IMG/VR virus record: IMGVR_UViG_3300028886_001504
From: a virus
Length of the DNA: 64,000 nucleotides
Reading direction: 5' to 3' (one strand)
Below the pieces are notes generated by a model. That model was not told the origin of the DNA, did not search any database, and saw nothing but the letters and a program-made list of their open reading frames with translations. A program made the position numbers and the translations under genes. Shown one piece after another: positions 1 through 64,000 of this stretch (its first letter is position 1; each line of letters starts with the position of its first letter).

Positions 1-616
1 CTAACAGGTATCCGTTGGTTACAATGTTTGATGAGAAATTGATTTTTGCTTTTCTAAGTTCAGAACAGATTAAATCAATGATTTTTAAATTGTATAGAGG
101 TTCACCGCCAAACCATCTTAAAAACACATTATGTGCTGGGTCGTGTCTTTCAATGATAAACTTTACAATTTTTAAAGCTGTTTCTTCCGTCATGTCAATG
201 TGCCTGATGTTTCTCTCATAACAGTAAAAACATCTGGCATTACAATCTGTTGTTGGAAGAATAGTATATGTGGTTATTTTAGAAGTTCTAATATCATCTT
301 TCATAGTGGAAAGATAATAGTTCTTAACCTTTTTAGCGGCTTCAAATTCATTAAAGTTTTCTGTCACTAAGAAATAGTTCCCAAATAGATACTTAAAGCC
401 CTCTGATGCTTCATTTTCTTTTTTAGTAACCACTTCAAAGTCATGGTCAGTTAAAAATACCAATGATTTTGTGAGTTCATTATAAATTACTTTGCCACCG
501 TCAACATCAACGATAACACATAGTTTACTATATTTTACTTTTTTGGTATTAGTTCTTTTTTGAATACCCCCAAGTACGTTGATAATCTCGTTTGGTGATT
601 TTATGTATATATTCAT
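1..616 (-). CDS. radical SAM domain protein (N-terminal part; gene continues past window start)
   Basis: Minus-strand reading from ATG at 616 gives MNIYIKSPNEI... with CNARCFYC (CxxxCxxC) cluster; absent from ORF track because it runs off the edge. Confidence 0.55.
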   Translation of the reverse strand, partial: MNIYIKSPNEIINVLGGIQKRTNTKKVKYSKLCVIVDVDGGKVIYNELTKSLVFLTDHDFEVVTKKENEASEGFKYLFGNYFLVTENFNEFEAAKKVKNYYLSTMKDDIRTSKITTYTILPTTDCNARCFYCYERNIRHIDMTEETALKIVKFIIERHDPAHNVFLRWFGGEPLYNLKIIDLICSELRKAKINFSSNIVTNGYLL

Positions 617-675
617 TCTTCAATATTTTTGTTAAAAATACTGATTTTATACGAAGAAACCAAATAAAAAAAGAA

Positions 676-700
676 AAACCTCCACGAATGGAGGTTTTTT
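676..700. terminator. hairpin terminator (cctccacgaatggagg) flanked by A/T runs
   Basis: Inverted repeat seen directly, 3' of minus gene 723..1106. Confidence 0.5.
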
Positions 701-722
701 CATGTGCATCAATGAACAAGCA

Positions 723-1106
723 TTAGAAGTTCTTCTTAAGATACTTGTTATTGTGTTCTACGCAGTCATATGCCTTCTCAATGAAGTTGTTGAGAATGGT
801 AAGCCTCAGGAAAGAGCGCTCCATGTCATTGGCAAGGTGGTTCGCGCAGCGCGAATAGGCACGGCTTTCTGCCTTTGCCCGCGCAACTTTCTTACCGACC
901 TCTGCGTTGAACTTATCGCCAGCACCACACTTTGCAATGGCAGTAACAGAAGAATACTTCTCTGGTGCGATGAAGAGTTCACCATCTGCATCATACGGAA
1001 CCTGGAGGTGGTACGATACACGGCACTTGACAGTACCTTCCTTTTCGTTGACATAGTAGTTCGGGCGACCGAAAGTGAGTTTGATTTCGTTTCTTGAAAG
1101 TCTCAT
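723..1106 (-). CDS. hypothetical protein
   Basis: 127 aa ORF, TAA stop, followed by terminator hairpin. Confidence 0.5.
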   Translation of the reverse strand: MRLSRNEIKLTFGRPNYYVNEKEGTVKCRVSYHLQVPYDADGELFIAPEKYSSVTAIAKCGAGDKFNAEVGKKVARAKAESRAYSRCANHLANDMERSFLRLTILNNFIEKAYDCVEHNNKYLKKNF

Positions 1107-1133
1107 TTTTTTGTTTTTTTAAGGGTTAATATT

Positions 1134-1550
1134 TTAGTTGAAATTTATTTGTCCGTTTGCAAAATAGCCATAAGTGCCAGTTACATACACAGGAGTATAA
1201 TGGTAGTACCAATCGGTGATGTTGTTGCTTTCTACAGGCTTAACACCAGGCGCTGTTGCCAAAGTGATGTGTTTAGTTTGGTTATCTGATACTAAGTTCC
1301 GTACTAACACAGCCACCGCCTTATCCGATACACCAACACCAATGATTTCCAAGACAACTTTTTTACCTATAAGGTGTTTAAAGCGCTCAAAATTTTCATC
1401 TTGTGTTTCCACATTACCATTGTAACATGTCGTTCCGTGATGTGCAAAAATCGTCCAATCTTTTGGTATGAGATATTTATATCTGTCCAGAAGTTTGGCT
1501 TTAGATTCTTCATCTAAGAAACAACCGATATAGTTCCATTTCTTAACCAT
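1134..1550 (-). CDS. putative 2H phosphoesterase (LigT-like)
   Basis: Two H-x-T motifs (HGT, HIT); track start is TTG, first ATG at 1550; sigma-A -7 motif at 1569-1576. Confidence 0.4.
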   Translation of the reverse strand: MVKKWNYIGCFLDEESKAKLLDRYKYLIPKDWTIFAHHGTTCYNGNVETQDENFERFKHLIGKKVVLEIIGVGVSDKAVAVLVRNLVSDNQTKHITLATAPGVKPVESNNITDWYYHYTPVYVTGTYGYFANGQINFN

Positions 1551-1568
1551 TGTTCTTGTTATTTTTTG

Positions 1569-1576
1569 CAAAGATA
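1569..1576 (-). promoter_or_regulatory. Bacteroidota-type -7 element (TAtcTTTG on minus strand)
   Basis: CAAAGATA immediately upstream of minus-strand gene start. Confidence 0.45.
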
Positions 1577-1609
1577 ATACTTTTTTCTATAATAACAAAC
1601 TTTTTGTGA

Positions 1610-1897
1610 CTATTTTTGAACATATGGTGTGCCATCTTCGTTCACCAACATTACAACGCCAGTCTCACCAACAACCAAATACAAAACACCTGTGGCGTTG
1701 TGGCGATATATACCATGACTAATGAATATAGGTGCAACTTTTGTAAATGACTCTTTTTTAGGGGCAGGTTCGTGTTTCTCTTTTTCGTGTACTGGCTTTG
1801 TTTTTGTAGAATAGCCACTGTAATCCGCTGGAGCACAGCAAGATGTTAGAAACATACAGGCAATAAACGCAAGGATAATGATAATTTTTCTTTTCAT
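1610..1897 (-). CDS. putative lipoprotein
   Basis: N-terminal signal MKRKIIIILAFIACMFLTSCC. Confidence 0.45.
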   Translation of the reverse strand: MKRKIIIILAFIACMFLTSCCAPADYSGYSTKTKPVHEKEKHEPAPKKESFTKVAPIFISHGIYRHNATGVLYLVVGETGVVMLVNEDGTPYVQK

Positions 1898-1901
1898 AAT
1901 A

Positions 1902-2159
1902 TTAATATTTTGGCTTCTCTTTTTTCTTCACACATTGGTAAACATACCACAAATATTCGGTGGACAGTTTTCTAAGTTTTTCGCCTTTCCACTGCCATCC
2001 AGTAATACCCCACTGTGTTCCTGTAAAGTCACCCATACCTTTGTTAATGAAAAACTGTGCAATTTCAAAAGATGGGTCAACACCAAACACAAGGTTTACA
2101 ACATCTTCATGTGTCAATTCAACCGTAATGTTTTTTTCTTTGTTAGTTTTTGTTTCCAT
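1902..2159 (-). CDS. hypothetical protein
   Basis: 85 aa ORF in co-directional array. Confidence 0.4.
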   Translation of the reverse strand: METKTNKEKNITVELTHEDVVNLVFGVDPSFEIAQFFINKGMGDFTGTQWGITGWQWKGEKLRKLSTEYLWYVYQCVKKKEKPKY

Positions 2160-2183
2160 ACCGTTAGGTTTTTGCTAACTGTA

Positions 2184-2579
2184 CTATTCTGGATAATAAC
2201 ACGTGGTCTTAGGATAACCGCTTTCTTCAATTTCTTTTGCTTGCTGGGAAAGATAATAGGCCATAATCTTGAGACGCTCCGCAGAATCCCTAAGATGTGC
2301 TACCCAATCTTTCTTTTCTTCTTCTGTTTCAAAGGCGATGGGGTCACCCAAACAGCCACAAGACCATACACTATTTTTTCGTGGATGGTAAATGTCTGGA
2401 AAGAGTTCAGTTGTTTCTGGTCCGTCCTCTTCATCCTTACCGAAGCATTGGACAATAACGTTCATTTCTCCACCTGGGTAAACCATGTTGTCTGGATTAA
2501 CACCAATAGCAATAAGTTCTTCTTTCGTAAGCATATTATTAGCCAAGTTTAAAAATTTTTGTAATGTCCGTTTTCCCAA
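2184..2579 (-). CDS. hypothetical protein
   Basis: 131 aa ORF, TAG stop. Confidence 0.45.
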   Translation of the reverse strand: MGKRTLQKFLNLANNMLTKEELIAIGVNPDNMVYPGGEMNVIVQCFGKDEEDGPETTELFPDIYHPRKNSVWSCGCLGDPIAFETEEEKKDWVAHLRDSAERLKIMAYYLSQQAKEIEESGYPKTTCYYPE

Positions 2580-2850
2580 GAATCTGCAAGATTCCTCAGC
2601 ACATCAGCAACATCTTTGCTTCTGTCATCTGCCATATAAAACCCCAAATTCATAAGGTTGGACTTAATTCTGGTTCTTAGATTAATTTTCTCGTTAATAT
2701 CCATAATTTTTAGTTTACTGTTAACCTAACAAGAATAATGCCAAACTACTTTTTATACAGAGTAATTTTGTTTGTTTTCAGTATTTTTTTACTTTCTTCT
2801 TGGCTGTAGTTTAACACATCCGTAAGAAATTTTTGGAACGTAATTTTAGG

Positions 2851-2885
2851 ATGGGTTTGTTTATATTCTCTAAACCCATCCCTGA
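2851..2885. terminator. hairpin ggatgggtttg...caaacccatcc
   Basis: Inverted repeat 3' of minus gene 2913..3278. Confidence 0.45.
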
Positions 2886-2912
2886 GTTGCATATGTGTTT
2901 CAAATAAACTTT

Positions 2913-3278
2913 TCATTCTTTGTTATTTTTACAGAACTTTTTCAAATCATTTGCAACATTTTCAAAATAACTTGACATGTCGAACAAATCGCTTTTCATG
3001 TCTTCAAGGTCATCAATACAGTTCTGAACCTTATCTTTTAACTGGCGTATAGTGGCGGTAGCTACATATTTATCTTCACCGAGTAAGAATTTCATAGCCT
3101 CTGTCATGTTGTCAGGAACATTAACAATCTGATATGCCCAGCCACTGTTTTTGCTATTTGATTCTAAAACAGCGTCCTCTATTTGTGTCAACGTCTTACC
3201 TTTTTCCAGGTAATAATCAACAGAGTAAACATGCACCACTTCGCCTGTGTTTGTACTAGTTGTAATTACTATTTTCAT
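2913..3278 (-). CDS. hypothetical protein
   Basis: 121 aa ORF. Confidence 0.45.
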   Translation of the reverse strand: MKIVITTSTNTGEVVHVYSVDYYLEKGKTLTQIEDAVLESNSKNSGWAYQIVNVPDNMTEAMKFLLGEDKYVATATIRQLKDKVQNCIDDLEDMKSDLFDMSSYFENVANDLKKFCKNNKE

Positions 3279-3481
3279 TTTATAATGATTTTTGTGATGT
3301 TACTAAACATAAGAGAATATGGTATTTCTATTTTTTTGCCATGGCTTTCCAGTATGCCAACGTTTTCGTTTGCGCTTTTTTTAACATCATAAACCTCGCC
3401 TTTTACTGGCATAACGTCCTTAAAAGACTCCATGTTGTTCATGATGTAATCGACAATCTTTTCTGTAACCCTTATTTTCAT
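3275..3481 (-). CDS. hypothetical protein
   Basis: 68 aa ORF, 4-nt overlap with the upstream gene. Confidence 0.4.
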   Translation of the reverse strand: MKIRVTEKIVDYIMNNMESFKDVMPVKGEVYDVKKSANENVGILESHGKKIEIPYSLMFSNITKIIIK

Positions 3482-3657
3482 TGCTCTTCATAAATTATGG
3501 CATAACATTCACCAATCATAGGAATGTATGTGCGTTTGACTTCCGTTACCTGTGGATAGACGGTATATCCACCGCGTTTTTTCTTTTTGGCAACAACAAT
3601 CTTGATGCCATCGGTGTTAGCCACCTGTTCTGTTAATTCTTTTGCTGTCATCATAAC

Positions 3658-3933
3658 TTAAAATTGTTTGTAAAGTCTTTTAAATTTCTTAGCCTTTTTG
3701 CACCATACAAGATAACTACCTTTCCTTACATTGCTTAACAGTCTAATTATCTTTACACGATGAAAATCCTCGCAAGACCCACAGACGGGGCACTCTACAA
3801 AATAAAGCCATTTAGAACATTTTCTTAACATGGTTTGTAAACTATAATACTTGTTATTTGAATAACTGGCATTTGAGAACCATGTATCCTTTAAGCCCAG
3901 GATTTTTGCATATTGGCCATTCATATTCACCAA
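3658..3933 (-). CDS. hypothetical Cys-rich protein
   Basis: CPVCGSC motif. Confidence 0.35.
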   Translation of the reverse strand: MVNMNGQYAKILGLKDTWFSNASYSNNKYYSLQTMLRKCSKWLYFVECPVCGSCEDFHRVKIIRLLSNVRKGSYLVWCKKAKKFKRLYKQF

Positions 3934-4252
3934 AAAGTTCTGCGTCTTTTTCTGACTTCATCGTACACTTAATCATTCCACAAACATCACGGCGTGATTC
4001 AATGAACCAGATTGGATATACAACTTCGCTTAATTTTTTTTCGTCGATTATGGTCTTGTCATATCCCCAAACTTCGTGTTCCTTCATTTCATATGTAAAA
4101 GATGGCTCAATCCAAACACCTTCCTTATTTTCGCCTTTTTCCAATAATTCTTTAACATATTTTTCGGCTTTATTTCTGTCAATAAAAGCAGCAACAGCCT
4201 CAGGAAATTTTTTTCTTCCTTCTTTTCGTATTTTAAGAACAATACTAATCAT
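3854..4252 (-). CDS. hypothetical protein
   Basis: Track ORF 3854..4315 trimmed to the internal Met after the upstream stop. Confidence 0.35.
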   Translation of the reverse strand: MISIVLKIRKEGRKKFPEAVAAFIDRNKAEKYVKELLEKGENKEGVWIEPSFTYEMKEHEVWGYDKTIIDEKKLSEVVYPIWFIESRRDVCGMIKCTMKSEKDAELFGEYEWPICKNPGLKGYMVLKCQLFK

Positions 4253-4262
4253 ACTTGTTTTT

Positions 4263-5267
4263 CTAAAATTTAACGTTTTTAAGGGTGTTTTTGGCATTTT
4301 CTGTGTACCCGTCAACTAACGATACAATGTTGTACATATCGTTGTTAAACACAGCGTCACACAGGATTATGGGGTTATGTGATACCGTGATGATTTGTAC
4401 ACCAAGTTTTTCAACAATCATAGGCAGTTCCTCAACGTAAAGCCGATAAACTGACATAATGTCAAGTGACTTGTCAACTTCATCAAAAACAAAAGTAACG
4501 GGTGACTTTTTGGCATATTTCTCAAAGGACTCCAGATATTCGGCCTGAGCGTTATAACAGTTGGCCCAAGTTGAATTACCTTTTCTGCCAGCCTTTAAAT
4601 CATTGGCGATAATATCTTCAATGGAGCGATGTTCAGCACCATTGTTAATCATCTTTGTCAAAAGATAGTTGGTCTTTTGTCCTTCTGACATTATGTTTTT
4701 CCCAACACGGTACAAAATTTCTTCGGTAAAAGAACCAAACACAGAGCCGACAAGACCACCAACCGTACCACTGTTTTGTGCATAAGTTTCAGCGAATCTA
4801 TCAACATAGACGGGTGCGCCATCCCAAACAACATTGCAGGAGTTTTGTTTCAACTTCTCTACGGCTTTCAAAACGTGGGTTACGGAGATTTGCTCACCCC
4901 ATCCATGTGGAATCTGTATCGGTGTTTGTAATTTGGTGAATCCGTCTGTGATAAGGGCCGTACCAGCGATAGCTTTAATGATTGTTGATTTACCACAAGC
5001 ATTTGGGCCAAACAGGACATTAATCTTTTTGTCACAAAAATTGAAAGTTTTTGCGACTAAAGTCTCTGCTAAAAACGGATTCTCATAATCGTCTTTATGT
5101 TTCTCCCAAATTGCATGTTCTTTTTTATAGTCGGCCTTTGCCTTTGCAAACTCTTTGGGAGACATATTACTATATTCCCTATAACATCTGCTTGGGGCTA
5201 CAGGCTCCTCAATTTTCTTGTAAACATAGCCATTCCCTTCTTTGGGAAAACTTACAGAACTAATCAT
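4263..5267 (-). CDS. P-loop ATPase, ABC/SMC-like
   Basis: Walker A GPNACGKST, Walker B-like FDEVDKSLD, H-loop ITVSHN. Confidence 0.55.
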   Translation of the reverse strand: MISSVSFPKEGNGYVYKKIEEPVAPSRCYREYSNMSPKEFAKAKADYKKEHAIWEKHKDDYENPFLAETLVAKTFNFCDKKINVLFGPNACGKSTIIKAIAGTALITDGFTKLQTPIQIPHGWGEQISVTHVLKAVEKLKQNSCNVVWDGAPVYVDRFAETYAQNSGTVGGLVGSVFGSFTEEILYRVGKNIMSEGQKTNYLLTKMINNGAEHRSIEDIIANDLKAGRKGNSTWANCYNAQAEYLESFEKYAKKSPVTFVFDEVDKSLDIMSVYRLYVEELPMIVEKLGVQIITVSHNPIILCDAVFNNDMYNIVSLVDGYTENAKNTLKNVKF

Positions 5268-5808
5268 TGGTCCTTCCTCTTAGTTTATCAAATACACTAC
5301 CAACGTATGTTACTGGCGCAACATCGGAAACAATACGAAGCATATCTTGTGGATTGCTAAGGTTGAGTTGTGGATAGCCGTCATTATATTTTACATGTTC
5401 TTTACGGATGATGATGAACGCTGCAATGTCCTTGCACCACACAACAACACCAAGTTCTTTGGTAGCATCTATCTCCACCACATCGCCTTGAAACAATGGG
5501 TGTTTATACTTGTAACCCTTAATTGGAACAAGAACGCCAGCACAAAATTGAAGGGTTCTACCGTCAACCTCGATTTGTTCAAGTTCATTCTCCATGTTCC
5601 AATCGGAGAAGCCATCACGAAAAACATAGTGTTTAGTCAGAGCATTATACTCTTCTTCAAGTCTTTTCCTATCTTCCTCTTTGTTAGGCCAAATAGGAGA
5701 CGGAGTTACGGTAAGATGTTTTACATAATACCCTTCAACCCAGTTATGATTTTTTGTTGGGTCGGTATCTTTACGTAGTGCTTTACATTTAAACGTAATT
5801 TCAAACAT
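5260..5808 (-). CDS. hypothetical protein
   Basis: 182 aa ORF. Confidence 0.45.
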   Translation of the reverse strand: MFEITFKCKALRKDTDPTKNHNWVEGYYVKHLTVTPSPIWPNKEEDRKRLEEEYNALTKHYVFRDGFSDWNMENELEQIEVDGRTLQFCAGVLVPIKGYKYKHPLFQGDVVEIDATKELGVVVWCKDIAAFIIIRKEHVKYNDGYPQLNLSNPQDMLRIVSDVAPVTYVGSVFDKLRGRTND

Positions 5809-5922
5809 GGTTTCTGTTTTTTAAGTGTGTTTGCATTACACCGTGCAAGTATCGTGCCAGAATGAACATGGCAGTTCTCAACATTATAATCATTTCTTGC
5901 GCTATTTTAGTTATCAATCCAC

Positions 5923-5948
5923 CTTTTTGGTTTTTCAAACTATTTATA
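5923..5948 (+). promoter_or_regulatory. promoter-like 26-mer CTTTTTGGTTTTTCAAACTATTTATA
   Basis: Identical 26-mer at 12506-12531 upstream of tnpB; core AAACTATTTATA recurs upstream of every + strand gene. Confidence 0.5.
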
Positions 5949-5983
5949 TACAAAGATATGAAATTTTTTAAAAACAACAAAAA

Positions 5984-7192
5984 ATGAATGACGTAACATG
6001 TAAAAAACTGTTTAACACCGAAGATGGTAAGCAAAAACGAATGGTTAGTATTTTAAAAATTTTTAGAGAAAACAAGAATGTGGAAGAATATGTAAAAAAC
6101 AGATATTCGGACTCCACATCAATTAAAGAAAGTGTTTATCGTATATTAAATAATATTGAAATTAGGCCACAGTGTAGGTGCGGAAAAGTATTAGAGTTTG
6201 ATTATCCTCTAAACACTTTCCATAAATATTGCTGTTCAAAATGCCAAAATTCAGACCCAGAAAAGATTAAAAAAGACAAAAAAACTAAACTGGATAAATA
6301 TGGGTCAGAAAATTACAACAATTTTGAAAAAATGAAAGAAACTTGCTATGAACGCTATGGAACAACATCTTTCACTAAGACGAATGAGTTTATAGAAAAA
6401 ACAAAAAAGACTAATTTTGAAAAGTATGGTGTAGATTGGTGATTACAGACTGATACTTGTAAAGATGAAACGAAAAAAGTAAAAAAAGAAAAGTACGGTG
6501 ACGAGAACTATAATAATCGAAATAAGGCGAAAAATACATCACTAGAAAGATATGGGGTTGAAAACACTATGCAATGGGAGGGTTCAAAGCAAAAAGAAAA
6601 AGAAACTTGCCTAAAAAGATACGGTGTTACTTCTTATGCTAAGACAGATGAGTTTAAGAAAAAACTAAAAGCCACTTATCTTAAAAAATGAGGGGTTGAC
6701 AATTGCACAAAAAGCGAAGAATGAAAAAACAAATGATATTCAAATGAAGAGTGAGTAAAAGAAAAAGTAGATAAAATCTACAACACTATGTTAAAAAACT
6801 GTAGTTTTTCACATTCTAAACCAGAGCAAGTTATCTTCAATTTCTTAAAAAATGAGTATCCTGATACAATTTATCAATACAAAGAAAAAAGATACCCCTT
6901 CAAATGTGATTTTTATATCCCTTCAAAAGATTTATTTATTGAATACAACGGCTATTGGGCACATGGCGGACACTTTTTTAACGAGAATGATGAAAAAGAT
7001 GTAGAAAAACTGAAATCATGAAAAGAGAAAAGTAAAAAATCTAAACAATACGAAAATGCAATAAAGACATGGACAATAAAAGACCCTTTGAAACTTAAAA
7101 CTTTTCAAGAAAACAATCTTAAACACATAATACTGTGATATGACAGTTTTAAAAATTTAGAGCAGATAAAAGAAATGGTGGACGAATTTTAG
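5984..7192 (+). CDS. homing-endonuclease-like protein: Zn finger, four ~35-aa repeats (ETC..RYG), C-terminal DUF559/Vsr-like nuclease; 7 in-frame TGA read as sense
   Basis: One frame from 5984 to TAG at 7190-7192 with TGA at 6440, 6689, 6722, 6734, 6752, 7019, 7136 and no TAA/TAG; C-terminal CDFYIPSKDLFIEYNGYWAH matches the DUF559 pattern. Confidence 0.6.
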
Positions 7193-7200
7193 TCCACCAT
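7173..7200. terminator. bidirectional hairpin aatggtggac...gtccaccatt
   Basis: Inverted repeat between convergent genes. Confidence 0.5.
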
Positions 7201-7205
7201 TCTTT

Positions 7206-8357
7206 TTATTTAGCATATGCTTGCTTCCCATTATTTGCAAGAATTGACAGTTCTGTATTTTCTTTTAGTTCTTCAATAGTATTGCTATTAGTATATGTCA
7301 TACAACTTCTGAGATAAGAATCCATATTTGTTATCCAGTGTTTTAGAGAATACTTTACTTTAACTGGTTTACAAATTCCTTCACTAACTTTAGAGCCATC
7401 ACCACCTATTAGTTTTTGAGAATACCTATGTGACATACCCCTATACATCCTATACGGTATTAATAGTTTTCTTGTTTTACCCAGAAAGTTTAAATCTTCT
7501 TCTGTGTATTTCTTATAATTTTCATATTGTTCTCTTGTCAAATATGAACCGTTGGAGAAATCTTCTTCCGTTTCTGCATAGCCTATCTCTCCACATGCTT
7601 CTTCACATTCGGCAAACAATTTGCCAATCATAACAAAATCACCACCTAGTGCAAGACTTTTCTGTATTTTATCATACCAGTCAATTCCACCATCAACAAT
7701 TATTTTAGTATATTTTTTTCCATTAGGATGTGCATCAATCCATTTGCTTCTTTCGATATTAATATCATCAATTAATGTTGCAGCGCCTGTGTATACTCCA
7801 ACAGCACATGCCGTCGTACACCGACTTCCAGAACCAATACAGAGCCTCATATACGAGATACCCGCATCACAATAAAACGAATATGCTAATTCATTGTTTA
7901 CATTTCCTGTCATTAAAACAATCCTTTCTCCGTATTTGTTTTTGATTTTTTTACAAATCTCATATAAAGAGTTTAATGTTCCATGTGCCATATCAATACA
8001 AATGTATTGAACCTTGTCAGATAAATCAAACATTTCTTTTTCAAAAATGTCATACACTTCTTTTTCTGAAAAACTAACAAATGTTTCTTCTGATAATTTT
8101 AATCTATCTTCCATTGTGCACCTTTGCATAATTGACCTAGGAATTACAGGCGTTATTTTATTTTCGATGAAAACTTTATAATTTTTTTCATCAATAACGC
8201 TTTCCATTGGCGAAGCAAAGATAGGATACATTTCTCTTCCACAAACAGTTACAAAAGGATTGATATCACCCCTATGTTCTGTATAACAAATTGGTGACTG
8301 TCTAATCCCTACATCATCAAGACCGTAGGTAATTTTTGTGAGTTTACTTTTATTCAT
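7206..8357 (-). CDS. IMPDH/GMP reductase family protein (GuaC-like)
   Basis: Catalytic loop CIGSGSRCTT; phosphate-binding VDGGI...GGDFVMIG; start set at MNKSKL after the upstream stop. Confidence 0.7.
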   Translation of the reverse strand: MNKSKLTKITYGLDDVGIRQSPICYTEHRGDINPFVTVCGREMYPIFASPMESVIDEKNYKVFIENKITPVIPRSIMQRCTMEDRLKLSEETFVSFSEKEVYDIFEKEMFDLSDKVQYICIDMAHGTLNSLYEICKKIKNKYGERIVLMTGNVNNELAYSFYCDAGISYMRLCIGSGSRCTTACAVGVYTGAATLIDDINIERSKWIDAHPNGKKYTKIIVDGGIDWYDKIQKSLALGGDFVMIGKLFAECEEACGEIGYAETEEDFSNGSYLTREQYENYKKYTEEDLNFLGKTRKLLIPYRMYRGMSHRYSQKLIGGDGSKVSEGICKPVKVKYSLKHWITNMDSYLRSCMTYTNSNTIEELKENTELSILANNGKQAYAK

Positions 8358-8370
8358 GTTACGTCTTCCA

Positions 8371-8613
8371 TTACTGTTGTGCATTAGGGTCACATAATTT
8401 TGCTTCAAACAATTTCTTTCCTTCAACAATTACTTCCATGCCATCTGTTTTGTTTTCAATACAATAGTTTTGGAAATAGAAAGAAAACAATGCAACAATT
8501 TCGTTTGGTGTAATTTCGCGTGAATCTTTGCTTAGTTTGTCACTATTTTGAAGTTTCTTAGATAAGAAAAGTTTGTTACCGTCTGATTTAAACGTATAAT
8601 CATTTGCTGCCAT
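8371..8613 (-). CDS. hypothetical protein
   Basis: 80 aa ORF. Confidence 0.4.
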   Translation of the reverse strand: MAANDYTFKSDGNKLFLSKKLQNSDKLSKDSREITPNEIVALFSFYFQNYCIENKTDGMEVIVEGKKLFEAKLCDPNAQQ

Positions 8614-8634
8614 AATAATATATTTTTAGTTTTG

Positions 8635-9393
8635 TTATTTTACACATTCATAGATTGTTAATAAAGTGTTATCGTCAAGTGGTTCGATAAATCTATCAAA
8701 GAACTGGCTTACCCAGATAAATTGGTTAACATTCGGTTCAAGTTCCTTCCAGCCCTCTTTTTCTGACAAAAAGGCATACCCCCAAAAAGCAGTGTTAGAA
8801 ATGACATATGTCTTTTTGTCACCATATTTCTCGAAGTAGGTTGTTCTGTTTTTCATGTTTTCATAAACAATCTTGTCTTCTTCGGTCTTTGGTTCTTTTC
8901 CTTCCATTACCATTTCCCAGGCGGTTTTATATACCGCTTGATTATTAAGATGTATAGAGTCCCAATCAATGTCTTTCTTTCTTGCTTGAAATGTCTCTTC
9001 ACCGTTCAAGGTCTTAAACGGCACAGAGAAAAACTTACCCATTGCATATGCCCTCCACTTACCATTTGGGTTCTCTGTAGTATATGCATCACCTGTATCT
9101 GGGTCGTGTTCATATGCAGATGTCATTGTAAGGAAGAAATCATCTGGTGTCATTTCTTTAATGTCTTTCAGTTCTTCTTTCAACGTTGCTACGTATGCAG
9201 CAGGTAACCCAGCCTTTTCTATCAAGCTCTGATATAATTCTATTTGTCTTTCTTGCAGTTTTTTTGCATCGTTAAACTTGAACAGTATGTGCTTATTGCC
9301 ATTACCGTTTGATACACCATAAGGCTCCATTAATTTTTCTGGGTTCTCCCCAGCAACAATGCACACAAAATGTGCAAAATCATCAGCGTTCAT
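8635..9393 (-). CDS. hypothetical protein
   Basis: 252 aa ORF. Confidence 0.45.
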   Translation of the reverse strand: MNADDFAHFVCIVAGENPEKLMEPYGVSNGNGNKHILFKFNDAKKLQERQIELYQSLIEKAGLPAAYVATLKEELKDIKEMTPDDFFLTMTSAYEHDPDTGDAYTTENPNGKWRAYAMGKFFSVPFKTLNGEETFQARKKDIDWDSIHLNNQAVYKTAWEMVMEGKEPKTEEDKIVYENMKNRTTYFEKYGDKKTYVISNTAFWGYAFLSEKEGWKELEPNVNQFIWVSQFFDRFIEPLDDNTLLTIYECVK

Positions 9394-9659
9394 TAATTCT
9401 TTGTTTTTGGCAAATTATTATTGTGTAGATTTTTATAGATACTTAACGTCTTCACTAGCGCATATGTCTTGCTCTGCTCTTCTCCAAGACGCTTTCTATT
9501 CAACCCATATATCAATAGATAAATTTCTTTATATGTCATCTTTGTTTCTTTTTTTCCAAGAAACCAACAACATATTTTATAGAGCCAGTTATTTTTAACT
9601 ACCCTAGTTACTTTATCATCCATCCAAGATAAGTCTATTTTCTCTTTCGGTGTTTCCAT
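9393..9659 (-). CDS. hypothetical protein
   Basis: 88 aa ORF. Confidence 0.35.
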   Translation of the reverse strand: METPKEKIDLSWMDDKVTRVVKNNWLYKICCWFLGKKETKMTYKEIYLLIYGLNRKRLGEEQSKTYALVKTLSIYKNLHNNNLPKTKN

Positions 9660-9660
9660 A

Positions 9661-9891
9661 TTACAACATGATTACACCACCCCAAGACAATCCCATTATA
9701 ACAGACAGAATCAGTCGAAATTTGGCAAAAAATGTCGTGGCATTATTGATATCTTTTTCTTTGTCAAGCACTTGGAAATTGTTTTTCCAAGAGTTCGTGG
9801 CGTTTATATCGGTTACGATATTGCTTATGTACAAACATGTGGTAAATATTGCTACCACACAACAAATGTATTTTAATATTACCTGAATCAT
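9661..9891 (-). CDS. small membrane protein
   Basis: Hydrophobic 76 aa ORF. Confidence 0.35.
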   Translation of the reverse strand: MIQVILKYICCVVAIFTTCLYISNIVTDINATNSWKNNFQVLDKEKDINNATTFFAKFRLILSVIMGLSWGGVIML

Positions 9892-9938
9892 GTTTCAAAT
9901 ATATGTTTTATTTTTGTAATAAACAAAAAAAGAAGGTT

Positions 9939-10229
9939 TTAATAGACCCTCCTAAAAGTTTTTCTGTGTTTTGCGCAGTCTACGATATATTCTCTTCGTA
10001 GACGTATGCATTCTGCTATTGCGCCAGATTGGTCGTTGCCAAACGGCTTTGTTTCTTTTGCATAGTCTCCTGAGTTTCCACCAAATGATGCTACATCAAT
10101 AGCGAGGAAAAAACCACCATCGCCTTTCCATACTTGGTACATGCTTTTTGCTTGCTTTCTAAACTCCCTTAAGTAATAGGTGTTAAGGTGGTCATGTGTC
10201 AGTACACGTTTAATTTTCTTTTTTTCCAT
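9939..10229 (-). CDS. hypothetical protein
   Basis: 96 aa ORF. Confidence 0.35.
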   Translation of the reverse strand: MEKKKIKRVLTHDHLNTYYLREFRKQAKSMYQVWKGDGGFFLAIDVASFGGNSGDYAKETKPFGNDQSGAIAECIRLRREYIVDCAKHRKTFRRVY

Positions 10230-11079
10230 TTTCTGTATTAGTTGTCATAAGTTTAAAAAATTCTTCTTTCTCTAACGGAGTAGCATCAGTGGCTACCCAA
10301 GCATTACGTTTCACCATAATCGTAGCACCATCTGGATATTTCTTGTTTGGCTTGATTGTTACTTCGTGCTCCTGTTCCACACGATGTATGATACGGCCAT
10401 ACTTCAAGCCATTTTTATAGCAATTCCAATCAATACCTTTTTCTTCTTTCATTTTAGCAATTTGTTCATCGGTATTAAGGTTAAGTAATTCCTTGTGTGA
10501 AAGGTATGTCTGTGCAGCCTGTTGCTTAGAGTTTTTGATGCAATCCAGCTGGCGGTATTTAAACCATGCAAAAGCATCATTGTCAGAAGGAACATTCCAG
10601 CATTTGCAATCAAATTGTGCTAATTTCTGGTTCTCAATAAGATTCGTTGCCTCATTTATTTTATAAATCGTATCTATGCAATCAATTTTGAAAGTGTCGT
10701 AATCCCTACTTTTTATCTCATAAAGGATTGCAAGCTGGTTAAACTTGGCTGTAGCCAAAGATGCAATGATACTCAAAATTTTGCACATTCTGTTACTAAA
10801 GAACGGTGTGGCTTCGCCCTCATCTTTGAGAAGAAAACTGATTTCATCAGATTGCACAAACGCAATTTTAACTCCCTGTACATTTTCACACACATACTTT
10901 GCTGTTTCATTCATCATATTCACAAAGTCCATATCGAATGGCTTTCCGAAATGGTTTTTAATGAGTTTGCTAAAAGCGCGTCCATCACACATTACCAAAA
11001 CATTGGTGTTTGGTAGAAGTCTGTAATCTGTGAGTCCTCTGTAATACTCACCCTTTTCTTTTAGGTTTTGGAAAATCAT
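10210..11079 (-). CDS. tRNA-His guanylyltransferase-like (Thg1-like) 3'-5' nucleotidyltransferase
   Basis: MCDGRAFSKL...KPFD...AFVQSDEISFLLK matches the Thg1 catalytic core. Confidence 0.7.
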   Translation of the reverse strand: MIFQNLKEKGEYYRGLTDYRLLPNTNVLVMCDGRAFSKLIKNHFGKPFDMDFVNMMNETAKYVCENVQGVKIAFVQSDEISFLLKDEGEATPFFSNRMCKILSIIASLATAKFNQLAILYEIKSRDYDTFKIDCIDTIYKINEATNLIENQKLAQFDCKCWNVPSDNDAFAWFKYRQLDCIKNSKQQAAQTYLSHKELLNLNTDEQIAKMKEEKGIDWNCYKNGLKYGRIIHRVEQEHEVTIKPNKKYPDGATIMVKRNAWVATDATPLEKEEFFKLMTTNTENGKKEN

Positions 11080-11417
11080 AATCTTTCTATAATTTGTTGC
11101 AAATATACAACTATTTTCTTTACTAACAAACTTTTTTTCACTATTTTCATATTATGAAATACGAATCGCCTAAAATAATCAAAGAATACCCCATTAAAAT
11201 AGAAGATTCACTACTTTCTGGGTCTGTTGTCTCAGAAAATAGTGAAGTTACGTCTACAGGACAAGAAGTTGAAACCTATACTATTGATACCTTCGATGCT
11301 GATGGTAATAGTCTCTGGTATTAATCATGTTCATTGTCGGGATTATAGGGGCAAGTTCGTGGGTTATAGTCATAACCCTCTTGTGGCATTGGGCAATGAT
11401 AGTTATGCCAACAATCT

Positions 11418-11981
11418 TCACAGCCAGGATAGTTTTTCGACATAGTTGACACCAAATAATAAAACAAGATAAGTAGATAGATAAGCAGCCATTTCAAGAT
11501 AATAGAAATAAGACTCCTTCACGGTTCTGGTTCCTATTGCTATGACAAATGCCAACGTAAAAACTGGGATAAGTACCGCCCACATTTTAACAATAAAAAA
11601 TAACCATATCAACACACACAAAACAGCACCCCATGCGCCAATCTGGTGTATGATGTTAAGTTTCTTGCTTTCCGTATAGTTTGGGGTGAAACCCACCAAA
11701 AAAAGATGAAGTGGTGCAAAAAAACATAAGAACTGCAACGGACTATCTTTTGCTGATGTCAACATTGGTACTAACAACAATGCGGCGCTAACAATCGTCA
11801 CGAGTGACCACAAATTAATGTTTTTTAACTGTGGATGTTCTTTTGTATAACCATCCCACTTCATTCCATAAGCGGAGTAACAACTTAACACCCCATATTT
11901 TTTAATACAGATGTAGTTGAATACTGCCAGCATTATCAATGACAGAATGGTGCATATGTAAGAAGTAATAACAACAGCCAT
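11418..11981 (-). CDS. multi-pass membrane protein
   Basis: Several hydrophobic helices; ends at TGA followed 5 codons later by TAA. Confidence 0.45.
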   Translation of the reverse strand: MAVVITSYICTILSLIMLAVFNYICIKKYGVLSCYSAYGMKWDGYTKEHPQLKNINLWSLVTIVSAALLLVPMLTSAKDSPLQFLCFFAPLHLFLVGFTPNYTESKKLNIIHQIGAWGAVLCVLIWLFFIVKMWAVLIPVFTLAFVIAIGTRTVKESYFYYLEMAAYLSTYLVLLFGVNYVEKLSWL

Positions 11982-12153
11982 AACTAATCGTAATCCTCCT
12001 CTTCAAGTATTAAACACCTATAGAACTCAGGTTTATATACCTGCTTTTCAAGGAAAGCAAGTTTGTCCCATGGCGTTAGTTCATCAAATAGTTTCTCTAC
12101 GTCTGAGATTTCAACAATTTTAATACCATTAATTTCTTTCATAACTTTATATA

Positions 12154-12384
12154 TTAATCAATAATCGTCAGATAAACGCCATGTTGGTAATACAATGTAT
12201 CCGATAAATCATCCTCATTTTTGCAGATATATTTCTCCAAATACTTATTAAGGTTCGCTCTATGGATTATCATTCTACCATTAGGTATGTCAATGATGTC
12301 ATCATCAGAAACAATCTTATTTCTGAAATCAATCTCTTTTGCAAGCGTCTTAAAATCCTCAAGTGTTAGTTTCCGTGTTTTCAT
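12154..12384 (-). CDS. hypothetical protein
   Basis: 76 aa ORF. Confidence 0.4.
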   Translation of the reverse strand: MKTRKLTLEDFKTLAKEIDFRNKIVSDDDIIDIPNGRMIIHRANLNKYLEKYICKNEDDLSDTLYYQHGVYLTIID

Positions 12385-12505
12385 GATAATACTGCAAGGA
12401 AACCCACTACTTTAGTGGTGGGAGGAATTGCAGTTAATCCTTTTTTCTGTTAAACTCTTTATTTTTCACAACAAAAATACTATATTTTTTTTTGAAAAAC
12501 AAAAA

Positions 12506-12531
12506 CTTTTTGGTTTTTCAAACTATTTATA
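12506..12531 (+). promoter_or_regulatory. promoter-like 26-mer identical to 5923-5948
   Basis: Exact repeat; 18 nt upstream of the tnpB ATG. Confidence 0.5.
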
Positions 12532-12548
12532 GTGAACACAAGTGAAAA

Positions 12549-13757
12549 ATGAATGTAATTACCTATAATGTAGAACTTAACCCAACACCAGAAACTTTCA
12601 ACTACTGGAAGAAAATGCTGGTGTTGTATGCACAGGCATATAATGACTGTGCAAACTACATTGTGGATAAAAAACTTCCTCTTTCCATTAAAACCGTTCA
12701 CAACAAAGTCTACGATAGGCTTCGGAAAGCCTACCAAGAACTCCCTTCACAAGCCGTTATCAGACTTTACAAGGATGTTATTCCTGCGTTCAAGTCTATA
12801 CGCTCGAACAAACAAAAAGACACTGAAACGCCACAGAAGAAAAATCTGTCAATGAGGCTTGACAAACGCCTCTACACAAGAGTGGATAGCGATGGTATTG
12901 TAATCACCTCAGAGGTAGCTAGAAAACGTGTTAAAATACCATTTGTCTTGTATGATAAAGTAACAGAACTTCTAAGCAAATACGAAGTATCTGACCCAAC
13001 GATTTTCATTCGTGATAACAGGTTATACCTGTCAATACCGTTTTCAATCCCAACCATTGTCACCGACAATGACAATGCTGTTGGCATTGACCTTGGCATT
13101 AAACGGTTGTTCGTTACCTCAGAAGGTGTGGCATTTAAAGACAAAGCATATCTTCGTGAGCGAAGGAAGGTGCGGCACAATAAACGCAAACTACAAGAAA
13201 AATCAAATAAAAGTCGCACGGCAAAAAAACACCTTAAGAAAATCAAAAGAAGGGAAGTCAACCTCTCAAAAGATATGTTGCATAGAGCAACTAACGCAGT
13301 TCTCGAATCAACATCAGCATCAGTTCTTGTAGTCGAAGACCTATCGAAGATAAAAACCAAAACCTCCAAAACCAAAGAAGGGTTTAAGAGAACAAAACAC
13401 AATAATTCTTTCTCTCAAGTTCCCGTTAGGGAATTCAGAGACATGTTGGCTTACAAGGCACAGTTACACGGAAAACGTGTTGAAACAGTTTCTCCAACTT
13501 ACACCAGTCAAATGGATTGCCGTACTTCAAATAGAGACGGCAACAGAAAAGGTTGCCGATACTATTGCTCAGACGGAATCGTCTTTGACGCAGATTGGAA
13601 CGCAGCAGCCAATATCGCTATTAGAGCGAACCACCCGTTATCGAATATACTGCCATTGGATGGCACACTTAAATTCCTGAACGGCAGGGCACAGTCAATT
13701 GCCCATACGACGAAGGACACACCCTTTCGTCAAGCCCACGAATTAATTCGTGGGTAG
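12549..13757 (+). CDS. tnpB: TnpB (IS605 OrfB-family RNA-guided nuclease)
   Basis: RuvC-like GIDLGIKRLFV; C-terminal Zn finger CRTSNRDGNRKGCRYYC with DADWNAAANIA. Confidence 0.85.
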   Translation: MNVITYNVELNPTPETFNYWKKMLVLYAQAYNDCANYIVDKKLPLSIKTVHNKVYDRLRKAYQELPSQAVIRLYKDVIPAFKSIRSNKQKDTETPQKKNLSMRLDKRLYTRVDSDGIVITSEVARKRVKIPFVLYDKVTELLSKYEVSDPTIFIRDNRLYLSIPFSIPTIVTDNDNAVGIDLGIKRLFVTSEGVAFKDKAYLRERRKVRHNKRKLQEKSNKSRTAKKHLKKIKRREVNLSKDMLHRATNAVLESTSASVLVVEDLSKIKTKTSKTKEGFKRTKHNNSFSQVPVREFRDMLAYKAQLHGKRVETVSPTYTSQMDCRTSNRDGNRKGCRYYCSDGIVFDADWNAAANIAIRANHPLSNILPLDGTLKFLNGRAQSIAHTTKDTPFRQAHELIRG

Positions 13758-13761
13758 TTGA

Positions 13762-14394
13762 CTATAGTTCGGTTTTAATGTCAACTCTTTTCATTAGTTT
13801 CTTAAACAGATTAATGGTAGTGTCAATATCAAAATCAGCGCTGTGCAGTTCACCTTCATTAATGGATAAGCACCCAAGCAGCATTGCAACAGTGCCAAGT
13901 TTGAAATTATCTGGTTTGATGCCCATAGGAGGAAGCACCAGCATAGCAAGCTGACGCACATCCATAGTTACAACCTTATTGAAGAAATTTGACTTATAAA
14001 ACCCTTGTTTATATCTCTCTGGATTAGGGCTAATCTCGTGATAACGAGCAAAAAAATTGTATAGGAAATCATCATCAAACTTGGCGTTGTTGTATCCAAC
14101 TGTAATGAACTTCTCATACAAGTCACGATTGAACGGGTCAACATACTTTAATAACATTGTACAAAGTTCCTTATAGACCTCCTCCCCAGAAGGATATGCC
14201 ATAATTTGTTCCTCCGTTACGTGACTGACTTCAAGAGCCTTCTCGTCAATCAAAGCACCGTCAAACGGCTTAATATGATAGTTGAAGGTTTCTTTTAATT
14301 TACCATCAACGAAAATTTTTCCACTAAACTGATGAATGGCGTTCTTATTAACATCCGTTCCAGTTGTTTCTAAATCGTAAAAAAATAGTTTCAT
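13762..14394 (-). CDS. DnaQ-like 3'-5' exonuclease (DEDD)
   Basis: Exo I FYDLETTG, Exo II FDDDFL, Exo III HSADFD. Confidence 0.75.
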   Translation of the reverse strand: MKLFFYDLETTGTDVNKNAIHQFSGKIFVDGKLKETFNYHIKPFDGALIDEKALEVSHVTEEQIMAYPSGEEVYKELCTMLLKYVDPFNRDLYEKFITVGYNNAKFDDDFLYNFFARYHEISPNPERYKQGFYKSNFFNKVVTMDVRQLAMLVLPPMGIKPDNFKLGTVAMLLGCLSINEGELHSADFDIDTTINLFKKLMKRVDIKTEL

Positions 14395-14762
14395 GCTTTA
14401 AAGTGTTCTTTAAATTTATCTTGTGACCAATATTTTATGTCTTCAATGCGTTTTTCAATGTCTGCCATCAAATGCTCTTTATTTTTGAAAACGCCCTTGC
14501 TTCTTAACCAAAAATTATAAACTGGTGTGGTGTCAAGAGTGTCTGCTAATACTTCCCAACCTATGTCAGAGACGCAATAACGTCTGTCAAATGCTCTTGC
14601 CAATATTGCAAGACTTACAAAGTCCTTACATCTAAAGAAAATGTGATAAGGCTCCTTATAATGCCCACAGCAACTCTCAAATGTTTCAACCCCTGGTAGC
14701 TCATTCAACGCATCACAAAACGCAATGCACTCCTCATCCATGTATTCATCGTATTTATTCAT
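14391..14762 (-). CDS. hypothetical protein
   Basis: 123 aa; TGA stop overlaps the downstream ATG (ATGA). Confidence 0.4.
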   Translation of the reverse strand: MNKYDEYMDEECIAFCDALNELPGVETFESCCGHYKEPYHIFFRCKDFVSLAILARAFDRRYCVSDIGWEVLADTLDTTPVYNFWLRSKGVFKNKEHLMADIEKRIEDIKYWSQDKFKEHFKA

Positions 14763-15249
14763 TTTCGCTTAAAATTGTTCTTGTTATAACGTTTGCTATG
14801 CTTGTTGTCCATTCATCTCTTAAAGACAGAGAATAATCGTCCCAGTAACTAATAAAAAATTCCACGTATTTTTTTGGCGATTTTAATTCACATTTATCTA
14901 ACGGCAATTTTGTAAAAACTCTCTTAAGAACACCAAACAATGGAACAATCATATTTTCCCTTGTTATTTTTTTTGCCATGGGTGTTTCATCTGGTAATTT
15001 CCGAAGGAAAACGTAAAGCTTATTATATGCTTTACACATAGCAATCCTCTTCTCATGGCTCATATCAACATCAATATAATATCCCACTAACCAGTCTATC
15101 AAACCATCAGGTGTTGTGTGCCAAGAAACTTCCTTTTCCATACTATTATCCATAAATTTTCTTCCTTGCCTCAATAAGAAGATTATTAATTGCCTCATAA
15201 TCAGAGTGCTCTGGAAGCGTTGAGTTTTCAATTGCAATCTCCATTTCAT
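14755..15249 (-). CDS. hypothetical protein
   Basis: 164 aa ORF. Confidence 0.4.
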   Translation of the reverse strand: MKWRLQLKTQRFQSTLIMRQLIIFLLRQGRKFMDNSMEKEVSWHTTPDGLIDWLVGYYIDVDMSHEKRIAMCKAYNKLYVFLRKLPDETPMAKKITRENMIVPLFGVLKRVFTKLPLDKCELKSPKKYVEFFISYWDDYSLSLRDEWTTSIANVITRTILSENE

Positions 15250-16348
15250 GCTTTTCCTTTTCCAATTGCTCCATTACCTCATCATATTCAAATTTATGAT
15301 TACGGATGTCAAGGAGATATTGACGGTCTTCGTCCCTAACAACATTAAAACCTTTTCCTTGTGCAAGTTCTTTTGCCATTCTAACAAGACGCATGCAATG
15401 CATAACATTCTTAGAGTCATAGTTCTTGTTCAAGTTAGACTCATATCTTACAGGGTTGCGTTTTTCCTCCCACTCTTTGTATTCTTTATAATCTCTACAA
15501 TGGCAAGTATACGCATCCTTGTTGTATGTCATAAAACAAATAGGCATCTCCCCCTTTGGAATGGAACTTAAACGAACATCATTCGACTTCTCCATTTCAT
15601 CGGGATGCACAATACCGCCGTACCCAAAGAACTCTTTGTTTTTAATTCTTTCATTTGCGTCATCTCTAATTTCATCAACATCATCTGGGTCAAATATATT
15701 GGCAAGCATGAGAAATCTATCAACAGAAGGAACGTTCTCAAACTTGAAGTATGCTGCCCAATCATAATAAACGCCAAACACATCACGCATGTTAGGAATG
15801 TTTACAAGACCACAGTATTTTTGGTCAAGCCCTCTTTCCTTAAGAAACTCTTTGATGGGTTGAGAACCTTGGTTCTTAAAGGTATAACAGAAATCAAGTA
15901 TATCTTTTCTTTCCGTAATTGGATTGACGATTTTCTTGTTAAGACCACGTGCCTTTCCAATTTGGCTTACCGCATAACCGTAGAATGTTTTGAAACATTC
16001 CTTGGAAACAAACATATCTTTATTGTCAATAATGTGCTGTATAGCGGGATGCACTTCACCAATAATACAGTCTTTGGGGGCAAACAAACTTTCCAGCGCC
16101 GTTGGGTTCGCTTTTAAAAGAAGTTCAATCCATCTTCCAAACTCATAAAACACCGTATCGTTTTTCTCATCTGCAATTTGTTCCTGATAACTTGACCTAA
16201 GTCCGAAAAGCATTTCTTTTGGACAAATAAACACTCCACCCACGTCTATATCACTTGTTTCAACGTTCAAATGGTACATGTGAGAGCCACGCATATATTC
16301 ATATGCAATCCATCCGTTTTTTCGTAGTTCTTCAATTGTCATATTCAT
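15146..16348 (-). CDS. Pol-beta superfamily nucleotidyltransferase
   Basis: GS-x10-DxD motif (GSHMYHLNVETSDID). Confidence 0.5.
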   Translation of the reverse strand: MNMTIEELRKNGWIAYEYMRGSHMYHLNVETSDIDVGGVFICPKEMLFGLRSSYQEQIADEKNDTVFYEFGRWIELLLKANPTALESLFAPKDCIIGEVHPAIQHIIDNKDMFVSKECFKTFYGYAVSQIGKARGLNKKIVNPITERKDILDFCYTFKNQGSQPIKEFLKERGLDQKYCGLVNIPNMRDVFGVYYDWAAYFKFENVPSVDRFLMLANIFDPDDVDEIRDDANERIKNKEFFGYGGIVHPDEMEKSNDVRLSSIPKGEMPICFMTYNKDAYTCHCRDYKEYKEWEEKRNPVRYESNLNKNYDSKNVMHCMRLVRMAKELAQGKGFNVVRDEDRQYLLDIRNHKFEYDEVMEQLEKEKHEMEIAIENSTLPEHSDYEAINNLLIEARKKIYG

Positions 16349-16426
16349 AGATTTTACAAAAACAAAAATAGGTATTATTTAGTTAATTTCCAAATAATAC
16401 CCATCAAAAGTTGTACCAAAAATAAA

Positions 16427-16885
16427 CTATCCTTGTGTGTTTCCAATAAATTCACCAACAATAATATCATTGGCTTCTTTACCATCATACTGTCCAGCGT
16501 ATTTTTGACTTAGAACTTTCATAATTATACCCCTACCATTAATGGATGTAATGCCATTCTCCTTAATAATTTCTTGGATGATGTGACTGAGTTCCTTGCT
16601 GTCAAACTTCTTTGGCACATACTCTTCCAGATACTTCAACTCTGCTGCTTCTTTATCTGCCAACTCTTTTCTCCCAGCGCCATTATAGATATCAATTGAC
16701 TCTTGACGCTGTTTGATTTGTTTATTGATAATTTTGATAACATCAGCATCTGTCAGTTCATGGAACTTACCGTTTGTTTTCTCTGTTTGGATGGCTGCTT
16801 TGATGCTCCTAATTGCAGCCACTTTGTCTTCGTTGTGCTCTTTCAAAGCACTGACTAATTCTTTTTGTAGTTTTTCTTCCAACAT
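16427..16885 (-). CDS. GatB/YqeY domain protein
   Basis: Full-length similarity to the YqeY pattern (..IDIYNGAGRKELADKEAAELKYLEEYVP..). Confidence 0.65.
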   Translation of the reverse strand: MLEEKLQKELVSALKEHNEDKVAAIRSIKAAIQTEKTNGKFHELTDADVIKIINKQIKQRQESIDIYNGAGRKELADKEAAELKYLEEYVPKKFDSKELSHIIQEIIKENGITSINGRGIIMKVLSQKYAGQYDGKEANDIIVGEFIGNTQG

Positions 16886-16898
16886 GTTACTTTGTTTT

Positions 16899-17678
16899 TT
16901 AATCTGTGTATGTTACAACTCTTATATTATCGTCACTAAAGAAATCACCAGTAAGGCTCTCTGCAAATTGTTCGACTGTTTGAATAAACGCATAAAGATT
17001 CATAACATCATACAATTCATCCTCGAACATATAGTCAATGTCTTCTTCATAACATGCACACTCCGAATCATTATCTTCTTCTTTTTCTTGTGTCTTAGGA
17101 AGTTTATCATGTAAAGACGGAAGTGTGTGTTTTTTGACAAGCAAATTAACCTTTTTGTCTATGTTATTCAATTTATCCATGACAATACAGTTCTCAAATT
17201 TTTTATCAAAAAGCCTCAATAGTCGCTTTTTCCACATTTCAAATGATTTATTGTATGCTTCCCATAATTCGGCTATTGTGGCATATGACTCATTATACCA
17301 CCATTTACCACCCCAAGTTTTTTCTTTACCATATTTTTCTTTGTAATCCCTATTCTCTTTGTCAATAATTGCGTATTGTTCATTAAACCAAGCCTTTACG
17401 CCATCACTAACATCTGTTGGTAATCCTCTTTTTGCAAGAGGACTGTTAATCATCATGTTGTTAAACAAGTCCCTTACAGACCCCTGTTTCCAAAACTTAA
17501 TGAAACGGTCATAACCAACATGATTCTCATCCAACACATATGGCTTTGCTTTTGTAGTCTCAACCTTTCCATCCACGATTACGGTTGTTTCTCTATCTTT
17601 AAATGGATAAAGCGCATACAAAAGTTCCCATTTGCCTTTCTTTTGTACTTCTATGAAAAAACAAGATGTTGTGCTCAT
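16899..17678 (-). CDS. hypothetical protein
   Basis: 259 aa ORF. Confidence 0.45.
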   Translation of the reverse strand: MSTTSCFFIEVQKKGKWELLYALYPFKDRETTVIVDGKVETTKAKPYVLDENHVGYDRFIKFWKQGSVRDLFNNMMINSPLAKRGLPTDVSDGVKAWFNEQYAIIDKENRDYKEKYGKEKTWGGKWWYNESYATIAELWEAYNKSFEMWKKRLLRLFDKKFENCIVMDKLNNIDKKVNLLVKKHTLPSLHDKLPKTQEKEEDNDSECACYEEDIDYMFEDELYDVMNLYAFIQTVEQFAESLTGDFFSDDNIRVVTYTD

Positions 17679-18955
17679 TTTTTGTAGTGTTTTATTATTA
17701 TTTTAATACAATCTTCTCTGGTGAGCCGTGGCCTTCTGTAGACTTTTTCAAGTAGAAAATTTTGCACATTTTTTATTTCTGGCCCTGCTTCAATGTTAAG
17801 GGCTGTCATTATGTCATTACCATCAACTGGTAGTTTATATCTGAACAAAGAACTATCGTTATTAAAATGTTTCTTTGCTGTCGCTATCAGCCTATTATAA
17901 GTGATTTTGTCAAATGTTATACCATAATAAGCCTCAGCCACATTCATAAACATGACAAAACATTTACATTTATACTCCAATCTTCTAACATTCCTTGATA
18001 ACAAAATGTTCTTTTCCTTTAACAGTTCCCTAACCGTATCAAGTATGAAAACGACTTCGTTCACTATCTCATTGGAAAGTTTCAATCCTCTAAGTTCATT
18101 ATACACATTTTTCCAATCGTAGTGCATCATAACAGCCAACAAGGTGGTTTGTGTGGAACCCTCTTTCTTGCACAAATTCAATCCCTCAATAAGCGATTTT
18201 TGTTTAAAACCGTCAATATCGTCAAGACCGTTGAAAATATATTTCATTGCACCAATTAGCATTAAAATCTCAATGGCTTCTGAAACATGCTCAGAATTGA
18301 GGATTTTCAACAATTCATCAGCAATTCTTTCTCTACTTATAATTGAAAGTCTATGTGCATTCTTACACATACCCTCATAGGTTTTTGTTTCGATAACAGA
18401 ATCATAACGAGAAAAGAATCTGACAGCCCTCATAATTCTTAATGGGTCATCGCTGAATATGATGTCTGGTTCACCACAACACTTCAGCACATTGTTGTTT
18501 AGGTCTTCAATGCTTGTACCGTTGAAATCACACACTTTGTTTGTCGATATGTTACGATAAATTGCATTGTAGGTGAAATCCCTTCTGGTACAGTCATCCA
18601 TAATAGTACCAAAGGCGGTTTCTGGATTACGTGATTCCATATCGTGGTACGCTTCTTTCCTTGTCTGTACGGCTTCCAATTCGATATCTGGAAAGTTTTT
18701 CAAACGAAACATCGTAGTACCGAAATGTTCATAGACAACAACAGTACCAACAGTGCGTCCGTTAGATTCAAGCCATTTGGAAAACTTGATACCGCCGTCT
18801 AAAATGTCTACCACCAAATCAATATCCTTAATCTCTCTACCAGCAATAAAATCCCTCTCACATCCACCGACAGAGTAGACGTGGCCTTCAAACTCTGAAC
18901 CTTTGATAAGGCTCCTGATTTCCGCTAATACCTCTTGATATCTCTTTATTTCCAT
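17675..18955 (-). CDS. CCA-adding enzyme / poly(A) polymerase-family tRNA nucleotidyltransferase
   Basis: Head-domain motif GGCERDFIAGREIKDIDLVV. Confidence 0.75.
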   Translation of the reverse strand: MEIKRYQEVLAEIRSLIKGSEFEGHVYSVGGCERDFIAGREIKDIDLVVDILDGGIKFSKWLESNGRTVGTVVVYEHFGTTMFRLKNFPDIELEAVQTRKEAYHDMESRNPETAFGTIMDDCTRRDFTYNAIYRNISTNKVCDFNGTSIEDLNNNVLKCCGEPDIIFSDDPLRIMRAVRFFSRYDSVIETKTYEGMCKNAHRLSIISRERIADELLKILNSEHVSEAIEILMLIGAMKYIFNGLDDIDGFKQKSLIEGLNLCKKEGSTQTTLLAVMMHYDWKNVYNELRGLKLSNEIVNEVVFILDTVRELLKEKNILLSRNVRRLEYKCKCFVMFMNVAEAYYGITFDKITYNRLIATAKKHFNNDSSLFRYKLPVDGNDIMTALNIEAGPEIKNVQNFLLEKVYRRPRLTREDCIKIIIKHYKK

Positions 18956-20067
18956 TAGTTTATATCCATTGTAAATGTTTCAAACTCCATATAGTCTGGC
19001 CACTCAAAGCCCATAATCATGTTTTTAAAAACATCTTCGCCTATTTGACCTTCTCTTCTTTCAATGTTTTTATCCAGCGTATCTGCCTGAACATAAACAT
19101 AGTGAAATACATACCCTTTCGAAGCCAAACGCTGGTGATAATCATCACGGTACTTTTTCTTTAGGTTGATGTTGTTAATGATGATTGTTTGCTCGTTTTT
19201 TGCGGCCTCTGCCATCCTGTTATTGAAAATTTTGGTAACTCTATCCTCGTCATATGCTTTTGCTACAATCTTTTCTCCCTCTTTGCAGAGTCCAAGTTCC
19301 ACGCGGATGTCATCACGACACAACACAACAGCGTTTTTCCAATTTTCATCTACCATACGCTTTATTTTAATGTATGTGTCTTTGCCACTACCAGGAAGGC
19401 CAATCATGCAAATGCAAGTAGGCGCTCCTTTGCGCTTATTCCATATGTAATCACCATCAACAGGAATAAGACTCTTTTCGTCATAACAACCCATATCCAG
19501 TGCAATATCTCTAATTGTCTGGAGTTTCATATAGTCTATGGATTTATCTTGAAGTTGTTCGCTACCCATAATATCGGCTTCTTTAAGCGCAATCAACACT
19601 TTAAGATAGCATCGTTTAGATAAACGAACAATCTTTTCAAGTTGTTCTTTTCCTTCGAAAACCCTAAGAGGGTCCATGTGCCAACGTACCAAGGCACAAA
19701 CCTCTTCACGAAAATTAACAGGAGCGTCCCATAAAAGGTATCTTGTGATTTTTTCTCCCTCCACTTCATGGTTATATGCATGCCAGTTACCTTTCTTAAA
19801 CTCTGTGGTAACTCCCTTACCAATATCGTGGAACAATGCAGAGGTGATAAGAAGCGATTTCTCCAATTCCGTGAAGTTATGAGCGTTTTCTTCTATAAGT
19901 TTCACGGCAGCGTTGACAACGCGCTCAGTATGTACCGCAGCGTTACCTTCTTTATGCCACACAGGATTCTGTTCGCAAGTTTTCAATCTACTAAACTCAT
20001 GAACTTTCCAAACATTCTTCCAATTGACTTCGTAGGTATCGAAGTTTATTAATTTTTCCAACTTCAT
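18955..20067 (-). CDS. HD phosphohydrolase fused to P-loop polynucleotide-kinase-like domain
   Basis: HD motif LFHDIGK; Walker A GLPGSGKDT. Confidence 0.55.
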   Translation of the reverse strand: MKLEKLINFDTYEVNWKNVWKVHEFSRLKTCEQNPVWHKEGNAAVHTERVVNAAVKLIEENAHNFTELEKSLLITSALFHDIGKGVTTEFKKGNWHAYNHEVEGEKITRYLLWDAPVNFREEVCALVRWHMDPLRVFEGKEQLEKIVRLSKRCYLKVLIALKEADIMGSEQLQDKSIDYMKLQTIRDIALDMGCYDEKSLIPVDGDYIWNKRKGAPTCICMIGLPGSGKDTYIKIKRMVDENWKNAVVLCRDDIRVELGLCKEGEKIVAKAYDEDRVTKIFNNRMAEAAKNEQTIIINNINLKKKYRDDYHQRLASKGYVFHYVYVQADTLDKNIERREGQIGEDVFKNMIMGFEWPDYMEFETFTMDIN

Positions 20068-20173
20068 TTTAAAAACTCCTTTTCAAGTTCCTTAATATTT
20101 CTTTCTTTTTCAAGACGCTCCAAACACTCAACCACGTATTCTTCATCAGTCTTTTTTTTCTTTTTCTTTGCCA

Positions 20174-20683
20174 TTACAATCCGAATTTATTCAACAAGGG
20201 TTCCATAAAGTTTCTGAGTGGTGTTTCTCCACCAAGTTTGTCTATCTGCTTTTCCATTGTTTCTCTGGCGTTCAATTGTGATTTGGTTTTGGTATATCTA
20301 CTACATTCCCAATCAACAATCATGCCAACCCAATCAACACCATCCCAATGATGGTCAATTGCCCACTCAAGATGATGTTTTGCATGGTGTCTATGAAACT
20401 TTTGTACCTTTTCATACGGCATTACTAATTTCATCCAAGGCTTGTACCAATCATGAAAAACATATTTAAAACGCCATACACCTAAATCCAAAGCCACATA
20501 TTGAAACGCTTTCCAATGGTTCCACCAGTAAACAAATGTGCTTCTTTGTGATTTATCGAACTTAGTAAGGTTATTCAGTTTTTCTTGATGATTCCCTCTT
20601 CTCATGTCATTACAGTATGAGTTTATCATCTTGTTTTGCATCGTCATAATCGTGACCATCGGCTGATTTTGGGCTACGTACAC
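20174..20683 (-). CDS. hypothetical His/Trp-rich protein
   Basis: 169 aa ORF. Confidence 0.4.
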   Translation of the reverse strand: MYVAQNQPMVTIMTMQNKMINSYCNDMRRGNHQEKLNNLTKFDKSQRSTFVYWWNHWKAFQYVALDLGVWRFKYVFHDWYKPWMKLVMPYEKVQKFHRHHAKHHLEWAIDHHWDGVDWVGMIVDWECSRYTKTKSQLNARETMEKQIDKLGGETPLRNFMEPLLNKFGL

Positions 20684-20861
20684 TTTCGTCTGCTACAATC
20701 TCAACGGAACTAAAATTCCGCTCCCAATAATATCCATACCCATCTCCATAACCTAGGCCATCAAGCCATTCCTTGAACTTATTCCAAGCTTCTGTTGGGT
20801 CTTTGGCAATCACATAAGCCCTAAATCCTCTGGATTTGACTAAATAAAGTTTTTCTTCCAT
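20610..20861 (-). CDS. hypothetical protein
   Basis: 83 aa ORF; -7 motif at 20891-20898. Confidence 0.35.
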   Translation of the reverse strand: MEEKLYLVKSRGFRAYVIAKDPTEAWNKFKEWLDGLGYGDGYGYYWERNFSSVEIVADESVRSPKSADGHDYDDAKQDDKLIL

Positions 20862-20890
20862 GTCTAATCTTTTTTATCTGTTTTATGTTA

Positions 20891-20898
20891 CAAAGATA
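20891..20898 (-). promoter_or_regulatory. Bacteroidota-type -7 element
   Basis: CAAAGATA upstream of minus gene start 20861. Confidence 0.45.
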
Positions 20899-20953
20899 TG
20901 TTAAAAAAAGTTAATCTCAAAATATTTATTAAGAAATAAGTAGCAATAAAAAG

Positions 20954-21310
20954 TTGATGGAAAACATGGAGATTACCACAAAACACAAAAATACAGCCTT
21001 TGGTGATGTGTGGTATGTGAACTCAACTGACGGCTCATTTAGATTTGCCATATATCGTTACGATGATGATTTTGATACGGTTTACCTGTCAAATGTCTTC
21101 GTTAGTGAGGAAAACCGTGGGAAAGGATATGGCAACTGTATTTTGGATGCAACCGACAATGTGGCGAAGGAAATGGGTGCTAAAACGATAGGTCTGAAAG
21201 TGAAGAAGGGTTCATTTGCTCATCAGTGGTATAGTAGGCACGGTTATTCATATTTAACCGATGATGAAGAAAACCCACAGTTCGTGTGGATGACAAAAAG
21301 TGTTGAATAA
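20954..21310 (+). CDS. GNAT N-acetyltransferase
   Basis: NRGKGYGNCIL acetyl-CoA motif; TAA stop followed by hairpin. Confidence 0.6.
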   Translation: MMENMEITTKHKNTAFGDVWYVNSTDGSFRFAIYRYDDDFDTVYLSNVFVSEENRGKGYGNCILDATDNVAKEMGAKTIGLKVKKGSFAHQWYSRHGYSYLTDDEENPQFVWMTKSVE

Positions 21311-21317
21311 TATAGTT

Positions 21318-21345
21318 CCCAAAAAAACGTGCCAGCAAATTACTC
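21318..21345. terminator. bidirectional hairpin gtgccagca...gctggcac
   Basis: Inverted repeat between convergent genes. Confidence 0.5.
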
Positions 21346-21378
21346 TGCTGGCACATCAAAAAGGAGGATGTACAAAGA

Positions 21379-22833
21379 CTATGCTAAGTCTTCTATGTTT
21401 TCCTCCCCAGCATCCAATTCTGGTTGCTCGACTTTACCTAGGAAGGCAAAAGTTTTTAGTTTCACGGCATGAGGTATCATGTCTTCTTTTTTGAGGACTA
21501 GTCCTTCATGTGGTACTTTGTTCTGACATTCTGGGCTATCTTTTTCCATGTTGAACTTGACTTCGTTTGCGAGCTTTTCAATGAAATTCTCACACCAGTT
21601 TTCGTCTTGTTCAATGTCAGGGTACAAATCTTTTGCATATCCGTAGTAATACTCGATTACTGGGAACAAACCATGTTCTTTGCACCATTGCTGGACTTCC
21701 CTTGCAGAGAACTCGTGTACAACACCATCTGGGTTAGTGAGGGTGATACGGTATACAGCAATCTTGTAGTGTTTGTTGTAAGTGTATTCCTCACCAGGTT
21801 TAGGCAGCACACAGCCATAGTCATAGTTTTTCTGGATACCTTTACCATTTGGTAGATAACCGACTATTTCTGCGTAAATGGTCATTCCTTTAATGAGGTA
21901 AGGTTTGATGTACTCGAAAGCAATCTTCCAAACATCACCACCGCCTTCACCATAGAAACCAGCACCAGCAGTTTTGTTAACGTCTTTGTTTTTGACAACA
22001 CTTCGTGAAGCATATAGATACTCGTATCTGTTAAACTCTTCACCAGTTAGCCATTTAGCAATCTTCTCTTTGAAAGAAAGAGGGTGTTTGCAAAGAACAT
22101 AAGCAAAAATTGCTGATGTACCATGCCACTTAGAGGTTATTGATATACAGTCATCAGGCTGTATAAACATTGGAATCTTTTTCACAAGCAAAGTATCATA
22201 GTGGAAGCGGAACTGGTTGTCAATCAAGCGACTGAAATTTTTCAACTTCTTGTTACGCTTTTTCTCGTTCCTAGTGGAACCGCCACCACCACCTCCTTGC
22301 TGTGACTGGACAACATATTTCTTGTTAATCCAGAAACTCTTGCCATTATGTTCTACTTCATCGAACTCTGTTCCAACGGCACAATCATCTTCGGTGAAAT
22401 TCACGTTGGTTGAAGATACGATGAAGTTCAACAGAATTTGGAGAGGAAGCAAGAAACCTTCGGACACTTGGCCTTTCAGTTTGATTGCTTTCACTCTACC
22501 GTTGTCTTCGAACATACCAGTTTTTGTGGTATCAACATTCATTTCAGCCTTCCTATACAGGTTAGCATACGACAAGAATTGAGGGTTAATGCAGCATGAC
22601 GTTGGGAAGTAAACGAACTTGCCTGGTTGCTCATCAATTCCGACAATGATGTTGAAACCGTCAACATGTGCAACCTTTAATCTCGTTACCTCAGGATTGA
22701 TGTGTGGAGTAAACTCTTTGAGTTCCACAACTTTAGCCAAGTAGTTAACATTGGCTTTCTTACTGATGTTTAGTTTCATTTGTTTTAGTTTTTGTAATTT
22801 AATTAATTTTGTTGCACCACCACTTGCATTCAT
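21379..22833 (-). CDS. RNA ligase, Rnl2-like, with N-terminal extension and Gly6 linker
   Basis: Motif I KWHGTS (cf. KIHGTN of T4 Rnl2). Confidence 0.5.
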   Translation of the reverse strand: MNASGGATKLIKLQKLKQMKLNISKKANVNYLAKVVELKEFTPHINPEVTRLKVAHVDGFNIIVGIDEQPGKFVYFPTSCCINPQFLSYANLYRKAEMNVDTTKTGMFEDNGRVKAIKLKGQVSEGFLLPLQILLNFIVSSTNVNFTEDDCAVGTEFDEVEHNGKSFWINKKYVVQSQQGGGGGGSTRNEKKRNKKLKNFSRLIDNQFRFHYDTLLVKKIPMFIQPDDCISITSKWHGTSAIFAYVLCKHPLSFKEKIAKWLTGEEFNRYEYLYASRSVVKNKDVNKTAGAGFYGEGGGDVWKIAFEYIKPYLIKGMTIYAEIVGYLPNGKGIQKNYDYGCVLPKPGEEYTYNKHYKIAVYRITLTNPDGVVHEFSAREVQQWCKEHGLFPVIEYYYGYAKDLYPDIEQDENWCENFIEKLANEVKFNMEKDSPECQNKVPHEGLVLKKEDMIPHAVKLKTFAFLGKVEQPELDAGEENIEDLA

Positions 22834-22898
22834 CTATGCAAGAAATCTTCGAAAAGTTAAGCTAAAAAGTTTTATTCACCAAATTTTTTCACAATTTT

Positions 22899-23414
22899 TT
22901 ACTGCCATGGTTTTCTTACATAATACCCATAATGTTTATCGCCACGAAGCAATATCAACAATGGATACCTTTCAAGAACCAACTCATGGGTTAAATCATC
23001 CTGTATATGTTTTTCATACACATTTTCGTTACCATCTTGTACCCATTTATATGGAACTGCAACTAACATGTTTTTACACCTTCCCTCGGCATACTTAAGC
23101 ACTTTCTGTGCATCCTCAACCGTAAGATGTTCAATAATATCGCCAAATATAATCAAGTCATAATGGTCATATTCGAAATCAACGATATTCCTACATGACA
23201 CAGACCTATACTTCTTAAGCAATTCATAGTCGGTTATGTTAGGCTGATAGATTTCAACGGCATCCATCTTCTTATATTTACCTTCCAGTAAATCGTAGTA
23301 AGTACCTCTACCTGCTCCAACATCAAGTATTGTTGAATCCTTGTCGAAGTTGTCATAAATCCATTTTTTCACGTCTTGTTTAAACGTGCCTATAGATGCT
23401 GCCTTCGTGTCCAT
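22899..23414 (-). CDS. SAM-dependent methyltransferase
   Basis: Motif I ILDVGAGRG. Confidence 0.55.
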   Translation of the reverse strand: MDTKAASIGTFKQDVKKWIYDNFDKDSTILDVGAGRGTYYDLLEGKYKKMDAVEIYQPNITDYELLKKYRSVSCRNIVDFEYDHYDLIIFGDIIEHLTVEDAQKVLKYAEGRCKNMLVAVPYKWVQDGNENVYEKHIQDDLTHELVLERYPLLILLRGDKHYGYYVRKPWQ

Positions 23415-23633
23415 TTAAATGTCCTCCAAAAATAATCTACCGTTTTTAATCAAATCGCATTTTACGATTTCAACAACCCTATCCTCTTTATGCAAACTAA
23501 CAAGCATGTCCATAACAGCTTCTTTTGTGAAAGAGGCATCCATAATAAAGTTCTTCTTTATGTTGCAATCAGATGGATTATCATAATCATTCCACCCAGC
23601 ATACATTTCTACGTGCCAAATATTGTATTTCAT
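23415..23633 (-). CDS. hypothetical protein
   Basis: 72 aa ORF. Confidence 0.35.
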   Translation of the reverse strand: MKYNIWHVEMYAGWNDYDNPSDCNIKKNFIMDASFTKEAVMDMLVSLHKEDRVVEIVKCDLIKNGRLFLEDI

Positions 23634-23636
23634 AAC

Positions 23637-24179
23637 TTAAATAAATTTCTCGTTTCTTGAATGATTTCTCCACCAAGGTGGGGTATTATTCTTTATATCT
23701 TCACTATTGACCATATATCCTCTTAATTCATAATCATCATCCATGATATCCTTAACAAAAGGAATGAGTTCGGATTCGTTTACGGGTCGGTCAATGATGT
23801 CCATCAAATCAGAATAACTGTATCCTGTGAAGTTGTGTACATTGACATAATATCTCGTCATATTCAACATTTTCTGATTTGGCCAGAAATGATTTTGTCG
23901 AGTACACACATCCATATGTATAAGTCTAACAATAGGTTTGCCTAGATTCTCACCAGAAACCTTACAATACCCTCCGAAGTATGTTGTAGAACTATCACCC
24001 TCAAAAGGGTTAGTTGTATGATATGATGGTAATTCTTTCAATTTGAATATTGTTCCTTTTGATTCTTTCAACCAAGATGTATATTTGTCTTTATAGACAT
24101 TATACTTGTCTATAAATTCTTGGTATGCTTGTTTTAGTTCTTCTGGCATATTACTCAAGTTTTTTACATTCTTCTTCAC
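23637..24179 (-). CDS. hypothetical protein
   Basis: 180 aa ORF. Confidence 0.4.
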   Translation of the reverse strand: MKKNVKNLSNMPEELKQAYQEFIDKYNVYKDKYTSWLKESKGTIFKLKELPSYHTTNPFEGDSSTTYFGGYCKVSGENLGKPIVRLIHMDVCTRQNHFWPNQKMLNMTRYYVNVHNFTGYSYSDLMDIIDRPVNESELIPFVKDIMDDDYELRGYMVNSEDIKNNTPPWWRNHSRNEKFI

Positions 24180-24831
24180 TATACATACTATGGAGTTTTT
24201 CGAGCCACCATTTGGTCTTAACTTTAACAGACGGACGGCGCTGGCCTTTCATTAATGTTGACCTTTTGAACACCACCCCCTCCTTAACATTAGGCAACTC
24301 AGCATCAGGGGATGTCCAATCATTATTTTGTATGATTGAAACAATTTCAGCGTCAAGCGTTCCTTTACAGATTAGTTCTGGTGTTTCTATATCATCACAT
24401 AAACAGAAAAGCGAATAATAATCTGCTGGTTCCATATATCCTTTCTTCTTAAGAAACACATCAATAAGTGCGAGGTGCATTTCATCACCTTCCTGATGTT
24501 TACCAGCAAAAGAGTTTTCACCATACCATTCGAAAACAAAGGTAATTTCCTCAACGCCTGTAAAAACATCATTCTTACCAGAATGTGCCTTAACTATGTC
24601 AGCAAGCGTCTTTGGATAATTGCTATTGTTAAACCACATTACAACAGGACCAAACTGTTCACTGTTTTCATCAACAGTAACAGTCCTACTCCCAAATGGA
24701 CCCCAAGTCTTCTTCTTACAGTTGTATGATGCAACAAAGTTCTGGCCGTCAAGTTTGTTGAACCCCCAAACCATTTCACCTTTCAGTGTTCCATCATCTT
24801 GTATTCGTGGTATGCTATCGTAATGTTTCAT
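24151..24831 (-). CDS. ligase-like nucleotidyltransferase (KxDG motif)
   Basis: FNKLDGQNF resembles ligase motif I. Confidence 0.4.
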   Translation of the reverse strand: MKHYDSIPRIQDDGTLKGEMVWGFNKLDGQNFVASYNCKKKTWGPFGSRTVTVDENSEQFGPVVMWFNNSNYPKTLADIVKAHSGKNDVFTGVEEITFVFEWYGENSFAGKHQEGDEMHLALIDVFLKKKGYMEPADYYSLFCLCDDIETPELICKGTLDAEIVSIIQNNDWTSPDAELPNVKEGVVFKRSTLMKGQRRPSVKVKTKWWLEKLHSMYSEEECKKLE

Positions 24832-25086
24832 TTATTCAAACTCAATAATGGTTTCTTTTCCAGACAAATCAATTTTCTTAACTGTCATATTATCATATTT
24901 TCCTCCTACACAAATAGGGTCTGCACCATCCCAATCAATCATCTTGGGATTCAAATGGTCACCAGTAATGTAAATTGGCCAATTGTAAGTTTCACTGGTT
25001 TTGAGGGCGTATTTCTTCTCTTCGACTTCTTCAAGCCAAAAGTTATGACCGCTTCTGTTATTCAGTTTTATTTTCTTCATCTTCAA
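24832..25086 (-). CDS. hypothetical protein
   Basis: 84 aa ORF. Confidence 0.35.
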   Translation of the reverse strand: MKMKKIKLNNRSGHNFWLEEVEEKKYALKTSETYNWPIYITGDHLNPKMIDWDGADPICVGGKYDNMTVKKIDLSGKETIIEFE

Positions 25087-25381
25087 ACATTTTAAGAATT
25101 TGCTCCTTTGTTCTTACACCTACAACACGTTCTGTATTTCCGTTATTGTTGATAATCATAACTGGAATATTCCTAATGCCAAGTGTGTTGACAAGTTCCT
25201 CGTCACAATCATCAACGTCAATCTCCCTAAGTCTGATGTTAGGGTTGGTAAGTGCTACAGCTACTAGTGTGTTCTGTAATACCCTACACGGACCACACCA
25301 TTCAGCCCCAATTTTAATTAGGCTAATTGGGTTACTAGCAACGAAATCGTTGTATTCTTCGACTGTTTTAAGTTTGTTCAT
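25058..25381 (-). CDS. thioredoxin
   Basis: WCGPC active site. Confidence 0.8.
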   Translation of the reverse strand: MNKLKTVEEYNDFVASNPISLIKIGAEWCGPCRVLQNTLVAVALTNPNIRLREIDVDDCDEELVNTLGIRNIPVMIINNNGNTERVVGVRTKEQILKMFEDEENKTE

Positions 25382-25382
25382 A

Positions 25383-26390
25383 TTAAAATCCGATACCTTT
25401 CTTATTTAAACTAGTTTTATTTCTCAATCTTCCACCACTTCTGTTAACCATCTTGTCAACGGTACTAAAAGCCTCTTCCTCTGTATGTCCAAAAACAAAG
25501 TGTAGCAGAATAAGTTCGTTAATGTGGTCAATCGTGTAACCATCGGTTCTTTCAACCCAGTGATTGATGTCGATTTTTTCAAGGTCTTCTGGAAGAACAC
25601 TATATTCAATAAACATCTTACGACTTTCCTTATTAGGAAGAGGGAATTCAACAACCCTATCGAAACGTGAAGGACGATTTACATAGCGCTCTTCAAGATA
25701 TTCAATATGATTGGTTGTGGCAATGGTTACCATGTTTCCAAGTTTAAAATTACCGTCAAGGATGTTAAGCAATAGTGTGTTGAATGAACTTGATGCCTGT
25801 GTGAAAGTATCAATGTCTTCAATAATTGCAATAATCTTCCTATCTGGTTCAATTTTCTTTATCCGTTTAACAGCATCTGGTAGCATCTCGATTTCCTGTT
25901 CGGTTGACAATGAAAAAACAATACCATCGTATAGGTCAATCAGTTCCTTACACATAAGGTTAATCAGTGAAGTTTTACCAGTACCAGGTGCTGAATAAAG
26001 AAGGTAGTTTCTTCTAAATACCCTGTTATATTTCTTGTATGTATCTTCAAGCGTCCAGAACTTTGAAATATCATTCAAAACCAAATCACTTGCCTCGTTT
26101 GGAAGTCGATAAAGTTTGTTAAGTTCAATTTCCTCTTTAACGAAATACATACCGATACTATTTGAGGTATGGATAGAATAATATCCTTTATCCAGCCTCT
26201 CAAATGTATTGGAAACAGCAATGATTTTACCATCAACATCTGACCATTGTGTGACACTTGACTTCTGTGTCTTTGGTGACAAAATATCATCAACACTCAC
26301 ATCTTCGTTACCCACAACTGGATGTTGTTCTTCACATTTTTCGATAAAACCGCGTCCTATCGCGTTATCATACGCTTTTAATTCACTCAT
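25383..26390 (-). CDS. AAA+ ATPase
   Basis: Walker A APGTGKTS; Walker B IIAIIEDID. Confidence 0.7.
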   Translation of the reverse strand: MSELKAYDNAIGRGFIEKCEEQHPVVGNEDVSVDDILSPKTQKSSVTQWSDVDGKIIAVSNTFERLDKGYYSIHTSNSIGMYFVKEEIELNKLYRLPNEASDLVLNDISKFWTLEDTYKKYNRVFRRNYLLYSAPGTGKTSLINLMCKELIDLYDGIVFSLSTEQEIEMLPDAVKRIKKIEPDRKIIAIIEDIDTFTQASSSFNTLLLNILDGNFKLGNMVTIATTNHIEYLEERYVNRPSRFDRVVEFPLPNKESRKMFIEYSVLPEDLEKIDINHWVERTDGYTIDHINELILLHFVFGHTEEEAFSTVDKMVNRSGGRLRNKTSLNKKGIGF

Positions 26391-26402
26391 ATTCTTTTAT
26401 TT

Positions 26403-27110
26403 TTAAGCTCTATATCCTTGTTTTTGCATTAATAATTCATTATATTCCAGAAACGTTTTACATCCAGCAGCGTCACGTATATCTGTAAAATACTTATATA
26501 ACTTATCAAGTGGTATCAGTCCTAAATTAGCGAGATTACCATCAAAACCAACATCCAACCTAAGTTCTTTTGTAAGTTTATTGACTACATCTATGCTACC
26601 GTGGCAATGTCCGTGTATCATGCAAGTTCCGTTTGTCCTTCTATTCCAAGTCAACATAGGGAAATGACACATCTCGACACAGAAGGTTTCATTTGGGTCA
26701 ATAAACGGATATTGGTTGTTGGTAAACTTTGCCTCCTTAATTTGGCCATACCACTCAAAATAGTGTTCCAATCCATGTAAGCTCTTATCATGGTTACCCT
26801 CAATAAAATATTTCCTACCATGTAATCTTGATAGAACTTTTTGTGTACGTTCTTTATTTCCAAGACAAAAGTCACCAAGGATGTACACAAAATCTTCACG
26901 GCGCACAGTGTCATTCCACAATTTAATCAGCCATTCATCGTGCTTTTCTATTGCTGCATTCTTATCTGCTTGTAGTTCTTCCAAAGTAATACCTGCTGCT
27001 TCCCTTCGTGCTGGGTGAAAATATAAAATGGAAGTATGGCTAAAATGTAAATCTGATGTGAAATACACTTTTAACCTTGTTCCATTTTGTTCTTTTTTAA
27101 TTTCTTCCAT
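26403..27110 (-). CDS. calcineurin-like metallophosphoesterase
   Basis: DLHFSH, GDFCLG, GNHD, GHCH motifs. Confidence 0.7.
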   Translation of the reverse strand: MEEIKKEQNGTRLKVYFTSDLHFSHTSILYFHPARREAAGITLEELQADKNAAIEKHDEWLIKLWNDTVRREDFVYILGDFCLGNKERTQKVLSRLHGRKYFIEGNHDKSLHGLEHYFEWYGQIKEAKFTNNQYPFIDPNETFCVEMCHFPMLTWNRRTNGTCMIHGHCHGSIDVVNKLTKELRLDVGFDGNLANLGLIPLDKLYKYFTDIRDAAGCKTFLEYNELLMQKQGYRA

Positions 27111-27150
27111 AACAAATCAAAGATAGGTAATAATTTTGAAAAAACAAAAT

Positions 27151-27510
27151 TTAACTTTCACGCACCCATTTCTTCTCTTGTTTTTCTTTTTCAAGTTCTT
27201 CCAAATCTTCTTTCAAGCGTCTTTTAAAACTATCTTCTCCGTCATCACCAGATAACAGCCAATCGGCACGTTGAGCATATATTTGTGCTTCTCGGAGTTT
27301 CCAATATGCTTCCTTGAATTTCTCGATAGTATCGTCTTCATAGCAATAATGGTATTTTGCCCAGGGATATAATTTGCCATTTTCGTCATAATCCCATTTT
27401 TCATGTTCTGAGGAATCAACTTCAACTTTATTTTTGACAATTACCTCTTCAATGCTATCATATATTTCACCAATCCGATACTGTAAATAATCAAAATGCC
27501 CACCACTCAT
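27151..27510 (-). CDS. hypothetical acidic protein
   Basis: 119 aa ORF. Confidence 0.4.
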   Translation of the reverse strand: MSGGHFDYLQYRIGEIYDSIEEVIVKNKVEVDSSEHEKWDYDENGKLYPWAKYHYCYEDDTIEKFKEAYWKLREAQIYAQRADWLLSGDDGEDSFKRRLKEDLEELEKEKQEKKWVRES

Positions 27511-27511
27511 A

Positions 27512-27997
27512 TTATTTCCTTTTTATGACATAACCCATTTGTGCAATAAAGGCTTTGATTGTTGAAATTTGTCCTTTTGAGAACCGTTCCTCAGGTATTC
27601 CCATAATAGTAACACCACTGGTTACTTCACCTTTCATCCTTTTTTTAAGGTTATTTATTTTATTTTCCATGTTAACGAAAGTTTCTTTTTCTATGGTGAA
27701 GTTTGGAGTATTTGCACCTTTGTATAAGTTTGACAGCATACCGAAACTTTTAACAAGTTTCTTGGCATCATTGTAACTAATAACTGTTATGTCTCCTGTT
27801 TTATGATTGTGCACTACATATTGGTTATCATCCTTGGTTTTAATAATTGATATATCACCACTTGAATTAATACCAATATGGTCAGAAATTCTTAAAACGT
27901 TTCCATTAAAATGATAGTAATTACTCCTTGTGGAACGAATAATATCACGCTCCTTGTCTACTACCAGACTACTGATGTATTTGTCAAGTTTGTGCAT
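27512..27997 (-). CDS. hypothetical protein
   Basis: 161 aa ORF. Confidence 0.4.
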   Translation of the reverse strand: MHKLDKYISSLVVDKERDIIRSTRSNYYHFNGNVLRISDHIGINSSGDISIIKTKDDNQYVVHNHKTGDITVISYNDAKKLVKSFGMLSNLYKGANTPNFTIEKETFVNMENKINNLKKRMKGEVTSGVTIMGIPEERFSKGQISTIKAFIAQMGYVIKRK

Positions 27998-27998
27998 A

Positions 27999-29018
27999 TT
28001 AAATTATTGCTTCTGCTGTTTTTCTATGTTTCTTTGAGTTTTCCAACACTCCTTGTTTATTGTGATTGGCATAACAATACTTACAAAAATGTAAACACGT
28101 GCTATAACTTCCTATGTCCTTACTAATCATACATCCACATAACGCTCTCTGCCCCTTGTCTTTAACATTTTTTCTTGTCTCTGGTATCACAAAATCACCC
28201 TCTGGAAGTTTGCCAGTTCTGCAAAAATACACTAATTCTTTGTCTTCTGCAAATATTTTTTCAATATATTCTGGGTCAATACATTTATTGTGGAAAATTC
28301 CGTACTCTTCCAAATCAATCTTTTCTGCACAGGTGGCAATATCTAAATCCCATTTATATATATCCTTTAAGTAAATCCTCATGTTTTGGAGTTCCTTAGC
28401 CATTGCAATCATACTATCTTCATCCCACTCAACAACATCAACCCCATACTCTTTCATGTTATGGCTAACACTTTTATAAGAGCCAATGTCGGCGAAACTA
28501 ACAACAAGTTTGTTTGTATAACCATGTAATTCCTTCGCTATTCCGAAAATTTTCGCAATGAGTTTTCTTGGTGTCAACTCTCTTGTGAGAACCAACGGGT
28601 CAAAACGCCAAATAACCTTATCCTTACCTACCCTGTCTGATAGTTTCTTGAACGTGGAAATTCTCATATCCAGCAAAGGAACGTTTGGCTCAAATCTCTC
28701 ATCCTCATAATCGTTTAGCGTATATTGGAACATATACTTCTTACCCATAGTATCAAGCAAATCAAGATACGGAAGCAACGGTTGAGGATTCTTAGTCCAG
28801 AACACAAACAGCTTCGTGTTTTTGAACGATATATAGGATGTCGGTGATTCTTTTATATATGGGTTCTTCCACCCACAATAACCAGATGCCAATCTAATAC
28901 CAAACCAATCGGAATAGAAAGCAGGTATATCAGTTGCTCTGCTGGCAGATATGATAACTGGCGAAGTACCCTCTACAGTTTCGCCATTATTCCTTGTTAT
29001 TAGTACTTTGTTTTCCAT
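27999..29018 (-). CDS. hypothetical protein with C-terminal Cys cluster
   Basis: CGCM...CLHFCKYC. Confidence 0.4.
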   Translation of the reverse strand: MENKVLITRNNGETVEGTSPVIISASRATDIPAFYSDWFGIRLASGYCGWKNPYIKESPTSYISFKNTKLFVFWTKNPQPLLPYLDLLDTMGKKYMFQYTLNDYEDERFEPNVPLLDMRISTFKKLSDRVGKDKVIWRFDPLVLTRELTPRKLIAKIFGIAKELHGYTNKLVVSFADIGSYKSVSHNMKEYGVDVVEWDEDSMIAMAKELQNMRIYLKDIYKWDLDIATCAEKIDLEEYGIFHNKCIDPEYIEKIFAEDKELVYFCRTGKLPEGDFVIPETRKNVKDKGQRALCGCMISKDIGSYSTCLHFCKYCYANHNKQGVLENSKKHRKTAEAII

Positions 29019-29787
29019 TTTGTATTTTCTGTATATCTTCTATTGTTAAACCAAACTCCATCAATTTTTCTCTTAATTTTATGTTTACTCGAATTATATT
29101 ACGATTGTCTTCATATAATCTATTAATCTCTTTCTCTTTTTGTTTGAGTTGACTGTCTAAAAAATTTACTAATTCATTTGCTTCTGCTATTGTGTACTTG
29201 TATTTAATACCTGTTGTCTCGTCTGTTTTTGCCTCAGTAATGAGACCTTTCATCCTTTCTATTTCTTGTTTATATTTGTTTTCGGCTTTGTCTTTCCACT
29301 GAATGTAGTTATAATAAAATTTATCTTTTAGATTCAACTTATCCTCATCAATCTTATTTCCATGTAGTTTTGGTGCGGTTACTTCGATGTGAACATAAGG
29401 CCATATCTTATCTATGTATATCAGCCCAGCATAAGAAGGAATCTCTTCTGGCTTGACTAACCCCCTTGGAACTGCATAATAGAAATAGTTTGGTTTATCT
29501 GGTTGCTCCTTCTCATAACTTTTCAATTCATATTTGTTTTCTAATATTTGATGCTTTTCTGTTTTCTTCTTATCATTGAAAAAATCAGACCTTGAAATCT
29601 TTATTTCGACTTCATATGAATAACCAGACTTTGTTACATGCAAATAATCACTCTCCCAACGATAAACAAATAAATTCTCTATTTGATATTTTGCCCCATT
29701 AGGTGTCATAAAATGACAGCGGAGGTATTTTTGTATTTCGCTTTCTGTATATTCTTGTTTTTCCCCTGTCTTACCTATTGTACCCAT
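28987..29787 (-). CDS. hypothetical protein
   Basis: 266 aa; -7 motif at 29804-29811. Confidence 0.4.
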   Translation of the reverse strand: MGTIGKTGEKQEYTESEIQKYLRCHFMTPNGAKYQIENLFVYRWESDYLHVTKSGYSYEVEIKISRSDFFNDKKKTEKHQILENKYELKSYEKEQPDKPNYFYYAVPRGLVKPEEIPSYAGLIYIDKIWPYVHIEVTAPKLHGNKIDEDKLNLKDKFYYNYIQWKDKAENKYKQEIERMKGLITEAKTDETTGIKYKYTIAEANELVNFLDSQLKQKEKEINRLYEDNRNIIRVNIKLREKLMEFGLTIEDIQKIQNGKQSTNNKE

Positions 29788-29803
29788 TTTAAAGATTTTA
29801 TGT

Positions 29804-29811
29804 CAAAGATA
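29804..29811 (-). promoter_or_regulatory. Bacteroidota-type -7 element
   Basis: CAAAGATA 17 nt upstream of minus start 29787. Confidence 0.45.
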
Positions 29812-29832
29812 TGCTTTTTTTTCAAGTTTAAC

Positions 29833-29844
29833 AAACTATTTATA
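29833..29844 (+). promoter_or_regulatory. AAACTATTTATA promoter-like motif
   Basis: 20 nt upstream of + gene 29864. Confidence 0.45.
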
Positions 29845-29863
29845 TTATAAAATATCTATTATT

Positions 29864-30358
29864 ATGTTTATTACCGAAAACGACATTAAAAGAATGGTTA
29901 GAGAATGTGCCAAGAAAGTTCTTAACGAATTTTACGGCACTTTTGATGATACAAGAGATGCACCATGGAACCGTACTGATGATTCAAGGACCAGTAAAGA
30001 ATCAACCGAATGGAACGAATTTTATTGTGATTTAACTGATTTAATTAATCAGAATCCACAATACGCAGAAATGCTCCAACCTTTACAAGAAACCCCAGGC
30101 GATTGGACTTCTTGTAATGTGGGTAAAGTCACATTATGGTATGATGTAACTGATTCTGATTTTGAACAAGACGAAGATGGATATGTTTTTGCAAACAATA
30201 GCGAAATAGACACAGATAGCGTAGAAATAGAACTATCGAAAGACAATCAATATCGCTCAACATTTCCTCCAGAACTAATTCAACTGCTCGAAAACGAAGT
30301 ACAAACCGAATTTTCTGAAAACAGAGATTGATTAATAAGTCTATTAAACGATAATTAA
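29864..30358 (+). CDS. small acidic protein, paralog A (N-terminus ITENDI..V.E..KK); 1 in-frame TGA
   Basis: Track ORF ends at TGA 30329-30331; reading through gives 9 more codons to a TAA that sits directly before a terminator hairpin. Confidence 0.45.
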
Positions 30359-30360
30359 CA

Positions 30361-30392
30361 AAAAAGGGAAGTCCAAACGGGCTTCCCTTAAT
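30361..30392. terminator. bidirectional hairpin gggaag...cttccc
   Basis: Inverted repeat plus T-run. Confidence 0.5.
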
Positions 30393-30408
30393 TTTCTAAC
30401 TTTTGCCA

Positions 30409-32055
30409 CTATCGTGACAGAAGTGTAAGAACCTCCTGATTCAGAGCAGAATCAACCATTTCCTGCATAGTCATGTTTCTGACTTCACCAGTCTTCTCAT
30501 CGACTACCTTAGCATCACCTCCCAAAAGAAGGGTCACTATCGCAGGGTCGAAACCACTGAACATGTATGTGCCAGGGCAATCCATGTTGGAAGGGTAATC
30601 CTTGGTGTTGCGGTTTACGCAATACCACCATACCATCTTCCAGTTCTTAAGGAAGTCCTTAGAGAACCCAGCGTTTCTCAGTTTTGAAACCACAGCCTCG
30701 TAGTTGGTCTGCACCTCACTCTGGCTTGGTGCGGGGCTATTCCAAGAATAACCACCAGCAGGGTTGAACTGCATATCTGAGACTACTACAATCGTCTGAG
30801 GGAAATCAGATTCAGGAATCTCAGGGTGGTTCCTCTTAATATTGATAATCTCGTCAATGACGGACTGGAAGTTCGTGCCACCGCTGCCAACGTTAGGCAT
30901 GCTACCGTACCACTTCTCAGTGAAAGACTCGCCAGACAACTTGTGGAGCCATGCGCGATTGTCAAAGCCCATAACATAGTTGTGGAAAGCACCCTCGTTG
31001 AGCGTTGCAAAGTAGATTGCAAGAGACTTGGCGAGTTCAACCGCACGAAGGTCAACACCGTCAACGTTGCTGTTCATAGAGCCAGACGTGTCAAGAGCAA
31101 CCCAAACATTACCCTTAATACCTCCCTGGTCCTGCTTTGCAGTCTTGATGAGGTTGGCAAACTGCTTGTCAATCGTAAGTTGTGTAGTCTTAGGAAGACT
31201 TGCGATGCCGTAGTAGTTACGGAGTTTACGAGCGAACTCATAAACATAGCCGTTGAACTTAGCAACTGGCTGGGTTTCAAGCCACTTCTCGTAAGAATCT
31301 TCAAGTCCGTGATTCTTGAGGAACTTACCGCTTACCAGATTAAGCAGTGCCTTGCCAGGGATGGTGGCCCAGTTAATCCTAGAGTAGAGGCCAGAACACA
31401 TGTAGGTCTGGAACTTGTGAGCAACACCGCTAGCCTTGAAGGTACGGTAATCTCTGTAAGACCAACCAGCGAACTTGGCGAAATCCTTAGCCAACTCATT
31501 AGTAGACTTAGCCCAAGTGGTTTCACACTTGTTGTTCGAGCGAATGCGAGGCATATACTTCTTAACAAGGTCCTTGTTGTCGGCATCGTTGATACCTTCG
31601 GCCATAACCTTGAAGTATTCAGCCTTGTTAGGCTTCTCACTCATAGAGAGCAGCACCCAAAGGTCCTTCCAAGAACCAACGATTGGAACGAGCCAAAGGT
31701 TCTTGTAATAGATGTCAGGGTGGAACTTCTCGAACCACAAAAGACGCTTGAACGCCTCGTCACGAGCGCCCTGTCCTTTCTGCACCTTTTCGGTCTTCTT
31801 ACCATCCATCAACTTCGTCTGACGGGTAATCATACGAAGATAGAATGGGAACTTGAGGGCTGCATCAGGGTTCTCGTTGTAAAGAGCCGCCTGGTCTGCG
31901 AACACTGCGTTGATGTCACGACCTCTGTTAGTACCAGCCTTACCGAACTGGTCAAGCAGAGTAGTACCGATAGATGCATAAGACTTAGCACCGTTCTCCG
32001 TGTAGGAAGACCCACTCCCGCGAGTCATTTCCTTCAAAAAAAGATTCTCACTCAT
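30409..32055 (-). CDS. vWA-domain protein with TROVE/Ro60-like N-terminal region
   Basis: MIDAS motif VALDTSGSM; -7 motif at 32118-32125 lies inside the track ORF, so the start is reset to MSENLFL. Confidence 0.5.
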   Translation of the reverse strand: MSENLFLKEMTRGSGSSYTENGAKSYASIGTTLLDQFGKAGTNRGRDINAVFADQAALYNENPDAALKFPFYLRMITRQTKLMDGKKTEKVQKGQGARDEAFKRLLWFEKFHPDIYYKNLWLVPIVGSWKDLWVLLSMSEKPNKAEYFKVMAEGINDADNKDLVKKYMPRIRSNNKCETTWAKSTNELAKDFAKFAGWSYRDYRTFKASGVAHKFQTYMCSGLYSRINWATIPGKALLNLVSGKFLKNHGLEDSYEKWLETQPVAKFNGYVYEFARKLRNYYGIASLPKTTQLTIDKQFANLIKTAKQDQGGIKGNVWVALDTSGSMNSNVDGVDLRAVELAKSLAIYFATLNEGAFHNYVMGFDNRAWLHKLSGESFTEKWYGSMPNVGSGGTNFQSVIDEIINIKRNHPEIPESDFPQTIVVVSDMQFNPAGGYSWNSPAPSQSEVQTNYEAVVSKLRNAGFSKDFLKNWKMVWWYCVNRNTKDYPSNMDCPGTYMFSGFDPAIVTLLLGGDAKVVDEKTGEVRNMTMQEMVDSALNQEVLTLLSR

Positions 32056-32117
32056 GTCAGAAAATGTTTTTTGTTTGTTATTTGCTGTTAATTTTCTTTG
32101 GTTGTCAAAACCAAGCG

Positions 32118-32125
32118 CAAAGATA
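32118..32125 (-). promoter_or_regulatory. Bacteroidota-type -7 element
   Basis: CAAAGATA. Confidence 0.4.
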
Positions 32126-32136
32126 TGCACTATTTT

Positions 32137-32388
32137 TTAATTCTCCAAATTTTTTTTAACATTTTTTTCGTTTTCCTTTTTTTCTATCTCTTTTAAGGCG
32201 TTGTTTTTATTTTCAACCAGCAATAATGTCCAAAAGATAACACCAAGTAAGTTTAACGCTGCCATTCCAGTTTCTCCGTTGTTAAAGCAACTGAACATCA
32301 CGTCAGAACTACACCAAATCATAAAACCATCAATCAAGGTTAATAAAAAATAAAACAGTTTCATATTATAATACGTTTTGTTTAACAA
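32137..32388 (-). CDS. small membrane protein
   Basis: 83 aa hydrophobic ORF. Confidence 0.35.
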   Translation of the reverse strand: MLNKTYYNMKLFYFLLTLIDGFMIWCSSDVMFSCFNNGETGMAALNLLGVIFWTLLLVENKNNALKEIEKKENEKNVKKNLEN

Positions 32389-32776
32389 TAAAGCGATTCA
32401 TAACAAAAATTTCTTTGTTTGTTTCTGTGACAGCTTCCACACCATAAAGAACCTTGTTAAAAGGCCAACCGTGTACAGTTGTTTTGCACCTCTCAAACAA
32501 GTCCTCACGATTTGTACCGTAATATTCGAATTTTACATTGGTTTCTAATGTTTTTTGACCTTCTACAAGTTTGTCAATGTACGAAACGGCAAAATCATAT
32601 GAATGAAACGTTTCAATGTTGTACTCAGCGTCTGTTTTGCTTTCAACAATATTTCCGTTTTCTTTCCTAACGGCATACTGTTCCCATTTGATGATGACTA
32701 AATAAATTTCTTTTTCCATATTTTTATGTTTTACCAAACAAATAGCAAAGACCATGCCAAACTGATTATGTGGCAC
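32366..32776 (-). CDS. hypothetical protein
   Basis: 136 aa ORF. Confidence 0.4.
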   Translation of the reverse strand: MPHNQFGMVFAICLVKHKNMEKEIYLVIIKWEQYAVRKENGNIVESKTDAEYNIETFHSYDFAVSYIDKLVEGQKTLETNVKFEYYGTNREDLFERCKTTVHGWPFNKVLYGVEAVTETNKEIFVMNRFIVKQNVL

Positions 32777-32821
32777 AAAGTCATTTGACGTTGCAAATAT
32801 ATAAAAGTTTTTTAATTTGAA

Positions 32822-32833
32822 AAACTATTTATA
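32822..32833 (+). promoter_or_regulatory. AAACTATTTATA promoter-like motif
   Basis: 19 nt upstream of + gene 32852. Confidence 0.45.
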
Positions 32834-32851
32834 AAGAAACATTAAAAGATT

Positions 32852-33439
32852 ATGAGTAAACAAGTTAATATAACCGAAAATGACATCATAAAATTAGTTA
32901 CAGAATCTGTCAAAAAACTCATCAAAGAAGACATATATAATGCCTGGAAGCCTATGGAATGTGATGATGAAAATTATTCAGAAATTACAGAAACTAAGCA
33001 ATTAAGAAATATCATCAGAAGGATGGTTAAAGAGGCTTTTGACATGAGTTACGGCGCACCTACTGGAATCGAACAACCAAAGCCAGCAGGTGGTGTTAAT
33101 ACTAATACCAATGAAAAACTTGACAGCGCACATGACATAAGAAAAAAAATCAGACAGTGGGCAAAAGCACATGAAAAAGGGCTTGGAAAAGAAAAGAGTG
33201 GTGGCAGAATGAATAAATCAAAACGTTCACTCGTTATTACATGACTCAAAAGGAATGATGTAAACTGCGCTGAAATTATGAGAAAACTTTGGCATCCAGC
33301 AAAAGAGGATGAGGATAGTGCAAGAAGTTATTTCTACAAATGTAGGGATGGTAAACTAAACGATTCTGGTGTACCATACAGATTCACGGATGAGGAAATC
33401 AATGCGCTATATAGAATTAAATCAGAAGCATCAGCATAA
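32852..33439 (+). CDS. small protein, paralog B (shares N-terminus with 29864 gene); 1 in-frame TGA
   Basis: Track ORF ends at TGA 33242-33244; same frame continues 64 codons to TAA 33437-33439, which abuts a terminator. Confidence 0.5.
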
Positions 33440-33440
33440 T

Positions 33441-33466
33441 AAAAGGGGAGTGAAAACGCTCCCCAT
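33441..33466. terminator. bidirectional hairpin ggggag...ctcccc
   Basis: Inverted repeat plus T-run. Confidence 0.5.
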
Positions 33467-33468
33467 TT

Positions 33469-34368
33469 TTAATCAAAATCAATCGTTAATTTGTGAATTT
33501 TCCCGTCAAGTTTTTCGATTGTTATGCCTCTATACCAATATAGAGGAGGTATCTCTCCTATCAACTCTTTAAGGATTTCATTCATTTTTGGAATAACAAT
33601 TTCAGCCATCCGTGTGCCATTTAATGAATAATATAACTTTTTAACTTCATATTTATCATCTGTTATTGGCTGTTCTTTGGCCTCTTCTATAACAACGTCT
33701 TCTGCTTCTGTAAAGAAGTTTTGTGCACATTCAGCACAAGATACTGACAAACAATCTTCTTCAGCGCAAGATACGGATAAACAATTTTCTTCTGGGTCAT
33801 TAATACAAGCGTCTGTGTATGGCTCGATTTCATTAAGTTCTTCGTCATCGTCATATTCAACACATGATTTGTCAGGAATAACTTCTTGTGCACTCTCTGC
33901 TTTACATGTCCCTTCTATATATGAAATTTCAATACCTACACAGAAATTCTTGCTGTCAACTTGTTTAAAAACATATGCCTCCTGGTTTTCTTCGTTGAAG
34001 GTATTGATAAAAACAGCCCTATTATCATGAGTTGTAAATGAAATATTTTCTATGATGTCACCTTTGACTTTCTCTTCCCATTTCTTGGATAGGTCTTCTT
34101 TATGGTTTACCTTATAGTAAACTGATTCGAAAATACCACAACTTTTTCCAACATTAATGAAACCTGCTTCTTGAAACTCTGGTGTTTCTAATGTGCCACC
34201 ATATTCAATGCCAACGTGCGTTCTTCCCATATTGTTTACATACCAATAGCAATGGTAAGCGCCCTTATAAATGGGACATATTTCTATTGTGGAATCTGGG
34301 GATAATGCATCGCCAACAATTACCGAACCATTGTTAAGTTCAATTGTCCCTATGTATATTTTTTCCAT
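33469..34368 (-). CDS. hypothetical acidic protein with internal tandem repeat
   Basis: 299 aa; 30-nt duplication encoding CLSVSCAEE. Confidence 0.45.
   Translation of the reverse strand: MEKIYIGTIELNNGSVIVGDALSPDSTIEICPIYKGAYHCYWYVNNMGRTHVGIEYGGTLETPEFQEAGFINVGKSCGIFESVYYKVNHKEDLSKKWEEKVKGDIIENISFTTHDNRAVFINTFNEENQEAYVFKQVDSKNFCVGIEISYIEGTCKAESAQEVIPDKSCVEYDDDEELNEIEPYTDACINDPEENCLSVSCAEEDCLSVSCAECAQNFFTEAEDVVIEEAKEQPITDDKYEVKKLYYSLNGTRMAEIVIPKMNEILKELIGEIPPLYWYRGITIEKLDGKIHKLTIDFD
33731..33790. repeat. 2 x 30-nt tandem repeat inside CDS
   Basis: tcagcacaagatactgacaaacaatcttct / tcagcgcaagatacggataaacaattttct. Confidence 0.6.
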
Positions 34369-34392
34369 CTACATATTATTGTTAACGCCTTA

Positions 34393-34599
34393 TTAAAAAT
34401 TAACTGGTCTAAGATATCTCCACCCTTTTTTAATTTCCATATCAAGTAACTTTGCGAAGTCTTCTTGAAAATCTCTATCAAGCATGCCACCGTCCATATA
34501 GAACACACCATTGCTATAGTACAAGTCTAATCCTGCGGCGATTTTCTCGCCATTTCTCCCAACAGGGATGTCTTTAACGATTCTGTATTTACCTTCCAT
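34393..34599 (-). CDS. hypothetical protein
   Basis: 68 aa ORF. Confidence 0.35.
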   Translation of the reverse strand: MEGKYRIVKDIPVGRNGEKIAAGLDLYYSNGVFYMDGGMLDRDFQEDFAKLLDMEIKKGWRYLRPVNF

Positions 34600-34686
34600 A
34601 GTATATTGTTTTTTGAATTTATAAATCTGTATTTTATATATGTAATTATACTGTTCTTTATTAAAGATAATGTTTTAATTATTTAA

Positions 34687-35547
34687 TTAAAGAATTTCTC
34701 TTAATTTTTTCGTCTCATTATTAACAGAAATTACTTCATAACCATCATCTTTGAGCCAAATAATTCTTCGTCCCAAAACTTTATAACCAAGGTCTTCAAG
34801 CGGGATTTGATAACAAGATAATTGAATTGTATATGCAGACAAGTTTTCCTCAAAATACTCTTGAAATGGTGGGAACATCATTTTCTTGGTTGCCCTCGAA
34901 AATTCCTTATAGAGATTCCCGTTTGTTTTCCAGTCACCAAGCACTAAGCCACTTTTACTGTCATCATTTGGATTCTTGTAATACATCAACAAGTCCATTG
35001 TGCCTCCAAAATCTTCCTTGAACTTTGGTTTATCTGGATTGATACCGCTGTAAAGTTTGGTTTCTGGTAAAACAACCCACATGTCTTGAGGAAAGTTCTG
35101 CCAAAACTTCAAAGCTGATTCTTCTTTTGGTCTTGTAGGAATCAGCCAGTTTTTGTCTTTGATATATTTGTATTTGTTGTCTTCTGTTATGTTTTCTGGG
35201 TGCATCATATGAATCCACGCCAAAGATTCTGCATAACTGTGCACCTGTGTTCCAGTAACAGTGGCTTTTAAATTAGTGAACTTCCATTGGTCCATCCAAT
35301 ACTCTGGCGTATTTCCATTTTTCTCTGCATACGCAGTGGCTTTTGCAACAGTATCGAACTCACTTTCAAATCTTGAAACGATTGTTGAAACTGGCGTTAG
35401 TTCTCTGCCATGCAAAAAATACTTGTGACCCTCATCCACAAACTCAAGGTCACCAAATGCATCAAGAATATGCTTTCTTATCTCTGTTACCTCTTTTGGC
35501 TCACCTGGAACAACTATTTCATATTTACTTTGGTCTCTTAATGGCAT
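34687..35547 (-). CDS. hypothetical protein, possible PD-(D/E)XK nuclease
   Basis: Weak D...D-x-K pattern (VLGDWK). Confidence 0.3.
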   Translation of the reverse strand: MPLRDQSKYEIVVPGEPKEVTEIRKHILDAFGDLEFVDEGHKYFLHGRELTPVSTIVSRFESEFDTVAKATAYAEKNGNTPEYWMDQWKFTNLKATVTGTQVHSYAESLAWIHMMHPENITEDNKYKYIKDKNWLIPTRPKEESALKFWQNFPQDMWVVLPETKLYSGINPDKPKFKEDFGGTMDLLMYYKNPNDDSKSGLVLGDWKTNGNLYKEFSRATKKMMFPPFQEYFEENLSAYTIQLSCYQIPLEDLGYKVLGRRIIWLKDDGYEVISVNNETKKLREIL

Positions 35548-35548
35548 G

Positions 35549-36013
35549 CTATTTCATTTTTATAACACCGTTATTATTCATCAAATCCAAAACATCCACT
35601 ACACTGTTTACAAAATCGCCACAGAATCTTTCTGGTGCAATGTCTCTACAAAGCGTCATGGTTGCCTTGAACGACTTAATCTGCTGTTCTGTCCAAGTAC
35701 CTGTTGTTTCTGGCAAGGTGTTTCGAATTACACAGAACACAACACGGTTAACGGTAGTTCCGTATAACTGGGCTTGCCAGCAAGAATTAACAATCTCTGC
35801 AATACTGTACACACCCTGCATTTCAGGAGTAATAACATAAAGGTGTACGTTACATTTTTTGTTTTTTTCCTCTTCCTCAATCGCTTGACATTCTGGTGTC
35901 CAATCTTCAACAACTGGATTAAACCATTCACATTCATAATGTTTCAGACCTTCAATAAGTTCGTCTCTCCAAGTAGTTTCGCAACAAGTGCCACCTAAAA
36001 AAATTCTGTTCAT
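35549..36013 (-). CDS. nucleoside 2-deoxyribosyltransferase-like fold protein
   Basis: IFLGG...W......NP pattern. Confidence 0.4.
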   Translation of the reverse strand: MNRIFLGGTCCETTWRDELIEGLKHYECEWFNPVVEDWTPECQAIEEEEKNKKCNVHLYVITPEMQGVYSIAEIVNSCWQAQLYGTTVNRVVFCVIRNTLPETTGTWTEQQIKSFKATMTLCRDIAPERFCGDFVNSVVDVLDLMNNNGVIKMK

Positions 36014-36024
36014 TGTATAAGTTT

Positions 36025-36399
36025 TTAATTATTGTTTTCTTTATATTCTTTTAAACGCTCTTTTATTAGCATTCTTTGTAGTTTCTTGGCAATAATATCA
36101 CCGTGACAAGGCAATGGTTTACAACAGCATTCAAGATAAATCGTTTCACCATTTTTATACTTATCATATATCTCATCAACAACTTCTTTGAACTTAATAT
36201 TACCAGAATACATCGTATCAAAATAATCAGAATATTTTTCGATTGATTCCTCTCTTGTTTTGCACTGATACAATGCTCTGGTTCTTCCTACTTCTAAATG
36301 CGTATAGGGGTTAGATAATATACTGGGACGCATAATGTTGTAGTTGTTTGGACTATCACTATGTGTCTCTGTATTCGTGTTATAAACAATTATTGCCAT
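36025..36399 (-). CDS. small Cys/His-motif protein (C-C..C-H), possibly DUF4326-like
   Basis: LECCCKPLPCHGD. Confidence 0.3.
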   Translation of the reverse strand: MAIIVYNTNTETHSDSPNNYNIMRPSILSNPYTHLEVGRTRALYQCKTREESIEKYSDYFDTMYSGNIKFKEVVDEIYDKYKNGETIYLECCCKPLPCHGDIIAKKLQRMLIKERLKEYKENNN

Positions 36400-37154
36400 A
36401 AACTGTCATCTGGTATAAATGTCGGTACTTTTATAATATCAAGTTTAAACAAGTTCTTCTTGTGCATACTATCAATTTTTTCCTTGACGGACTTATCTTT
36501 ACAGAGTCCAGTTCTAATATAGTGGTCAAGCGTGTCGTAGGTAAAGCCAAACTTCTGTTCATCACTCATACTTGCTGGCAGTCCGTCATCGGGTGTCTTA
36601 TCAACCCATATACTTGGAAGTCCCAACACTCTACCCACCTCTTTGACCTCTGTGACTGTGAGTTTAGCTAACGGCGCAAAGCTTCCAACAGAATCACCAA
36701 ATAGTGTACTGTAACCAACCCAATCTTCTGAAAGATTACAGTTGCAGGAAACCCTACCGTTAAATGTTTGTGCAATGGCGTACAACATAGTCATCCTAAT
36801 CCGTGGTGGAATATTTTGAATGGATTGTACACTCCAAGAAAAATGGTGTGGAACTTTGGAGAATTCTCCACAGATTTCACCAATAGGAGCCACAATAAAC
36901 GTAATACCAAGATGCTCTGCAATTTTATCAGCATCATTAAGTCCTTGATTACTGGCGGGCATTGCTACACCTATAACCCTATCAGCACCAAGAGCTTTTA
37001 CGCATAAAGCAGCAACGATGGTACTGTCTTTGCCACCGCTAAGGCCAACAACGGCGTTACAATTTTTGCCGTTTACTTCAAACCATTCTTTAATCCAGTT
37101 AACACACTGGTCAGTAATTTCTTTGTACATGTTCATATTCAATACATTTTTCAA
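36390..37154 (-). CDS. nadE: NAD+ synthetase (NH3-dependent)
   Basis: PP-loop GLSGGKDST. Confidence 0.75.
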   Translation of the reverse strand: MKNVLNMNMYKEITDQCVNWIKEWFEVNGKNCNAVVGLSGGKDSTIVAALCVKALGADRVIGVAMPASNQGLNDADKIAEHLGITFIVAPIGEICGEFSKVPHHFSWSVQSIQNIPPRIRMTMLYAIAQTFNGRVSCNCNLSEDWVGYSTLFGDSVGSFAPLAKLTVTEVKEVGRVLGLPSIWVDKTPDDGLPASMSDEQKFGFTYDTLDHYIRTGLCKDKSVKEKIDSMHKKNLFKLDIIKVPTFIPDDSLWQ

Positions 37155-37962
37155 AGTCTTCTAATTTAACACTACATGAACCCCAACTACCGTTAACACT
37201 GACAACGACCATTGGAGTAACGCAGTTAACATACCAGTTTGTAATATTAACTGACATACCAACGAACCCAAACACTCTTTGATTATGGTAGATTGATGAA
37301 TCAATATAAGGTATTGGTTGCTTTAGTTTAAAACTCTTATTTGATGGAAACTTATTTTTTCCCAATTCAATAACTTTTTCTGCTTCATCGTAAGCAGTCA
37401 CAAAATCATGCAGACTCTTAAACCTAAGAATTTGTTCACAACTAGAACTACGAAGAATGCTTCCAAGTTCCTTATCCTTATTATAAGGAGCATCAATTAA
37501 AATGCCGTACTTGACACTGTTACCCTTGAAGTTCCAATCATTGTCATCAATCAGATAATCGCCTTCAACAAGCGTTTTATCCTTCATAAAGCAAATACCG
37601 TCTGGTTCAATACCAAATTTCTCCAACCATTCAAGAGTGTGTTTCTTGTTGGCATATGTCTTTTGATATGTCAATATGATGACTTTACCATACTTTTTCA
37701 GTGTGTCAACATCCTCCTTGACATACGGGAAAGGCTGCGTGTCCAAGAACATTTCTTTTCCGTGTTCTTGAAAAAACCAATATGACGGTGTTTGTCCAGT
37801 CAACCTTTCAATTTCTGGAAAAGAAATTTCAGTTTTGTAGTCTATAACATCCTCTATCTTTTTCTGATTGTCAGGGAAATGTTTGTTGTAAACCTCAATC
37901 ATTTTAGATAAAGTTTGCCTTAGAACTTCATCACAATCAATTAAGAACACTTTTTCTTTCAT
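37111..37962 (-). CDS. HAD-like hydrolase
   Basis: Motif I FLIDCDEVL. Confidence 0.4.
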   Translation of the reverse strand: MKEKVFLIDCDEVLRQTLSKMIEVYNKHFPDNQKKIEDVIDYKTEISFPEIERLTGQTPSYWFFQEHGKEMFLDTQPFPYVKEDVDTLKKYGKVIILTYQKTYANKKHTLEWLEKFGIEPDGICFMKDKTLVEGDYLIDDNDWNFKGNSVKYGILIDAPYNKDKELGSILRSSSCEQILRFKSLHDFVTAYDEAEKVIELGKNKFPSNKSFKLKQPIPYIDSSIYHNQRVFGFVGMSVNITNWYVNCVTPMVVVSVNGSWGSCSVKLEDFEKCIEYEHVQRNY

Positions 37963-38471
37963 CGTATTTTATTCTTTTTTGTTAAAGGAATCAGTACTAA
38001 TGGACTAAATGGCAGAGTATCTATATGTTTCTCCGCTTCTTCGCTTGTCATATTTTTTTCTTTCATAAGGAAGTCATATATTTTTTCATCGTATATAACT
38101 CTATAATCGTGTGATATGCCAATGATTGCAAACTTATACTCTGGTAGTTTAAGTTCATCAGCATCCAACCCAAGAAGGCTGAGAAAATATTCATCATCCA
38201 TGTCTGGAATCTCCATAAGTACGGTTGGCCCATTTGGAAAGTATGGTATTGCTCTTATTGTGTTATATTCAATAAACTCAATAGCTTCTTCATACGTCAT
38301 GTCATCTGTGTCCATAAGACACTCAGCCATTTTCTCGTAATCATATATGACCCTCCCCTCATTTGACATTCCTATAATAGCGGAATCATAATTCGGATTT
38401 TCGAAAATAGTCACCCCTTCGTAGCCACTCTCGACTATTAAGTCTCTATTTGGTCTGTTTTCAGCTTCCAT
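37959..38471 (-). CDS. hypothetical protein
   Basis: 170 aa ORF. Confidence 0.4.
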   Translation of the reverse strand: MEAENRPNRDLIVESGYEGVTIFENPNYDSAIIGMSNEGRVIYDYEKMAECLMDTDDMTYEEAIEFIEYNTIRAIPYFPNGPTVLMEIPDMDDEYFLSLLGLDADELKLPEYKFAIIGISHDYRVIYDEKIYDFLMKEKNMTSEEAEKHIDTLPFSPLVLIPLTKKNKIR

Positions 38472-38935
38472 ACTTCTATCATAATGTTTGTATTATTAAA
38501 AATTGTTATTATAAGTGTTATGACCACTTCCCATAATGCTCCACCCCTAACAGAAGACATTCCATAAGGAAAAGCAATAGAATTGATATTCTTATCACGA
38601 CAATAATCTTTCAATTTCTTCAAACAAGTGTCAAGTGCATCATAACTTGTATATCTTTCACCATCATACCCGTATTTGTCCTGCGCAAATAGGTTGACTA
38701 CCCTTTGTTTGTCGTTTACCTTTACTGGTTGTACGATACCCAACAAATCGTGCGTAGAATACCCTTCCTTTGTTTTCTGGTCACAAAACGCCTTGTATTT
38801 TTCACAAACGACTGGCCATTTATCTTTAACCGCCTTAGCCACTCCTGAACCAAAAGCACCTTGACAATTAACTTGATGGCAAATCAAATCAGCCTTGCTG
38901 TCAAGCAAATTTCCGTCTATGTGTTTAATAGTCAT
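38438..38935 (-). CDS. macro domain protein (ADP-ribose binding/processing)
   Basis: GNLLDSKADLICHQVNCQGAFGSGVAKAV. Confidence 0.65.
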   Translation of the reverse strand: MTIKHIDGNLLDSKADLICHQVNCQGAFGSGVAKAVKDKWPVVCEKYKAFCDQKTKEGYSTHDLLGIVQPVKVNDKQRVVNLFAQDKYGYDGERYTSYDALDTCLKKLKDYCRDKNINSIAFPYGMSSVRGGALWEVVITLIITIFNNTNIMIEVWKLKTDQIET

Positions 38936-38936
38936 A

Positions 38937-40502
38937 CTAAAACTTGTTATCGTTTAACCTTTGCCTAATATCGTTAAGCGTTTCTTCTTTAACCAGTTTA
39001 CCATTTTTGAAAACTGGCTCCATCAATGTGTCTTGAATAGATTCATCCCAAGTAAGGCCATCAACATATGTTACCTTTTTGTTCCACTTATCGCGCCAGA
39101 TAACGGAACAGCAACCCTTCTGTGATTTCTTAAAGTTACCACCGCCAGCATCGCGGTCAGTCTTAGGGTCTTTGAATACAGGAAGTTTTTCGACCTTTCC
39201 ATCTTCTGAGGTAAACTCGGCATAGACGGCTTTAATAGCCATGGAAAGTGTGTCCCTGGTAAAAGGCTTCAGTTCGCCTTCTTCCTCAATACAATGCATA
39301 GAGAAAGAACCAACACCAAGGCTTACATTCTGTGCTGCGAAACCATTATCCATCAAAATTTGATAGATTTGTTCTGCCCTCTGAACTGTGATTGAGTCAC
39401 CATAAAGCGCTTTTACATGAGGGTTAAGTACCTTATAGCCTTTACTATTGGTAGTACCACCAAAGATTTTCCAAAGTTCAAAAACGGTTTCTGTGACAAC
39501 TTTCACACAGTCACCACTATCACCACGAACAAGGAAACAACCATTGTGATTTAGAATCTCTTCCTTAAGTGTAGGGAGAATGTTCTTTACAACATTCCAG
39601 TAATCATAACTATCACACACACAAGAGAAAGATGTGTTTGGATAATATTCTGTGAGAAGTTTTTTCAAGAAAATCCTTTCTCTATAAGGGTCAATGTCTG
39701 TATATTCGTAGTCGGGATTTTCTGCAATATCATATGCAGAATTACTACACATAACAAAATGTTCTGTGGAAGCAGCACCAAATCCAACTGGTTCTTTCTC
39801 ACAATCACAATTGTACATTTGCTCAAGATAAGGAATTACTGGAACGGTTGCTGTGTTCAAGAAAGACAAACACCAAGCAGAACCTGCTTTCAACGCAGCA
39901 TCAAGTCCTTGGTCACCTCTGAAATCAAAGTTTCCCAAGGCTCTATTTCTTGGAACATTATCGTCACAAGTTTTTCCGTAGTAATAGTTTACAATCTCAC
40001 GATATGTATGGCCAACGGTTGCACAAACCATTGGATACCACAATTCTGCTGAAATAAGTGATTCCAAAGCCTGACCAAGCCATGCAAAATCAGGATGGGT
40101 ATTTGTAATACCAAAGATAGGACAATGAATTGGAACAATCATACCCTCTGGCAACGACCAAACTTCAATTGGAAGATAACCAAGTTTATGAAGATTCCTT
40201 ACCTTCTCGAAATCACAAATACCCTTTCCCAATGTAAGTTCAATGTAATGCTTATACTCCTCAACAACTTCATCTTCTGGTCTGTTGAAGAAATTATCAT
40301 TAAAATAATCAATGAGATAGGTTTTACAAAATGCTTGCAAACCGAAGTTTACAACACCATTCCACCTCTTGATGCGTGACATTCGTGCTGTAAAGTAACT
40401 AACAGATTTAGTCATACCTTTTGGAAGCAACTCGCAATGAATCGCTTTGTAGAAATCTTTGAGAAGTAAAGCGTTAGTTTTCATGTTAGTCGTTATTTTC
40501 AA
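38937..40502 (-). CDS. nadV: nicotinamide phosphoribosyltransferase
   Basis: 521 aa; VRGDSGD motif; NAMPT-like throughout. Confidence 0.8.
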   Translation of the reverse strand: MKITTNMKTNALLLKDFYKAIHCELLPKGMTKSVSYFTARMSRIKRWNGVVNFGLQAFCKTYLIDYFNDNFFNRPEDEVVEEYKHYIELTLGKGICDFEKVRNLHKLGYLPIEVWSLPEGMIVPIHCPIFGITNTHPDFAWLGQALESLISAELWYPMVCATVGHTYREIVNYYYGKTCDDNVPRNRALGNFDFRGDQGLDAALKAGSAWCLSFLNTATVPVIPYLEQMYNCDCEKEPVGFGAASTEHFVMCSNSAYDIAENPDYEYTDIDPYRERIFLKKLLTEYYPNTSFSCVCDSYDYWNVVKNILPTLKEEILNHNGCFLVRGDSGDCVKVVTETVFELWKIFGGTTNSKGYKVLNPHVKALYGDSITVQRAEQIYQILMDNGFAAQNVSLGVGSFSMHCIEEEGELKPFTRDTLSMAIKAVYAEFTSEDGKVEKLPVFKDPKTDRDAGGGNFKKSQKGCCSVIWRDKWNKKVTYVDGLTWDESIQDTLMEPVFKNGKLVKEETLNDIRQRLNDNKF

Positions 40503-41178
40503 TTTTTACACCAGATTCGTTTTCGTATTTTGTGTTCATTGCTGACAAGTCACCAGTAAGTGTAGCAGCAAATGCCATTGTTTTTACATCAGAATCACCA
40601 ACAGTGCAACGATATGAACACAAAGAAGAGTTTACTAAGTCATAAGATTCACCGATATTTGAACGGCTTGAATAGCCTCTGTTAACAAAACCGTAATCCT
40701 TTGCTGCCGTAGCATCAGTAATATCGGTTCCAAGATACAAAAATGTCCAAGAATACTTTTCTTCTTGATGTTTAATCATTTCACGTACCTTGTCAATTGT
40801 GTAATCTTTTGAATGGTTTTCACAGCCATCAGTCATGATAACAACAAGATTCTTTTCTGGGCGTTCTTCTTCCTTCATGTTACGAAGCCATTCACCAACC
40901 TTATCAATTGCATATCCAATACCATCGTTCATTGCGGTAAGGCCATCAGGAGAATAGTTGTTTTTGTCAAGATATTCTACCTCATTTACATCCTTACCAA
41001 TGAACACCTCTTTTACGTTGGTTGCAAACTTAAACAACGAAATAGCGCAAGAACCGTCTTTAACGGCTTTCTGCTCATCAATAACTTTTTTAAAACCACC
41101 GATAACATCTGACTGTGATGGAAACATACTGCCAGATTCATCTACAACAAATACGACATGTACAAAATTTTCTTTCAT
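40486..41178 (-). CDS. vWA domain protein
   Basis: MIDAS VVDESGSM. Confidence 0.65.
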   Translation of the reverse strand: MKENFVHVVFVVDESGSMFPSQSDVIGGFKKVIDEQKAVKDGSCAISLFKFATNVKEVFIGKDVNEVEYLDKNNYSPDGLTAMNDGIGYAIDKVGEWLRNMKEEERPEKNLVVIMTDGCENHSKDYTIDKVREMIKHQEEKYSWTFLYLGTDITDATAAKDYGFVNRGYSSRSNIGESYDLVNSSLCSYRCTVGDSDVKTMAFAATLTGDLSAMNTKYENESGVKIENND

Positions 41179-41210
41179 TTTAATCTCTTTTTACTCTTTT
41201 ATTTTCCATA

Positions 41211-41218
41211 CAAAGATA
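41211..41218 (-). promoter_or_regulatory. Bacteroidota-type -7 element
   Basis: CAAAGATA upstream of minus start 41178. Confidence 0.45.
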
Positions 41219-41243
41219 TACATTTTCGCGGAAAAAACCAAAA

Positions 41244-41507
41244 TTATTTATCTTTCTTCAAAAACTTTTCTGCCACCCACATAGCCACATAACAGCCTAC
41301 GAAATTGGTTGTTGCTTGTACGAGGATTGCTGTCTTTAAATCCACTTCTGAAATGAATTTGATAACAATGGCAGAGAATGTATAACAAATACAGTTTGTC
41401 AGAGAAGCCGTGAACTTGGTTGATTTAATAACCAAAATGCTTCTGAAAATGTGAAGGAACACATTAACAAAAGCAATAATGATATAAACAATTAAACTAA
41501 GCGACAT
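41244..41507 (-). CDS. small membrane protein
   Basis: 87 aa, hydrophobic. Confidence 0.4.
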   Translation of the reverse strand: MSLSLIVYIIIAFVNVFLHIFRSILVIKSTKFTASLTNCICYTFSAIVIKFISEVDLKTAILVQATTNFVGCYVAMWVAEKFLKKDK

Positions 41508-41518
41508 TTGTTTAGATT

Positions 41519-42403
41519 TTAATTAGGCCACATTTTAACAACTTGAATATAAGGATGATTACCACTATAGATTGAATCTGTTGTGGTTAAACTCTCTACA
41601 GTTCTATCATTAAGACATTTAATGAAAGTACCTTTTTCTTCATCAAGAACACTGTTTTCTGTATGTGTGGCATAGGCGTAAATTTTCTTAAAACCAAGTT
41701 CCTTCAACTTCAATGCTGAATAATACATTGTTCCACCATAAGAAATAATATCATCAACCATAAGAACAGAATGACCTTTGACTTCTTCTTTCGAAACTTT
41801 GTTTCCGTTTTCATCATGTACATTCAACCCAAGAATTTTTCCTGTTTCCCAATCACGCTCTTTCACACCATATATTTTTTTAGCAAGAGAAAAATAATCC
41901 TTGTAACGCTTCATCGCTCCCTCATCAGGAAAATAAATGTACTGACCATTCTCCTTAGCCTTCATGTCCCACGCTTTCAACTTTATAGACATATCAACAA
42001 CCCGCAAATTATTGAACAACGCACAAGCAACATTAGAATGAGGGTCTGCTACATATACATTGTCAAAATTCAAAGAATTGATTATTTCCGCAAAATACTT
42101 AAGCGTAAAAACATCTTCTCCGCTCTTAACCCTATCCTGTCTTGCATTTGGACAATAAAGCATGGATAAATTGATAGGGTTCTTTTTAGTGAACGTATTT
42201 TGTATATGCCTTGTTAAAAAATAGATGGTTACAAGTTCTTCATCGTTTTCATAGACCCACCTAATGTCAAACTGAAAATATTTATCAGTGTCAGTATAAG
42301 ATTTTCCAAAAGGAAAAAGTACTCTATCCCTATTGAATTTTAGTAACTGACTCCCATCAGGAAAATGCTCGATGGGAAACTTAACACCATTTAGATAAAT
42401 CAT
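41519..42403 (-). CDS. prs: ribose-phosphate pyrophosphokinase-like (PRPP synthetase)
   Basis: PRPP-binding VLMVDDIISYGGT; N-terminal FPDGSQLLKF. Confidence 0.6.
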   Translation of the reverse strand: MIYLNGVKFPIEHFPDGSQLLKFNRDRVLFPFGKSYTDTDKYFQFDIRWVYENDEELVTIYFLTRHIQNTFTKKNPINLSMLYCPNARQDRVKSGEDVFTLKYFAEIINSLNFDNVYVADPHSNVACALFNNLRVVDMSIKLKAWDMKAKENGQYIYFPDEGAMKRYKDYFSLAKKIYGVKERDWETGKILGLNVHDENGNKVSKEEVKGHSVLMVDDIISYGGTMYYSALKLKELGFKKIYAYATHTENSVLDEEKGTFIKCLNDRTVESLTTTDSIYSGNHPYIQVVKMWPN

Positions 42404-42407
42404 AGTT

Positions 42408-42971
42408 CTATCTGTTTACGATATTAATCTGGCACATTTGCATAGTTTCCAAGGCTGCTTCGTGAGACTCTGGTGTGACACCAGCACAACAATCAGCATA
42501 CACATTGATAGTTGCAGTATCATAAAGTTTGGCTTTTGCTAAAAGAACGTTTGATACAACACAAATGTCTGTGCAGAAGCCAACAAAGTCCACGGTTACA
42601 TCATCATTACAAAATGAGTCCATAAACAACCTATCAGCCAAATCATATGAACCAAAAGTAGGCTTTTCAAGGTATTCAATATGCACACCCCTTGCTTTTG
42701 CGTTGTCAAGCGCTTCCTTAATTGAAGGTTCAACCAACCAGCCATTGGTGTATTTTACACAGTGAGTAACAGGAAGTTTCTTACCCTCATTGGTTTCGAG
42801 ATAATCCGTGTCATGAGTGTCCAAGGTAACATAAATAGCCTTACCTTCGAACTCATTAATCTTCTTTACGATATTAGGAACGGCCTTGATAGCCTCCTCG
42901 TTTCGCAATGCCCCCGTGATAAAATCGTTTTGCGTATCAATTACGCAGAGAATTACTTTTTTCATTTCCAT
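42408..42971 (-). CDS. pncA: isochorismatase-family hydrolase, nicotinamidase-like
   Basis: CVIDTQNDF motif. Confidence 0.6.
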   Translation of the reverse strand: MEMKKVILCVIDTQNDFITGALRNEEAIKAVPNIVKKINEFEGKAIYVTLDTHDTDYLETNEGKKLPVTHCVKYTNGWLVEPSIKEALDNAKARGVHIEYLEKPTFGSYDLADRLFMDSFCNDDVTVDFVGFCTDICVVSNVLLAKAKLYDTATINVYADCCAGVTPESHEAALETMQMCQINIVNR

Positions 42972-42992
42972 GTTATTTTGTTTTTAACGCCA

Positions 42993-43000
42993 CAAAGATA
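42993..43000 (-). promoter_or_regulatory. Bacteroidota-type -7 element
   Basis: CAAAGATA upstream of 42971. Confidence 0.45.
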
Positions 43001-43021
43001 ATAATAATTTCTTTAATCTCC

Positions 43022-43033
43022 AAACTATTTATT
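43022..43033 (+). promoter_or_regulatory. orphan AAACTATTTATT motif with no downstream + ORF
   Basis: Followed ~15 nt later by a terminator hairpin. Confidence 0.35.
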
Positions 43034-43048
43034 GAAAATAATTAAAAA

Positions 43049-43078
43049 AGCCATAAGAGAAATCCTATGGCTTATTTG
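43049..43078. terminator. bidirectional hairpin agccata...tatggct
   Basis: U-runs on both strands. Confidence 0.5.
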
Positions 43079-43168
43079 TTTAACAATATCCTTACTGTTT
43101 TTTTAACCATCCGCTTTATGTCGGATTCTGTTTTTTGATATTAACAACTTTTAAGCATCTACAACTGT

Positions 43169-44047
43169 TCAGCCAGATGGAATACCGTCTGCACCTGTTG
43201 TCCAACCTGACATATTTGAACTTTTAACAAAAGTTCCTGTGTTTCCTACACCTTCTACCCATTCAGTTGTACTGGATGGAAAGTATCTGGTTGCGAGGCA
43301 TTTGATGTAATTTAAACTAGCGCAATCACAAAACATTTGATAATAACAAGAACTCAATATGGTTGTTGCGGGTAATTCAGGTGCTTTTGTTAATGATGTA
43401 CAACTTCTAAACATATATTGATAGCAAGCTTGTTCTAAAGTAGTTGCGGGTAATTCAGGTGCATTAACGAGGCTAGTGCAATTATAAAACATCCCATAAT
43501 AACAGCAATAAGTTAAAGTAGTGGCTGGCATAATTAATTTACTAGCATCTGTTAACCCAGTACAATAAATAAATAACCCATTAAAATTATACATATCTTG
43601 TAGTGTTGTAGCGGTAGCAAAACCAGCGCTACTAATCATACTCATTATGTTACCTTTTACTTTAAATTGACATGTTGTACCGTAAAAACTGTTAGACTGA
43701 CTTTCTCTATTGTCGCCATATGTTGTATTATCCCCCCTAAACTGAACAGTATCACCCGAAACAACGCTTATAGATACGCCTTCTGTATTAGCTGTTATAC
43801 TTGTCCATTCTCCGTTATTCTTCTTGTATTCAATTGTTTTTGGTGTACAATTTTGTGCTATTCATATAATATTACCATCGCCAGTTACTTCAAATGTAAG
43901 TGGTGTGCACAGAAGTTTTTCATAACCTGATTTGTTATAATCAACCCCTTTCCCTTCGGTATAAGAGACTCAAGGTTCTAAATAACTATTATCTCTTGCC
44001 TCCGTATAAGCAGATTGTGATTCAAAGTAATGCGTGTATTTTCCCAT
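43169..44047 (-). CDS. BspA-type leucine-rich-repeat protein; 2 in-frame TGA
   Basis: Track ORF 43169..43645 continues upstream in frame to ATG 44045-44047 across TGA at 43862-43864 and 43970-43972; repeats ..ATTL..CY.YMF..CTSL..APELP. Confidence 0.5.
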
Positions 44048-44058
44048 AACTATAATTT

Positions 44059-44071
44059 TCTCTATAAATAG
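44059..44071 (-). promoter_or_regulatory. AACTATTTATAGA promoter-like motif (minus orientation)
   Basis: Reverse complement of ctctataaatagtt, 12 nt upstream of ATG 44047. Confidence 0.4.
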
Positions 44072-44089
44072 TTGATACGCTACAAAACA

Positions 44090-44791
44090 CTAGAATTTAA
44101 TCATGAAGGTTCCACCGTGTATATGGTTTTTGTTTGTGTAATCATACTGGTATAAGTATGAGAATCCGTATTTATCTTCGAAGAACATACCAACCTGACC
44201 GACAACAGATGGCATTGTTGTAATACCAGCACTTACAAACGGACTAAATTTCTTTAGCATCATATTATCATACTCTATCTGTTTAATTACAGGTACAAAT
44301 GTATAGTCAAGATGCCTCAGTTGGTTGTTTGAGATAATTATGTCAACATCACAACGGCCAAGTGTATCTTCATTAAATAATGTTTGGTAATATTCTCTTT
44401 CTTTAACCCAGTCTTTTGCTATTGCGGTAAATATTTTCAATGAGTCATCCTTTGTAGTTGGGTTAATATAAATCAAACTATCTTTTGTTGGAAAAAGTTC
44501 ATCAAAGAGACCATTTGCGACACAATATTTAATTAAATCACCAGTATCAACCTCTGCTGGTATTCTAACCTCTACAGGATATGGTACAGGAACTTCTTGT
44601 TTGACAGTATCCCCAGGAATGTAGATTGGTGGTTTTTCACCAGGCATTTTAATGGTTTTCCTTCCAATGAAGAAACCAACGCCTAATAGTAATATTGCTA
44701 AAGCGATAATCCCGCCTATTTTTCAATTGTTTCTTTGTGTGGTGTTGACATTTATTACTGTTGCGCCACTATTTGTCATATCATTTTCCAT
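44090..44791 (-). CDS. N-terminally membrane-anchored protein; 1 in-frame TGA
   Basis: Track ORF 44090..44647 extends in frame to ATG 44789-44791 through TGA 44723-44725, adding a TM helix IGGIIALAILLLGVGFFIG. Confidence 0.45.
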
Positions 44792-44829
44792 AACTAATCT
44801 TTTTTAAATAAATACTTTACAAAAAGAAA

Positions 44830-44852
44830 GCCGTAATCACTTACGGCTCTCT
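44830..44852. terminator. hairpin agccgtaa...ttacggct
   Basis: 3' of dnaK. Confidence 0.45.
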
Positions 44853-44869
44853 TCGAAAAATGTCAGTTA

Positions 44870-46759
44870 TTACTGTTTTGGTACACCACTAAACGGGTCA
44901 AAATTACCACCAGCAAAAGGATTGAAATCTGTTCCACCGCTGGTTTGTCCAGTGTTTCCAGCAGAATAAAGTCTACTTGAAATAGGTGTCCACTTATCTG
45001 TATTCTCTTTGATAAGTTCCTTGATTCTTTCAATGTTCTTTTCTTTTACTGCATCAGCCAGTTTCTCATTAATTTCCTTGATACTGTTTTTCTCATCTTC
45101 CGTGAGTTTTTCATCAAGGTCTTTAAGCATCTTTTCATTGGAGAAAACCGTTGCATCACCTGCATTCAAGACATCTACTTCTTCTTTTGCTTTCTTATCA
45201 TTTTCCGCGTTTTCCTCTGCCTCTTTCTTCATCCTTTCAATCTCTGCATCAGAAAGGCCAGAAGACGCTTCAATTCGAATATCTTGCGATTTACCAGTTG
45301 CCTTATCAACAGCAGATACTTTCAAGATACCGTTAGCATCAATATCAAAAGTAACCTCAATCTGCGGAACACCTCTTGGTGCTGGCATGATTCCATCAAG
45401 ATGGAAGATACCAATCTGTTTGTTGTCCTTTGCCATAGGTCTTTCACCTTGCAGCACTTTGATTTCAACACCTGGTTGGTTATCAACTGCCGTTGTGAAA
45501 ATCTGGCTTTTCTTCACAGGAATAGTGGTGTTAGCCTCAATCAATTTGGTGAATACGGCTCCATTAGTTTCAATACCAAGTGAAAGTGGTGTTACATCAA
45601 GCAACAGAACGTCAGTGACATCACCAGCAAGGACACCGCCTTGTATTGCAGCACCCATAGCAACTGCCTCATCGGGATTTACACCCTTGTTAGGCTCCTT
45701 ACCAAAAATTTGTTTTACCGTCTCTTGTATTTTTGGTATTCTTGTGGAACCACCAACAAGAATTACTTCATCAATTTCGTTAGTTGTTAAATCTGCGTCT
45801 TTAATTGCTTTTTCACAAGGTTCAATTGTGCGTTTAATGATATCTTCGCACATTGTTTCGAACTTTGCCCTTGTTAAAGACATTACTAAATGTTTTGGAA
45901 CACCGTCAAGTGCTGTGATATAAGGAAGATTGATTTCAACGGATGAGTTGGAAGACAATTCAATCTTTGCTTTTTCAGCCGATTCCTTCAATCTCTGGAG
46001 AGCCATAGGGTCTTTTCTCAGGTCAATGTTTGCATTGTCTTTTGCAAACTCGTCTGCCATCCAGTCAATGATTTTCTGGTCAAAATCATCACCGCCAAGA
46101 TGCGTGTCACCATTAGTTGAAAGCACTTCGAACACACCGTCACCAAGTTCGAGGATGGAAATGTCAAACGTGCCTTGTCCTAAGTCAAAAACCGCAATTT
46201 TACTGTTTTCTTTCTGTTTATCAAGACCATAAGCCAAAGCAGCAGCCGTTGGTTCATTAATAATACGTTTCACATCAAACCCAGCAATTGTACCAGCCTC
46301 TTTTGTTGCTTGCCTTTGACTATCAGAGAAATATGCAGGTACTGTGATAACAGCCTCTTTTACTTCTTCACCAAGATAATCCTCTGCACACTTCTTAAGA
46401 TATTGAAGAATACTTGCTGAAATCTCTTGTGGTGTGTACAATTTACCTTCAATATCAACACAAGGTACATTGTTACTGTTTTTCTTAACATCAAAACTTG
46501 AACGTTTGATTTCTTCTGTTACTTGTTCATATGTCTCACCCATAAATCTCTTGATGGAAGAAACAGTGTTTTTCGCATTTGTAATTGCTTGCCTTTTAGC
46601 AGCATCACCAACCTTTTTATCTTTCCCATTGAAACCAACGACAGAAGGTGTTGTTCTCCCCCCCTCTGAGTTTACAATGATAACGGGTTTACCACCTTCC
46701 ATAACAGCTACTGCTGAACGGCCCGTGCCAAGGTCAATGCCAATAATTTTTTTACTCAT
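44870..46759 (-). CDS. dnaK: molecular chaperone DnaK (Hsp70)
   Basis: [22 protein letters not shown], full 629 aa Hsp70. Confidence 0.95.
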
Positions 46760-46807
46760 AGTATTATGTCTTTTAGTTCGTTAAATATAGTTATTTTTTT
46801 CGTAATC

Positions 46808-46898
46808 ACAAAATTATCGAATAAAAGTTAGATAATCGTCAAATATCTAATAAAAACCTGATAATCGTTAATTATCAGTTTTTTGTTTGATAATTATC
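46808..46898. promoter_or_regulatory. dnaK upstream region: -7-like TAATTTTG (as CAAAATTA) plus array of GATAAT/ATTATC boxes including palindrome GATAATTATC
   Basis: Boxes at 46814-19, 46831-38, 46860-67, 46871-79, 46889-98. Confidence 0.35.
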
Positions 46899-47386
46899 TT
46901 GTTTGCATTGCGTCTTATCAAACTGGTGTTCACTTTAGTGAGGATATCCTTCCTACCTTTTCTCTGATAATATCTATACCAAGACTCGCTACGGTCATGT
47001 GTAATTGTCTTATCAACAATTGCATCCTCTATCACCTTTGCAAGCGTTTTTCTTTGTATCATTAACCAATCGTTTTCGCCCTCAAATACAATATAATCGG
47101 CTTTACCATACAGCCAGCCATCTTTTCCGTTAACGTTTTTAAGTTCAATCCACTGTATATCAGGGTTCGGTTTACTATCAGTTCTTTTATCTTTTTTCAT
47201 GCCTTTGACATCTATTGTCACAGGCTTTTTACCATCTTCATAATACCAGATGATGTCAATGTGGTCATTTATATCTGTTTTAGGGTCTGACGGCTCTGCA
47301 AAACCACCAAGCGTGTTACATAATGTTTGTGCAAATTCACCTTCTTTCTTTTTACCTTCTTCAAGGAAGGGTTTAATATCGAACAT
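46868..47386 (-). CDS. hypothetical protein, possible PD-(D/E)XK fold
   Basis: DHIDIIW...IDVKG. Confidence 0.3.
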   Translation of the reverse strand: MFDIKPFLEEGKKKEGEFAQTLCNTLGGFAEPSDPKTDINDHIDIIWYYEDGKKPVTIDVKGMKKDKRTDSKPNPDIQWIELKNVNGKDGWLYGKADYIVFEGENDWLMIQRKTLAKVIEDAIVDKTITHDRSESWYRYYQRKGRKDILTKVNTSLIRRNANKIIIKQKTDN

Positions 47387-47387
47387 T

Positions 47388-48323
47388 TCATTTTATTTTT
47401 TTCTTACTTATTAAATTAAGCAGGTATTTTCCATAAGCATTTTTCTTCATTGTTTCACCTGCTTTAAAAATATCTTCTTTGGAAATCCATTTATTGAGAT
47501 ATGCAATTTCTTCCAAACAAGCAACTTGTAGCCCTTGTCGAACTTCAATTGTTTTCACATAATTTGAAGCGTCCAGCAAACTTTCAAACGTCCCTGTATC
47601 AAGCCAAGCATAACCTCTATCCAAAAGAATCAAATCTAACATCGTACCGCCATCATTTGCAATGGTTGTATTATAATACTTGTTGAGTTCTGTGATTTCA
47701 AGTTCACCTCTTTCTGACGGTTTGATTGACTTTGCAATCTTTGAAACACCTTTAGGGTAAAAGTACAACCCAGTAACAGCAATATTCGATTTAGGTTCTT
47801 GTGGTTTTTCTTCCAAAGATATGACGGAATACAAGGTATTACCTTTGCCAGTGTTTTTTGTTACCTCAGCAACCCCATACCTTTCTGGGTCTGACACCTC
47901 ATACCCAAAAACAACTGCTCTTGGATTTGCTTCGTCCTCAACAATTGATTTAGCAAATAGCAATTTTTTACTAAGCCCTGGCCCATGGAAGATATTATCA
48001 CCAAGCACCATACAAACAGGGTCATCACCTATAAACTCTTCACCAATAATAAACGCTTGCGCCAGTCCTTCTGGTTTTGGTTGCACAGCATATGTTAAAT
48101 TGATTCCAAACTGAGAGCCATCACCAAGTAAACGGCTGAAAGATTCTGAATCCTCTGGTGTAGTAATAATAAGAATATCCCTAATACCAGCCAACATTAA
48201 GACTGATAAAGGATAGTAAATCATCGGTTTGTCATATACTGGTAAGAGTTGCTTTGAAACACCTTTTGTAATGGGCCACAGTCTGCTTCCACTACCGCCA
48301 GCCAATATAATTCCTTTAGTCAT
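47388..48323 (-). CDS. rfbA: glucose-1-phosphate thymidylyltransferase
   Basis: [11 protein letters not shown]; length and pattern of RmlA. Confidence 0.85.
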
Positions 48324-48459
48324 TTTCTTCTTCTTTTTTAGGATAATATTCTATTCTGACTTCTTCATCAAAGTCAATATCATCTACATGGTCCTCAATC
48401 CATTTAAGAAACTCTCGTTTTGTTGAGAAATCTCTATATAATCCCACTTCTTTCATATT

Positions 48460-48497
48460 TTGCTAAATATACACTATTTTTCTTGATTTAGCAAATT
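48460..48497. terminator. inverted repeat ttgctaaat...atttagcaa
   Basis: 9-bp arms 3' of the rfbD-like gene. Confidence 0.4.
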
Positions 48498-48500
48498 ATA

Positions 48501-49472
48501 TTATTTATCTTTTTCCCAATACCTGATAGCAAATACACACTCTTCGAGAGCTTCAAGCCAATGTCTTACATAAGGTTTTCCAATGTTGGACACGTACATT
48601 TTTGTTAAATTAAGTACACTATATTCTGGTCTTATTACATTGTCAAAACTCTTTGTTGTCGGAGTAATCATATTAACTTTATCTGACGCTAACAGATTTC
48701 TGATTAGTTCAACCGCGCTTGCCAAATCATACCAGGATGCAGTGCCAAAGTTGGCAAAATTAATGATATTTCCTTCCCCGAAATCACAATTCCTGTTATC
48801 TATGACATCAACAACATATTTTGCTAAATCAACCCCATAAGTAGGCGAACCAACTTGATTGTAAACCACAGAACAAGGCTTGCCATTTTCGATTGCATTG
48901 TATATTGTCTTCACAAAGTTCTTACCAAATTGTGAAAACAACCAAGATACAACAATAACTACGAATCGCGGTTGAATCTTGAATATTTCTCTAACACCGC
49001 GAAGTTTCGAAAGCCCGTAATGGTTGATATATTCCCCTTTGTCTGAATAGAAGACAGTATCTTCTGGCTCCAAAAAATCATATTCTTTTTCTGTAATTGG
49101 TACTGGCTCCCTTTTCATTATGCCATTGAACAAATAACTCTCATACATATAATCTGTGGCAAAATGGATAAGGAAAATATCAAATTTCTTGCAAATTTCA
49201 GCCAGATAGCCAACGCCAATGTGGTTGATTAAATCGGCCTTTTCATACTCTTCATACACTTCTTCTGCTTTTGCTACATTTGTGTATGCTGCACAGTTTA
49301 TGATAACTTTAATGCCCTTGTTCTTTTTCAAATACTTGGACATCATTTTCTTATCACAAATATCAAACTCTTCGTGTGTGGCAAACACATAATTTGTCTT
49401 TTCCTGTGTAATAGAACGAAAACATTGTCCAAGTTGTCCACTTGAGCCAACCACTAACACTTTGTCTGCCAT
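48501..49472 (-). CDS. rfbD: dTDP-4-dehydrorhamnose reductase-like NAD(P)-dependent oxidoreductase
   Basis: Rossmann VLVVGSSGQLG. Confidence 0.55.
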   Translation of the reverse strand: MADKVLVVGSSGQLGQCFRSITQEKTNYVFATHEEFDICDKKMMSKYLKKNKGIKVIINCAAYTNVAKAEEVYEEYEKADLINHIGVGYLAEICKKFDIFLIHFATDYMYESYLFNGIMKREPVPITEKEYDFLEPEDTVFYSDKGEYINHYGLSKLRGVREIFKIQPRFVVIVVSWLFSQFGKNFVKTIYNAIENGKPCSVVYNQVGSPTYGVDLAKYVVDVIDNRNCDFGEGNIINFANFGTASWYDLASAVELIRNLLASDKVNMITPTTKSFDNVIRPEYSVLNLTKMYVSNIGKPYVRHWLEALEECVFAIRYWEKDK

Positions 49473-49945
49473 ATCTCATCAACCACTTTTTTAATCTCAT
49501 TACAAATATCTTTAACGTCTGTTGAATTAACCAACGGTATGAGATATTTCTCACAAGTCATTTTTACATTTGTATATCTATAAAATTTATCATTACAGAA
49601 CACAATCATTCTGCCAGAAGGACCATATAAGCCAAGTTCGAGAAGCGATATTGGAGACTTGGAACCTTCTTTGATTACCATTACAATCAAATCAGACTCA
49701 TCCAGTCTATCCTCTTCCCACTTAATTTGTTTTTCAACAGCATCTGAGCCAGCATTTGCGTCCCAATTCTTCCTTCTTGGATTAAACGCTATAAGAAAAC
49801 GATTTTTGAGTTCGTCATCCATCATATGGATTAATTTTTCTTGCCAATCTTCCGAATCACCATTATCAATGGTTCCAGCAAGAAACACTTTAAAATCATC
49901 GGGATAATACGTTCCCTTTTTATCGGGTCTTATTTCTACTACCAT
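49454..49945 (-). CDS. nucleoside 2-deoxyribosyltransferase-like fold protein
   Basis: VFLAG...NP...SDLIV pattern. Confidence 0.4.
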   Translation of the reverse strand: MVVEIRPDKKGTYYPDDFKVFLAGTIDNGDSEDWQEKLIHMMDDELKNRFLIAFNPRRKNWDANAGSDAVEKQIKWEEDRLDESDLIVMVIKEGSKSPISLLELGLYGPSGRMIVFCNDKFYRYTNVKMTCEKYLIPLVNSTDVKDICNEIKKVVDEIWQTKC

Positions 49946-50486
49946 AATCTTTTAATGTTTGTCTATTTATATCTTTTTTTGAAAGATAGGGCAAAAACCT
50001 ATCTGGTATTGGCCATTTCACATCAATATCTTGGTCAAACCATGCAATACCGTCTTCAAGTTCTGGATAATAGAAATCATCACACTTGTATTGAAACACA
50101 GCATGGTCACTCATAACATAAAAACCATGTGCAAAGCCTTTTGGAATAAAGAACTGTTTGTGATTCTCTGCACTTAAGACAACTGAAACATACTTACCAT
50201 ATGTTTTACTGTTAGGGCGCAAATCAACTGCCACATCAAAAACTTCACCAACAACACATCTTACAAGTTTTGCTTGTGCATGTGGTTCTCTTTGAAAATG
50301 CAATCCTCTTAATACTCCTTGTATTGAGAAACTTTCATTGTCCTGTACTGGATTAAAATCAATGTCAGTTTCCATAAGGAATTCTGCTCTATTGAAAGAT
50401 TCACAAAAATATCCTCTCTCGTCACCATGTAATACTGGGTTAATAATATATACCCCTTCTATTGCAGTTTTCTCGTACTTACTCAT
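49920..50486 (-). CDS. rfbC: dTDP-4-dehydrorhamnose 3,5-epimerase
   Basis: RGLHFQ, cupin RmlC pattern. Confidence 0.8.
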   Translation of the reverse strand: MSKYEKTAIEGVYIINPVLHGDERGYFCESFNRAEFLMETDIDFNPVQDNESFSIQGVLRGLHFQREPHAQAKLVRCVVGEVFDVAVDLRPNSKTYGKYVSVVLSAENHKQFFIPKGFAHGFYVMSDHAVFQYKCDDFYYPELEDGIAWFDQDIDVKWPIPDRFLPYLSKKDINRQTLKDYGSRNKTR

Positions 50487-50487
50487 G

Positions 50488-50994
50488 TTACATTCTATTT
50501 AGATATCCAGAAAAATCTGGTTTTTTCATTATATAATTCTCATCTTTTAGTAATGGTGAACTGATAATCATGTCCGCTGTTGTTCTGTTGGTGGCAAACG
50601 CAATATTATACAACGAACTTAAACGAACTAATGCCGACACATCATTTTGATGGCCTTGAATGATGAGATTATCACAAAAGAAAATGAGCGCATCAATCTT
50701 TCCTTCTGCAATCATCGCTGAAATCTGTGCGTCACCACCACAAGGGCCAGAAAGCAAACACGTAACATTCTCTTTAAATGGAAACTCATAGACATTCACA
50801 GCCGTATAGTCACCATTTTCACTGTCTTTTATAAAGGAATCAGATAATATCTTAATCTGTTTGATTAGTTTTCCAGTTGTTCCTGTCGCAAACAAATTGT
50901 GCTTGGATAACTCTTTTACATTAAAGGTTACCCACTCTATCATTTCCTTCTTCCTGCTGTCGTGCGCCACCAGTGCTATGTTCATCTTTTTCAT
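50488..50994 (-). CDS. mgsA: methylglyoxal synthase-like (MGS-like domain)
   Basis: ALVAHDSRK...LFATGTTG. Confidence 0.65.
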   Translation of the reverse strand: MKKMNIALVAHDSRKKEMIEWVTFNVKELSKHNLFATGTTGKLIKQIKILSDSFIKDSENGDYTAVNVYEFPFKENVTCLLSGPCGGDAQISAMIAEGKIDALIFFCDNLIIQGHQNDVSALVRLSSLYNIAFATNRTTADMIISSPLLKDENYIMKKPDFSGYLNRM

Positions 50995-51271
50995 TTTTTG
51001 CCTCCGTTTCTATACCTAAAAATTTCCAAACCATTTTGTTCACCATACCCCACATGTTCATTCTTTCTTTATCTACTTCAATTTCTGTAATAAAGTTGTC
51101 AACAAGTTCTTTAGAGAGATATTTTTCCCAATAACTCCTTGCACTTTCATCCGTTCTAATAAACGCGAAATCTTCTTTGTAGAACAAACAGTCGCTAACT
51201 TTGTACATTGTCTGTTTCAACGTTTCACTAAACCCATGCTGGGAATACACCAAATAGTATTTTTTAGCCAT
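50921..51271 (-). CDS. hypothetical protein
   Basis: 116 aa; TAATG overlap with ligA. Confidence 0.4.
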   Translation of the reverse strand: MAKKYYLVYSQHGFSETLKQTMYKVSDCLFYKEDFAFIRTDESARSYWEKYLSKELVDNFITEIEVDKERMNMWGMVNKMVWKFLGIETEAKNEKDEHSTGGARQQEEGNDRVGNL

Positions 51272-53295
51272 TATAACCCATATTTTTCATAAAACTTATT
51301 TTCTTCAATGATTTCAATACCAAGTTCTTGTGCCTTTGCCACCTTAGACCCACCTGGTTTTTCACCGATAATCAAATAATTGGTTTTCTTTGACACGGAA
51401 TGTCCACATTTAGCACCATTGTCTGTCAAGAATTCTTCAACAGCGTCACCCTTGAATCTACAAGAAGAACCACTAAAACAAACATTAATACCACTCAAAA
51501 CTTGTCCCTTTTTTTCTTCTTGTTGCTCCAATGATGTGGCCCAGCCATTAAACTCTATATCATCTAAGATATGGGGATTCTCTGACAGCCATTTATAAAT
51601 GTTGTTGGCAGTGATTTCTGCAATACCATCAATCGTCATTAAATCTTCTACGGTACATTCTCTTAACAATTGTAACGTAGGATACTTGGCTGCAAGAGTA
51701 CGTGCCATGACTTTGCCAACGCCAGGAATTGATAGTGAAGATAATAACCTATCATATGTCGTTTCTTCTCTAGAAGTGACAAGATTTTTCAATATGTTGG
51801 TAACGGATTTTTCGGCATAACCATCACCTAATCTATCACCTAAAATGTGTAACCAATCTTTGACAATACGCGGTAAACGTGTTGCATCACTAGCCGACTT
51901 AGCCCAGATTAACAGGTCATTAACACTTGTCACCAAACCAACATTATATAAATCATCTACAACGGATTCACCGATGCTCCTTACATCCGCACAATCTTTT
52001 GAACAGAACTGTAATATCTTTCCTTTTTCAATTGCTGTACATTTATCGTTTACACATTTCAACAAAGCACCAACCTTTACCAGCCTCTCACCACAAACAG
52101 GACAAACTTCTGGGATTTTAACGTCCGTATCACCACGTTCAGAAACTCCAAGGACATATGGTATAACACCACCGCTTCTAGTAATTTTAAGCGTGTCACC
52201 AATATGTATGTTTAGTGATTTAATGAAATCGACATTGTTTAACGTGACATTACTGATGACAACACCGCCACATTCAACAGGCTCAAGTTTACCGACAGGC
52301 GTTACAACACCAGTTCTGCCAACTTGCCATTCAATATCGTTCAGTTTAGTAGTAGTAACAAAATCTTCGTTCCATTTTCTGGCAATACCCCATTCAATGG
52401 CCCGTGTATCTTTCGTACCAATTTTGTCTTGCAATTCAATATAATCAACCTTAATTACAACACCGTCATAATCAAAGTCAAAATTTGACTTATCAAGAAA
52501 ATCCTTAAAATCGGCAAGTTTTTTTGCTTCATCACCGTCAATGACGGCAGAGAAAGACGTATCCGCTTCAATGACAAAACCAAGTCTCCTCAGATAACAT
52601 ATCTTTTCCCACATACAGGAAAACTCACGATAATCTGAGAAACAGTCCCAAGCCCTAAAAATTAAACCACGCTCTGCTGTAACACGAGAATCAAGTTGTT
52701 TTATGCTACCAGAACAAGCGTTCCTTGTATTGGAGAATGGTTGCTCTCCATTTGCCATTCTTTCCTCGTTAATTTGCTTTAATTTGGATTTTGGTAGCAA
52801 CACCTCACCCCTGACATAAAATGTCTTAAAATCGCCTAAAAACGCCTTTAAATCAAGGGGAATACTTTTAATGGTTCTGACGTTGTTTGTAATGTCATCA
52901 CCAATGTTTTTATCGCCCCTTGTCAGTGCCTGTGTGAGAATACCGTTTTCATATTTAAGTTCACAAGAAATGCCATCATACTTCACAGAATAATTGAGAA
53001 CATCTGCACCAAGCTTAACCATCTTATCAACCCATTTATCAATATCCTCTTGGTTGTATGCGTTTTCAATGGTAAGCATTGGTTTAGGGTGTTTACCCTT
53101 CTTAAAGCCTTTCTGAATGTCAGAACCTACCCTTTGGGTTGGTGAGTTTGGATAAACAACACCACTTTCTTTCTCCATCTTCTGGAGTTCTTTGAGAGCA
53201 AGGTCAAACTCCGTATCACTATATTCTGTGGTTTGCCCAGCATAATACAGTTCAGATGCTTTAGCTAATGAGTTAGTTAAATCTAATTGATTCAT
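51271..53295 (-). CDS. ligA: NAD-dependent DNA ligase
   Basis: 674 aa; adenylation KYDGIS; Zn finger CPVCGERL; HhH; C-terminal BRCT region. Confidence 0.9.
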   Translation of the reverse strand: MNQLDLTNSLAKASELYYAGQTTEYSDTEFDLALKELQKMEKESGVVYPNSPTQRVGSDIQKGFKKGKHPKPMLTIENAYNQEDIDKWVDKMVKLGADVLNYSVKYDGISCELKYENGILTQALTRGDKNIGDDITNNVRTIKSIPLDLKAFLGDFKTFYVRGEVLLPKSKLKQINEERMANGEQPFSNTRNACSGSIKQLDSRVTAERGLIFRAWDCFSDYREFSCMWEKICYLRRLGFVIEADTSFSAVIDGDEAKKLADFKDFLDKSNFDFDYDGVVIKVDYIELQDKIGTKDTRAIEWGIARKWNEDFVTTTKLNDIEWQVGRTGVVTPVGKLEPVECGGVVISNVTLNNVDFIKSLNIHIGDTLKITRSGGVIPYVLGVSERGDTDVKIPEVCPVCGERLVKVGALLKCVNDKCTAIEKGKILQFCSKDCADVRSIGESVVDDLYNVGLVTSVNDLLIWAKSASDATRLPRIVKDWLHILGDRLGDGYAEKSVTNILKNLVTSREETTYDRLLSSLSIPGVGKVMARTLAAKYPTLQLLRECTVEDLMTIDGIAEITANNIYKWLSENPHILDDIEFNGWATSLEQQEEKKGQVLSGINVCFSGSSCRFKGDAVEEFLTDNGAKCGHSVSKKTNYLIIGEKPGGSKVAKAQELGIEIIEENKFYEKYGL

Positions 53296-53297
53296 TG

Positions 53298-54062
53298 TTA
53301 ATATTTTACTTTAACATCACACAAAACGTTTTCGTTGGACACAACATTTTTATTATCATCCAACACAATTTTCAACACATATCCAACTGGATTATACCTT
53401 TCGTTTACATAAGAGGTGTTTACGATATATGTCCCATCATACTCTTTGAAATCCCTACATGAACTATGGATGTGTCCGTGTACATTGATTTTAGGGTGTT
53501 TCTCTCTAATACATTCATCAAGCACAACGTTACCAGCATCAACACCTTCACTCCATCCCTCACGGATTACACCAGTTTCATACATTCCTGGACTATCGTG
53601 CGACAACAGAATGTCAACACCCTCTGGGCATGCAGCGAACTTCTTGCGTAATGTATCGTTGGACACCATAAACGCCCAACTACCGAAAATCTTGCAATAA
53701 GGTGTACCAAAAATCTTTAATTTCTGTAAACCATTATCGGTAAGATACTCATAATCACAAGTCTCATTTTTAAGTACAGTTAATCTACTGTGTGTTTTTT
53801 TCCTCACAGCCTTCACCTCTTCTTTCGTGATTCTCTCACCAACAAAATCATGATTTCCGAAAATCATGACAACCTGGCTAAACTCATCCTTAAAACTTAG
53901 ACTATTAATCCAAGACGCAAACTCATTTTTAAACCAATCCAATTGGTATGTGTAGTATTGGTCATGCACAGGACACACATCACCACATATGAGAAGAAGT
54001 TCAATTGGCTCCTTAATATCTGGTAAATTACCATGTAAATCGCTTGTTACTAAAATATTCAT
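53298..54062 (-). CDS. metallophosphoesterase
   Basis: DLHGN, GDVCP, GNHD, GHIH. Confidence 0.7.
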   Translation of the reverse strand: MNILVTSDLHGNLPDIKEPIELLLICGDVCPVHDQYYTYQLDWFKNEFASWINSLSFKDEFSQVVMIFGNHDFVGERITKEEVKAVRKKTHSRLTVLKNETCDYEYLTDNGLQKLKIFGTPYCKIFGSWAFMVSNDTLRKKFAACPEGVDILLSHDSPGMYETGVIREGWSEGVDAGNVVLDECIREKHPKINVHGHIHSSCRDFKEYDGTYIVNTSYVNERYNPVGYVLKIVLDDNKNVVSNENVLCDVKVKY

Positions 54063-55033
54063 TGTTCTAATTTTAAAGGTTTTATAAACTTTGCAAGTTG
54101 GTCTTCGTGCCAGAACAAAAGGTCATTATCAACTATCTCCATCCCTTTCCACAATTTATAAACTTGCGGAAAATAGATAGATGAAACGGACTTTAATGTT
54201 TGCTCACCAGTAATAAGATTCGTTCTTATATATGCTGGTATTGAAGTACCATTTACATTAATCACTGGTAACTTCTTGATATCATAAAGTTCACACCTTA
54301 CATGATAACCAAACATATCTTGAATCACACCTTCAAGATTGTCAATATCTTCTTTGGTAACATTACCTTTTACCTCCCAAATAAACTCGTCTGTTTTGAA
54401 AGAGAAAGGTTCACATATACCTTTTTCTGACGCAATAATGGTATTATATTGATTGTGTATCGTCAAATACTTGAAGATGAAAGCAATAATATATTTCTCT
54501 ACTGTCGTGGTCCTCTTAGGATTAAGTTTACCAAAAATAACCTGACGTGTGTATTTGGATTTCTTAAAATAAAAAGACGTGTCGAACTTGTTAATGAAAT
54601 CCTCATAACTGTTATCAAACAAAACACCAGCAGTGTTTAATGCTTGAAAATTAGCTTTCTTCAAATCGAGAGAAAGATATTTGTGACCCTCATATACTTC
54701 TGTATAACTTGTGCGGTCAGGTATACTTAAAGCACGAACTTCCATATCAATAGCAAACGTGTTCATATCGCAACTGTTGAAATTCTTATATGCTGGGCTT
54801 TCAAGTACTGACATGATAATCTTATCCCTAACCTCTGCATAATGTTGTAGCCACAACTCAAAGTTACCATTATACCCTTCGTTGATTTCTTTATTCAATG
54901 CCTCCCACTCCTTCTCAGGCCAAAAATCTTTGTAGAGATTATGATAATACTCAAACATCTCCTCATTAAAAATGTTAATGGGAAGGTTAAAATCTTTTGA
55001 AAACCTTTGATTTAATCTTTCTTTTGCGGTCAT
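54059..55033 (-). CDS. hypothetical protein
   Basis: 324 aa ORF. Confidence 0.45.
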   Translation of the reverse strand: MTAKERLNQRFSKDFNLPINIFNEEMFEYYHNLYKDFWPEKEWEALNKEINEGYNGNFELWLQHYAEVRDKIIMSVLESPAYKNFNSCDMNTFAIDMEVRALSIPDRTSYTEVYEGHKYLSLDLKKANFQALNTAGVLFDNSYEDFINKFDTSFYFKKSKYTRQVIFGKLNPKRTTTVEKYIIAFIFKYLTIHNQYNTIIASEKGICEPFSFKTDEFIWEVKGNVTKEDIDNLEGVIQDMFGYHVRCELYDIKKLPVINVNGTSIPAYIRTNLITGEQTLKSVSSIYFPQVYKLWKGMEIVDNDLLFWHEDQLAKFIKPLKLEQ

Positions 55034-55037
55034 ATTA

Positions 55038-55223
55038 TCACTTGTTTATGAACAAAAAGAAAATAATAAGAAATATTATACCAAGTCCAACACTAATCCA
55101 AAGTGGTGACAATACCCACCACCAACTCCAGTCAATTACTTTAAGGAGTTTCAAGACAATAAACACAACAAGTAGAATAGTTGAAATACTAGTCCCACCA
55201 GAAACAGTCGTTTTTTCACTCAT
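55038..55223 (-). CDS. small membrane protein
   Basis: 61 aa hydrophobic. Confidence 0.35.
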   Translation of the reverse strand: MSEKTTVSGGTSISTILLVVFIVLKLLKVIDWSWWWVLSPLWISVGLGIIFLIIFFLFINK

Positions 55224-55686
55224 CTTTTTTAAGTTTTAATATAGTTTTTATTTTCTCAATATCTTCTATTGTAATTCCAGTTTCCCTATCTGTCTTAATA
55301 AAGTTATCGGCTTGTCCTAATAACATGTCACTATCATCATCTACAATCACATATTCATAGTGTGAATCTGCATAACATGGGCCAAACTTCGTACCCATAC
55401 CATGAAATGTGTCTCGTAACCACTTTTCAATCTCATTACCCCTACATATCCAATCTTGATAAAAATGTTCGGTATATCCAACGATTGGTAAAGTTAATCC
55501 ACACCCACGAAGAGATTTCTCAGTTCTTCCGTTATCATAACCCCACGAAGAGGATATTACTACCTCTACACCTTCCAACTCATTCAATAAAGCGACACAC
55601 GCTGGGTCTATGAACCCTTTACCTGTCTTTAAGAATTCATATCCAGCAAGTACACCATCAATATCCAAAAAAATAATACGCTTCAT
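55216..55686 (-). CDS. HAD-like phosphatase
   Basis: Motif I FLDIDGVL; -7 motif at 55695-55702. Confidence 0.55.
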   Translation of the reverse strand: MKRIIFLDIDGVLAGYEFLKTGKGFIDPACVALLNELEGVEVVISSSWGYDNGRTEKSLRGCGLTLPIVGYTEHFYQDWICRGNEIEKWLRDTFHGMGTKFGPCYADSHYEYVIVDDDSDMLLGQADNFIKTDRETGITIEDIEKIKTILKLKKDE

Positions 55687-55694
55687 ATCTGCAA

Positions 55695-55702
55695 CAAAGA
55701 TA
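55695..55702 (-). promoter_or_regulatory. Bacteroidota-type -7 element
   Basis: CAAAGATA 9 nt upstream of 55686. Confidence 0.45.
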
Positions 55703-55746
55703 TTGTTTTTTTAGAAAACAAACAAAAAAAACCGCAGACTTTTTGT

Positions 55747-56442
55747 CTACGGTTTATCTTTGGTTTCACCAGTGTTTCTATATACATTAAATTGCGGAAA
55801 CTGCATAAAGTCGTTTTCTTCGTCTTCTATTTTATCATCGGTTTGTTTTTCACCTAAAACAAGATGTTTATACGTCCTTTCGAGTCACTTCTTGAAATCA
55901 TCAACTGACATTTCATGTTTAGCATAGTTACATTTAGCACAACAAGGCACTACGTTGTCTAATGTGTAGCCTTTACTAGAATCCACTCTATCTATACCAT
56001 TGTGTGCTCATGGTTTTTGTGTTTTTTGCATATATTGTAATTCATACTCTCTAACTTCTGGTGATGCACCACAATAATAACAATCTTGTTCCATTATCTC
56101 TATAAACTCTTCAAATGTTAAATCAAAGTCTAGTCCTCTTTTTGACGCACCTGCTCTATAATCCTTTAATAGTCTATTTTTCAATCCAGAATGTACAATA
56201 CCCTGACTTTTCCTCAAAGCTGTTTCTGTTGATGTTTTCTTGTTTGTACACGAATGACATCCGAAACGGTTGACTAATGTTTTTTCTTTCGCATGAAATT
56301 CATTACCACAATCACATCTACATTCCCACAGTCAAACGTTTTTACCTTTTACTGTTGATTTTCTACAATAATTCTTAATGAGGATAAATCTATCATTAAT
56401 CCTATCCCCTTCCTTGTAATTTGTTTTGTGTTTTGGTCCCAT
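55747..56442 (-). CDS. HNH homing endonuclease; 3 in-frame TGA
   Basis: ATG 56440-56442 to TAG 55747-55749 in one frame with three TGA; Zn finger WECRCDCG; HNH core HNGIDRVDSSKGY...NVVPCCAKCNYAKH; track fragment 56008..56217 is in the same frame. Confidence 0.6.
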
Positions 56443-56482
56443 AATTACTCTTCCTTTTCTATTAGCACTCTTTTACATAAAA

Positions 56483-56515
56483 AGTCCTGAATTAGAAAAA
56501 ATCTAACCCAGGACT
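56483..56515. terminator. hairpin agtcctg...caggact
   Basis: 3' of the band-7 gene. Confidence 0.45.
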
Positions 56516-56537
56516 AACATTTTTTGAGTAAAAACAA

Positions 56538-57776
56538 CTATTTTTCGTTCATTTTATTAATAACGTCCATAGCCATATTGATGCCAACAAAATCCATAGC
56601 GTTGTTTCCACTACCATTACCAGTCATCATGACTTTTGGAACCCACGAAACGGTTGACTTTGACAAAGCTTCTGCAATACCAACCTTGGTTTTATACTCC
56701 CATTCAAGTTTCTCTTGCGGTGTAGCTCCCGCAGCGACTTTAAGTTTGTTAGCCTCTGCTTCTGCCTGACCTTCTGCAATAATCTTTTTCTTGTCAAATT
56801 CAGCCTTTTCTGCTGCAAGTCGCGCAACCTCACGTTCCTGTTCAGCCTTGGTAACCTCGGTAGCCTTGATACGCTCCTGCTCCCATTTTGCCTTTGCTGC
56901 TGCTGCCTTACCTTCTGCCTCGGCCTTAATAGCATCCTGCTGTGCAGCGAGTGCTTCTGCTTTCTTGGTCTGAATAGACATGTTGGCTTGCTGCTGGGTC
57001 TGAATCTGCTGGTTCACCTTTTCATCATAACTGATTTCCGAAATGGAAACCTGGTCAATTTCTACACCATATGCGGAAAAAGGAGACTTCTCAGAGCGAA
57101 CATAACCATTAGGTGCATCTTCATCTGGAACAAGTGAAGCAACTTTCACCTTCTTGGTTTCACCAGTAAATGAGTCAATTGTTTCAACCTCACGGCTGGT
57201 AGTTTTATAAATACCATTCGTCAACTGGTCAGTAATATAAGCAACCATATCGTTTTTCTTTTCCGCATAAGATTCGAATGCCGACATGAGTGGTCCAGAT
57301 GCATAAATAACTTTAGTGACGTTCTGTGATACAAGGTCATTCATCAGCCTATCCATACCAGTATATGCAGTCTGAATAAGTTTAAGGTGTTCCACATCAG
57401 TAGGCAACTTTACACGAAGTGAACCATAAATGTAACCAACGGAAGCATCGTTAAAAATAACTTTAATTGGCGTACCATGTGATTCACCCTGAATATCCTT
57501 ACCACCAAACCAGTATTGCTGGGTCTTGTAGTAAGAGGTTGTCCTACCAAACCACTGCCATTTGAAGCCAGGGTCTGTCCAGTAAACCATTTTACCAGAG
57601 AACGGGAACTGGTTTACGACAATCTGTTCGTTCTTGACATCCTCACCAAACTTTCCGATGCAGCAAAGGCAAAGGAAAACGAGAACACCAAAGATAATAG
57701 CGGTTACCTTCTTTTTAGAAAGGCGAAATCCCTTAGTAGTAGACTGGGACTGAGAATAGTTTTTGTTGTTGTACAT
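56538..57776 (-). CDS. SPFH/band 7 family membrane protein
   Basis: N-terminal TM, SPFH core, Ala/Glu/Lys coiled coil. Confidence 0.65.
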   Translation of the reverse strand: MYNNKNYSQSQSTTKGFRLSKKKVTAIIFGVLVFLCLCCIGKFGEDVKNEQIVVNQFPFSGKMVYWTDPGFKWQWFGRTTSYYKTQQYWFGGKDIQGESHGTPIKVIFNDASVGYIYGSLRVKLPTDVEHLKLIQTAYTGMDRLMNDLVSQNVTKVIYASGPLMSAFESYAEKKNDMVAYITDQLTNGIYKTTSREVETIDSFTGETKKVKVASLVPDEDAPNGYVRSEKSPFSAYGVEIDQVSISEISYDEKVNQQIQTQQQANMSIQTKKAEALAAQQDAIKAEAEGKAAAAKAKWEQERIKATEVTKAEQEREVARLAAEKAEFDKKKIIAEGQAEAEANKLKVAAGATPQEKLEWEYKTKVGIAEALSKSTVSWVPKVMMTGNGSGNNAMDFVGINMAMDVINKMNEK

Positions 57777-57804
57777 AAAATTTTAGTTTTTAAAGGTTAA
57801 TATA

Positions 57805-58086
57805 TTATTCGTTATTTTCTTCGTTTGTTTTCTTCTTTCTGGGCTTCTTAACCGTTTTTTCCACGGTTTCAGTTAATACCTGTGGTTCTGGTTCATTTTC
57901 ATGCTTTACCTCTTCCACGGGTTTCGCTTTCTTGAAGAGATAATAGAATGGGATGAACATCTGTGGAATTTGAACCTCCACACCTTCATCGGTGAACCGA
58001 ATTACTTCAAAGATTTGCAAGAAGCAAAAGATGTAGTAAATAAAAACGCTTAAAAGCAGTAGTACAATAAAAATTCTGTAAATCAT
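57805..58086 (-). CDS. small membrane protein
   Basis: 93 aa, N-terminal TM. Confidence 0.35.
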   Translation of the reverse strand: MIYRIFIVLLLLSVFIYYIFCFLQIFEVIRFTDEGVEVQIPQMFIPFYYLFKKAKPVEEVKHENEPEPQVLTETVEKTVKKPRKKKTNEENNE

Positions 58087-58367
58087 TTTTTTAAAGGTTT
58101 TAAAGTTGTTGTATCTTTTTTTGTTTTATTGTTTACGTTGACAATTACTTCAAAGGCTGGTAACTCCTTATTCTCGTTAATAACAGTGTTTAGACTGTCA
58201 ACTTTGACTTGTAATTCGGCTATTTGTTTGTCAAAATATACTTCATATTCTCTTTGCTTATCTTTCACCACTATTGCACTAACAATAATTGATATCAGCA
58301 AAGATGATAAAATTGTGATGAGGATAATAACCCAACTAACATTATTCTCTGTGGTATCCATTTTCAA
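58083..58367 (-). CDS. small membrane protein
   Basis: 94 aa, TM then coiled coil. Confidence 0.35.
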   Translation of the reverse strand: MKMDTTENNVSWVIILITILSSLLISIIVSAIVVKDKQREYEVYFDKQIAELQVKVDSLNTVINENKELPAFEVIVNVNNKTKKDTTTLKPLKK

Positions 58368-58743
58368 AGTCCTCTTCCATTAAAAGATTTCTGAATAACC
58401 CAATAAAAAATTGTTTTATTTTCTCCGCAAAGTTAACGATTTTTTCCTTACCTCCAAGTTTTTTTTCAACTTTTTTTGTTTTTTCTTGTGTTTTCACTTC
58501 TATCGTTGTAGGCTGCAACGTTGTTCCAACTGGAGCGCTTGATTTTTTTACCCAATGTCCTTCGACAATAGTATCAACCCTCTCCAATTCTTCATCGTCC
58601 CAAGTATCCCAACCATTTAAGTTCATTAAGTCAACGTAACGACTCAAAAACGGACTATTACCATTGTACTGGTAATAATAATACTTTCTTAATTTGCTGT
58701 CCATTATCGAAAATAATTTTGAACCAAAACAATAGGCGTACAT
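58342..58743 (-). CDS. hypothetical protein
   Basis: 133 aa ORF. Confidence 0.35.
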   Translation of the reverse strand: MYAYCFGSKLFSIMDSKLRKYYYYQYNGNSPFLSRYVDLMNLNGWDTWDDEELERVDTIVEGHWVKKSSAPVGTTLQPTTIEVKTQEKTKKVEKKLGGKEKIVNFAEKIKQFFIGLFRNLLMEEDFENGYHRE

Positions 58744-59819
58744 CTGTCACCAGAACCACTGGTTAAATCCATCAACGATGCTAAAAGATTAACATACCTT
58801 CTTGGTGTAGTCCCTTGACTTACCATATTCCCCTTAAGGCTCATGCCATTTTTTAAAGAAATTTCGCGTTCAATAGCTTTTTGAAGTTCCTCACCTGAAA
58901 GGTCTTTATATTGGTCATCAGCAAGCGCCTTAACCTTGACTTCGTTTGGTGTACTGTCAAGAAGTTCTTCATCGGTGTAACCAGGACTTGAAACAGGGTC
59001 TGCCATTTCCCAGATGCCAGCATCCAAATCCTTGTAACTGCCGTCACCATATGCCATAACCACTAAGTCTTTCCCACATACACCTTTAATAAGGTATTTA
59101 ACATCAACACATACGTCCTTTGCTATTTTTCTGGTAGGGAACAGTTTTAGTTTTTCTTCCGTGGCTTTATTTGTACCAAGCAAACCAAAATCTGGATTCT
59201 TGTCTTTACAAATATCCGCTAACGTGATAAACGTTTTCCCATCAAGTCTCCCAAGCGGAGGATTATATTGATTACTCCAATTTTTATAATCATGAAGCCC
59301 ACAATAAATCGCACATTTATGAAAATACCAAGTATCTTCATTGTTGAGAATTTCGCACTCACATCCTTCATCCTTACAAATTTGGCTATAATACTCTTTG
59401 ATGTTAACTCCAGTAAACGGATTAACGTCACAGGGATTTCCAACTTCATCGTACTTAGGCATTACAATAGTGACTTTCTTTGTCGCTCTAGCAACACCTT
59501 TAAGAATCATACTGAACCTATTACGAGAATAGATAGGATTGATTAACGTGATTTCTTCTGAGTTACCAGAAAGCCTCTTAACATCCTCCGCAATTTCATC
59601 AACGGTTACATATAAGTTTGCAGCCCTTGCAATCACCGATTCAGTAATACCAATAACATCCTTATCCGACAAGTCATCACCGTTATTCGTTACAGATAAA
59701 ATACTGTCTGCAACAATCTTTGCCAAATTATCTCCTGAACGTATAATCGGGCATTTTACACCCCTTGCTGTTAAAGTTTTCTCTGCCATATTATTTTGAC
59801 TCCTTTTTCTTTTTAACAA
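58704..59819 (-). CDS. hypothetical protein
   Basis: 371 aa ORF. Confidence 0.45.
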   Translation of the reverse strand: MLKRKRSQNNMAEKTLTARGVKCPIIRSGDNLAKIVADSILSVTNNGDDLSDKDVIGITESVIARAANLYVTVDEIAEDVKRLSGNSEEITLINPIYSRNRFSMILKGVARATKKVTIVMPKYDEVGNPCDVNPFTGVNIKEYYSQICKDEGCECEILNNEDTWYFHKCAIYCGLHDYKNWSNQYNPPLGRLDGKTFITLADICKDKNPDFGLLGTNKATEEKLKLFPTRKIAKDVCVDVKYLIKGVCGKDLVVMAYGDGSYKDLDAGIWEMADPVSSPGYTDEELLDSTPNEVKVKALADDQYKDLSGEELQKAIEREISLKNGMSLKGNMVSQGTTPRRYVNLLASLMDLTSGSGDRCTPIVLVQNYFR

Positions 59820-60900
59820 CCTTCTTACCTTTTACAGTCTTTACAGTCTTTTTCTCTCCAACATTGATTTCTTCATCAATTTTGAGTGTTTCTTTATCAA
59901 TACCAAGAGTGTCAACAAACTTTTCGAGCGTCAAATCACACGTCTCGTCAATCCAATCGGTTACATAATAAAGTTTGTTGGAACCAGCAATCACACCAAA
60001 CAAAATGGGGTCTTTCTTTTTGGCAATCTCCTTTTCCGTTGGCTTGTATGATTCTCCCTTCGGGTCGTAGTGCAAAATGACGTAATTGTCAAATACCCTC
60101 AAATCATTTGCTTTCTTGATTGTATCAATAACCTCCTGTGGTAAAGGTCTTGAGAAGTTCTTAATATATGTGAGTGCAAGCCCCTTCTCGGTTTTAAGTG
60201 CAAAATCAACAACTTGCTTCTCGGTTACAACATAATAATAACCCTCTGAATAAAGAAGTGATTCATATTTGTTGGCAATCATTTCCTTAAGCAAGGACTC
60301 AACCAACGCTGTTTGGCCTACATTATTTGCATTGTGAATTGCAATAAGATATTTACTGATACGATTTACATAAGATTGAGCAGACTCCTGACTGGTAAGT
60401 TTTACTTTAGTAAAGAACTCAACCGCATCAAACTCATATTTTTCCTTCTTTGTGAGAAACTTATCAAAAAGTTTCTTAAATAACGAAACCTTCTTCTTGT
60501 CCCCAGTTTCAACTCCACTGGAGGTAAAGACAAACGTATTGTTGTTGGTAAATCCATGCATACCGCCGTACCCACTGAGAACGTTGTTCAACTTATTGCT
60601 CTTGATTAAACAAGTAAGTTCATCAAGCGATGCAGCAGCAATCTTATCAAAATCTACCTTTCCGTCGACCACATAAGCGTCTGGTGTTCCATAAACAACA
60701 AACGGGGTTGGTTGTGTTGTATATATATTTGTGGTACTTGTACCAGCATCGGTGGTGCTTGGAAGGTTGATGCTTTGTCGCATAACGATTTTCGCTTGTT
60801 CTTCTTTAACCCCTCCAATGTTCTTCCATTTAGGGAGATTTTGGTCAATAACAACACCATTTTCAAAAATGGCAAGTCTCTTTTTGTCTGTTGTAAGCAT
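59791..60900 (-). CDS. hypothetical protein with Lys-rich C-terminus
   Basis: 369 aa; -7 motif 60925-60932. Confidence 0.45.
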   Translation of the reverse strand: MLTTDKKRLAIFENGVVIDQNLPKWKNIGGVKEEQAKIVMRQSINLPSTTDAGTSTTNIYTTQPTPFVVYGTPDAYVVDGKVDFDKIAAASLDELTCLIKSNKLNNVLSGYGGMHGFTNNNTFVFTSSGVETGDKKKVSLFKKLFDKFLTKKEKYEFDAVEFFTKVKLTSQESAQSYVNRISKYLIAIHNANNVGQTALVESLLKEMIANKYESLLYSEGYYYVVTEKQVVDFALKTEKGLALTYIKNFSRPLPQEVIDTIKKANDLRVFDNYVILHYDPKGESYKPTEKEIAKKKDPILFGVIAGSNKLYYVTDWIDETCDLTLEKFVDTLGIDKETLKIDEEINVGEKKTVKTVKGKKVVKKKKESK

Positions 60901-60924
60901 ATCTTTATTTTTTGTTCAGTGTTG

Positions 60925-60932
60925 CAAAGATA
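60925..60932 (-). promoter_or_regulatory. Bacteroidota-type -7 element (with CAAA -33-like ~22 nt further)
   Basis: CAAAGATA upstream of 60900. Confidence 0.45.
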
Positions 60933-60991
60933 TACACTTTTTTTTATAAAACAAAAAAAGTTGCAGATTTTTTTCTACAACTTTTAATTTG

Positions 60992-61076
60992 CGGAGGGTA
61001 CTGGATTCGAACCAGTGGACCCATACGGGTCGGCAGTTTAGCAAACTGCTGGTTTAAGCCACTCACCCAACCCTCC
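60992..61076 (-). tRNA. tRNA-Ser (anticodon GCU), type II with long variable arm
   Basis: Manual fold: acceptor GGAGGGT/ACCCTCC, anticodon stem GCAGT/ACTGC, loop TTGCTAA, T-loop GGTTCGAATCC. Confidence 0.65.
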
Positions 61077-61112
61077 AAAAGCACTGCATTTAAGGGAATG
61101 CAGGAAACCAAG

Positions 61113-61184
61113 AGTCAACGACTGGATTCGAACCAGCATAAAAAGGTTTTGCAGACCTTCCCCTAACCATTCGGGCACGTTGAC
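61113..61184 (-). tRNA. tRNA-Cys (anticodon GCA)
   Basis: Manual fold: acceptor GTCAACG/CGTTGAC, anticodon stem AAGGT/ACCTT, loop CTGCAAA. Confidence 0.5.
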
Positions 61185-61289
61185 GATGAAAACTCTTACA
61201 TTCCACTATCTCGCCCTATGCGTCTAGGGTCACACACCAGTTCGGGATGATTGATTTTTTTGCACACCAGTGTGAAGCATAGTCCGCGA

Positions 61290-61991
61290 TTACTTCTCCA
61301 GTTTATTGGGACTGGCGTTTCCTTTTGAGTTTGTTTTCCTTTTCGTTCTTGTCGATTTTCCAGTATTCAATGCTGAATAATTTACTGTCATAGCATGGTG
61401 ATTCGGGCATAAAACTTGAAGATTTTCTTCTTTACTATTGTTTGCATCACCATCAATGTGGTGTATTTCAACTATTGGTCTTCCACTCTTAGGATTTACT
61501 CAGTTACATCCACAAATTTCACAAGAACAATTTGTTTTTTCTAACATGTACCTTCTAACAAATTGTGATAGTTGTCCTACCCCTCTATTTCCACTACACT
61601 CTCCACTTTTTCATCTTAGAATATACTGTTTATATTCATACTCTCTTTGACAATGTGAACCACAAAATTTTGTGCTTTTTCTCAAATCCGTTATCTCTCC
61701 TCCACAATTCAAACACACTCTTTCATGTTTTTGTTTCCTCACCCTCTTCTTGTTATTATAAGATGCAGAACAGGAATGTGAGCAAAATAATTTCTGGTCC
61801 TTTTCAAGTTTTTTACCACAAACAATGCAATACTTAGTATTATTTAGTTTAATTGTTTCCAGTCAATCTTTTCAATCAACACCGTTTTCTTTTAAATAAA
61901 GTTTTACTTTTTCTCTGTTAGTGTAATTTGCTTTTCCATAAAGTTTTCTAGATACGTCATTTAACGACTTGCAGTCTTTCAATATTTCCAT
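61290..61991 (-). CDS. HNH homing endonuclease; 4 in-frame TGA
   Basis: ATG 61989-61991 to TAA 61290-61292 in one frame with four TGA and no TGG; Zn fingers CIVCGKKL...CSHSC; HNH core VEIHHIDGD...LQVLCPNHH. Confidence 0.6.
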
Positions 61992-62002
61992 ACTAGTATA
62001 AT

Positions 62003-62018
62003 GTTTATAAATAAATAG
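62003..62018 (-). promoter_or_regulatory. GACTATTTATTTATAA promoter-like motif (minus orientation)
   Basis: 12 nt upstream of the HNH ATG. Confidence 0.4.
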
Positions 62019-62065
62019 TCTCAAAAAGCCAAAATGTGTATTCGAAATTAAAGTTTTTAAATTAG

Positions 62066-62137
62066 AGCCTCCTGTCGGAGTTGAACCAACATTTCAAGAT
62101 TACAAATCATGCGTAATAACCGTTATACGAAGGAGGC
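62066..62137 (-). tRNA. tRNA-Thr (anticodon UGU), one U-U mismatch in the anticodon stem
   Basis: Manual fold: acceptor GCCTCCT/AGGAGGC, loop TTTGTAA, T-loop GGTTCAACTCC. Confidence 0.45.
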
Positions 62138-62247
62138 AATACTACGGAAAACTTTATTTTTTGTCCGCTATTTTTGGTGCAGATATTAATAAATACTTGC
62201 TGTTTGTTTTCCTACAGTAAACTTATGAAAAAAGAACTAATACTTTG

Positions 62248-62255
62248 CAAAGATA
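62248..62255 (-). promoter_or_regulatory. Bacteroidota-type -7 element upstream of tRNA cluster
   Basis: CAAAGATA. Confidence 0.4.
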
Positions 62256-62290
62256 TACACTTTTTTCTAAATAATCAAGTTTTTTTTGAA

Positions 62291-63520
62291 TTATTCTTCA
62301 AATGCTGCCAAACCGTCTGCTTCTTTTGATGCTTCTTGTCTTAGTATAACACCAAGTTCGTCAATGTTGATTGTTGCAGTATATTGTACTTTCTCCTTAT
62401 TGATTGTTCTTTCAAGTAAGAACAAAGGCTCGTTATTAACCCAGAAGAAAGAATCTTTTTGTTTTGTTCTGATATCAAGACCAGTTGCACAAAGATATGC
62501 TACATTGGAAAGTTTGAAAATTTTCTGTTTCATATTCTCTTCTTTCTTAAAATCATAGAACATCTTGAACTGTGCCAATTTATCAGGGTCATTCTGCAAT
62601 TCAACATCTTGTAATTTTGCAGCATATGAGTCAGAGACTTTGTAAAGCATTCTACCTAAAGAATCTGGAATTCTATCAATATCACCATCTTCTGTTACAC
62701 CATAGAAGATAGCTTCTTGGTCATCGACCCTTGAAAGCATGTTTCTGATGGAATATCCTGGTAATTCAACTTGTGTGGAAGGGTCTTCTGCATTTGTTCT
62801 GTATTTAATGTTTCTTGGTACATATTCACCAGTTTCATCGTCACCACTCCACTCGGTATCCGTTGCAATACCAAAATTTGCTGGTTCACCAATATACTTA
62901 TAGGTAGGACCATTTCTTTTAGGAGTATTGTGCCACACTTCATTACCGTCAGCATCTAAATCTTTATATTGAATACCCAATTCATCGTAATATTTGGGGT
63001 CAATCTTCGCAGTCATATCGTTATATGCTTGCGTGTTTCTTTCCTGTGCTTTTGCGTAGCCAGTTTGTCCTTGCCAATGAAGCCTATATTTGGTAAGTTT
63101 GATTACATATTTGTAGATTGCTTTGTTAAAAGCACGTTGTCCTTTATATAAACGGCCAGTTGGATTATCCCATTCGGTGTTTTTTGATTTGTCCATAAAA
63201 TCAACATATCTTTGTCGTGCTCTATCTGTCACATCTTCTGATACCATGGCATAGTCCATGTCATTCTCTACACCAAAATCACCAGCCATTGCACTCATTT
63301 TGTTATAGAGGTCTTCATTTGGATATTGACCAGGAATAGTATAAAGTTGAATATATCCTAATCTGACAAACTGTCCCTCTTGAATTTGTACTGTTGACAA
63401 GAAGTTTACCAAATCATTTGCCATAATCTGTTTTGATTCATTCAGTACTTGCCCCCATCCAGTTCTTGGGCTATTCATTCTCTCAATAAGAGATTTCATT
63501 TCGTTTAACTGTTGCTTCAT
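62291..63520 (-). CDS. hypothetical protein
   Basis: 409 aa ORF. Confidence 0.5.
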   Translation of the reverse strand: MKQQLNEMKSLIERMNSPRTGWGQVLNESKQIMANDLVNFLSTVQIQEGQFVRLGYIQLYTIPGQYPNEDLYNKMSAMAGDFGVENDMDYAMVSEDVTDRARQRYVDFMDKSKNTEWDNPTGRLYKGQRAFNKAIYKYVIKLTKYRLHWQGQTGYAKAQERNTQAYNDMTAKIDPKYYDELGIQYKDLDADGNEVWHNTPKRNGPTYKYIGEPANFGIATDTEWSGDDETGEYVPRNIKYRTNAEDPSTQVELPGYSIRNMLSRVDDQEAIFYGVTEDGDIDRIPDSLGRMLYKVSDSYAAKLQDVELQNDPDKLAQFKMFYDFKKEENMKQKIFKLSNVAYLCATGLDIRTKQKDSFFWVNNEPLFLLERTINKEKVQYTATINIDELGVILRQEASKEADGLAAFEE

Positions 63521-63551
63521 AATAGTATTTGTTTAAACAATAAATAGTTGA

Positions 63552-63800
63552 TTACTTTGTAAATACATCTTCGCCATATAAATCTTTAGTGATATCAACA
63601 CCGTCTGGGCCTTTTACGTGTATTACGTTATTCTCCATAATATAATATTGGTACATAAAGAAATCCAGTTTATCTTCTGGCTTGTAATCGGGAAAGTTCT
63701 CTTTAATCTCTTCTTCTGTGGCTCCAACTGCCATAAATTCACAATCTTCTGATGGGAGGATTCTGATGAGTTTCTTGTTTCCGTTTTCTGCTATAATCAT
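63552..63800 (-). CDS. hypothetical protein
   Basis: 82 aa ORF. Confidence 0.4.
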   Translation of the reverse strand: MIIAENGNKKLIRILPSEDCEFMAVGATEEEIKENFPDYKPEDKLDFFMYQYYIMENNVIHVKGPDGVDITKDLYGEDVFTK

Positions 63801-63852
63801 AGTTATTTGTGTTTAATTTTGTTCAAAAATACCAACAATTTACGAGAAAAAC

Positions 63853-63863
63853 AACTATTTATA
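63853..63863 (+). promoter_or_regulatory. AACTATTTATA promoter-like motif
   Basis: 10 nt upstream of the + ATG 63873. Confidence 0.4.
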
Positions 63864-63872
63864 TAAAAATAT

Positions 63873-64000
63873 ATGAAAATGAAACTGTTAGAGACATACA
63901 ATTTTAGCGTTACTCAGTTCCCTAAAAAGGATGGGACGATGGGGACGTTTGCTTATATTGACCCTAAAAAATCCACTGACGATACTATGCGCGTTAAAGA
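63873..64000 (+). CDS. hypothetical protein (5' part; continues past window end)
   Basis: MKMKLLETYNFSV... open to the edge. Confidence 0.35.
   Translation, partial: MKMKLLETYNFSVTQFPKKDGTMGTFAYIDPKKSTDDTMRVK

What the first reader, a model, noticed from the sequence alone, without database searches (positions are those of the whole stretch)
43169..44791. Adjacent TGA-class genes encoding a BspA-type LRR protein and a type-II membrane-anchored protein: candidate late/host-interaction module
Both genes need TGA read-through and both sit behind ACTATTTAT-type motifs. The first has BspA-like leucine-rich repeats, which suggests a surface/adhesin or receptor-binding role. The second gains an N-terminal transmembrane anchor only when TGA is read as sense; it could be spanin-like, a holin accessory or a superinfection-exclusion protein. 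If the TGA class is the late class, these are the only late-like proteins in the window.
Basis: inference. Interest (0 to 1): 0.65.

Follow-up and report, generated by a model that had tools for sequence, protein, structure and literature searches.

The report
Opal-recoded late-class phage envelope gene pair
Two neighbouring genes of a very large gut or rumen phage can only be made when the stop codon TGA is read as tryptophan; they share a promoter-like motif that precedes tail-fibre genes in related phages, and they encode a leucine-rich-repeat binding protein and a membrane-targeted envelope protein of unknown function.

Summary
Both minus-strand genes need TGA read as Trp. All four in-frame TGAs lie at Trp positions conserved in homologues. 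The "stop" of the LRR gene at 43169 is also a conserved Trp, so that gene ends at TAA 43151.

Gene 1 (43151-44047) has an N-terminal beta-sandwich, three clear 26-residue BspA/TpLRR-type repeats and a conserved cap. It lies in a ~1 kb promoter-bearing cassette (43081-44083) that is absent from a close relative.

Gene 2 (44090-44791) belongs to a family of at least 477 cluster representatives. It has a conserved N-terminal hydrophobic segment, a Pro-rich linker and a beta-rich C-terminal domain that usually ends in ...YKF, like outer-membrane proteins.

Seven of about 84 genes in the window carry in-frame TGA (20 TGA against 16 TGG). Six of them have an A-N-TATTTAT box within 70 nt upstream, against 2 of 77 other genes (p = 5e-7). 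The other genes use only TGG. In related phages the same box precedes collagen-like tail-fibre genes, so a late class is plausible. Both families recur beside fibre genes; gene 2 relatives also sit by endolysin genes.

The pair is not a conserved module, and the protein functions are inferred. This is a new example of known phage stop-codon recoding. The promoter link and the gene 2 family appear to be undescribed.

The parts
43151..44047 (-). Gene 1: a 298-aa BspA/TpLRR-type LRR protein. Residues ~1-135 form an N-terminal beta-sandwich domain. Three clear 26-aa repeats start at residues 173, 199 and 225. A conserved C-terminal cap follows. TGA = Trp at codons 26, 62 and 293; the true stop is TAA at 43151-43153.
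44064..44072 (-). ACTATTTAT box 25 nt upstream of the gene 1 ATG, with TTTTG about 10 nt further upstream. Candidate phage-specific (late) promoter element.
   Evidence: The same box precedes two of three LRR paralogues in L004, the LRR_5 gene in L073 and fibre genes in L068 and L071.
43081..44083 (-). LRR cassette of about 1.0 kb (promoter box + gene 1 + 70 nt), present here and absent from the close relative L058, where 52 nt occupy the site.
   Evidence: blastn of L058 against the window: L058 1-1368 matches window 45439-44084, and L058 1421-2043 matches window 43080-42454.
44090..44791 (-). Gene 2: a 233-aa envelope-directed protein. It has a 24-aa N-terminal tail, a hydrophobic segment I25-G43 followed by the conserved GRKT, a Pro-rich stretch (8 Pro in residues 49-80), two helices, and about 8 beta strands (residues ~132-231), ending ...GGTFMIKF. 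TGA = Trp at codon 23.
44808..44816 (-). AGTATTTAT box 25 nt upstream of the gene 2 ATG, directly after the DnaK terminator hairpin.
   Evidence: A TATTTAT box sits at the same place upstream of gene 2 homologues in 10 of 15 loci in one listing, plus L071.
43048..43073 (-). Intrinsic-terminator-like hairpin (AAGCCATAGGATTTCTCTTATGGCTT + T-run) that closes the gene 2 / gene 1 unit. It is shared with L058, where it follows gene 2 directly.
44825..44852 (-). Hairpin + T-run after the DnaK stop (GAGAGCCGTAAGTGATTACGGCTTTCTTTTT). It separates DnaK from gene 2. Coordinates are approximate.
   Evidence: Read from the sequence. The equivalent hairpin is conserved in L002, L056 and L058. The terminator scan did not list it.

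Best explanation
The two ORFs are intact genes of a huge phage. The source contig is 0.2-1 Mb, and the gene content and relatives point to a Bacteroidota host in an animal gut or rumen.

They belong to a small, sharply separated gene class: 7 of about 84 genes in the window. In this class UGA is decoded as Trp (20 TGA against 16 TGG). Six of the seven genes have an A-N-TATTTAT box within 70 nt upstream of the ATG. The box is A(C/G)TATTTAT about 25 nt upstream for both genes of the finding. All other genes use only TGG. About 14% of them end in TGA, and many sit behind host-type TAnnTTTG boxes.

The most likely mechanism is a double lock. These genes are transcribed from a phage-specific promoter, probably late, because in relatives the same box precedes collagen-like tail-fibre genes. 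Their mRNAs can be translated in full only once a UGA-decoding tRNA-Trp is active. That tRNA is not in this window and is presumably encoded elsewhere in the genome.

Gene 2 is a conserved envelope protein. It is exported or anchored by its N-terminal hydrophobic segment, and it has a Pro-rich linker and a C-terminal beta-domain with an outer-membrane-protein-type terminus (...YKF). My leading guess is that it acts at the cell envelope late in infection, as a spanin-like outer-membrane step of lysis. Receptor masking or superinfection exclusion is the main alternative.

Gene 1 is a BspA/TpLRR-type ligand-binding protein without a secretion signal. It lies in a ~1 kb promoter-bearing cassette, inserted here downstream of gene 2 (or lost from L058). 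It is most likely a fibre-associated or virion-associated binding protein.

Shown: TGA = Trp, the two-class split, the motif association, the protein architectures, the insertion, and the neighbourhoods in other phages. Inferred: late timing, the suppressor tRNA, membrane topology and both protein functions.
For: TGA = Trp. W is conserved at all four sites. The TGA is retained in relative L058. No in-frame TAA or TAG occurs. All seven TGA genes end in TAA or TAG.

Two classes. TGA genes have 20 TGA and 16 TGG; the remaining genes have about 275 TGG and 0 TGA. Eleven of 77 of them end in TGA. The motif association has Fisher p = 4.7e-7. Host-type TAnnTTTG occurs upstream of 18 standard genes and of no TGA gene.

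Motif conserved and linked to late functions. It precedes gene 2 homologues in 10 of 15 loci. It also precedes the 870-aa Collagen + Peptidase_S74 fibre gene in L071, the 1102-aa collagen-like ORF in L068, the small 3-TMD genes, LRR paralogues in L004 and the LRR_5 gene in L073.

Gene 1. LRR_5 fold. BFVD matches include phage BspA-family LRR proteins and a collagen-repeat protein. Three paralogues lie within 9 kb in L004. Cassette boundaries are defined.

Precedent. Borges et al. (bioRxiv 10.1101/2021.08.26.457843) describe standard-code early genes and recoded late genes. In TGA-recoded Agate phages the most strongly recoded families are an intron endonuclease, a tail protein and a TM protein of the lysis cassette.
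Against: - No expression data exist. 'Late' rests on analogy and on the motif preceding fibre genes in relatives.
- No suppressor tRNA is in the window; ARAGORN and Rfam find only tRNA-Ser, tRNA-Cys and tRNA-Thr.
- The motif is not exclusive to TGA genes. A TnpB-like gene (12549-13757) and a 409-aa gene (62291-63520) have it without TGA. One HNH gene (55747-56442) has TGA but only a one-mismatch box 35 nt upstream of the ATG.
- My gene list was derived by hand from ORF tables.
- In the window and most huge-phage relatives, gene 2 sits beside DnaK and NAD-salvage genes, not beside lysis genes. Only two loci (L064, L057) link it to endolysins.
- K/R counts on the two sides of the hydrophobic segment are similar (2.8 and 3.3), so the topology is unresolved.
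- Neither gene 1 nor gene 2 matches any of 50,697 deposited phage genomes by tblastn.
- No virion or binding evidence exists for the LRR protein.
Confidence: 0.6

Rival explanations
1. The in-frame TGAs are inactivating mutations. On this view the two ORFs are decaying pseudogenes, and only the downstream pieces (158 aa and 185 aa) are made, if anything is.
For: Under the standard code both ORFs are broken. Most genes in the window treat TGA as compatible with a stop. No suppressor tRNA is in the window.
Against: All four TGAs fall exactly on conserved Trp codons, including the apparent stop of gene 1, after which the conserved TVxDA tail continues in frame to TAA. No TAA, TAG or frameshift interrupts either gene. 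The gene 2 TGA is kept in a relative whose DNA is 82% identical. Five further genes show the same pattern, 20 TGAs in all.
Confidence: 0.03
2. The whole genome, and its host, uses genetic code 4. There is then no special class: TGA simply happens to be rare in most genes.
For: TGA = Trp is clearly used. TGA-terminated ORFs are followed by TAA or TAG after a median of 5 codons, against 8.5 for other genes.
Against: The split is too sharp. About 275 TGG and 0 TGA occur in 77 genes, against 20 TGA and 16 TGG in 7 genes. Eleven of 77 genes have TGA as their first stop at family-typical lengths, for example RmlA. The backup-stop difference is not significant (p = 0.06). Promoter types separate with the codon classes. 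In code-25 phages of code-25 hosts about 90% of genes carry in-frame TGA (Borges et al.).
Confidence: 0.07
3. The TGA/ACTATTTAT class marks horizontally mobile cassettes (homing endonucleases, a TnpB-like gene, LRR paralogues) exchanged among recoded phages, rather than a temporal class. The promoter and codon usage travel with the cassette and say nothing about timing.
For: Four of the nine or ten motif-bearing genes are endonuclease-like or transposase-like. The LRR gene is a recent ~1 kb insertion that carries its own box. Several members lie on the opposite strand to their neighbours.
Against: Gene 2 is not mobile. It keeps its place after DnaK and its TATTTAT box across many phages, and it carries TGA only in the window's closest lineage. 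The box also precedes conserved fibre genes. The two readings are compatible: mobile genes could adopt the late signals.
Confidence: 0.2
4. Gene 2 is a secreted small outer-membrane or periplasmic protein with a cleaved signal peptide. It masks a receptor or excludes superinfecting phage, comparable to lambda Lom or T5 Llp beside their fibre or RBP genes. It is not a lysis protein.
For: A G39|F40 site with small residues at -1 and -3 is common in the family. The terminus is OMP-like. The gene is adjacent to fibre-like genes in 8 loci: collagen-like in L062, L063, L065, L068 and L071, and LRR in the window, L064 and L073. That Lom and Llp lie next to tail or RBP genes is from my own knowledge.
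Against: The family is unusually conserved (71% identity between the window and L057, an otherwise unrelated contig) while the neighbouring fibre genes vary. Receptor-matched blockers usually co-vary with the RBP. In L064 it occupies the position directly after the endolysin.
Confidence: 0.25
5. Gene 1 acts inside the infected cell, as an LRR scaffold that binds a host or defence protein, rather than on the virion or the cell surface.
For: It has no signal peptide or hydrophobic segment. It is small, with no recognisable fibre stalk or virion-attachment domain. Tandem paralogue arrays with variable repeat number are also typical of effector or anti-defence families.
Against: A relative sits in a late region of L064, upstream of an endolysin and 4.8 kb upstream of a P22-like portal gene. 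The LRR fold also occurs in phage proteins with collagen repeats. Gene 1 shares its promoter box with fibre genes.
Confidence: 0.3

Closest known systems
Stop-codon-recoded phages with standard-code early genes and recoded late genes: TGA-recoded 'Agate' and 'Jade' clades, TAG-recoded Lak and crAss-like phages (Borges et al., bioRxiv 10.1101/2021.08.26.457843)
   Same: Only a subset of genes carries in-frame TGA, read as Trp. The metabolic and nucleic-acid genes use the standard code. Endonuclease genes and a transmembrane protein are among the recoded genes, as reported for Agate phages. The DnaK and an endonuclease-like gene of the window resemble those of Prevotella Lak phages and other huge phages.
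   Different: Only about 8% of genes in this window are recoded, against 26-71% reported per clade; the window may simply be an early-type region. The recoded genes are tied to a defined A-N-TATTTAT box. The word 'promoter' does not occur in that preprint, so it reports no such link. The suppressor tRNA, release factor and clade membership could not be examined from this window.
BspA / TpLRR-type leucine-rich repeat proteins (Pfam PF13306 LRR_5; T. pallidum TpLRR 6mlx, pneumococcal PcpA 4cp6, Bacteroides BACOVA_01565 4fdw)
   Different: Bacterial BspA-type proteins are secreted surface proteins. This family has no signal peptide. It has its own conserved ~135-aa N-terminal beta-sandwich and a ~55-aa C-terminal cap ending in WTVQDA. 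It occurs as promoter-bearing cassettes and tandem paralogues on phage-like contigs. The window protein itself scores below Pfam thresholds.
Phage spanins: i-spanin/o-spanin (Rz/Rz1) and the unimolecular spanin T1 gp11 (Kongari et al. 2018, PMC6139136)
   Same: Gene 2 has an N-terminal hydrophobic segment like an i-spanin. Its periplasmic part is beta-rich like the u-spanin. It has a Pro-rich stretch. One homologue lies directly after an endolysin gene (L064), where no o-spanin-like lipoprotein ORF was found.
   Different: It has no lipobox, no C-terminal TMD and no coiled coil. Its outer-membrane contact would come from an OMP-like beta-domain, an arrangement not described for any spanin. There is no sequence match to spanin PHROGs. 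L064 also has a 122-aa TM + coiled-coil protein with a weak Rz-like hit (E = 0.009).
Small 8-stranded outer-membrane beta-barrels (OmpX/Ail/Lom, OmpA and OprF N-domains, PagL, NspA)
   Different: There is no significant sequence match to any OMP family. The first strands are rich in charged residues. An ~85-aa conserved region with invariant D, W, R and N residues precedes the barrel. The N-terminal segment is longer than a typical signal peptide. Soluble barrels (VtrC, ToxS) score about as well.

Membership tests
Partially stop-codon-recoded phage (TGA -> Trp, code 4 in late genes) | In-frame TGA at positions where homologues have Trp | tested here: met
   Four of four sites in the two genes. 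One of the five alignable sites in the endonuclease-like gene aligns with W of a 34%-identical Lak homologue; the other four align with Y, I or V.
Partially stop-codon-recoded phage (TGA -> Trp, code 4 in late genes) | Only a subset of genes is recoded; the others are compatible with the standard code | tested here: met
   Seven of about 84 genes carry TGA; the rest have only TGG and 11 of 77 end in TGA.
Partially stop-codon-recoded phage (TGA -> Trp, code 4 in late genes) | Phage-encoded UGA suppressor tRNA (and/or release factor or TrpRS) | tested here: not met
   Not found in this 64-kb window: only tRNA-Ser(gct), tRNA-Cys(gca) and tRNA-Thr(tgt). The rest of the 0.2-1 Mb contig could not be read. 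Borges et al. detected such tRNAs in only 35% of code-4 genomes.
Partially stop-codon-recoded phage (TGA -> Trp, code 4 in late genes) | Recoded genes are the late (structural or lysis) genes | tested here: inconclusive
   The window has no recognisable structural genes. Indirect support: the shared promoter box precedes fibre genes in relatives, and homologues lie in late regions of L064 and L057.
BspA-type LRR (Pfam LRR_5, PF13306) | Significant match to the PF13306 profile | tested here: not met
   No Pfam hit at E <= 1 for the window protein. Many homologues do carry PF13306, and the related L073 protein scores 2.4e-60.
BspA-type LRR (Pfam LRR_5, PF13306) | Repeats of ~23-26 residues forming a TpLRR-type right-handed solenoid | tested here: met
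BspA-type LRR (Pfam LRR_5, PF13306) | Secreted or surface-anchored (signal peptide, sorting domain) | tested here: not met
   No hydrophobic N-terminus (maximum KD19 0.97). The conserved N-terminus MGKYxHxFET is shared across the family.
Spanin (i-/o-spanin pair or u-spanin) | i-spanin: N-terminal TMD plus a periplasmic coiled-coil domain | tested here: not met
   A TMD-like segment is present. The rest is Pro-rich with two short helices and 8 strands, with no coiled coil.
Spanin (i-/o-spanin pair or u-spanin) | u-spanin: N-terminal lipoprotein signal (lipobox Cys) plus a C-terminal TMD | tested here: not met
   No lipobox and no C-terminal TMD; the protein ends ...GGTFMIKF. Definitions from PMC6139136.
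Spanin (i-/o-spanin pair or u-spanin) | Located in a lysis cassette with holin and endolysin | tested here: inconclusive
   Met in L064 (directly after Amidase_3) and loosely in L057 (2 kb from a holin-like gene and GH108). Not met in the window or most huge-phage loci, where the neighbours are DnaK and NAD-salvage genes.
Spanin (i-/o-spanin pair or u-spanin) | Needed for outer-membrane disruption at lysis (complements an Rz/Rz1 defect) | not testable with these tools
   Requires a genetic complementation experiment.
Outer-membrane beta-barrel protein | C-terminal beta-signal ending in an aromatic residue, usually Phe | tested here: met
   107 of 137 family members end in F; YKF is the most common ending; K and F are near-invariant.
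Outer-membrane beta-barrel protein | Even number of amphipathic transmembrane strands forming a closed barrel | tested here: inconclusive
Outer-membrane beta-barrel protein | Cleavable Sec signal peptide | not testable with these tools
   The hydrophobic segment is 19 residues, long for a signal peptide. A possible G|F cleavage site exists. No signal-peptide predictor was available.

The most novel reading that the evidence does not exclude
The gene 2 family is a previously unrecognised single-chain envelope-spanning lysis protein of Bacteroidota phages. An uncleaved inner-membrane signal anchor would be joined by a Pro-rich linker to a BAM-inserted outer-membrane beta-domain. Functionally this would be a spanin with an architecture unlike Rz/Rz1 or T1 gp11. 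Its production would be held back by two locks: a phage-specific late promoter (A-N-TATTTAT) and an in-frame UGA that needs the phage's suppressor tRNA.
Probability: 0.15. Interest if true: 0.8.

Novelty: new member of a known kind. Interest (0 to 1): 0.55.

Why it matters
Partial stop-codon recoding in gut phages is thought to act as a timer for late genes, but it has mostly been described gene by gene. Here the recoded genes of a huge phage are tied to one short promoter-like box that is conserved across related phages and also precedes tail-fibre genes. That gives a concrete, testable link between a transcriptional class and a translational lock, and a simple sequence rule for finding the class in unannotated huge-phage genomes.

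The work also defines two widespread but unannotated protein families:
- a phage LRR cassette family with more than 7,500 members;
- an envelope protein family with at least 477 cluster representatives and an OMP-type C-terminus.

Both are mis-called or truncated by standard gene callers when recoded; the 94% relative of gene 2 is stored as a 199-aa fragment. Phages of Bacteroidota largely lack recognisable spanins, so gene 2 is a candidate for the missing outer-membrane step of lysis.

Tried and rejected
- Pfam and PHROGs on both window proteins gave nothing usable.
- tblastn of both proteins against 50,697 deposited phage genomes found no match.
I used the window fragment after the TGA (gene 2) and a homologue, P0065 (gene 1), instead.
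- AFDB fold libraries were unavailable.
- A profile of 63 gene 2 relatives against PDB sequences gave only non-significant hits. Pfam on all 63 members gave only scattered weak hits.
- T4 holin T or antiholin-like idea: the architecture is similar, but there is no sequence or fold match.
- T9SS C-terminal-domain idea: no Por_Secre_tail hit in any of the 63 members.
- Selection for backup stops after TGA stops: median 5 against 8.5 codons, p = 0.06, not significant.
- Walking beyond the window failed. The end sequence is not in IMG/VR, and the large source contig was not returned. The suppressor tRNA, endolysin and structural genes of this genome could therefore not be examined.
- Source names for homologues: none on record.
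- Search for o-spanin-like lipoprotein ORFs near gene 2 and its relatives found none, apart from a 111-aa lipoprotein-like ORF beside a Peptidase_C1 gene in L061.
- The T4 late promoter TATAAATA is the reverse complement of part of the box. The orientation relative to the genes is opposite, so I do not equate the two.
Full report
**What is there**

The finding covers two adjacent minus-strand ORFs. They lie between a DnaK gene (44870-46759) and an NAD-salvage block. That block holds an isochorismatase/PncA-like gene (42408-42971), a phosphoribosyltransferase gene (41519-42403), a VWA gene (40486-41178) and a NAMPT gene (38937-40484). The rest of the window encodes NAD-dependent DNA ligase, RNA ligase, a CCA-adding enzyme, RlaP, Thg1-like and rhamnose-pathway enzymes, a TnpB-like protein and three tRNAs. 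I recognised no structural genes.

An exact protein look-up places the window on a 0.2-1 Mb contig. Its DnaK gene resembles those of 480-735 kb uncultured phages and of Prevotella Lak phages. I therefore treat it as part of a huge phage. The host is probably from Bacteroidota; this is an inference from the relatives, from the host-type TAnnTTTG boxes, and from relatives that carry TonB-dependent receptor genes.

**Check of the observation: TGA is Trp**

Gene 2 (44090-44791) has one in-frame TGA, at codon 23. In an alignment with 16 homologues that position is W (NWWK or NGWK). All full-length homologues have the hydrophobic segment that follows, and Met49 is not conserved as a start. The closest relative (L058, protein 94% identical) is stored in the database as a 199-aa fragment. 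Its DNA shows the same TGA at the same place.

Gene 1 has TGAs at codons 26 and 62, both at near-invariant Trp positions (EPWVSYT, GNIvW). The window continues in frame as W-TVVDA-TAA. Gene 1 is therefore 43151-44047, 298 aa, with three TGA and three TGG codons.

These results rule out pseudogenes. They do not fit selenocysteine either: every site is a conserved Trp, though I ran no SECIS search.

**The class is real and wider than the finding**

Across the window I counted seven genes with in-frame TGA:
- the two genes of the finding;
- two HNH-type endonuclease genes (55747-56442 and 61290-61991);
- a 402-aa endonuclease-like gene on the plus strand (5984-7192, seven TGAs);
- two small plus-strand genes (29864-30358 and 32852-33439).

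Together they have 20 TGA and 16 TGG codons, and all end in TAA or TAG. The remaining 77 or so genes have about 275 TGG and no TGA. Eleven of them end in TGA.

Six of the seven TGA genes have A-N-TATTTAT within 70 nt upstream of the ATG, usually at about -25. Only 2 of the 77 others do (Fisher p = 4.7e-7). Eighteen standard genes, and none of the TGA genes, have the Bacteroidota-type -7 box TAnnTTTG upstream. The exact sites also share an upstream TTTT(G) element about 8-10 nt before the box.

Two caveats apply. The 9-mer with one mismatch is not enriched overall; only its placement is non-random. The gene list is my own, derived from ORF tables.

A test for extra backup stops after TGA stops was not significant (p = 0.06).

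**Is the class late?**

There are no expression data, but the box is conserved in related phages.
- It lies 10-20 nt before the ATG of gene 2 homologues in 10 of 15 loci, usually straight after the terminator hairpin of the preceding DnaK gene.
- In L071, three consecutive genes each have their own box (CCTATTTAT before the first, exact ACTATTTAT before the other two): the gene 2 homologue, a ~100-aa protein with three TM segments, and an 870-aa protein with Collagen and Peptidase_S74 domains, which is a tail-fibre architecture.
- In L068 the same holds for the small TM gene and an 1102-aa collagen-like ORF.
- The box also precedes LRR paralogues in L004 and the LRR_5 gene in L073.
- It also precedes endonuclease genes that lie inside or beside DnaK in L056, L062, L063 and L065.

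Tail fibres are late genes in known phages, so a late promoter is the most economical reading.

This fits the model of Borges et al.: early genes in the host's code, and late genes unreadable until a suppressor tRNA is made. In TGA-recoded Agate phages the families they found most strongly recoded were an intron endonuclease, a tail protein and a TM protein of the lysis cassette. No suppressor tRNA is present in the window. The rest of the genome could not be read.

**Gene 1**

More than 7,500 database proteins match gene 1. Many of them carry PF13306 (LRR_5, the BspA type), although the window protein itself stays below Pfam thresholds.

There is no signal peptide.

Homologues occur as lone genes, often on the opposite strand to their neighbours, on phage-like contigs. 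On one 352-kb contig they form a three-copy array within 9 kb. They also appear in rumen and gut MAGs binned to many phyla.

In the window the gene lies in a ~1.0 kb cassette (43081-44083) with its own box. L058 aligns on both sides of it and has only 52 nt at that site. The hairpin terminator at 43048-43073 is the original terminator of gene 2. L056, L059 and L003 likewise go straight from gene 2 to the isochorismatase gene. Gene 1 and gene 2 are therefore not a conserved pair.

**Gene 2**

A profile search found 477 cluster representatives, nearly all 110-235 aa and most 185-235 aa. The shared plan is:
- a short N-terminal tail;
- a ~19-residue hydrophobic segment followed by G-R/K;
- a Pro-rich stretch;
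- a conserved region with invariant polar residues (D82, D116, D127, W128, R132, D142-T143, N156);
- a Gly- and aromatic-rich C-terminal region ending in F in 107 of 137 sequences, typically YKF.

That an aromatic-x-Phe terminus is the hallmark of outer-membrane beta-barrel proteins is from my own knowledge.

K/R counts on the two sides of the hydrophobic segment are similar, and a G|F cleavage site is possible. Anchor versus cleaved signal is therefore unresolved.

**Neighbourhoods of gene 2 relatives**

- The gene lies directly downstream of a chaperone gene, as a separate transcription unit. The chaperone is DnaK in the window and eight other loci, and GroEL in a more distant group. I cannot explain this.
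- Downstream there is either the NAD-salvage block (window lineage, L001, L003, L056, L058, L059), or a small protein with three TM segments followed by a collagen-like fibre gene (L062, L063, L065, L068, L071), or an LRR_5 gene (L073).
- In the 59-kb contig L064, which has a P22-like portal gene, the order is: LRR homologue of gene 1 (BLASTP 2e-21) - 76-aa ORF - 122-aa TM + coiled-coil protein (weak Rz-like hit) - Amidase_3 endolysin - gene 2 homologue. I found no o-spanin-like lipoprotein ORF there.
- In the 22-kb, TGA-recoded contig L057, a 71%-identical gene 2 homologue lies 2 kb from a holin-like gene and a GH108 endolysin, both with in-frame TGA.

These contexts fit a late, envelope-directed role. 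My leading guess is a spanin-like or other lysis-accessory function. Receptor masking or exclusion is the main alternative. The formal spanin definitions (lipobox, C-terminal TMD, coiled coil; PMC6139136) are not met, so gene 2 is at most an analogue of a spanin, not a member of the family.

**Verdict**

The sequence observation is confirmed, with one boundary correction.

Recoding, the motif link, the LRR type and the conserved N-terminal hydrophobic segment all hold. A late, host-surface-related role is plausible on comparative grounds. The two genes are not a conserved module, they are not the only members of the class in the window, and their functions remain inferred.

The phenomenon is a new instance of known partial stop-codon recoding in phages. 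I found no description of three things in the material I could search: the tight coupling to a conserved promoter-like box, the cassette nature of the LRR family, and the gene 2 family with its OMP-type terminus.

Noticed in passing
window 44870-46759 with 44090-44791; L003, L056, L058, L059, L062, L063, L065, L068 (DnaK); L074-L080 (GroEL): Gene 2 relatives sit immediately downstream of a chaperone gene, separated from it by a terminator hairpin. The chaperone is DnaK in one phage group and GroEL (Cpn60, preceded by a GroES-like ORF in L074) in a more distant group. I have no explanation for this.
   Followed up: partly
L062 5625-5930, L063 5633-5947, L065 5639-5950, L068 4673-5008, L071 4687-4986: A ~100-aa protein with three predicted TM segments and a KWIGxDGLLNxET motif follows the gene 2 homologue and precedes a long collagen-like (GXY)n fibre ORF. 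It has its own ACTATTTAT-type box in at least L063, L068 and L071. It is a possible holin, with no Pfam or PHROG match.
   Followed up: partly
window 5984-7192 (+), 55747-56442 (-), 61290-61991 (-): Three endonuclease-like genes (two HNH-type; one with repeated KYG/RYG modules and a C-terminal nuclease-like motif) carry 7, 3 and 4 in-frame TGAs and sit behind the ACTATTTAT-type box. One lies inside the tRNA cluster. Lak-phage homologues of the first carry in-frame TAG instead.
   Followed up: partly
window 29864-30358 (+) and 32852-33439 (+): Two small plus-strand genes behind exact ACTATTTAT boxes share an N-terminal motif (ITENDI[KI]..V.E..KK.L). Each has one TGA, at codon 156 of 164 and at codon 131 of 195; in the second, read-through adds 64 residues. 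A shared N-terminal signal, such as a packaging or targeting peptide, is conceivable.
   Followed up: no
window 12549-13757 (+): A TnpB/IS605 OrfB-like gene (PHROG transposase, 5e-48) lies on the opposite strand behind an exact ACTATTTAT box with the TTTTTGG upstream element, but has no TGA.
   Followed up: no
window 38937-42971; L001 11133-16531; L003 10702-16160: An NAD-salvage block: NAMPT, a Prs-like phosphoribosyltransferase and a PncA-like isochorismatase. In relatives it also holds a TonB-dependent receptor, a NadR-like protein and a PnuC transporter. In the window only an 87-aa membrane ORF (41244-41507) occupies that position. Host-type TTTG/TAnnTTTG promoter boxes precede the isochorismatase gene.
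   Followed up: partly
window 43024-43032 (+): An exact ACTATTTAT on the plus strand, between the gene 1/gene 2 terminator and the isochorismatase gene, has no downstream ORF. It overlaps the candidate -33 TTTG of the isochorismatase promoter on the other strand and may be a chance match.
   Followed up: no
window 62189-62197 (-): AGTATTTAT lies about 50 nt upstream of tRNA-Thr (62065-62137), so the tRNA cluster may be driven by the same promoter type.
   Followed up: no
L062 1508-4850, L065 1541-4850: In these relatives the DnaK gene is split by a ~1.1 kb endonuclease gene that has its own ACTATTTAT box. This is probably an intron or intein-type insertion in an early gene.
   Followed up: no
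L005 18692-20073; L061 4971-6320: In two loci the gene 2 homologue is convergent with a papain-family (Peptidase_C1) gene. In L061 a 111-aa lipoprotein-like ORF (6323-6658) follows it.
   Followed up: no

What the first reader, a model, noticed from the sequence alone, without database searches (positions are those of the whole stretch)
60992..62255. tRNA cluster (Ser-GCU, Cys-GCA, Thr-UGU) interrupted by a fully TGA-recoded HNH endonuclease; none of the tRNAs reads UGA
This is the classic phage arrangement of an HNH homing endonuclease within a tRNA cluster, but the HNH uses TGA for all four Trp. The three tRNAs were folded by hand and none has a UCA anticodon. The tRNA-Cys anticodon GCA is one substitution (G34 to U) away from a UGA reader. 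The suppressor required for the recoded genes must lie elsewhere in the genome, come from a partner element or the host, or be generated by modification.
Basis: partly seen in the sequence, partly recalled or inferred. Interest (0 to 1): 0.65.

Follow-up and report, generated by a model that had tools for sequence, protein, structure and literature searches.

The report
TGA-recoded homing endonuclease in phage tRNA array
A selfish DNA-cutting gene sitting among the tRNA genes of a 384-kb gut phage spells all four of its tryptophans with the stop codon TGA; this is a real example of a known phenomenon, phages that partly rewrite the genetic code, and the tRNA that reads TGA is still not found.

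Summary
ARAGORN and Rfam find exactly three tRNAs in the window: Ser-GCU, Cys-GCA and Thr-UGU. A 233-codon HNH gene (61290-61991, minus strand) has four in-frame TGA codons and no TGG. All four TGAs fall on conserved Trp columns where homologues use TGG.

The trio is the tail of a ~16.7-kb array on a 384-kb phage contig, with 23 ARAGORN-called tRNAs, six more Rfam tRNA matches and a tmRNA. The HNH and its own tRNA-Thr form a ~0.8-kb cassette that replaces the resident tRNA-Thr of a 93%-identical relative. A 99.3%-identical copy, also carrying TGA, sits in a different phage.

TGA=Trp affects only a minority of genes. Three homing endonucleases have 14 TGA against 5 TGG, and LRR proteins and a few others are also affected. 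The 76 core genes have 269 TGG, no in-frame TGA and 11 TGA stops.

No UCA tRNA exists in the 92.7 kb I could see (24% of the genome). The array instead holds a conserved CUA tRNA and a tRNA-Trp(CCA).

Borges et al. described this kind of phage: partial TGA recoding, a homing endonuclease preferentially recoded, and a suppressor detected in only 35% of genomes. This is a new member of a known kind with an unresolved decoder.

The parts
60991..61076 (-). tRNA-Ser(GCU), the last gene of the tRNA array
   Evidence: ARAGORN; Rfam tRNA at 54.9 bits.
61112..61184 (-). tRNA-Cys(GCA)
   Evidence: ARAGORN; Rfam tRNA at 59.6 bits. The same anticodon is found in relatives L024, L019 and L115.
61290..61991 (-). 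HNH homing endonuclease of 233 codons plus a TAA stop. In-frame TGA (Trp) at codons 40, 43, 127 and 164 (window 61872-61874, 61863-61865, 61611-61613, 61500-61502). No TGG.
   Evidence: Translation. phrog_1271 HNH endonuclease at E=1.8e-20. Family members match Pfam HNH_3 and HNH. The TGAs fall on conserved Trp columns. Homologues use TGG.
62065..62137 (-). tRNA-Thr(UGU) that travels with the HNH
   Evidence: ARAGORN and Rfam. It is 86% identical to the tRNA-Thr of HNH-bearing relatives L115 and L116, but only 58% identical to that of the HNH-less relative L024.
61334..62135 (-). Mobile segment (tRNA-Thr, 73-nt spacer and most of the HNH ORF). It replaces the 73-nt resident tRNA-Thr of relative L024. 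The last ~14 HNH codons are encoded by resident sequence.
   Evidence: L024 is about 92-93% identical on both sides, with breakpoints at window 62136 and 61333. L019 is 99.3% identical over window 62038-61272, but its flanking tRNA matches are only about 77-78% identical.
62197..62212 (-). Array-specific motif GGAAAACAAACAGCAA, about 75 nt upstream of tRNA-Thr. Function unknown (promoter-like or processing signal).
   Evidence: A regex scan finds 11 copies on the array strand in the 30-kb array region and one in the 64-kb window.
62245..62259 (-). Motif TGTATATCTTTGCAA upstream of the Thr-HNH-Cys-Ser unit. An identical copy lies at 60922-60936, upstream of the next gene. It contains TAnnTTTG, the Bacteroidota -7 consensus as I recall it.
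   Evidence: the DNA search finds 4 matches with up to 2 mismatches against 0.41 expected. The promoter assignment is inference.
55747..56442 (-). Second HNH/endonuclease VII-like gene, 231 codons, with 3 TGA and 1 TGG
   Evidence: Translation; phrog_1035 and phrog_3322 at E=2.7e-20 and 7e-18.
5984..7192 (+). DUF7487 homing endonuclease, 402 codons, with 7 TGA and 4 TGG. It lies on the strand opposite its neighbours and is absent from close relatives.
   Evidence: Pfam DUF7487 at E=1.2e-24. phrog_3339 homing endonuclease. The gene tables of L108, L109 and L112 lack it between IMPDH and the 182-aa gene.
43151..44047 (-). LRR (BspA-like repeat) protein, 298 codons, with 3 TGA and 3 TGG. This is a recoded gene that is not a homing endonuclease.
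   Evidence: Translation. A 902-codon paralogue with 8 TGA and 8 TGG lies just outside the window, at about L117 434-3127.

Best explanation
The window is part of a 384,030-bp huge-phage contig, ENA ERZ27256887 k141_2852081. The three tRNAs are the downstream end of a ~16.7-kb array of tRNA genes and a tmRNA that is peppered with free-standing homing endonucleases (HNH and GIY-YIG).

The HNH at 61290-61991 belongs to a family that lives almost only in phage tRNA arrays. The sampled loci of its closest relatives lie directly 3' of tRNA-Thr(UGU). Here the HNH and its own tRNA-Thr form a ~0.8-kb mobile cassette that has replaced the resident tRNA-Thr. I infer that this happened by homing with co-conversion.

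The phage and its close relatives read TGA as tryptophan in a minority of genes. These are above all the homing endonucleases, plus LRR proteins that I take to be fibre-like and a few others. Replication, repair and metabolism genes use only TGG, and some of them still end in TGA.

This is therefore a partially TGA-recoded ('code 4') phage of the kind described by Borges et al. In that model, in-frame TGAs keep a gene untranslated until a phage-driven code switch occurs.

Shown here:
- the tRNA identities;
- TGA at conserved Trp columns;
- the insertion polymorphism;
- the skew of TGA towards homing endonucleases;
- the absence of a UCA tRNA from the whole array.

Inferred:
- temporal gating of endonuclease expression;
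- the source of the decoder.

I think the decoder most likely lies in the unseen 76% of the genome, as a UCA suppressor or a code-change module near late genes. The second most likely source is the array's own tRNA-Trp(CCA) acting under weakened RF2 competition.
For: tRNAs.

Intact HNH with four TGA codons on conserved Trp columns. Homologues use TGG at these positions.

The same substitution occurs in a gene that is not a homing endonuclease. Two Trp codons of a 532-codon protein are TGA here and TGG in relative L024.

Other genes with several in-frame TGAs:
- a 902-codon LRR gene with 8 TGA;
- a 253-codon gene with 3 TGA in this genome and in relatives L108, L109 and L111;
- a SprT-like gene with 3 TGA and no TGG in L118.

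Skew: three homing endonucleases have 14 TGA and 5 TGG. All other window genes have 3 TGA and 272 TGG (Fisher p=2.5e-17). The 76 core genes have no in-frame TGA and 11 TGA stops. Six of those stops are ATGA overlaps with the next gene.

Mobility: the HNH-less relative L024 has the same Thr-Cys-Ser trio, with breakpoints at window 62136 and 61333. The type of tRNA-Thr co-varies with HNH presence. A copy in L019 is 99.3% identical while its flanking tRNA matches are about 77-78% identical, and it also carries TGA.

Family habitat: 78 of 80 loci have tRNAs within 4 kb.

Contig identity and array extent.

Literature (bioRxiv 10.1101/2021.08.26.457843): TGA-recoded phages keep standard code in many early genes. 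An intron homing endonuclease in Agate phages preferentially uses TGA for Trp. Only 35% of code-4 genomes have a detectable TGA suppressor.
Against: No tRNA able to read UGA by standard rules was found in the window, in the full array, or in the 92.7 kb visible in total.

The only suppressor-like tRNA has anticodon CUA, which reads UAG, yet I found no convincing in-frame TAG gene in that region.

Eleven core genes end in TGA, so an efficient suppressor would extend them by a mean of 7.5 codons and at most 33.

The timing of expression and the endonuclease's cleavage activity and target are untested.

The direction of the Thr/HNH replacement (gain here versus loss in L024) is inferred from parsimony, not shown.
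Confidence: 0.8

Rival explanations
1. The decoder is a dedicated tRNA(UCA) suppressor, possibly with RF1 and TrpRS, encoded outside the main tRNA array in the 291 kb of the contig that I could not read. It might sit next to late or lysis genes, as in Jade phages. The genome may be dual-recoded, which would explain the CUA tRNA.
For: Only 24% of the contig was visible. Jade phages carry a code-change operon (suppressor, TrpRS, RF1) upstream of the lysis cassette, away from other tRNAs. Another huge-phage contig shows the mirror image: an HNH with in-frame TAG (L048) and a tRNA(UCA) in the same array (L087). Carrying one suppressor while the other stop codon appears in-frame nearby therefore does occur.
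Against: Phage tRNAs are usually clustered, and the whole ~16.7-kb array lacks a UCA tRNA. The array of the syntenic relative L115 has 27 tRNAs and also lacks one, although that relative looks standard-coded in the region seen.
Confidence: 0.45
2. There is no UCA tRNA at all. UGA is read by the phage-encoded tRNA-Trp(CCA) through a C34-A mismatch, as in the Hirsh suppressor. This would be made efficient by high tRNA dosage from the array, by interference with host RF2, or by both. The array's tmRNA would rescue stalled ribosomes.
For: A tRNA-Trp(CCA) lies in the array and is 100% conserved in six related contigs that also carry in-frame TGA genes. Its D-stem has U11-A24, the pair created by the Hirsh G24A mutation in E. 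coli tRNA-Trp; the sequence is and the Hirsh comparison is from my own knowledge. A tmRNA is in the array. Most code-4 phages have no detectable UCA suppressor.
Against: A Watson-Crick 11-24 pair is the norm in tRNAs (from my own knowledge). The tRNA-Trp of L115, which looks standard-coded in the region seen, also has U11-A24. A 902-codon gene with 8 TGAs needs near-cognate decoding at very high efficiency. No RF2 inhibitor was identified.
Confidence: 0.25
3. The decoder comes from outside the phage: a host tRNA, a co-infecting recoded phage, or another mobile element. Without such a partner the TGA-bearing endonucleases stay silent.
For: The TGA-bearing HNH is 99.3% identical in two different phages, so such phages meet in the same cells. 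The 2026 jumbo-phage survey raises this possibility for suppressor-less recoded phages (PMC13037316).
Against: Genes that are not homing endonucleases, and that are presumably needed by the phage, also contain TGA. These are the LRR proteins with 3 and 8 TGAs and the 532-aa and 253-aa proteins. A phage is unlikely to depend on a chance partner for them. The pattern is conserved across several related contigs.
Confidence: 0.08
4. The HNH is a decaying pseudogene, and the TGAs are ordinary nonsense mutations.
For: Under the standard code the ORF is broken into five pieces. Homing endonucleases do degenerate after fixation (from my own knowledge).
Against: All four stop codons are TGA, and all four lie exactly on Trp columns. 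There is no frameshift, TAA or TAG, and all catalytic and zinc-binding columns are intact. A 99.3%-identical copy with the same TGAs sits in a diverged phage. Seven other genes show the same TGG-to-TGA pattern.
Confidence: 0.03
5. The adjacent tRNA-Cys(GCA), or a G34U derivative of it, reads UGA, so the recoded positions are Cys.
For: GCA is one substitution from UCA. Cys insertion at UGA is known in Euplotes (from my own knowledge).
Against: tRNA-Cys is GCA here and in relatives L024, L019 and L115. The recoded columns are conserved Trp, never Cys, in homologues.
Confidence: 0.02
6. The host itself uses genetic code 4 (for example a mollicute), so no phage suppressor is needed.
For: TGA=Trp is the native code of Mycoplasma and Spiroplasma (introduction).
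Against: The 76 core genes use 269 TGG and no in-frame TGA. Eleven of them end in TGA, six in ATGA start/stop overlaps. An AT-rich code-4 lineage would favour TGA for Trp throughout. A 384-kb phage with a TAnnTTTG-like promoter motif fits a Bacteroidota-type host, though that assignment is inference.
Confidence: 0.03

Closest known systems
TGA-recoded gut phages (Agate, Jade and Sapphire clades; Borges et al., bioRxiv 10.1101/2021.08.26.457843, read)
   Same: TGA is used for Trp in only part of the genome, while replication genes stay standard-coded. Close relatives differ by TGG-to-TGA changes. In Agate phages a homing endonuclease is among the genes that preferentially use TGA, which the authors propose delays its production to late infection. 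A cognate suppressor is detectable in only 35% of such genomes.
   Different: The genome here is 384 kb, against roughly 130-210 kb. The recoded endonucleases are free-standing HNH and DUF7487 genes, one of them inside a tRNA array, not an intron-encoded endonuclease. The array carries a CUA suppressor-like tRNA, not a UCA one. TGA is still used as a stop in 11 of the 76 core genes. I did not test clade membership, for example with a terminase phylogeny.
T4 SegB and the endonucleases of the T5 tRNA region (homing endonucleases inside phage tRNA clusters; from my own knowledge, not read here)
   Same: A free-standing endonuclease lies between tRNA genes. Its inheritance drags neighbouring tRNA genes with it by co-conversion, which is what the paired tRNA-Thr/HNH replacement here looks like.
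   Different: SegB is a GIY-YIG enzyme in a standard-coded phage. Nothing comparable to stop-codon recoding is involved. Cleavage and preferential inheritance were shown experimentally for SegB and are only inferred here.
Lak and other huge gut phages with large tRNA arrays, tmRNA and a CUA suppressor (TAG recoding)
   Same: Huge genome, a large tRNA array, a tmRNA, insert-containing tRNAs and a CUA tRNA.
   Different: Those phages have in-frame TAG. In the 92.7 kb seen here the in-frame stop codon is TGA and no gene convincingly needs TAG read-through.
Hirsh UGA suppressor (E. coli tRNA-Trp CCA with G24A; from my own knowledge)
   Same: A CCA-anticodon tRNA-Trp with a U11-A24 pair is the only Trp tRNA in the array of a phage that needs UGA read as Trp.
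   Different: U11-A24 also occurs in the tRNA-Trp of relative L115, which looks standard-coded in the region seen, so it is not diagnostic. No functional evidence exists.

Membership tests
HNH (beta-beta-alpha-Me) endonuclease | An HNH catalytic motif with conserved His, Asn and His residues and Cys zinc ligands | tested here: met
   The invariant columns H177, H178, D180, N185, N190, C195 and H199 and the CxxC pairs are all present. phrog_1271 HNH endonuclease matches at E=1.8e-20. Of 20 family members, 17 match Pfam HNH_3 and 6 match HNH. The profile hits the HNH domain of McrA, PDB 6ghc. The window protein alone falls below the Pfam HNH threshold.
Free-standing homing endonuclease | Presence/absence polymorphism at the same site in closely related genomes | tested here: met
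   L024 is about 92-93% identical in both flanks and has Thr-Cys-Ser without the HNH. The breakpoints are at window 62136 and 61333.
Free-standing homing endonuclease | Evidence of recent horizontal movement: the element is much more similar than its flanks | tested here: met
   L019 is 99.3% identical over 767 bp of the HNH, but its flanking tRNA-Cys and tRNA-Ser matches are only about 77-78% identical.
Free-standing homing endonuclease | Site-specific cleavage of the endonuclease-less allele | not testable with these tools
   This needs purified protein and the L024-type tRNA-Thr region as substrate.
tRNA-array-resident phage endonuclease (SegB-like behaviour) | Located between tRNA genes on the same strand, as a family-wide habit | tested here: met
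   78 of 80 IMG/VR loci have tRNAs within 4 kb, nearly all on the HNH strand. The sampled loci of its closest homologues lie directly 3' of tRNA-Thr(UGU).
tRNA-array-resident phage endonuclease (SegB-like behaviour) | Co-inheritance (co-conversion) of the neighbouring tRNA gene | tested here: inconclusive
   The type of tRNA-Thr co-varies with HNH presence: 86% identity to HNH-bearing L115 and L116 against 58% to HNH-less L024. This is consistent with co-conversion but does not demonstrate it.
TGA-to-Trp alternatively coded phage (code 4, Borges type) | In-frame TGA at conserved Trp positions of otherwise intact genes | tested here: met
   HNH: four of four. 532-aa protein: TGA here, TGG in L024. 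In total 31 in-frame TGAs in 8 genes.
TGA-to-Trp alternatively coded phage (code 4, Borges type) | Recoding confined to a subset of genes, with early and replication genes standard-compatible | tested here: met
   The 76 core genes have no in-frame TGA and 269 TGG. The recoded genes are endonucleases, LRR proteins and a few others.
TGA-to-Trp alternatively coded phage (code 4, Borges type) | A phage-encoded suppressor tRNA with anticodon UCA | tested here: not met
   None was found in the window or in the 92.7 kb visible, including the whole array. Two caveats apply. 76% of the contig is unseen, and the literature finds a suppressor in only 35% of such genomes, so this feature is typical rather than strictly defining.
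TGA-to-Trp alternatively coded phage (code 4, Borges type) | Code-change accessories (RF1, TrpRS) | not tested
   No such Pfam family appears in the precomputed annotations of L105, L110 and L117. The rest of the genome is unseen, and I ran no dedicated search.
TGA-to-Trp alternatively coded phage (code 4, Borges type) | A host that uses the standard code | tested here: inconclusive
   TGA stops in ATGA overlaps and the dominance of TGG argue for it. No host was identified.

The most novel reading that the evidence does not exclude
This clade of ~380-kb phages reads UGA as Trp with no UCA tRNA at all. It would do so with its own tRNA-Trp(CCA) plus interference with host RF2. The homing endonucleases of phage tRNA arrays would be systematically TGA-loaded, so that they are translated only in code-switched cells. 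An endonuclease copied into a standard-code rival would then be silent there. The conserved CUA tRNA with its unusual C33 loop would belong to the same switch.
Probability: 0.15. Interest if true: 0.75.

Novelty: new member of a known kind. Interest (0 to 1): 0.45.

Why it matters
This locus shows a recoded selfish gene caught in motion. The same TGA-bearing HNH is 99.3% identical in two different phages, and it is absent from a 93%-identical sister of this one. Homing endonucleases therefore circulate within a pool of code-switching phages and carry the alternative code with them.

The TGA skew towards endonucleases is extreme: 14 of 19 Trp codons, against 3 of 275 in all other window genes. 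It recurs in an unrelated phage clade. This extends the single Agate-phage example in the literature to free-standing endonucleases of tRNA arrays.

The locus also sharpens an open problem, namely how TGA is decoded in the majority of code-4 phages that have no detectable suppressor. Here an apparently complete tRNA array can be inspected. It contains CUA and Trp-CCA tRNAs but no UCA tRNA. The named contig is a good test case for small-RNA sequencing and proteomics.

Tried and rejected
1. Megablast of window 45000-64000 against the INPHARED phage collection found no match.
2. An exact 35-mer from the HNH and a pattern for the CUA tRNA (with the anticodon left free) found nothing in IMG/VR. This clade does not appear to be in that collection.
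3. The search for related loci with the 409-aa neighbour protein found nothing in IMG/VR.
4. The tRNA-Cys idea is rejected. The anticodon is GCA in all relatives and the recoded columns are Trp.
5. The pseudogene reading is rejected.
6. I searched for in-frame TAG genes to explain the CUA tRNA. In the window and flanks I found only tandem genes that happen to share a frame, plus noise.
7. I looked for a sequence context that separates sense TGAs from stop TGAs. Both are A-rich at +4 and nothing distinguishes them.
8. I compared the phage tRNA-Trp across relatives to find a recoding-specific change. It is identical in all six close relatives. U11-A24 also occurs in L115, which looks standard-coded in the region seen, so the comparison is uninformative.
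9. Walking further along the contig was blocked. Look-ups are restricted to window proteins or proteins returned by searches. One extra 10-kb step succeeded through a 40-aa ORF.
10. The tRNA-like genes with inserts in the anticodon arm (L105 1131-1305, 2921-3019, 4146-4260, 4266-4389 and 6365-6498) were inspected by eye for a hidden UCA. No plausible UUCA loop was found.
Full report
**1. The observation**

ARAGORN finds three tRNA genes in the 64-kb window, all on the minus strand.
- tRNA-Ser(GCU), 60991-61076
- tRNA-Cys(GCA), 61112-61184
- tRNA-Thr(UGU), 62065-62137

Rfam's tRNA model finds the same three at 55-60 bits and nothing else above threshold. Relaxed ARAGORN runs (lower score threshold, introns allowed, mitochondrial mode) and an Rfam scan at E<=10 add no credible tRNA and no UCA anticodon.

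Between Thr and Cys, one minus-strand frame runs from ATG at 61991 to TAA at 61290. It is open for 233 codons except for four TGAs, at codons 40, 43, 127 and 164, and it contains no TGG.

The protein is an HNH endonuclease.
- PHROG phrog_1271 matches at E=1.8e-20.
- Family members match Pfam HNH_3 and HNH.
- The family profile matches the HNH domain of McrA.

A database search returned more than 200 homologues of about 220 aa. In an alignment of 20 of them, every TGA falls on a Trp column. W127 is invariant, W40 and W43 are nearly so, and the fourth lies in the CGCNW motif. The homologues I read at the DNA level spell all four as TGG.

**2. Where the window comes from, and what the 'cluster' really is**

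Exact-protein look-ups place the window on ENA contig ERZ27256887:k141_2852081, which is 384,030 bp long. With the allowed flanks, plus one extra step through a 40-aa ORF, I could read contig positions 74,356-167,014. That is 92.7 kb, or 24% of the contig.

The three tRNAs are the last genes of an array that starts about 14 kb beyond the right edge of the window. ARAGORN calls the following, in order:
- a tRNA with anticodon CUA, then Pro, Ala, Leu, Trp(CCA), Leu, Arg, Phe, Lys, Arg, Phe, Arg, Met, Asp;
- Tyr, Val, Ile, Gly, Gly, His;
- then three protein genes, followed by Thr, the HNH, Cys and Ser.

Rfam adds a tmRNA. It also adds five tRNA matches above threshold that carry 27- to 101-nt inserts in the anticodon arm, and one uninterrupted match just below threshold. 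Upstream of the CUA tRNA, 6.5 kb contains no further tRNA above threshold.

The array is interspersed with more endonucleases: three further HNH genes and three GIY-YIG genes.

None of these RNAs has a UCA anticodon. I inspected the insert-bearing ones by eye, and none offers a plausible UUCA loop.

**3. The HNH is a mobile cassette that carries its own tRNA-Thr**

A relative from a metagenome (L024, JAEEGL010887084.1) is 93% identical in protein and about 92-93% identical in DNA on both sides. It has the same Thr-Cys-Ser trio but no HNH.

The homology breaks precisely at window 62136 and 61333. In the window, tRNA-Thr, a 73-nt spacer and most of the HNH ORF occupy 802 bp where L024 has only a 73-nt tRNA-Thr.

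The two tRNA-Thr(UGU) genes are only 58% identical. By contrast, the window's tRNA-Thr is 86% identical to that of L115 and L116. L115 is syntenic and carries a truncated HNH in the same place; L116 is a short contig with the same Thr-HNH arrangement. The last ~14 codons of the window HNH are encoded by sequence that L024 also has.

A JGI contig (L019) carries a 99.3%-identical HNH over 767 bp, with TGA at the codons I checked. Its flanking tRNA-Cys and tRNA-Ser matches are only about 77-78% identical and its downstream gene is different.

Of 80 IMG/VR loci that encode a relative, 78 have tRNA genes within 4 kb, nearly all on the HNH strand. The sampled loci of its closest homologues sit directly after tRNA-Thr(UGU).

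This is the behaviour of a homing endonuclease specialised for tRNA arrays. I infer that it moves by cleaving the HNH-less allele, followed by repair that co-converts the adjacent tRNA gene. That mechanism is not shown here.

**4. TGA is a Trp codon in this phage, but only in some genes**

Eight genes in the visible region contain 31 in-frame TGAs in total.

| Gene | TGA | TGG |
|---|---|---|
| this HNH | 4 | 0 |
| second HNH, 55747-56442 | 3 | 1 |
| DUF7487 homing endonuclease, 5984-7192 | 7 | 4 |
| a GIY-YIG gene | 1 | 3 |
| LRR protein, 298 codons | 3 | 3 |
| LRR protein, 902 codons | 8 | 8 |
| 532-codon protein | 2 | 7 |
| 253-codon protein | 3 | 1 |

In the 532-codon protein, the two TGAs align with TGG in L024 at conserved Trp positions. 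Recoding is therefore not limited to mobile genes.

In contrast, the 76 other genes of the window have 269 TGG and no in-frame TGA. Eleven of them end in TGA, and six of those stops are ATGA overlaps with the next start codon.

The three window endonucleases hold 14 TGA and 5 TGG, against 3 TGA and 272 TGG for all other window genes (Fisher p=2.5e-17).

If TGA were efficiently suppressed, the eleven TGA-terminated genes would gain a mean of 7.5 codons and at most 33. Sense and stop TGAs have no distinguishing sequence context.

Close relatives show in-frame TGA in some of the same genes and in others, including a SprT-like protein and another HNH.

A pseudogene reading is not tenable. A code-4 host is unlikely given the TGA stops and the dominance of TGG.

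**5. The decoder**

The array has no UCA tRNA. It has a tRNA with anticodon CUA and an unusual loop, CCCUAAA, with C at position 33. Its anticodon stem-loop is identical in six related contigs; the sequences differ at a single base near the 3' end. It also has a tRNA-Trp(CCA) that is identical in those relatives.

I found no convincing in-frame TAG gene in the 92.7 kb. The visible suppressor and the visible recoded codon therefore do not match.

The mirror-image case exists on another huge-phage contig, where an HNH with in-frame TAG (L048) shares an array with a tRNA(UCA) (L087). In a third clade, HNH genes are TGA-rich, their neighbours use only TGG, and the array has a CUA tRNA. Dual recoding, with the two suppressors in different places, is thus a reasonable expectation.

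My ranking of the possible decoders is as follows.
- A UCA suppressor or code-change module in the unseen 76% of the genome: about 0.45.
- Decoding by the phage tRNA-Trp(CCA) with RF2 interference: about 0.25. Its U11-A24 pair mimics the Hirsh mutation but is also present in L115, which looks standard-coded in the region seen.
- An external supplier (host, co-infecting phage or other element): about 0.08.

The 902-codon LRR gene with eight TGAs rules out mere leaky read-through as sufficient.

**6. Comparison with what is known**

Borges et al. (bioRxiv 2021, read) described TGA-recoded gut phages with these properties.
- Recoding is concentrated in late genes, while replication genes stay standard-coded.
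- Relatives at more than 90% ANI can differ in genetic code.
- Only 35% of code-4 genomes have a detectable TGA suppressor.
- In Agate phages, a group I intron homing endonuclease preferentially uses TGA for Trp. The authors propose that this withholds the endonuclease until late infection.

A 2026 jumbo-phage survey likewise reports recoded jumbo phages without suppressors and with intron-containing tRNAs.

Endonucleases inside phage tRNA clusters are classic (T4 SegB, the T5 tRNA region; from my own knowledge).

The present locus combines these known elements. It is a new member of a known kind.

The additions are specific rather than categorical.
- The recoded endonuclease is free-standing.
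- It is caught as an insertion polymorphism together with a co-travelling tRNA.
- It is nearly identical in two different phages.
- An apparently complete tRNA array can be shown to lack the cognate suppressor while carrying a non-cognate one.

**7. Verdict**

The tRNA-Cys hint is unsupported. 'None of the tRNAs reads UGA' is now extended from three tRNAs to the whole array.

Interest is moderate, at 0.45. The phenomenon is published, but the unresolved decoder and the extreme TGA skew in the endonucleases make the named contig a good test case.

Noticed in passing
L117 6603-6675 (same contig, about 23 kb beyond the right edge of the window): A tRNA with anticodon CUA (amber suppressor-like), an unusual CCCUAAA loop with C33 instead of U33, and a 3-bp D-stem. 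Its anticodon stem-loop is identical in six related contigs; the sequences differ at one base near the 3' end. I found no convincing in-frame TAG gene in the 92.7 kb visible. A UCA tRNA in another phage (L087 3613-3686) has the analogous CCUCAAA loop.
   Followed up: partly
L105 1131-1305, 2921-3019, 4146-4260, 4266-4389, 6365-6498 (array, beyond the window edge): Rfam tRNA matches at 33-54 bits whose acceptor, D and T arms are canonical but whose anticodon arm carries 27- to 101-nt inserts. Default ARAGORN misses them. Three of the inserts start with a 5- to 7-bp A/T hairpin and contain the GGAAAC..ACAGCAA motif. Weak YrlA (Y RNA-like) hits overlap or adjoin them. Their nature is unresolved: intron-bearing tRNAs, Y-RNA-like RNAs or recombination scars.
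   Followed up: partly
window 62197-62212 (minus strand), plus 10 more copies in L117/L105: The motif GGAAA(A)C-NNN-ACAGCAA occurs 11 times on the array strand within the 30-kb array region and only once in the 64-kb window. It often lies about 70-80 nt upstream of a tRNA, or inside the insert-bearing tRNA-like genes. It could be a promoter or a processing signal.
   Followed up: partly
L105 2459-2866: A tmRNA gene (Rfam, 100 bits) lies inside the tRNA array. Relatives have one with the tag DNNNIAIAA (L118, L120).
   Followed up: no
window 10210-11079, 15146-16348, 17675-18955, 18955-20067, 21379-22833 (all minus strand): An RNA/tRNA repair and maturation toolkit: a Thg1-like protein, RlaP, a CCA-adding/poly(A) polymerase-family enzyme, an HD plus P-loop kinase (Pnkp-like), and a weak RNA ligase match. 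Thg1-like enzymes can repair tRNA 5' ends, which may relate to the odd tRNA-like genes.
   Followed up: partly
window 12549-13757 (+): A TnpB/IS605 OrfB-type gene (Cas12f1-like TNB and OrfB_IS605 domains) on the strand opposite nearly all its neighbours.
   Followed up: no
window 5984-7192 (+): A DUF7487 homing endonuclease with 7 TGA and 4 TGG, inserted between IMPDH and a 182-aa gene. It is absent at that site in relatives L108, L109 and L112, where IMPDH is also 15 aa shorter. One TGA falls where the protein's own internal repeats usually have Tyr (xKYGxxN), so Trp at that position is inferred only.
   Followed up: partly
window 17675, 37959, 14391, 54059, 58083, 3275 (gene ends): Six core genes end in TGA as part of an ATGA overlap with the next start codon. 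TGA therefore still works as a genuine, translationally coupled stop in the same genome that uses it for Trp.
   Followed up: partly
L033-L052, L075, L076, L093 (IMG/VR contigs of sample 3300045988 and others, 72-186 kb): A different phage clade shows the same pattern. Two HNH families in the tRNA array have 2-3 TGAs at Trp positions and 0-1 TGG, while neighbouring genes use TGG only (for example 16 TGG and 0 TGA in a 582-aa protein). Many of these arrays hold a CUA tRNA.
   Followed up: partly
L048 and L087 (IMGVR_UViG_3300028832_000119): The mirror-image mismatch. An HNH homologue carries in-frame TAG while the same array carries a tRNA(UCA). This suggests that some huge phages recode both TAG and TGA.
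   Followed up: no
L019 825-914 and 1023-1117: In the second phage that carries the 99.3%-identical HNH, tRNA-Cys and tRNA-Ser are unusually long (90 and 95 nt) because of extra segments relative to the window's copies.
   Followed up: no
window 60922-60936 and 62245-62259 (minus strand): Two identical copies of TGTATATCTTTGCAA flank the Thr-HNH-Cys-Ser unit. Two further copies with 2 mismatches lie elsewhere in the window. The motif contains TAnnTTTG, which I recall as the Bacteroidota -7 promoter consensus. This is a possible host clue only.
   Followed up: partly
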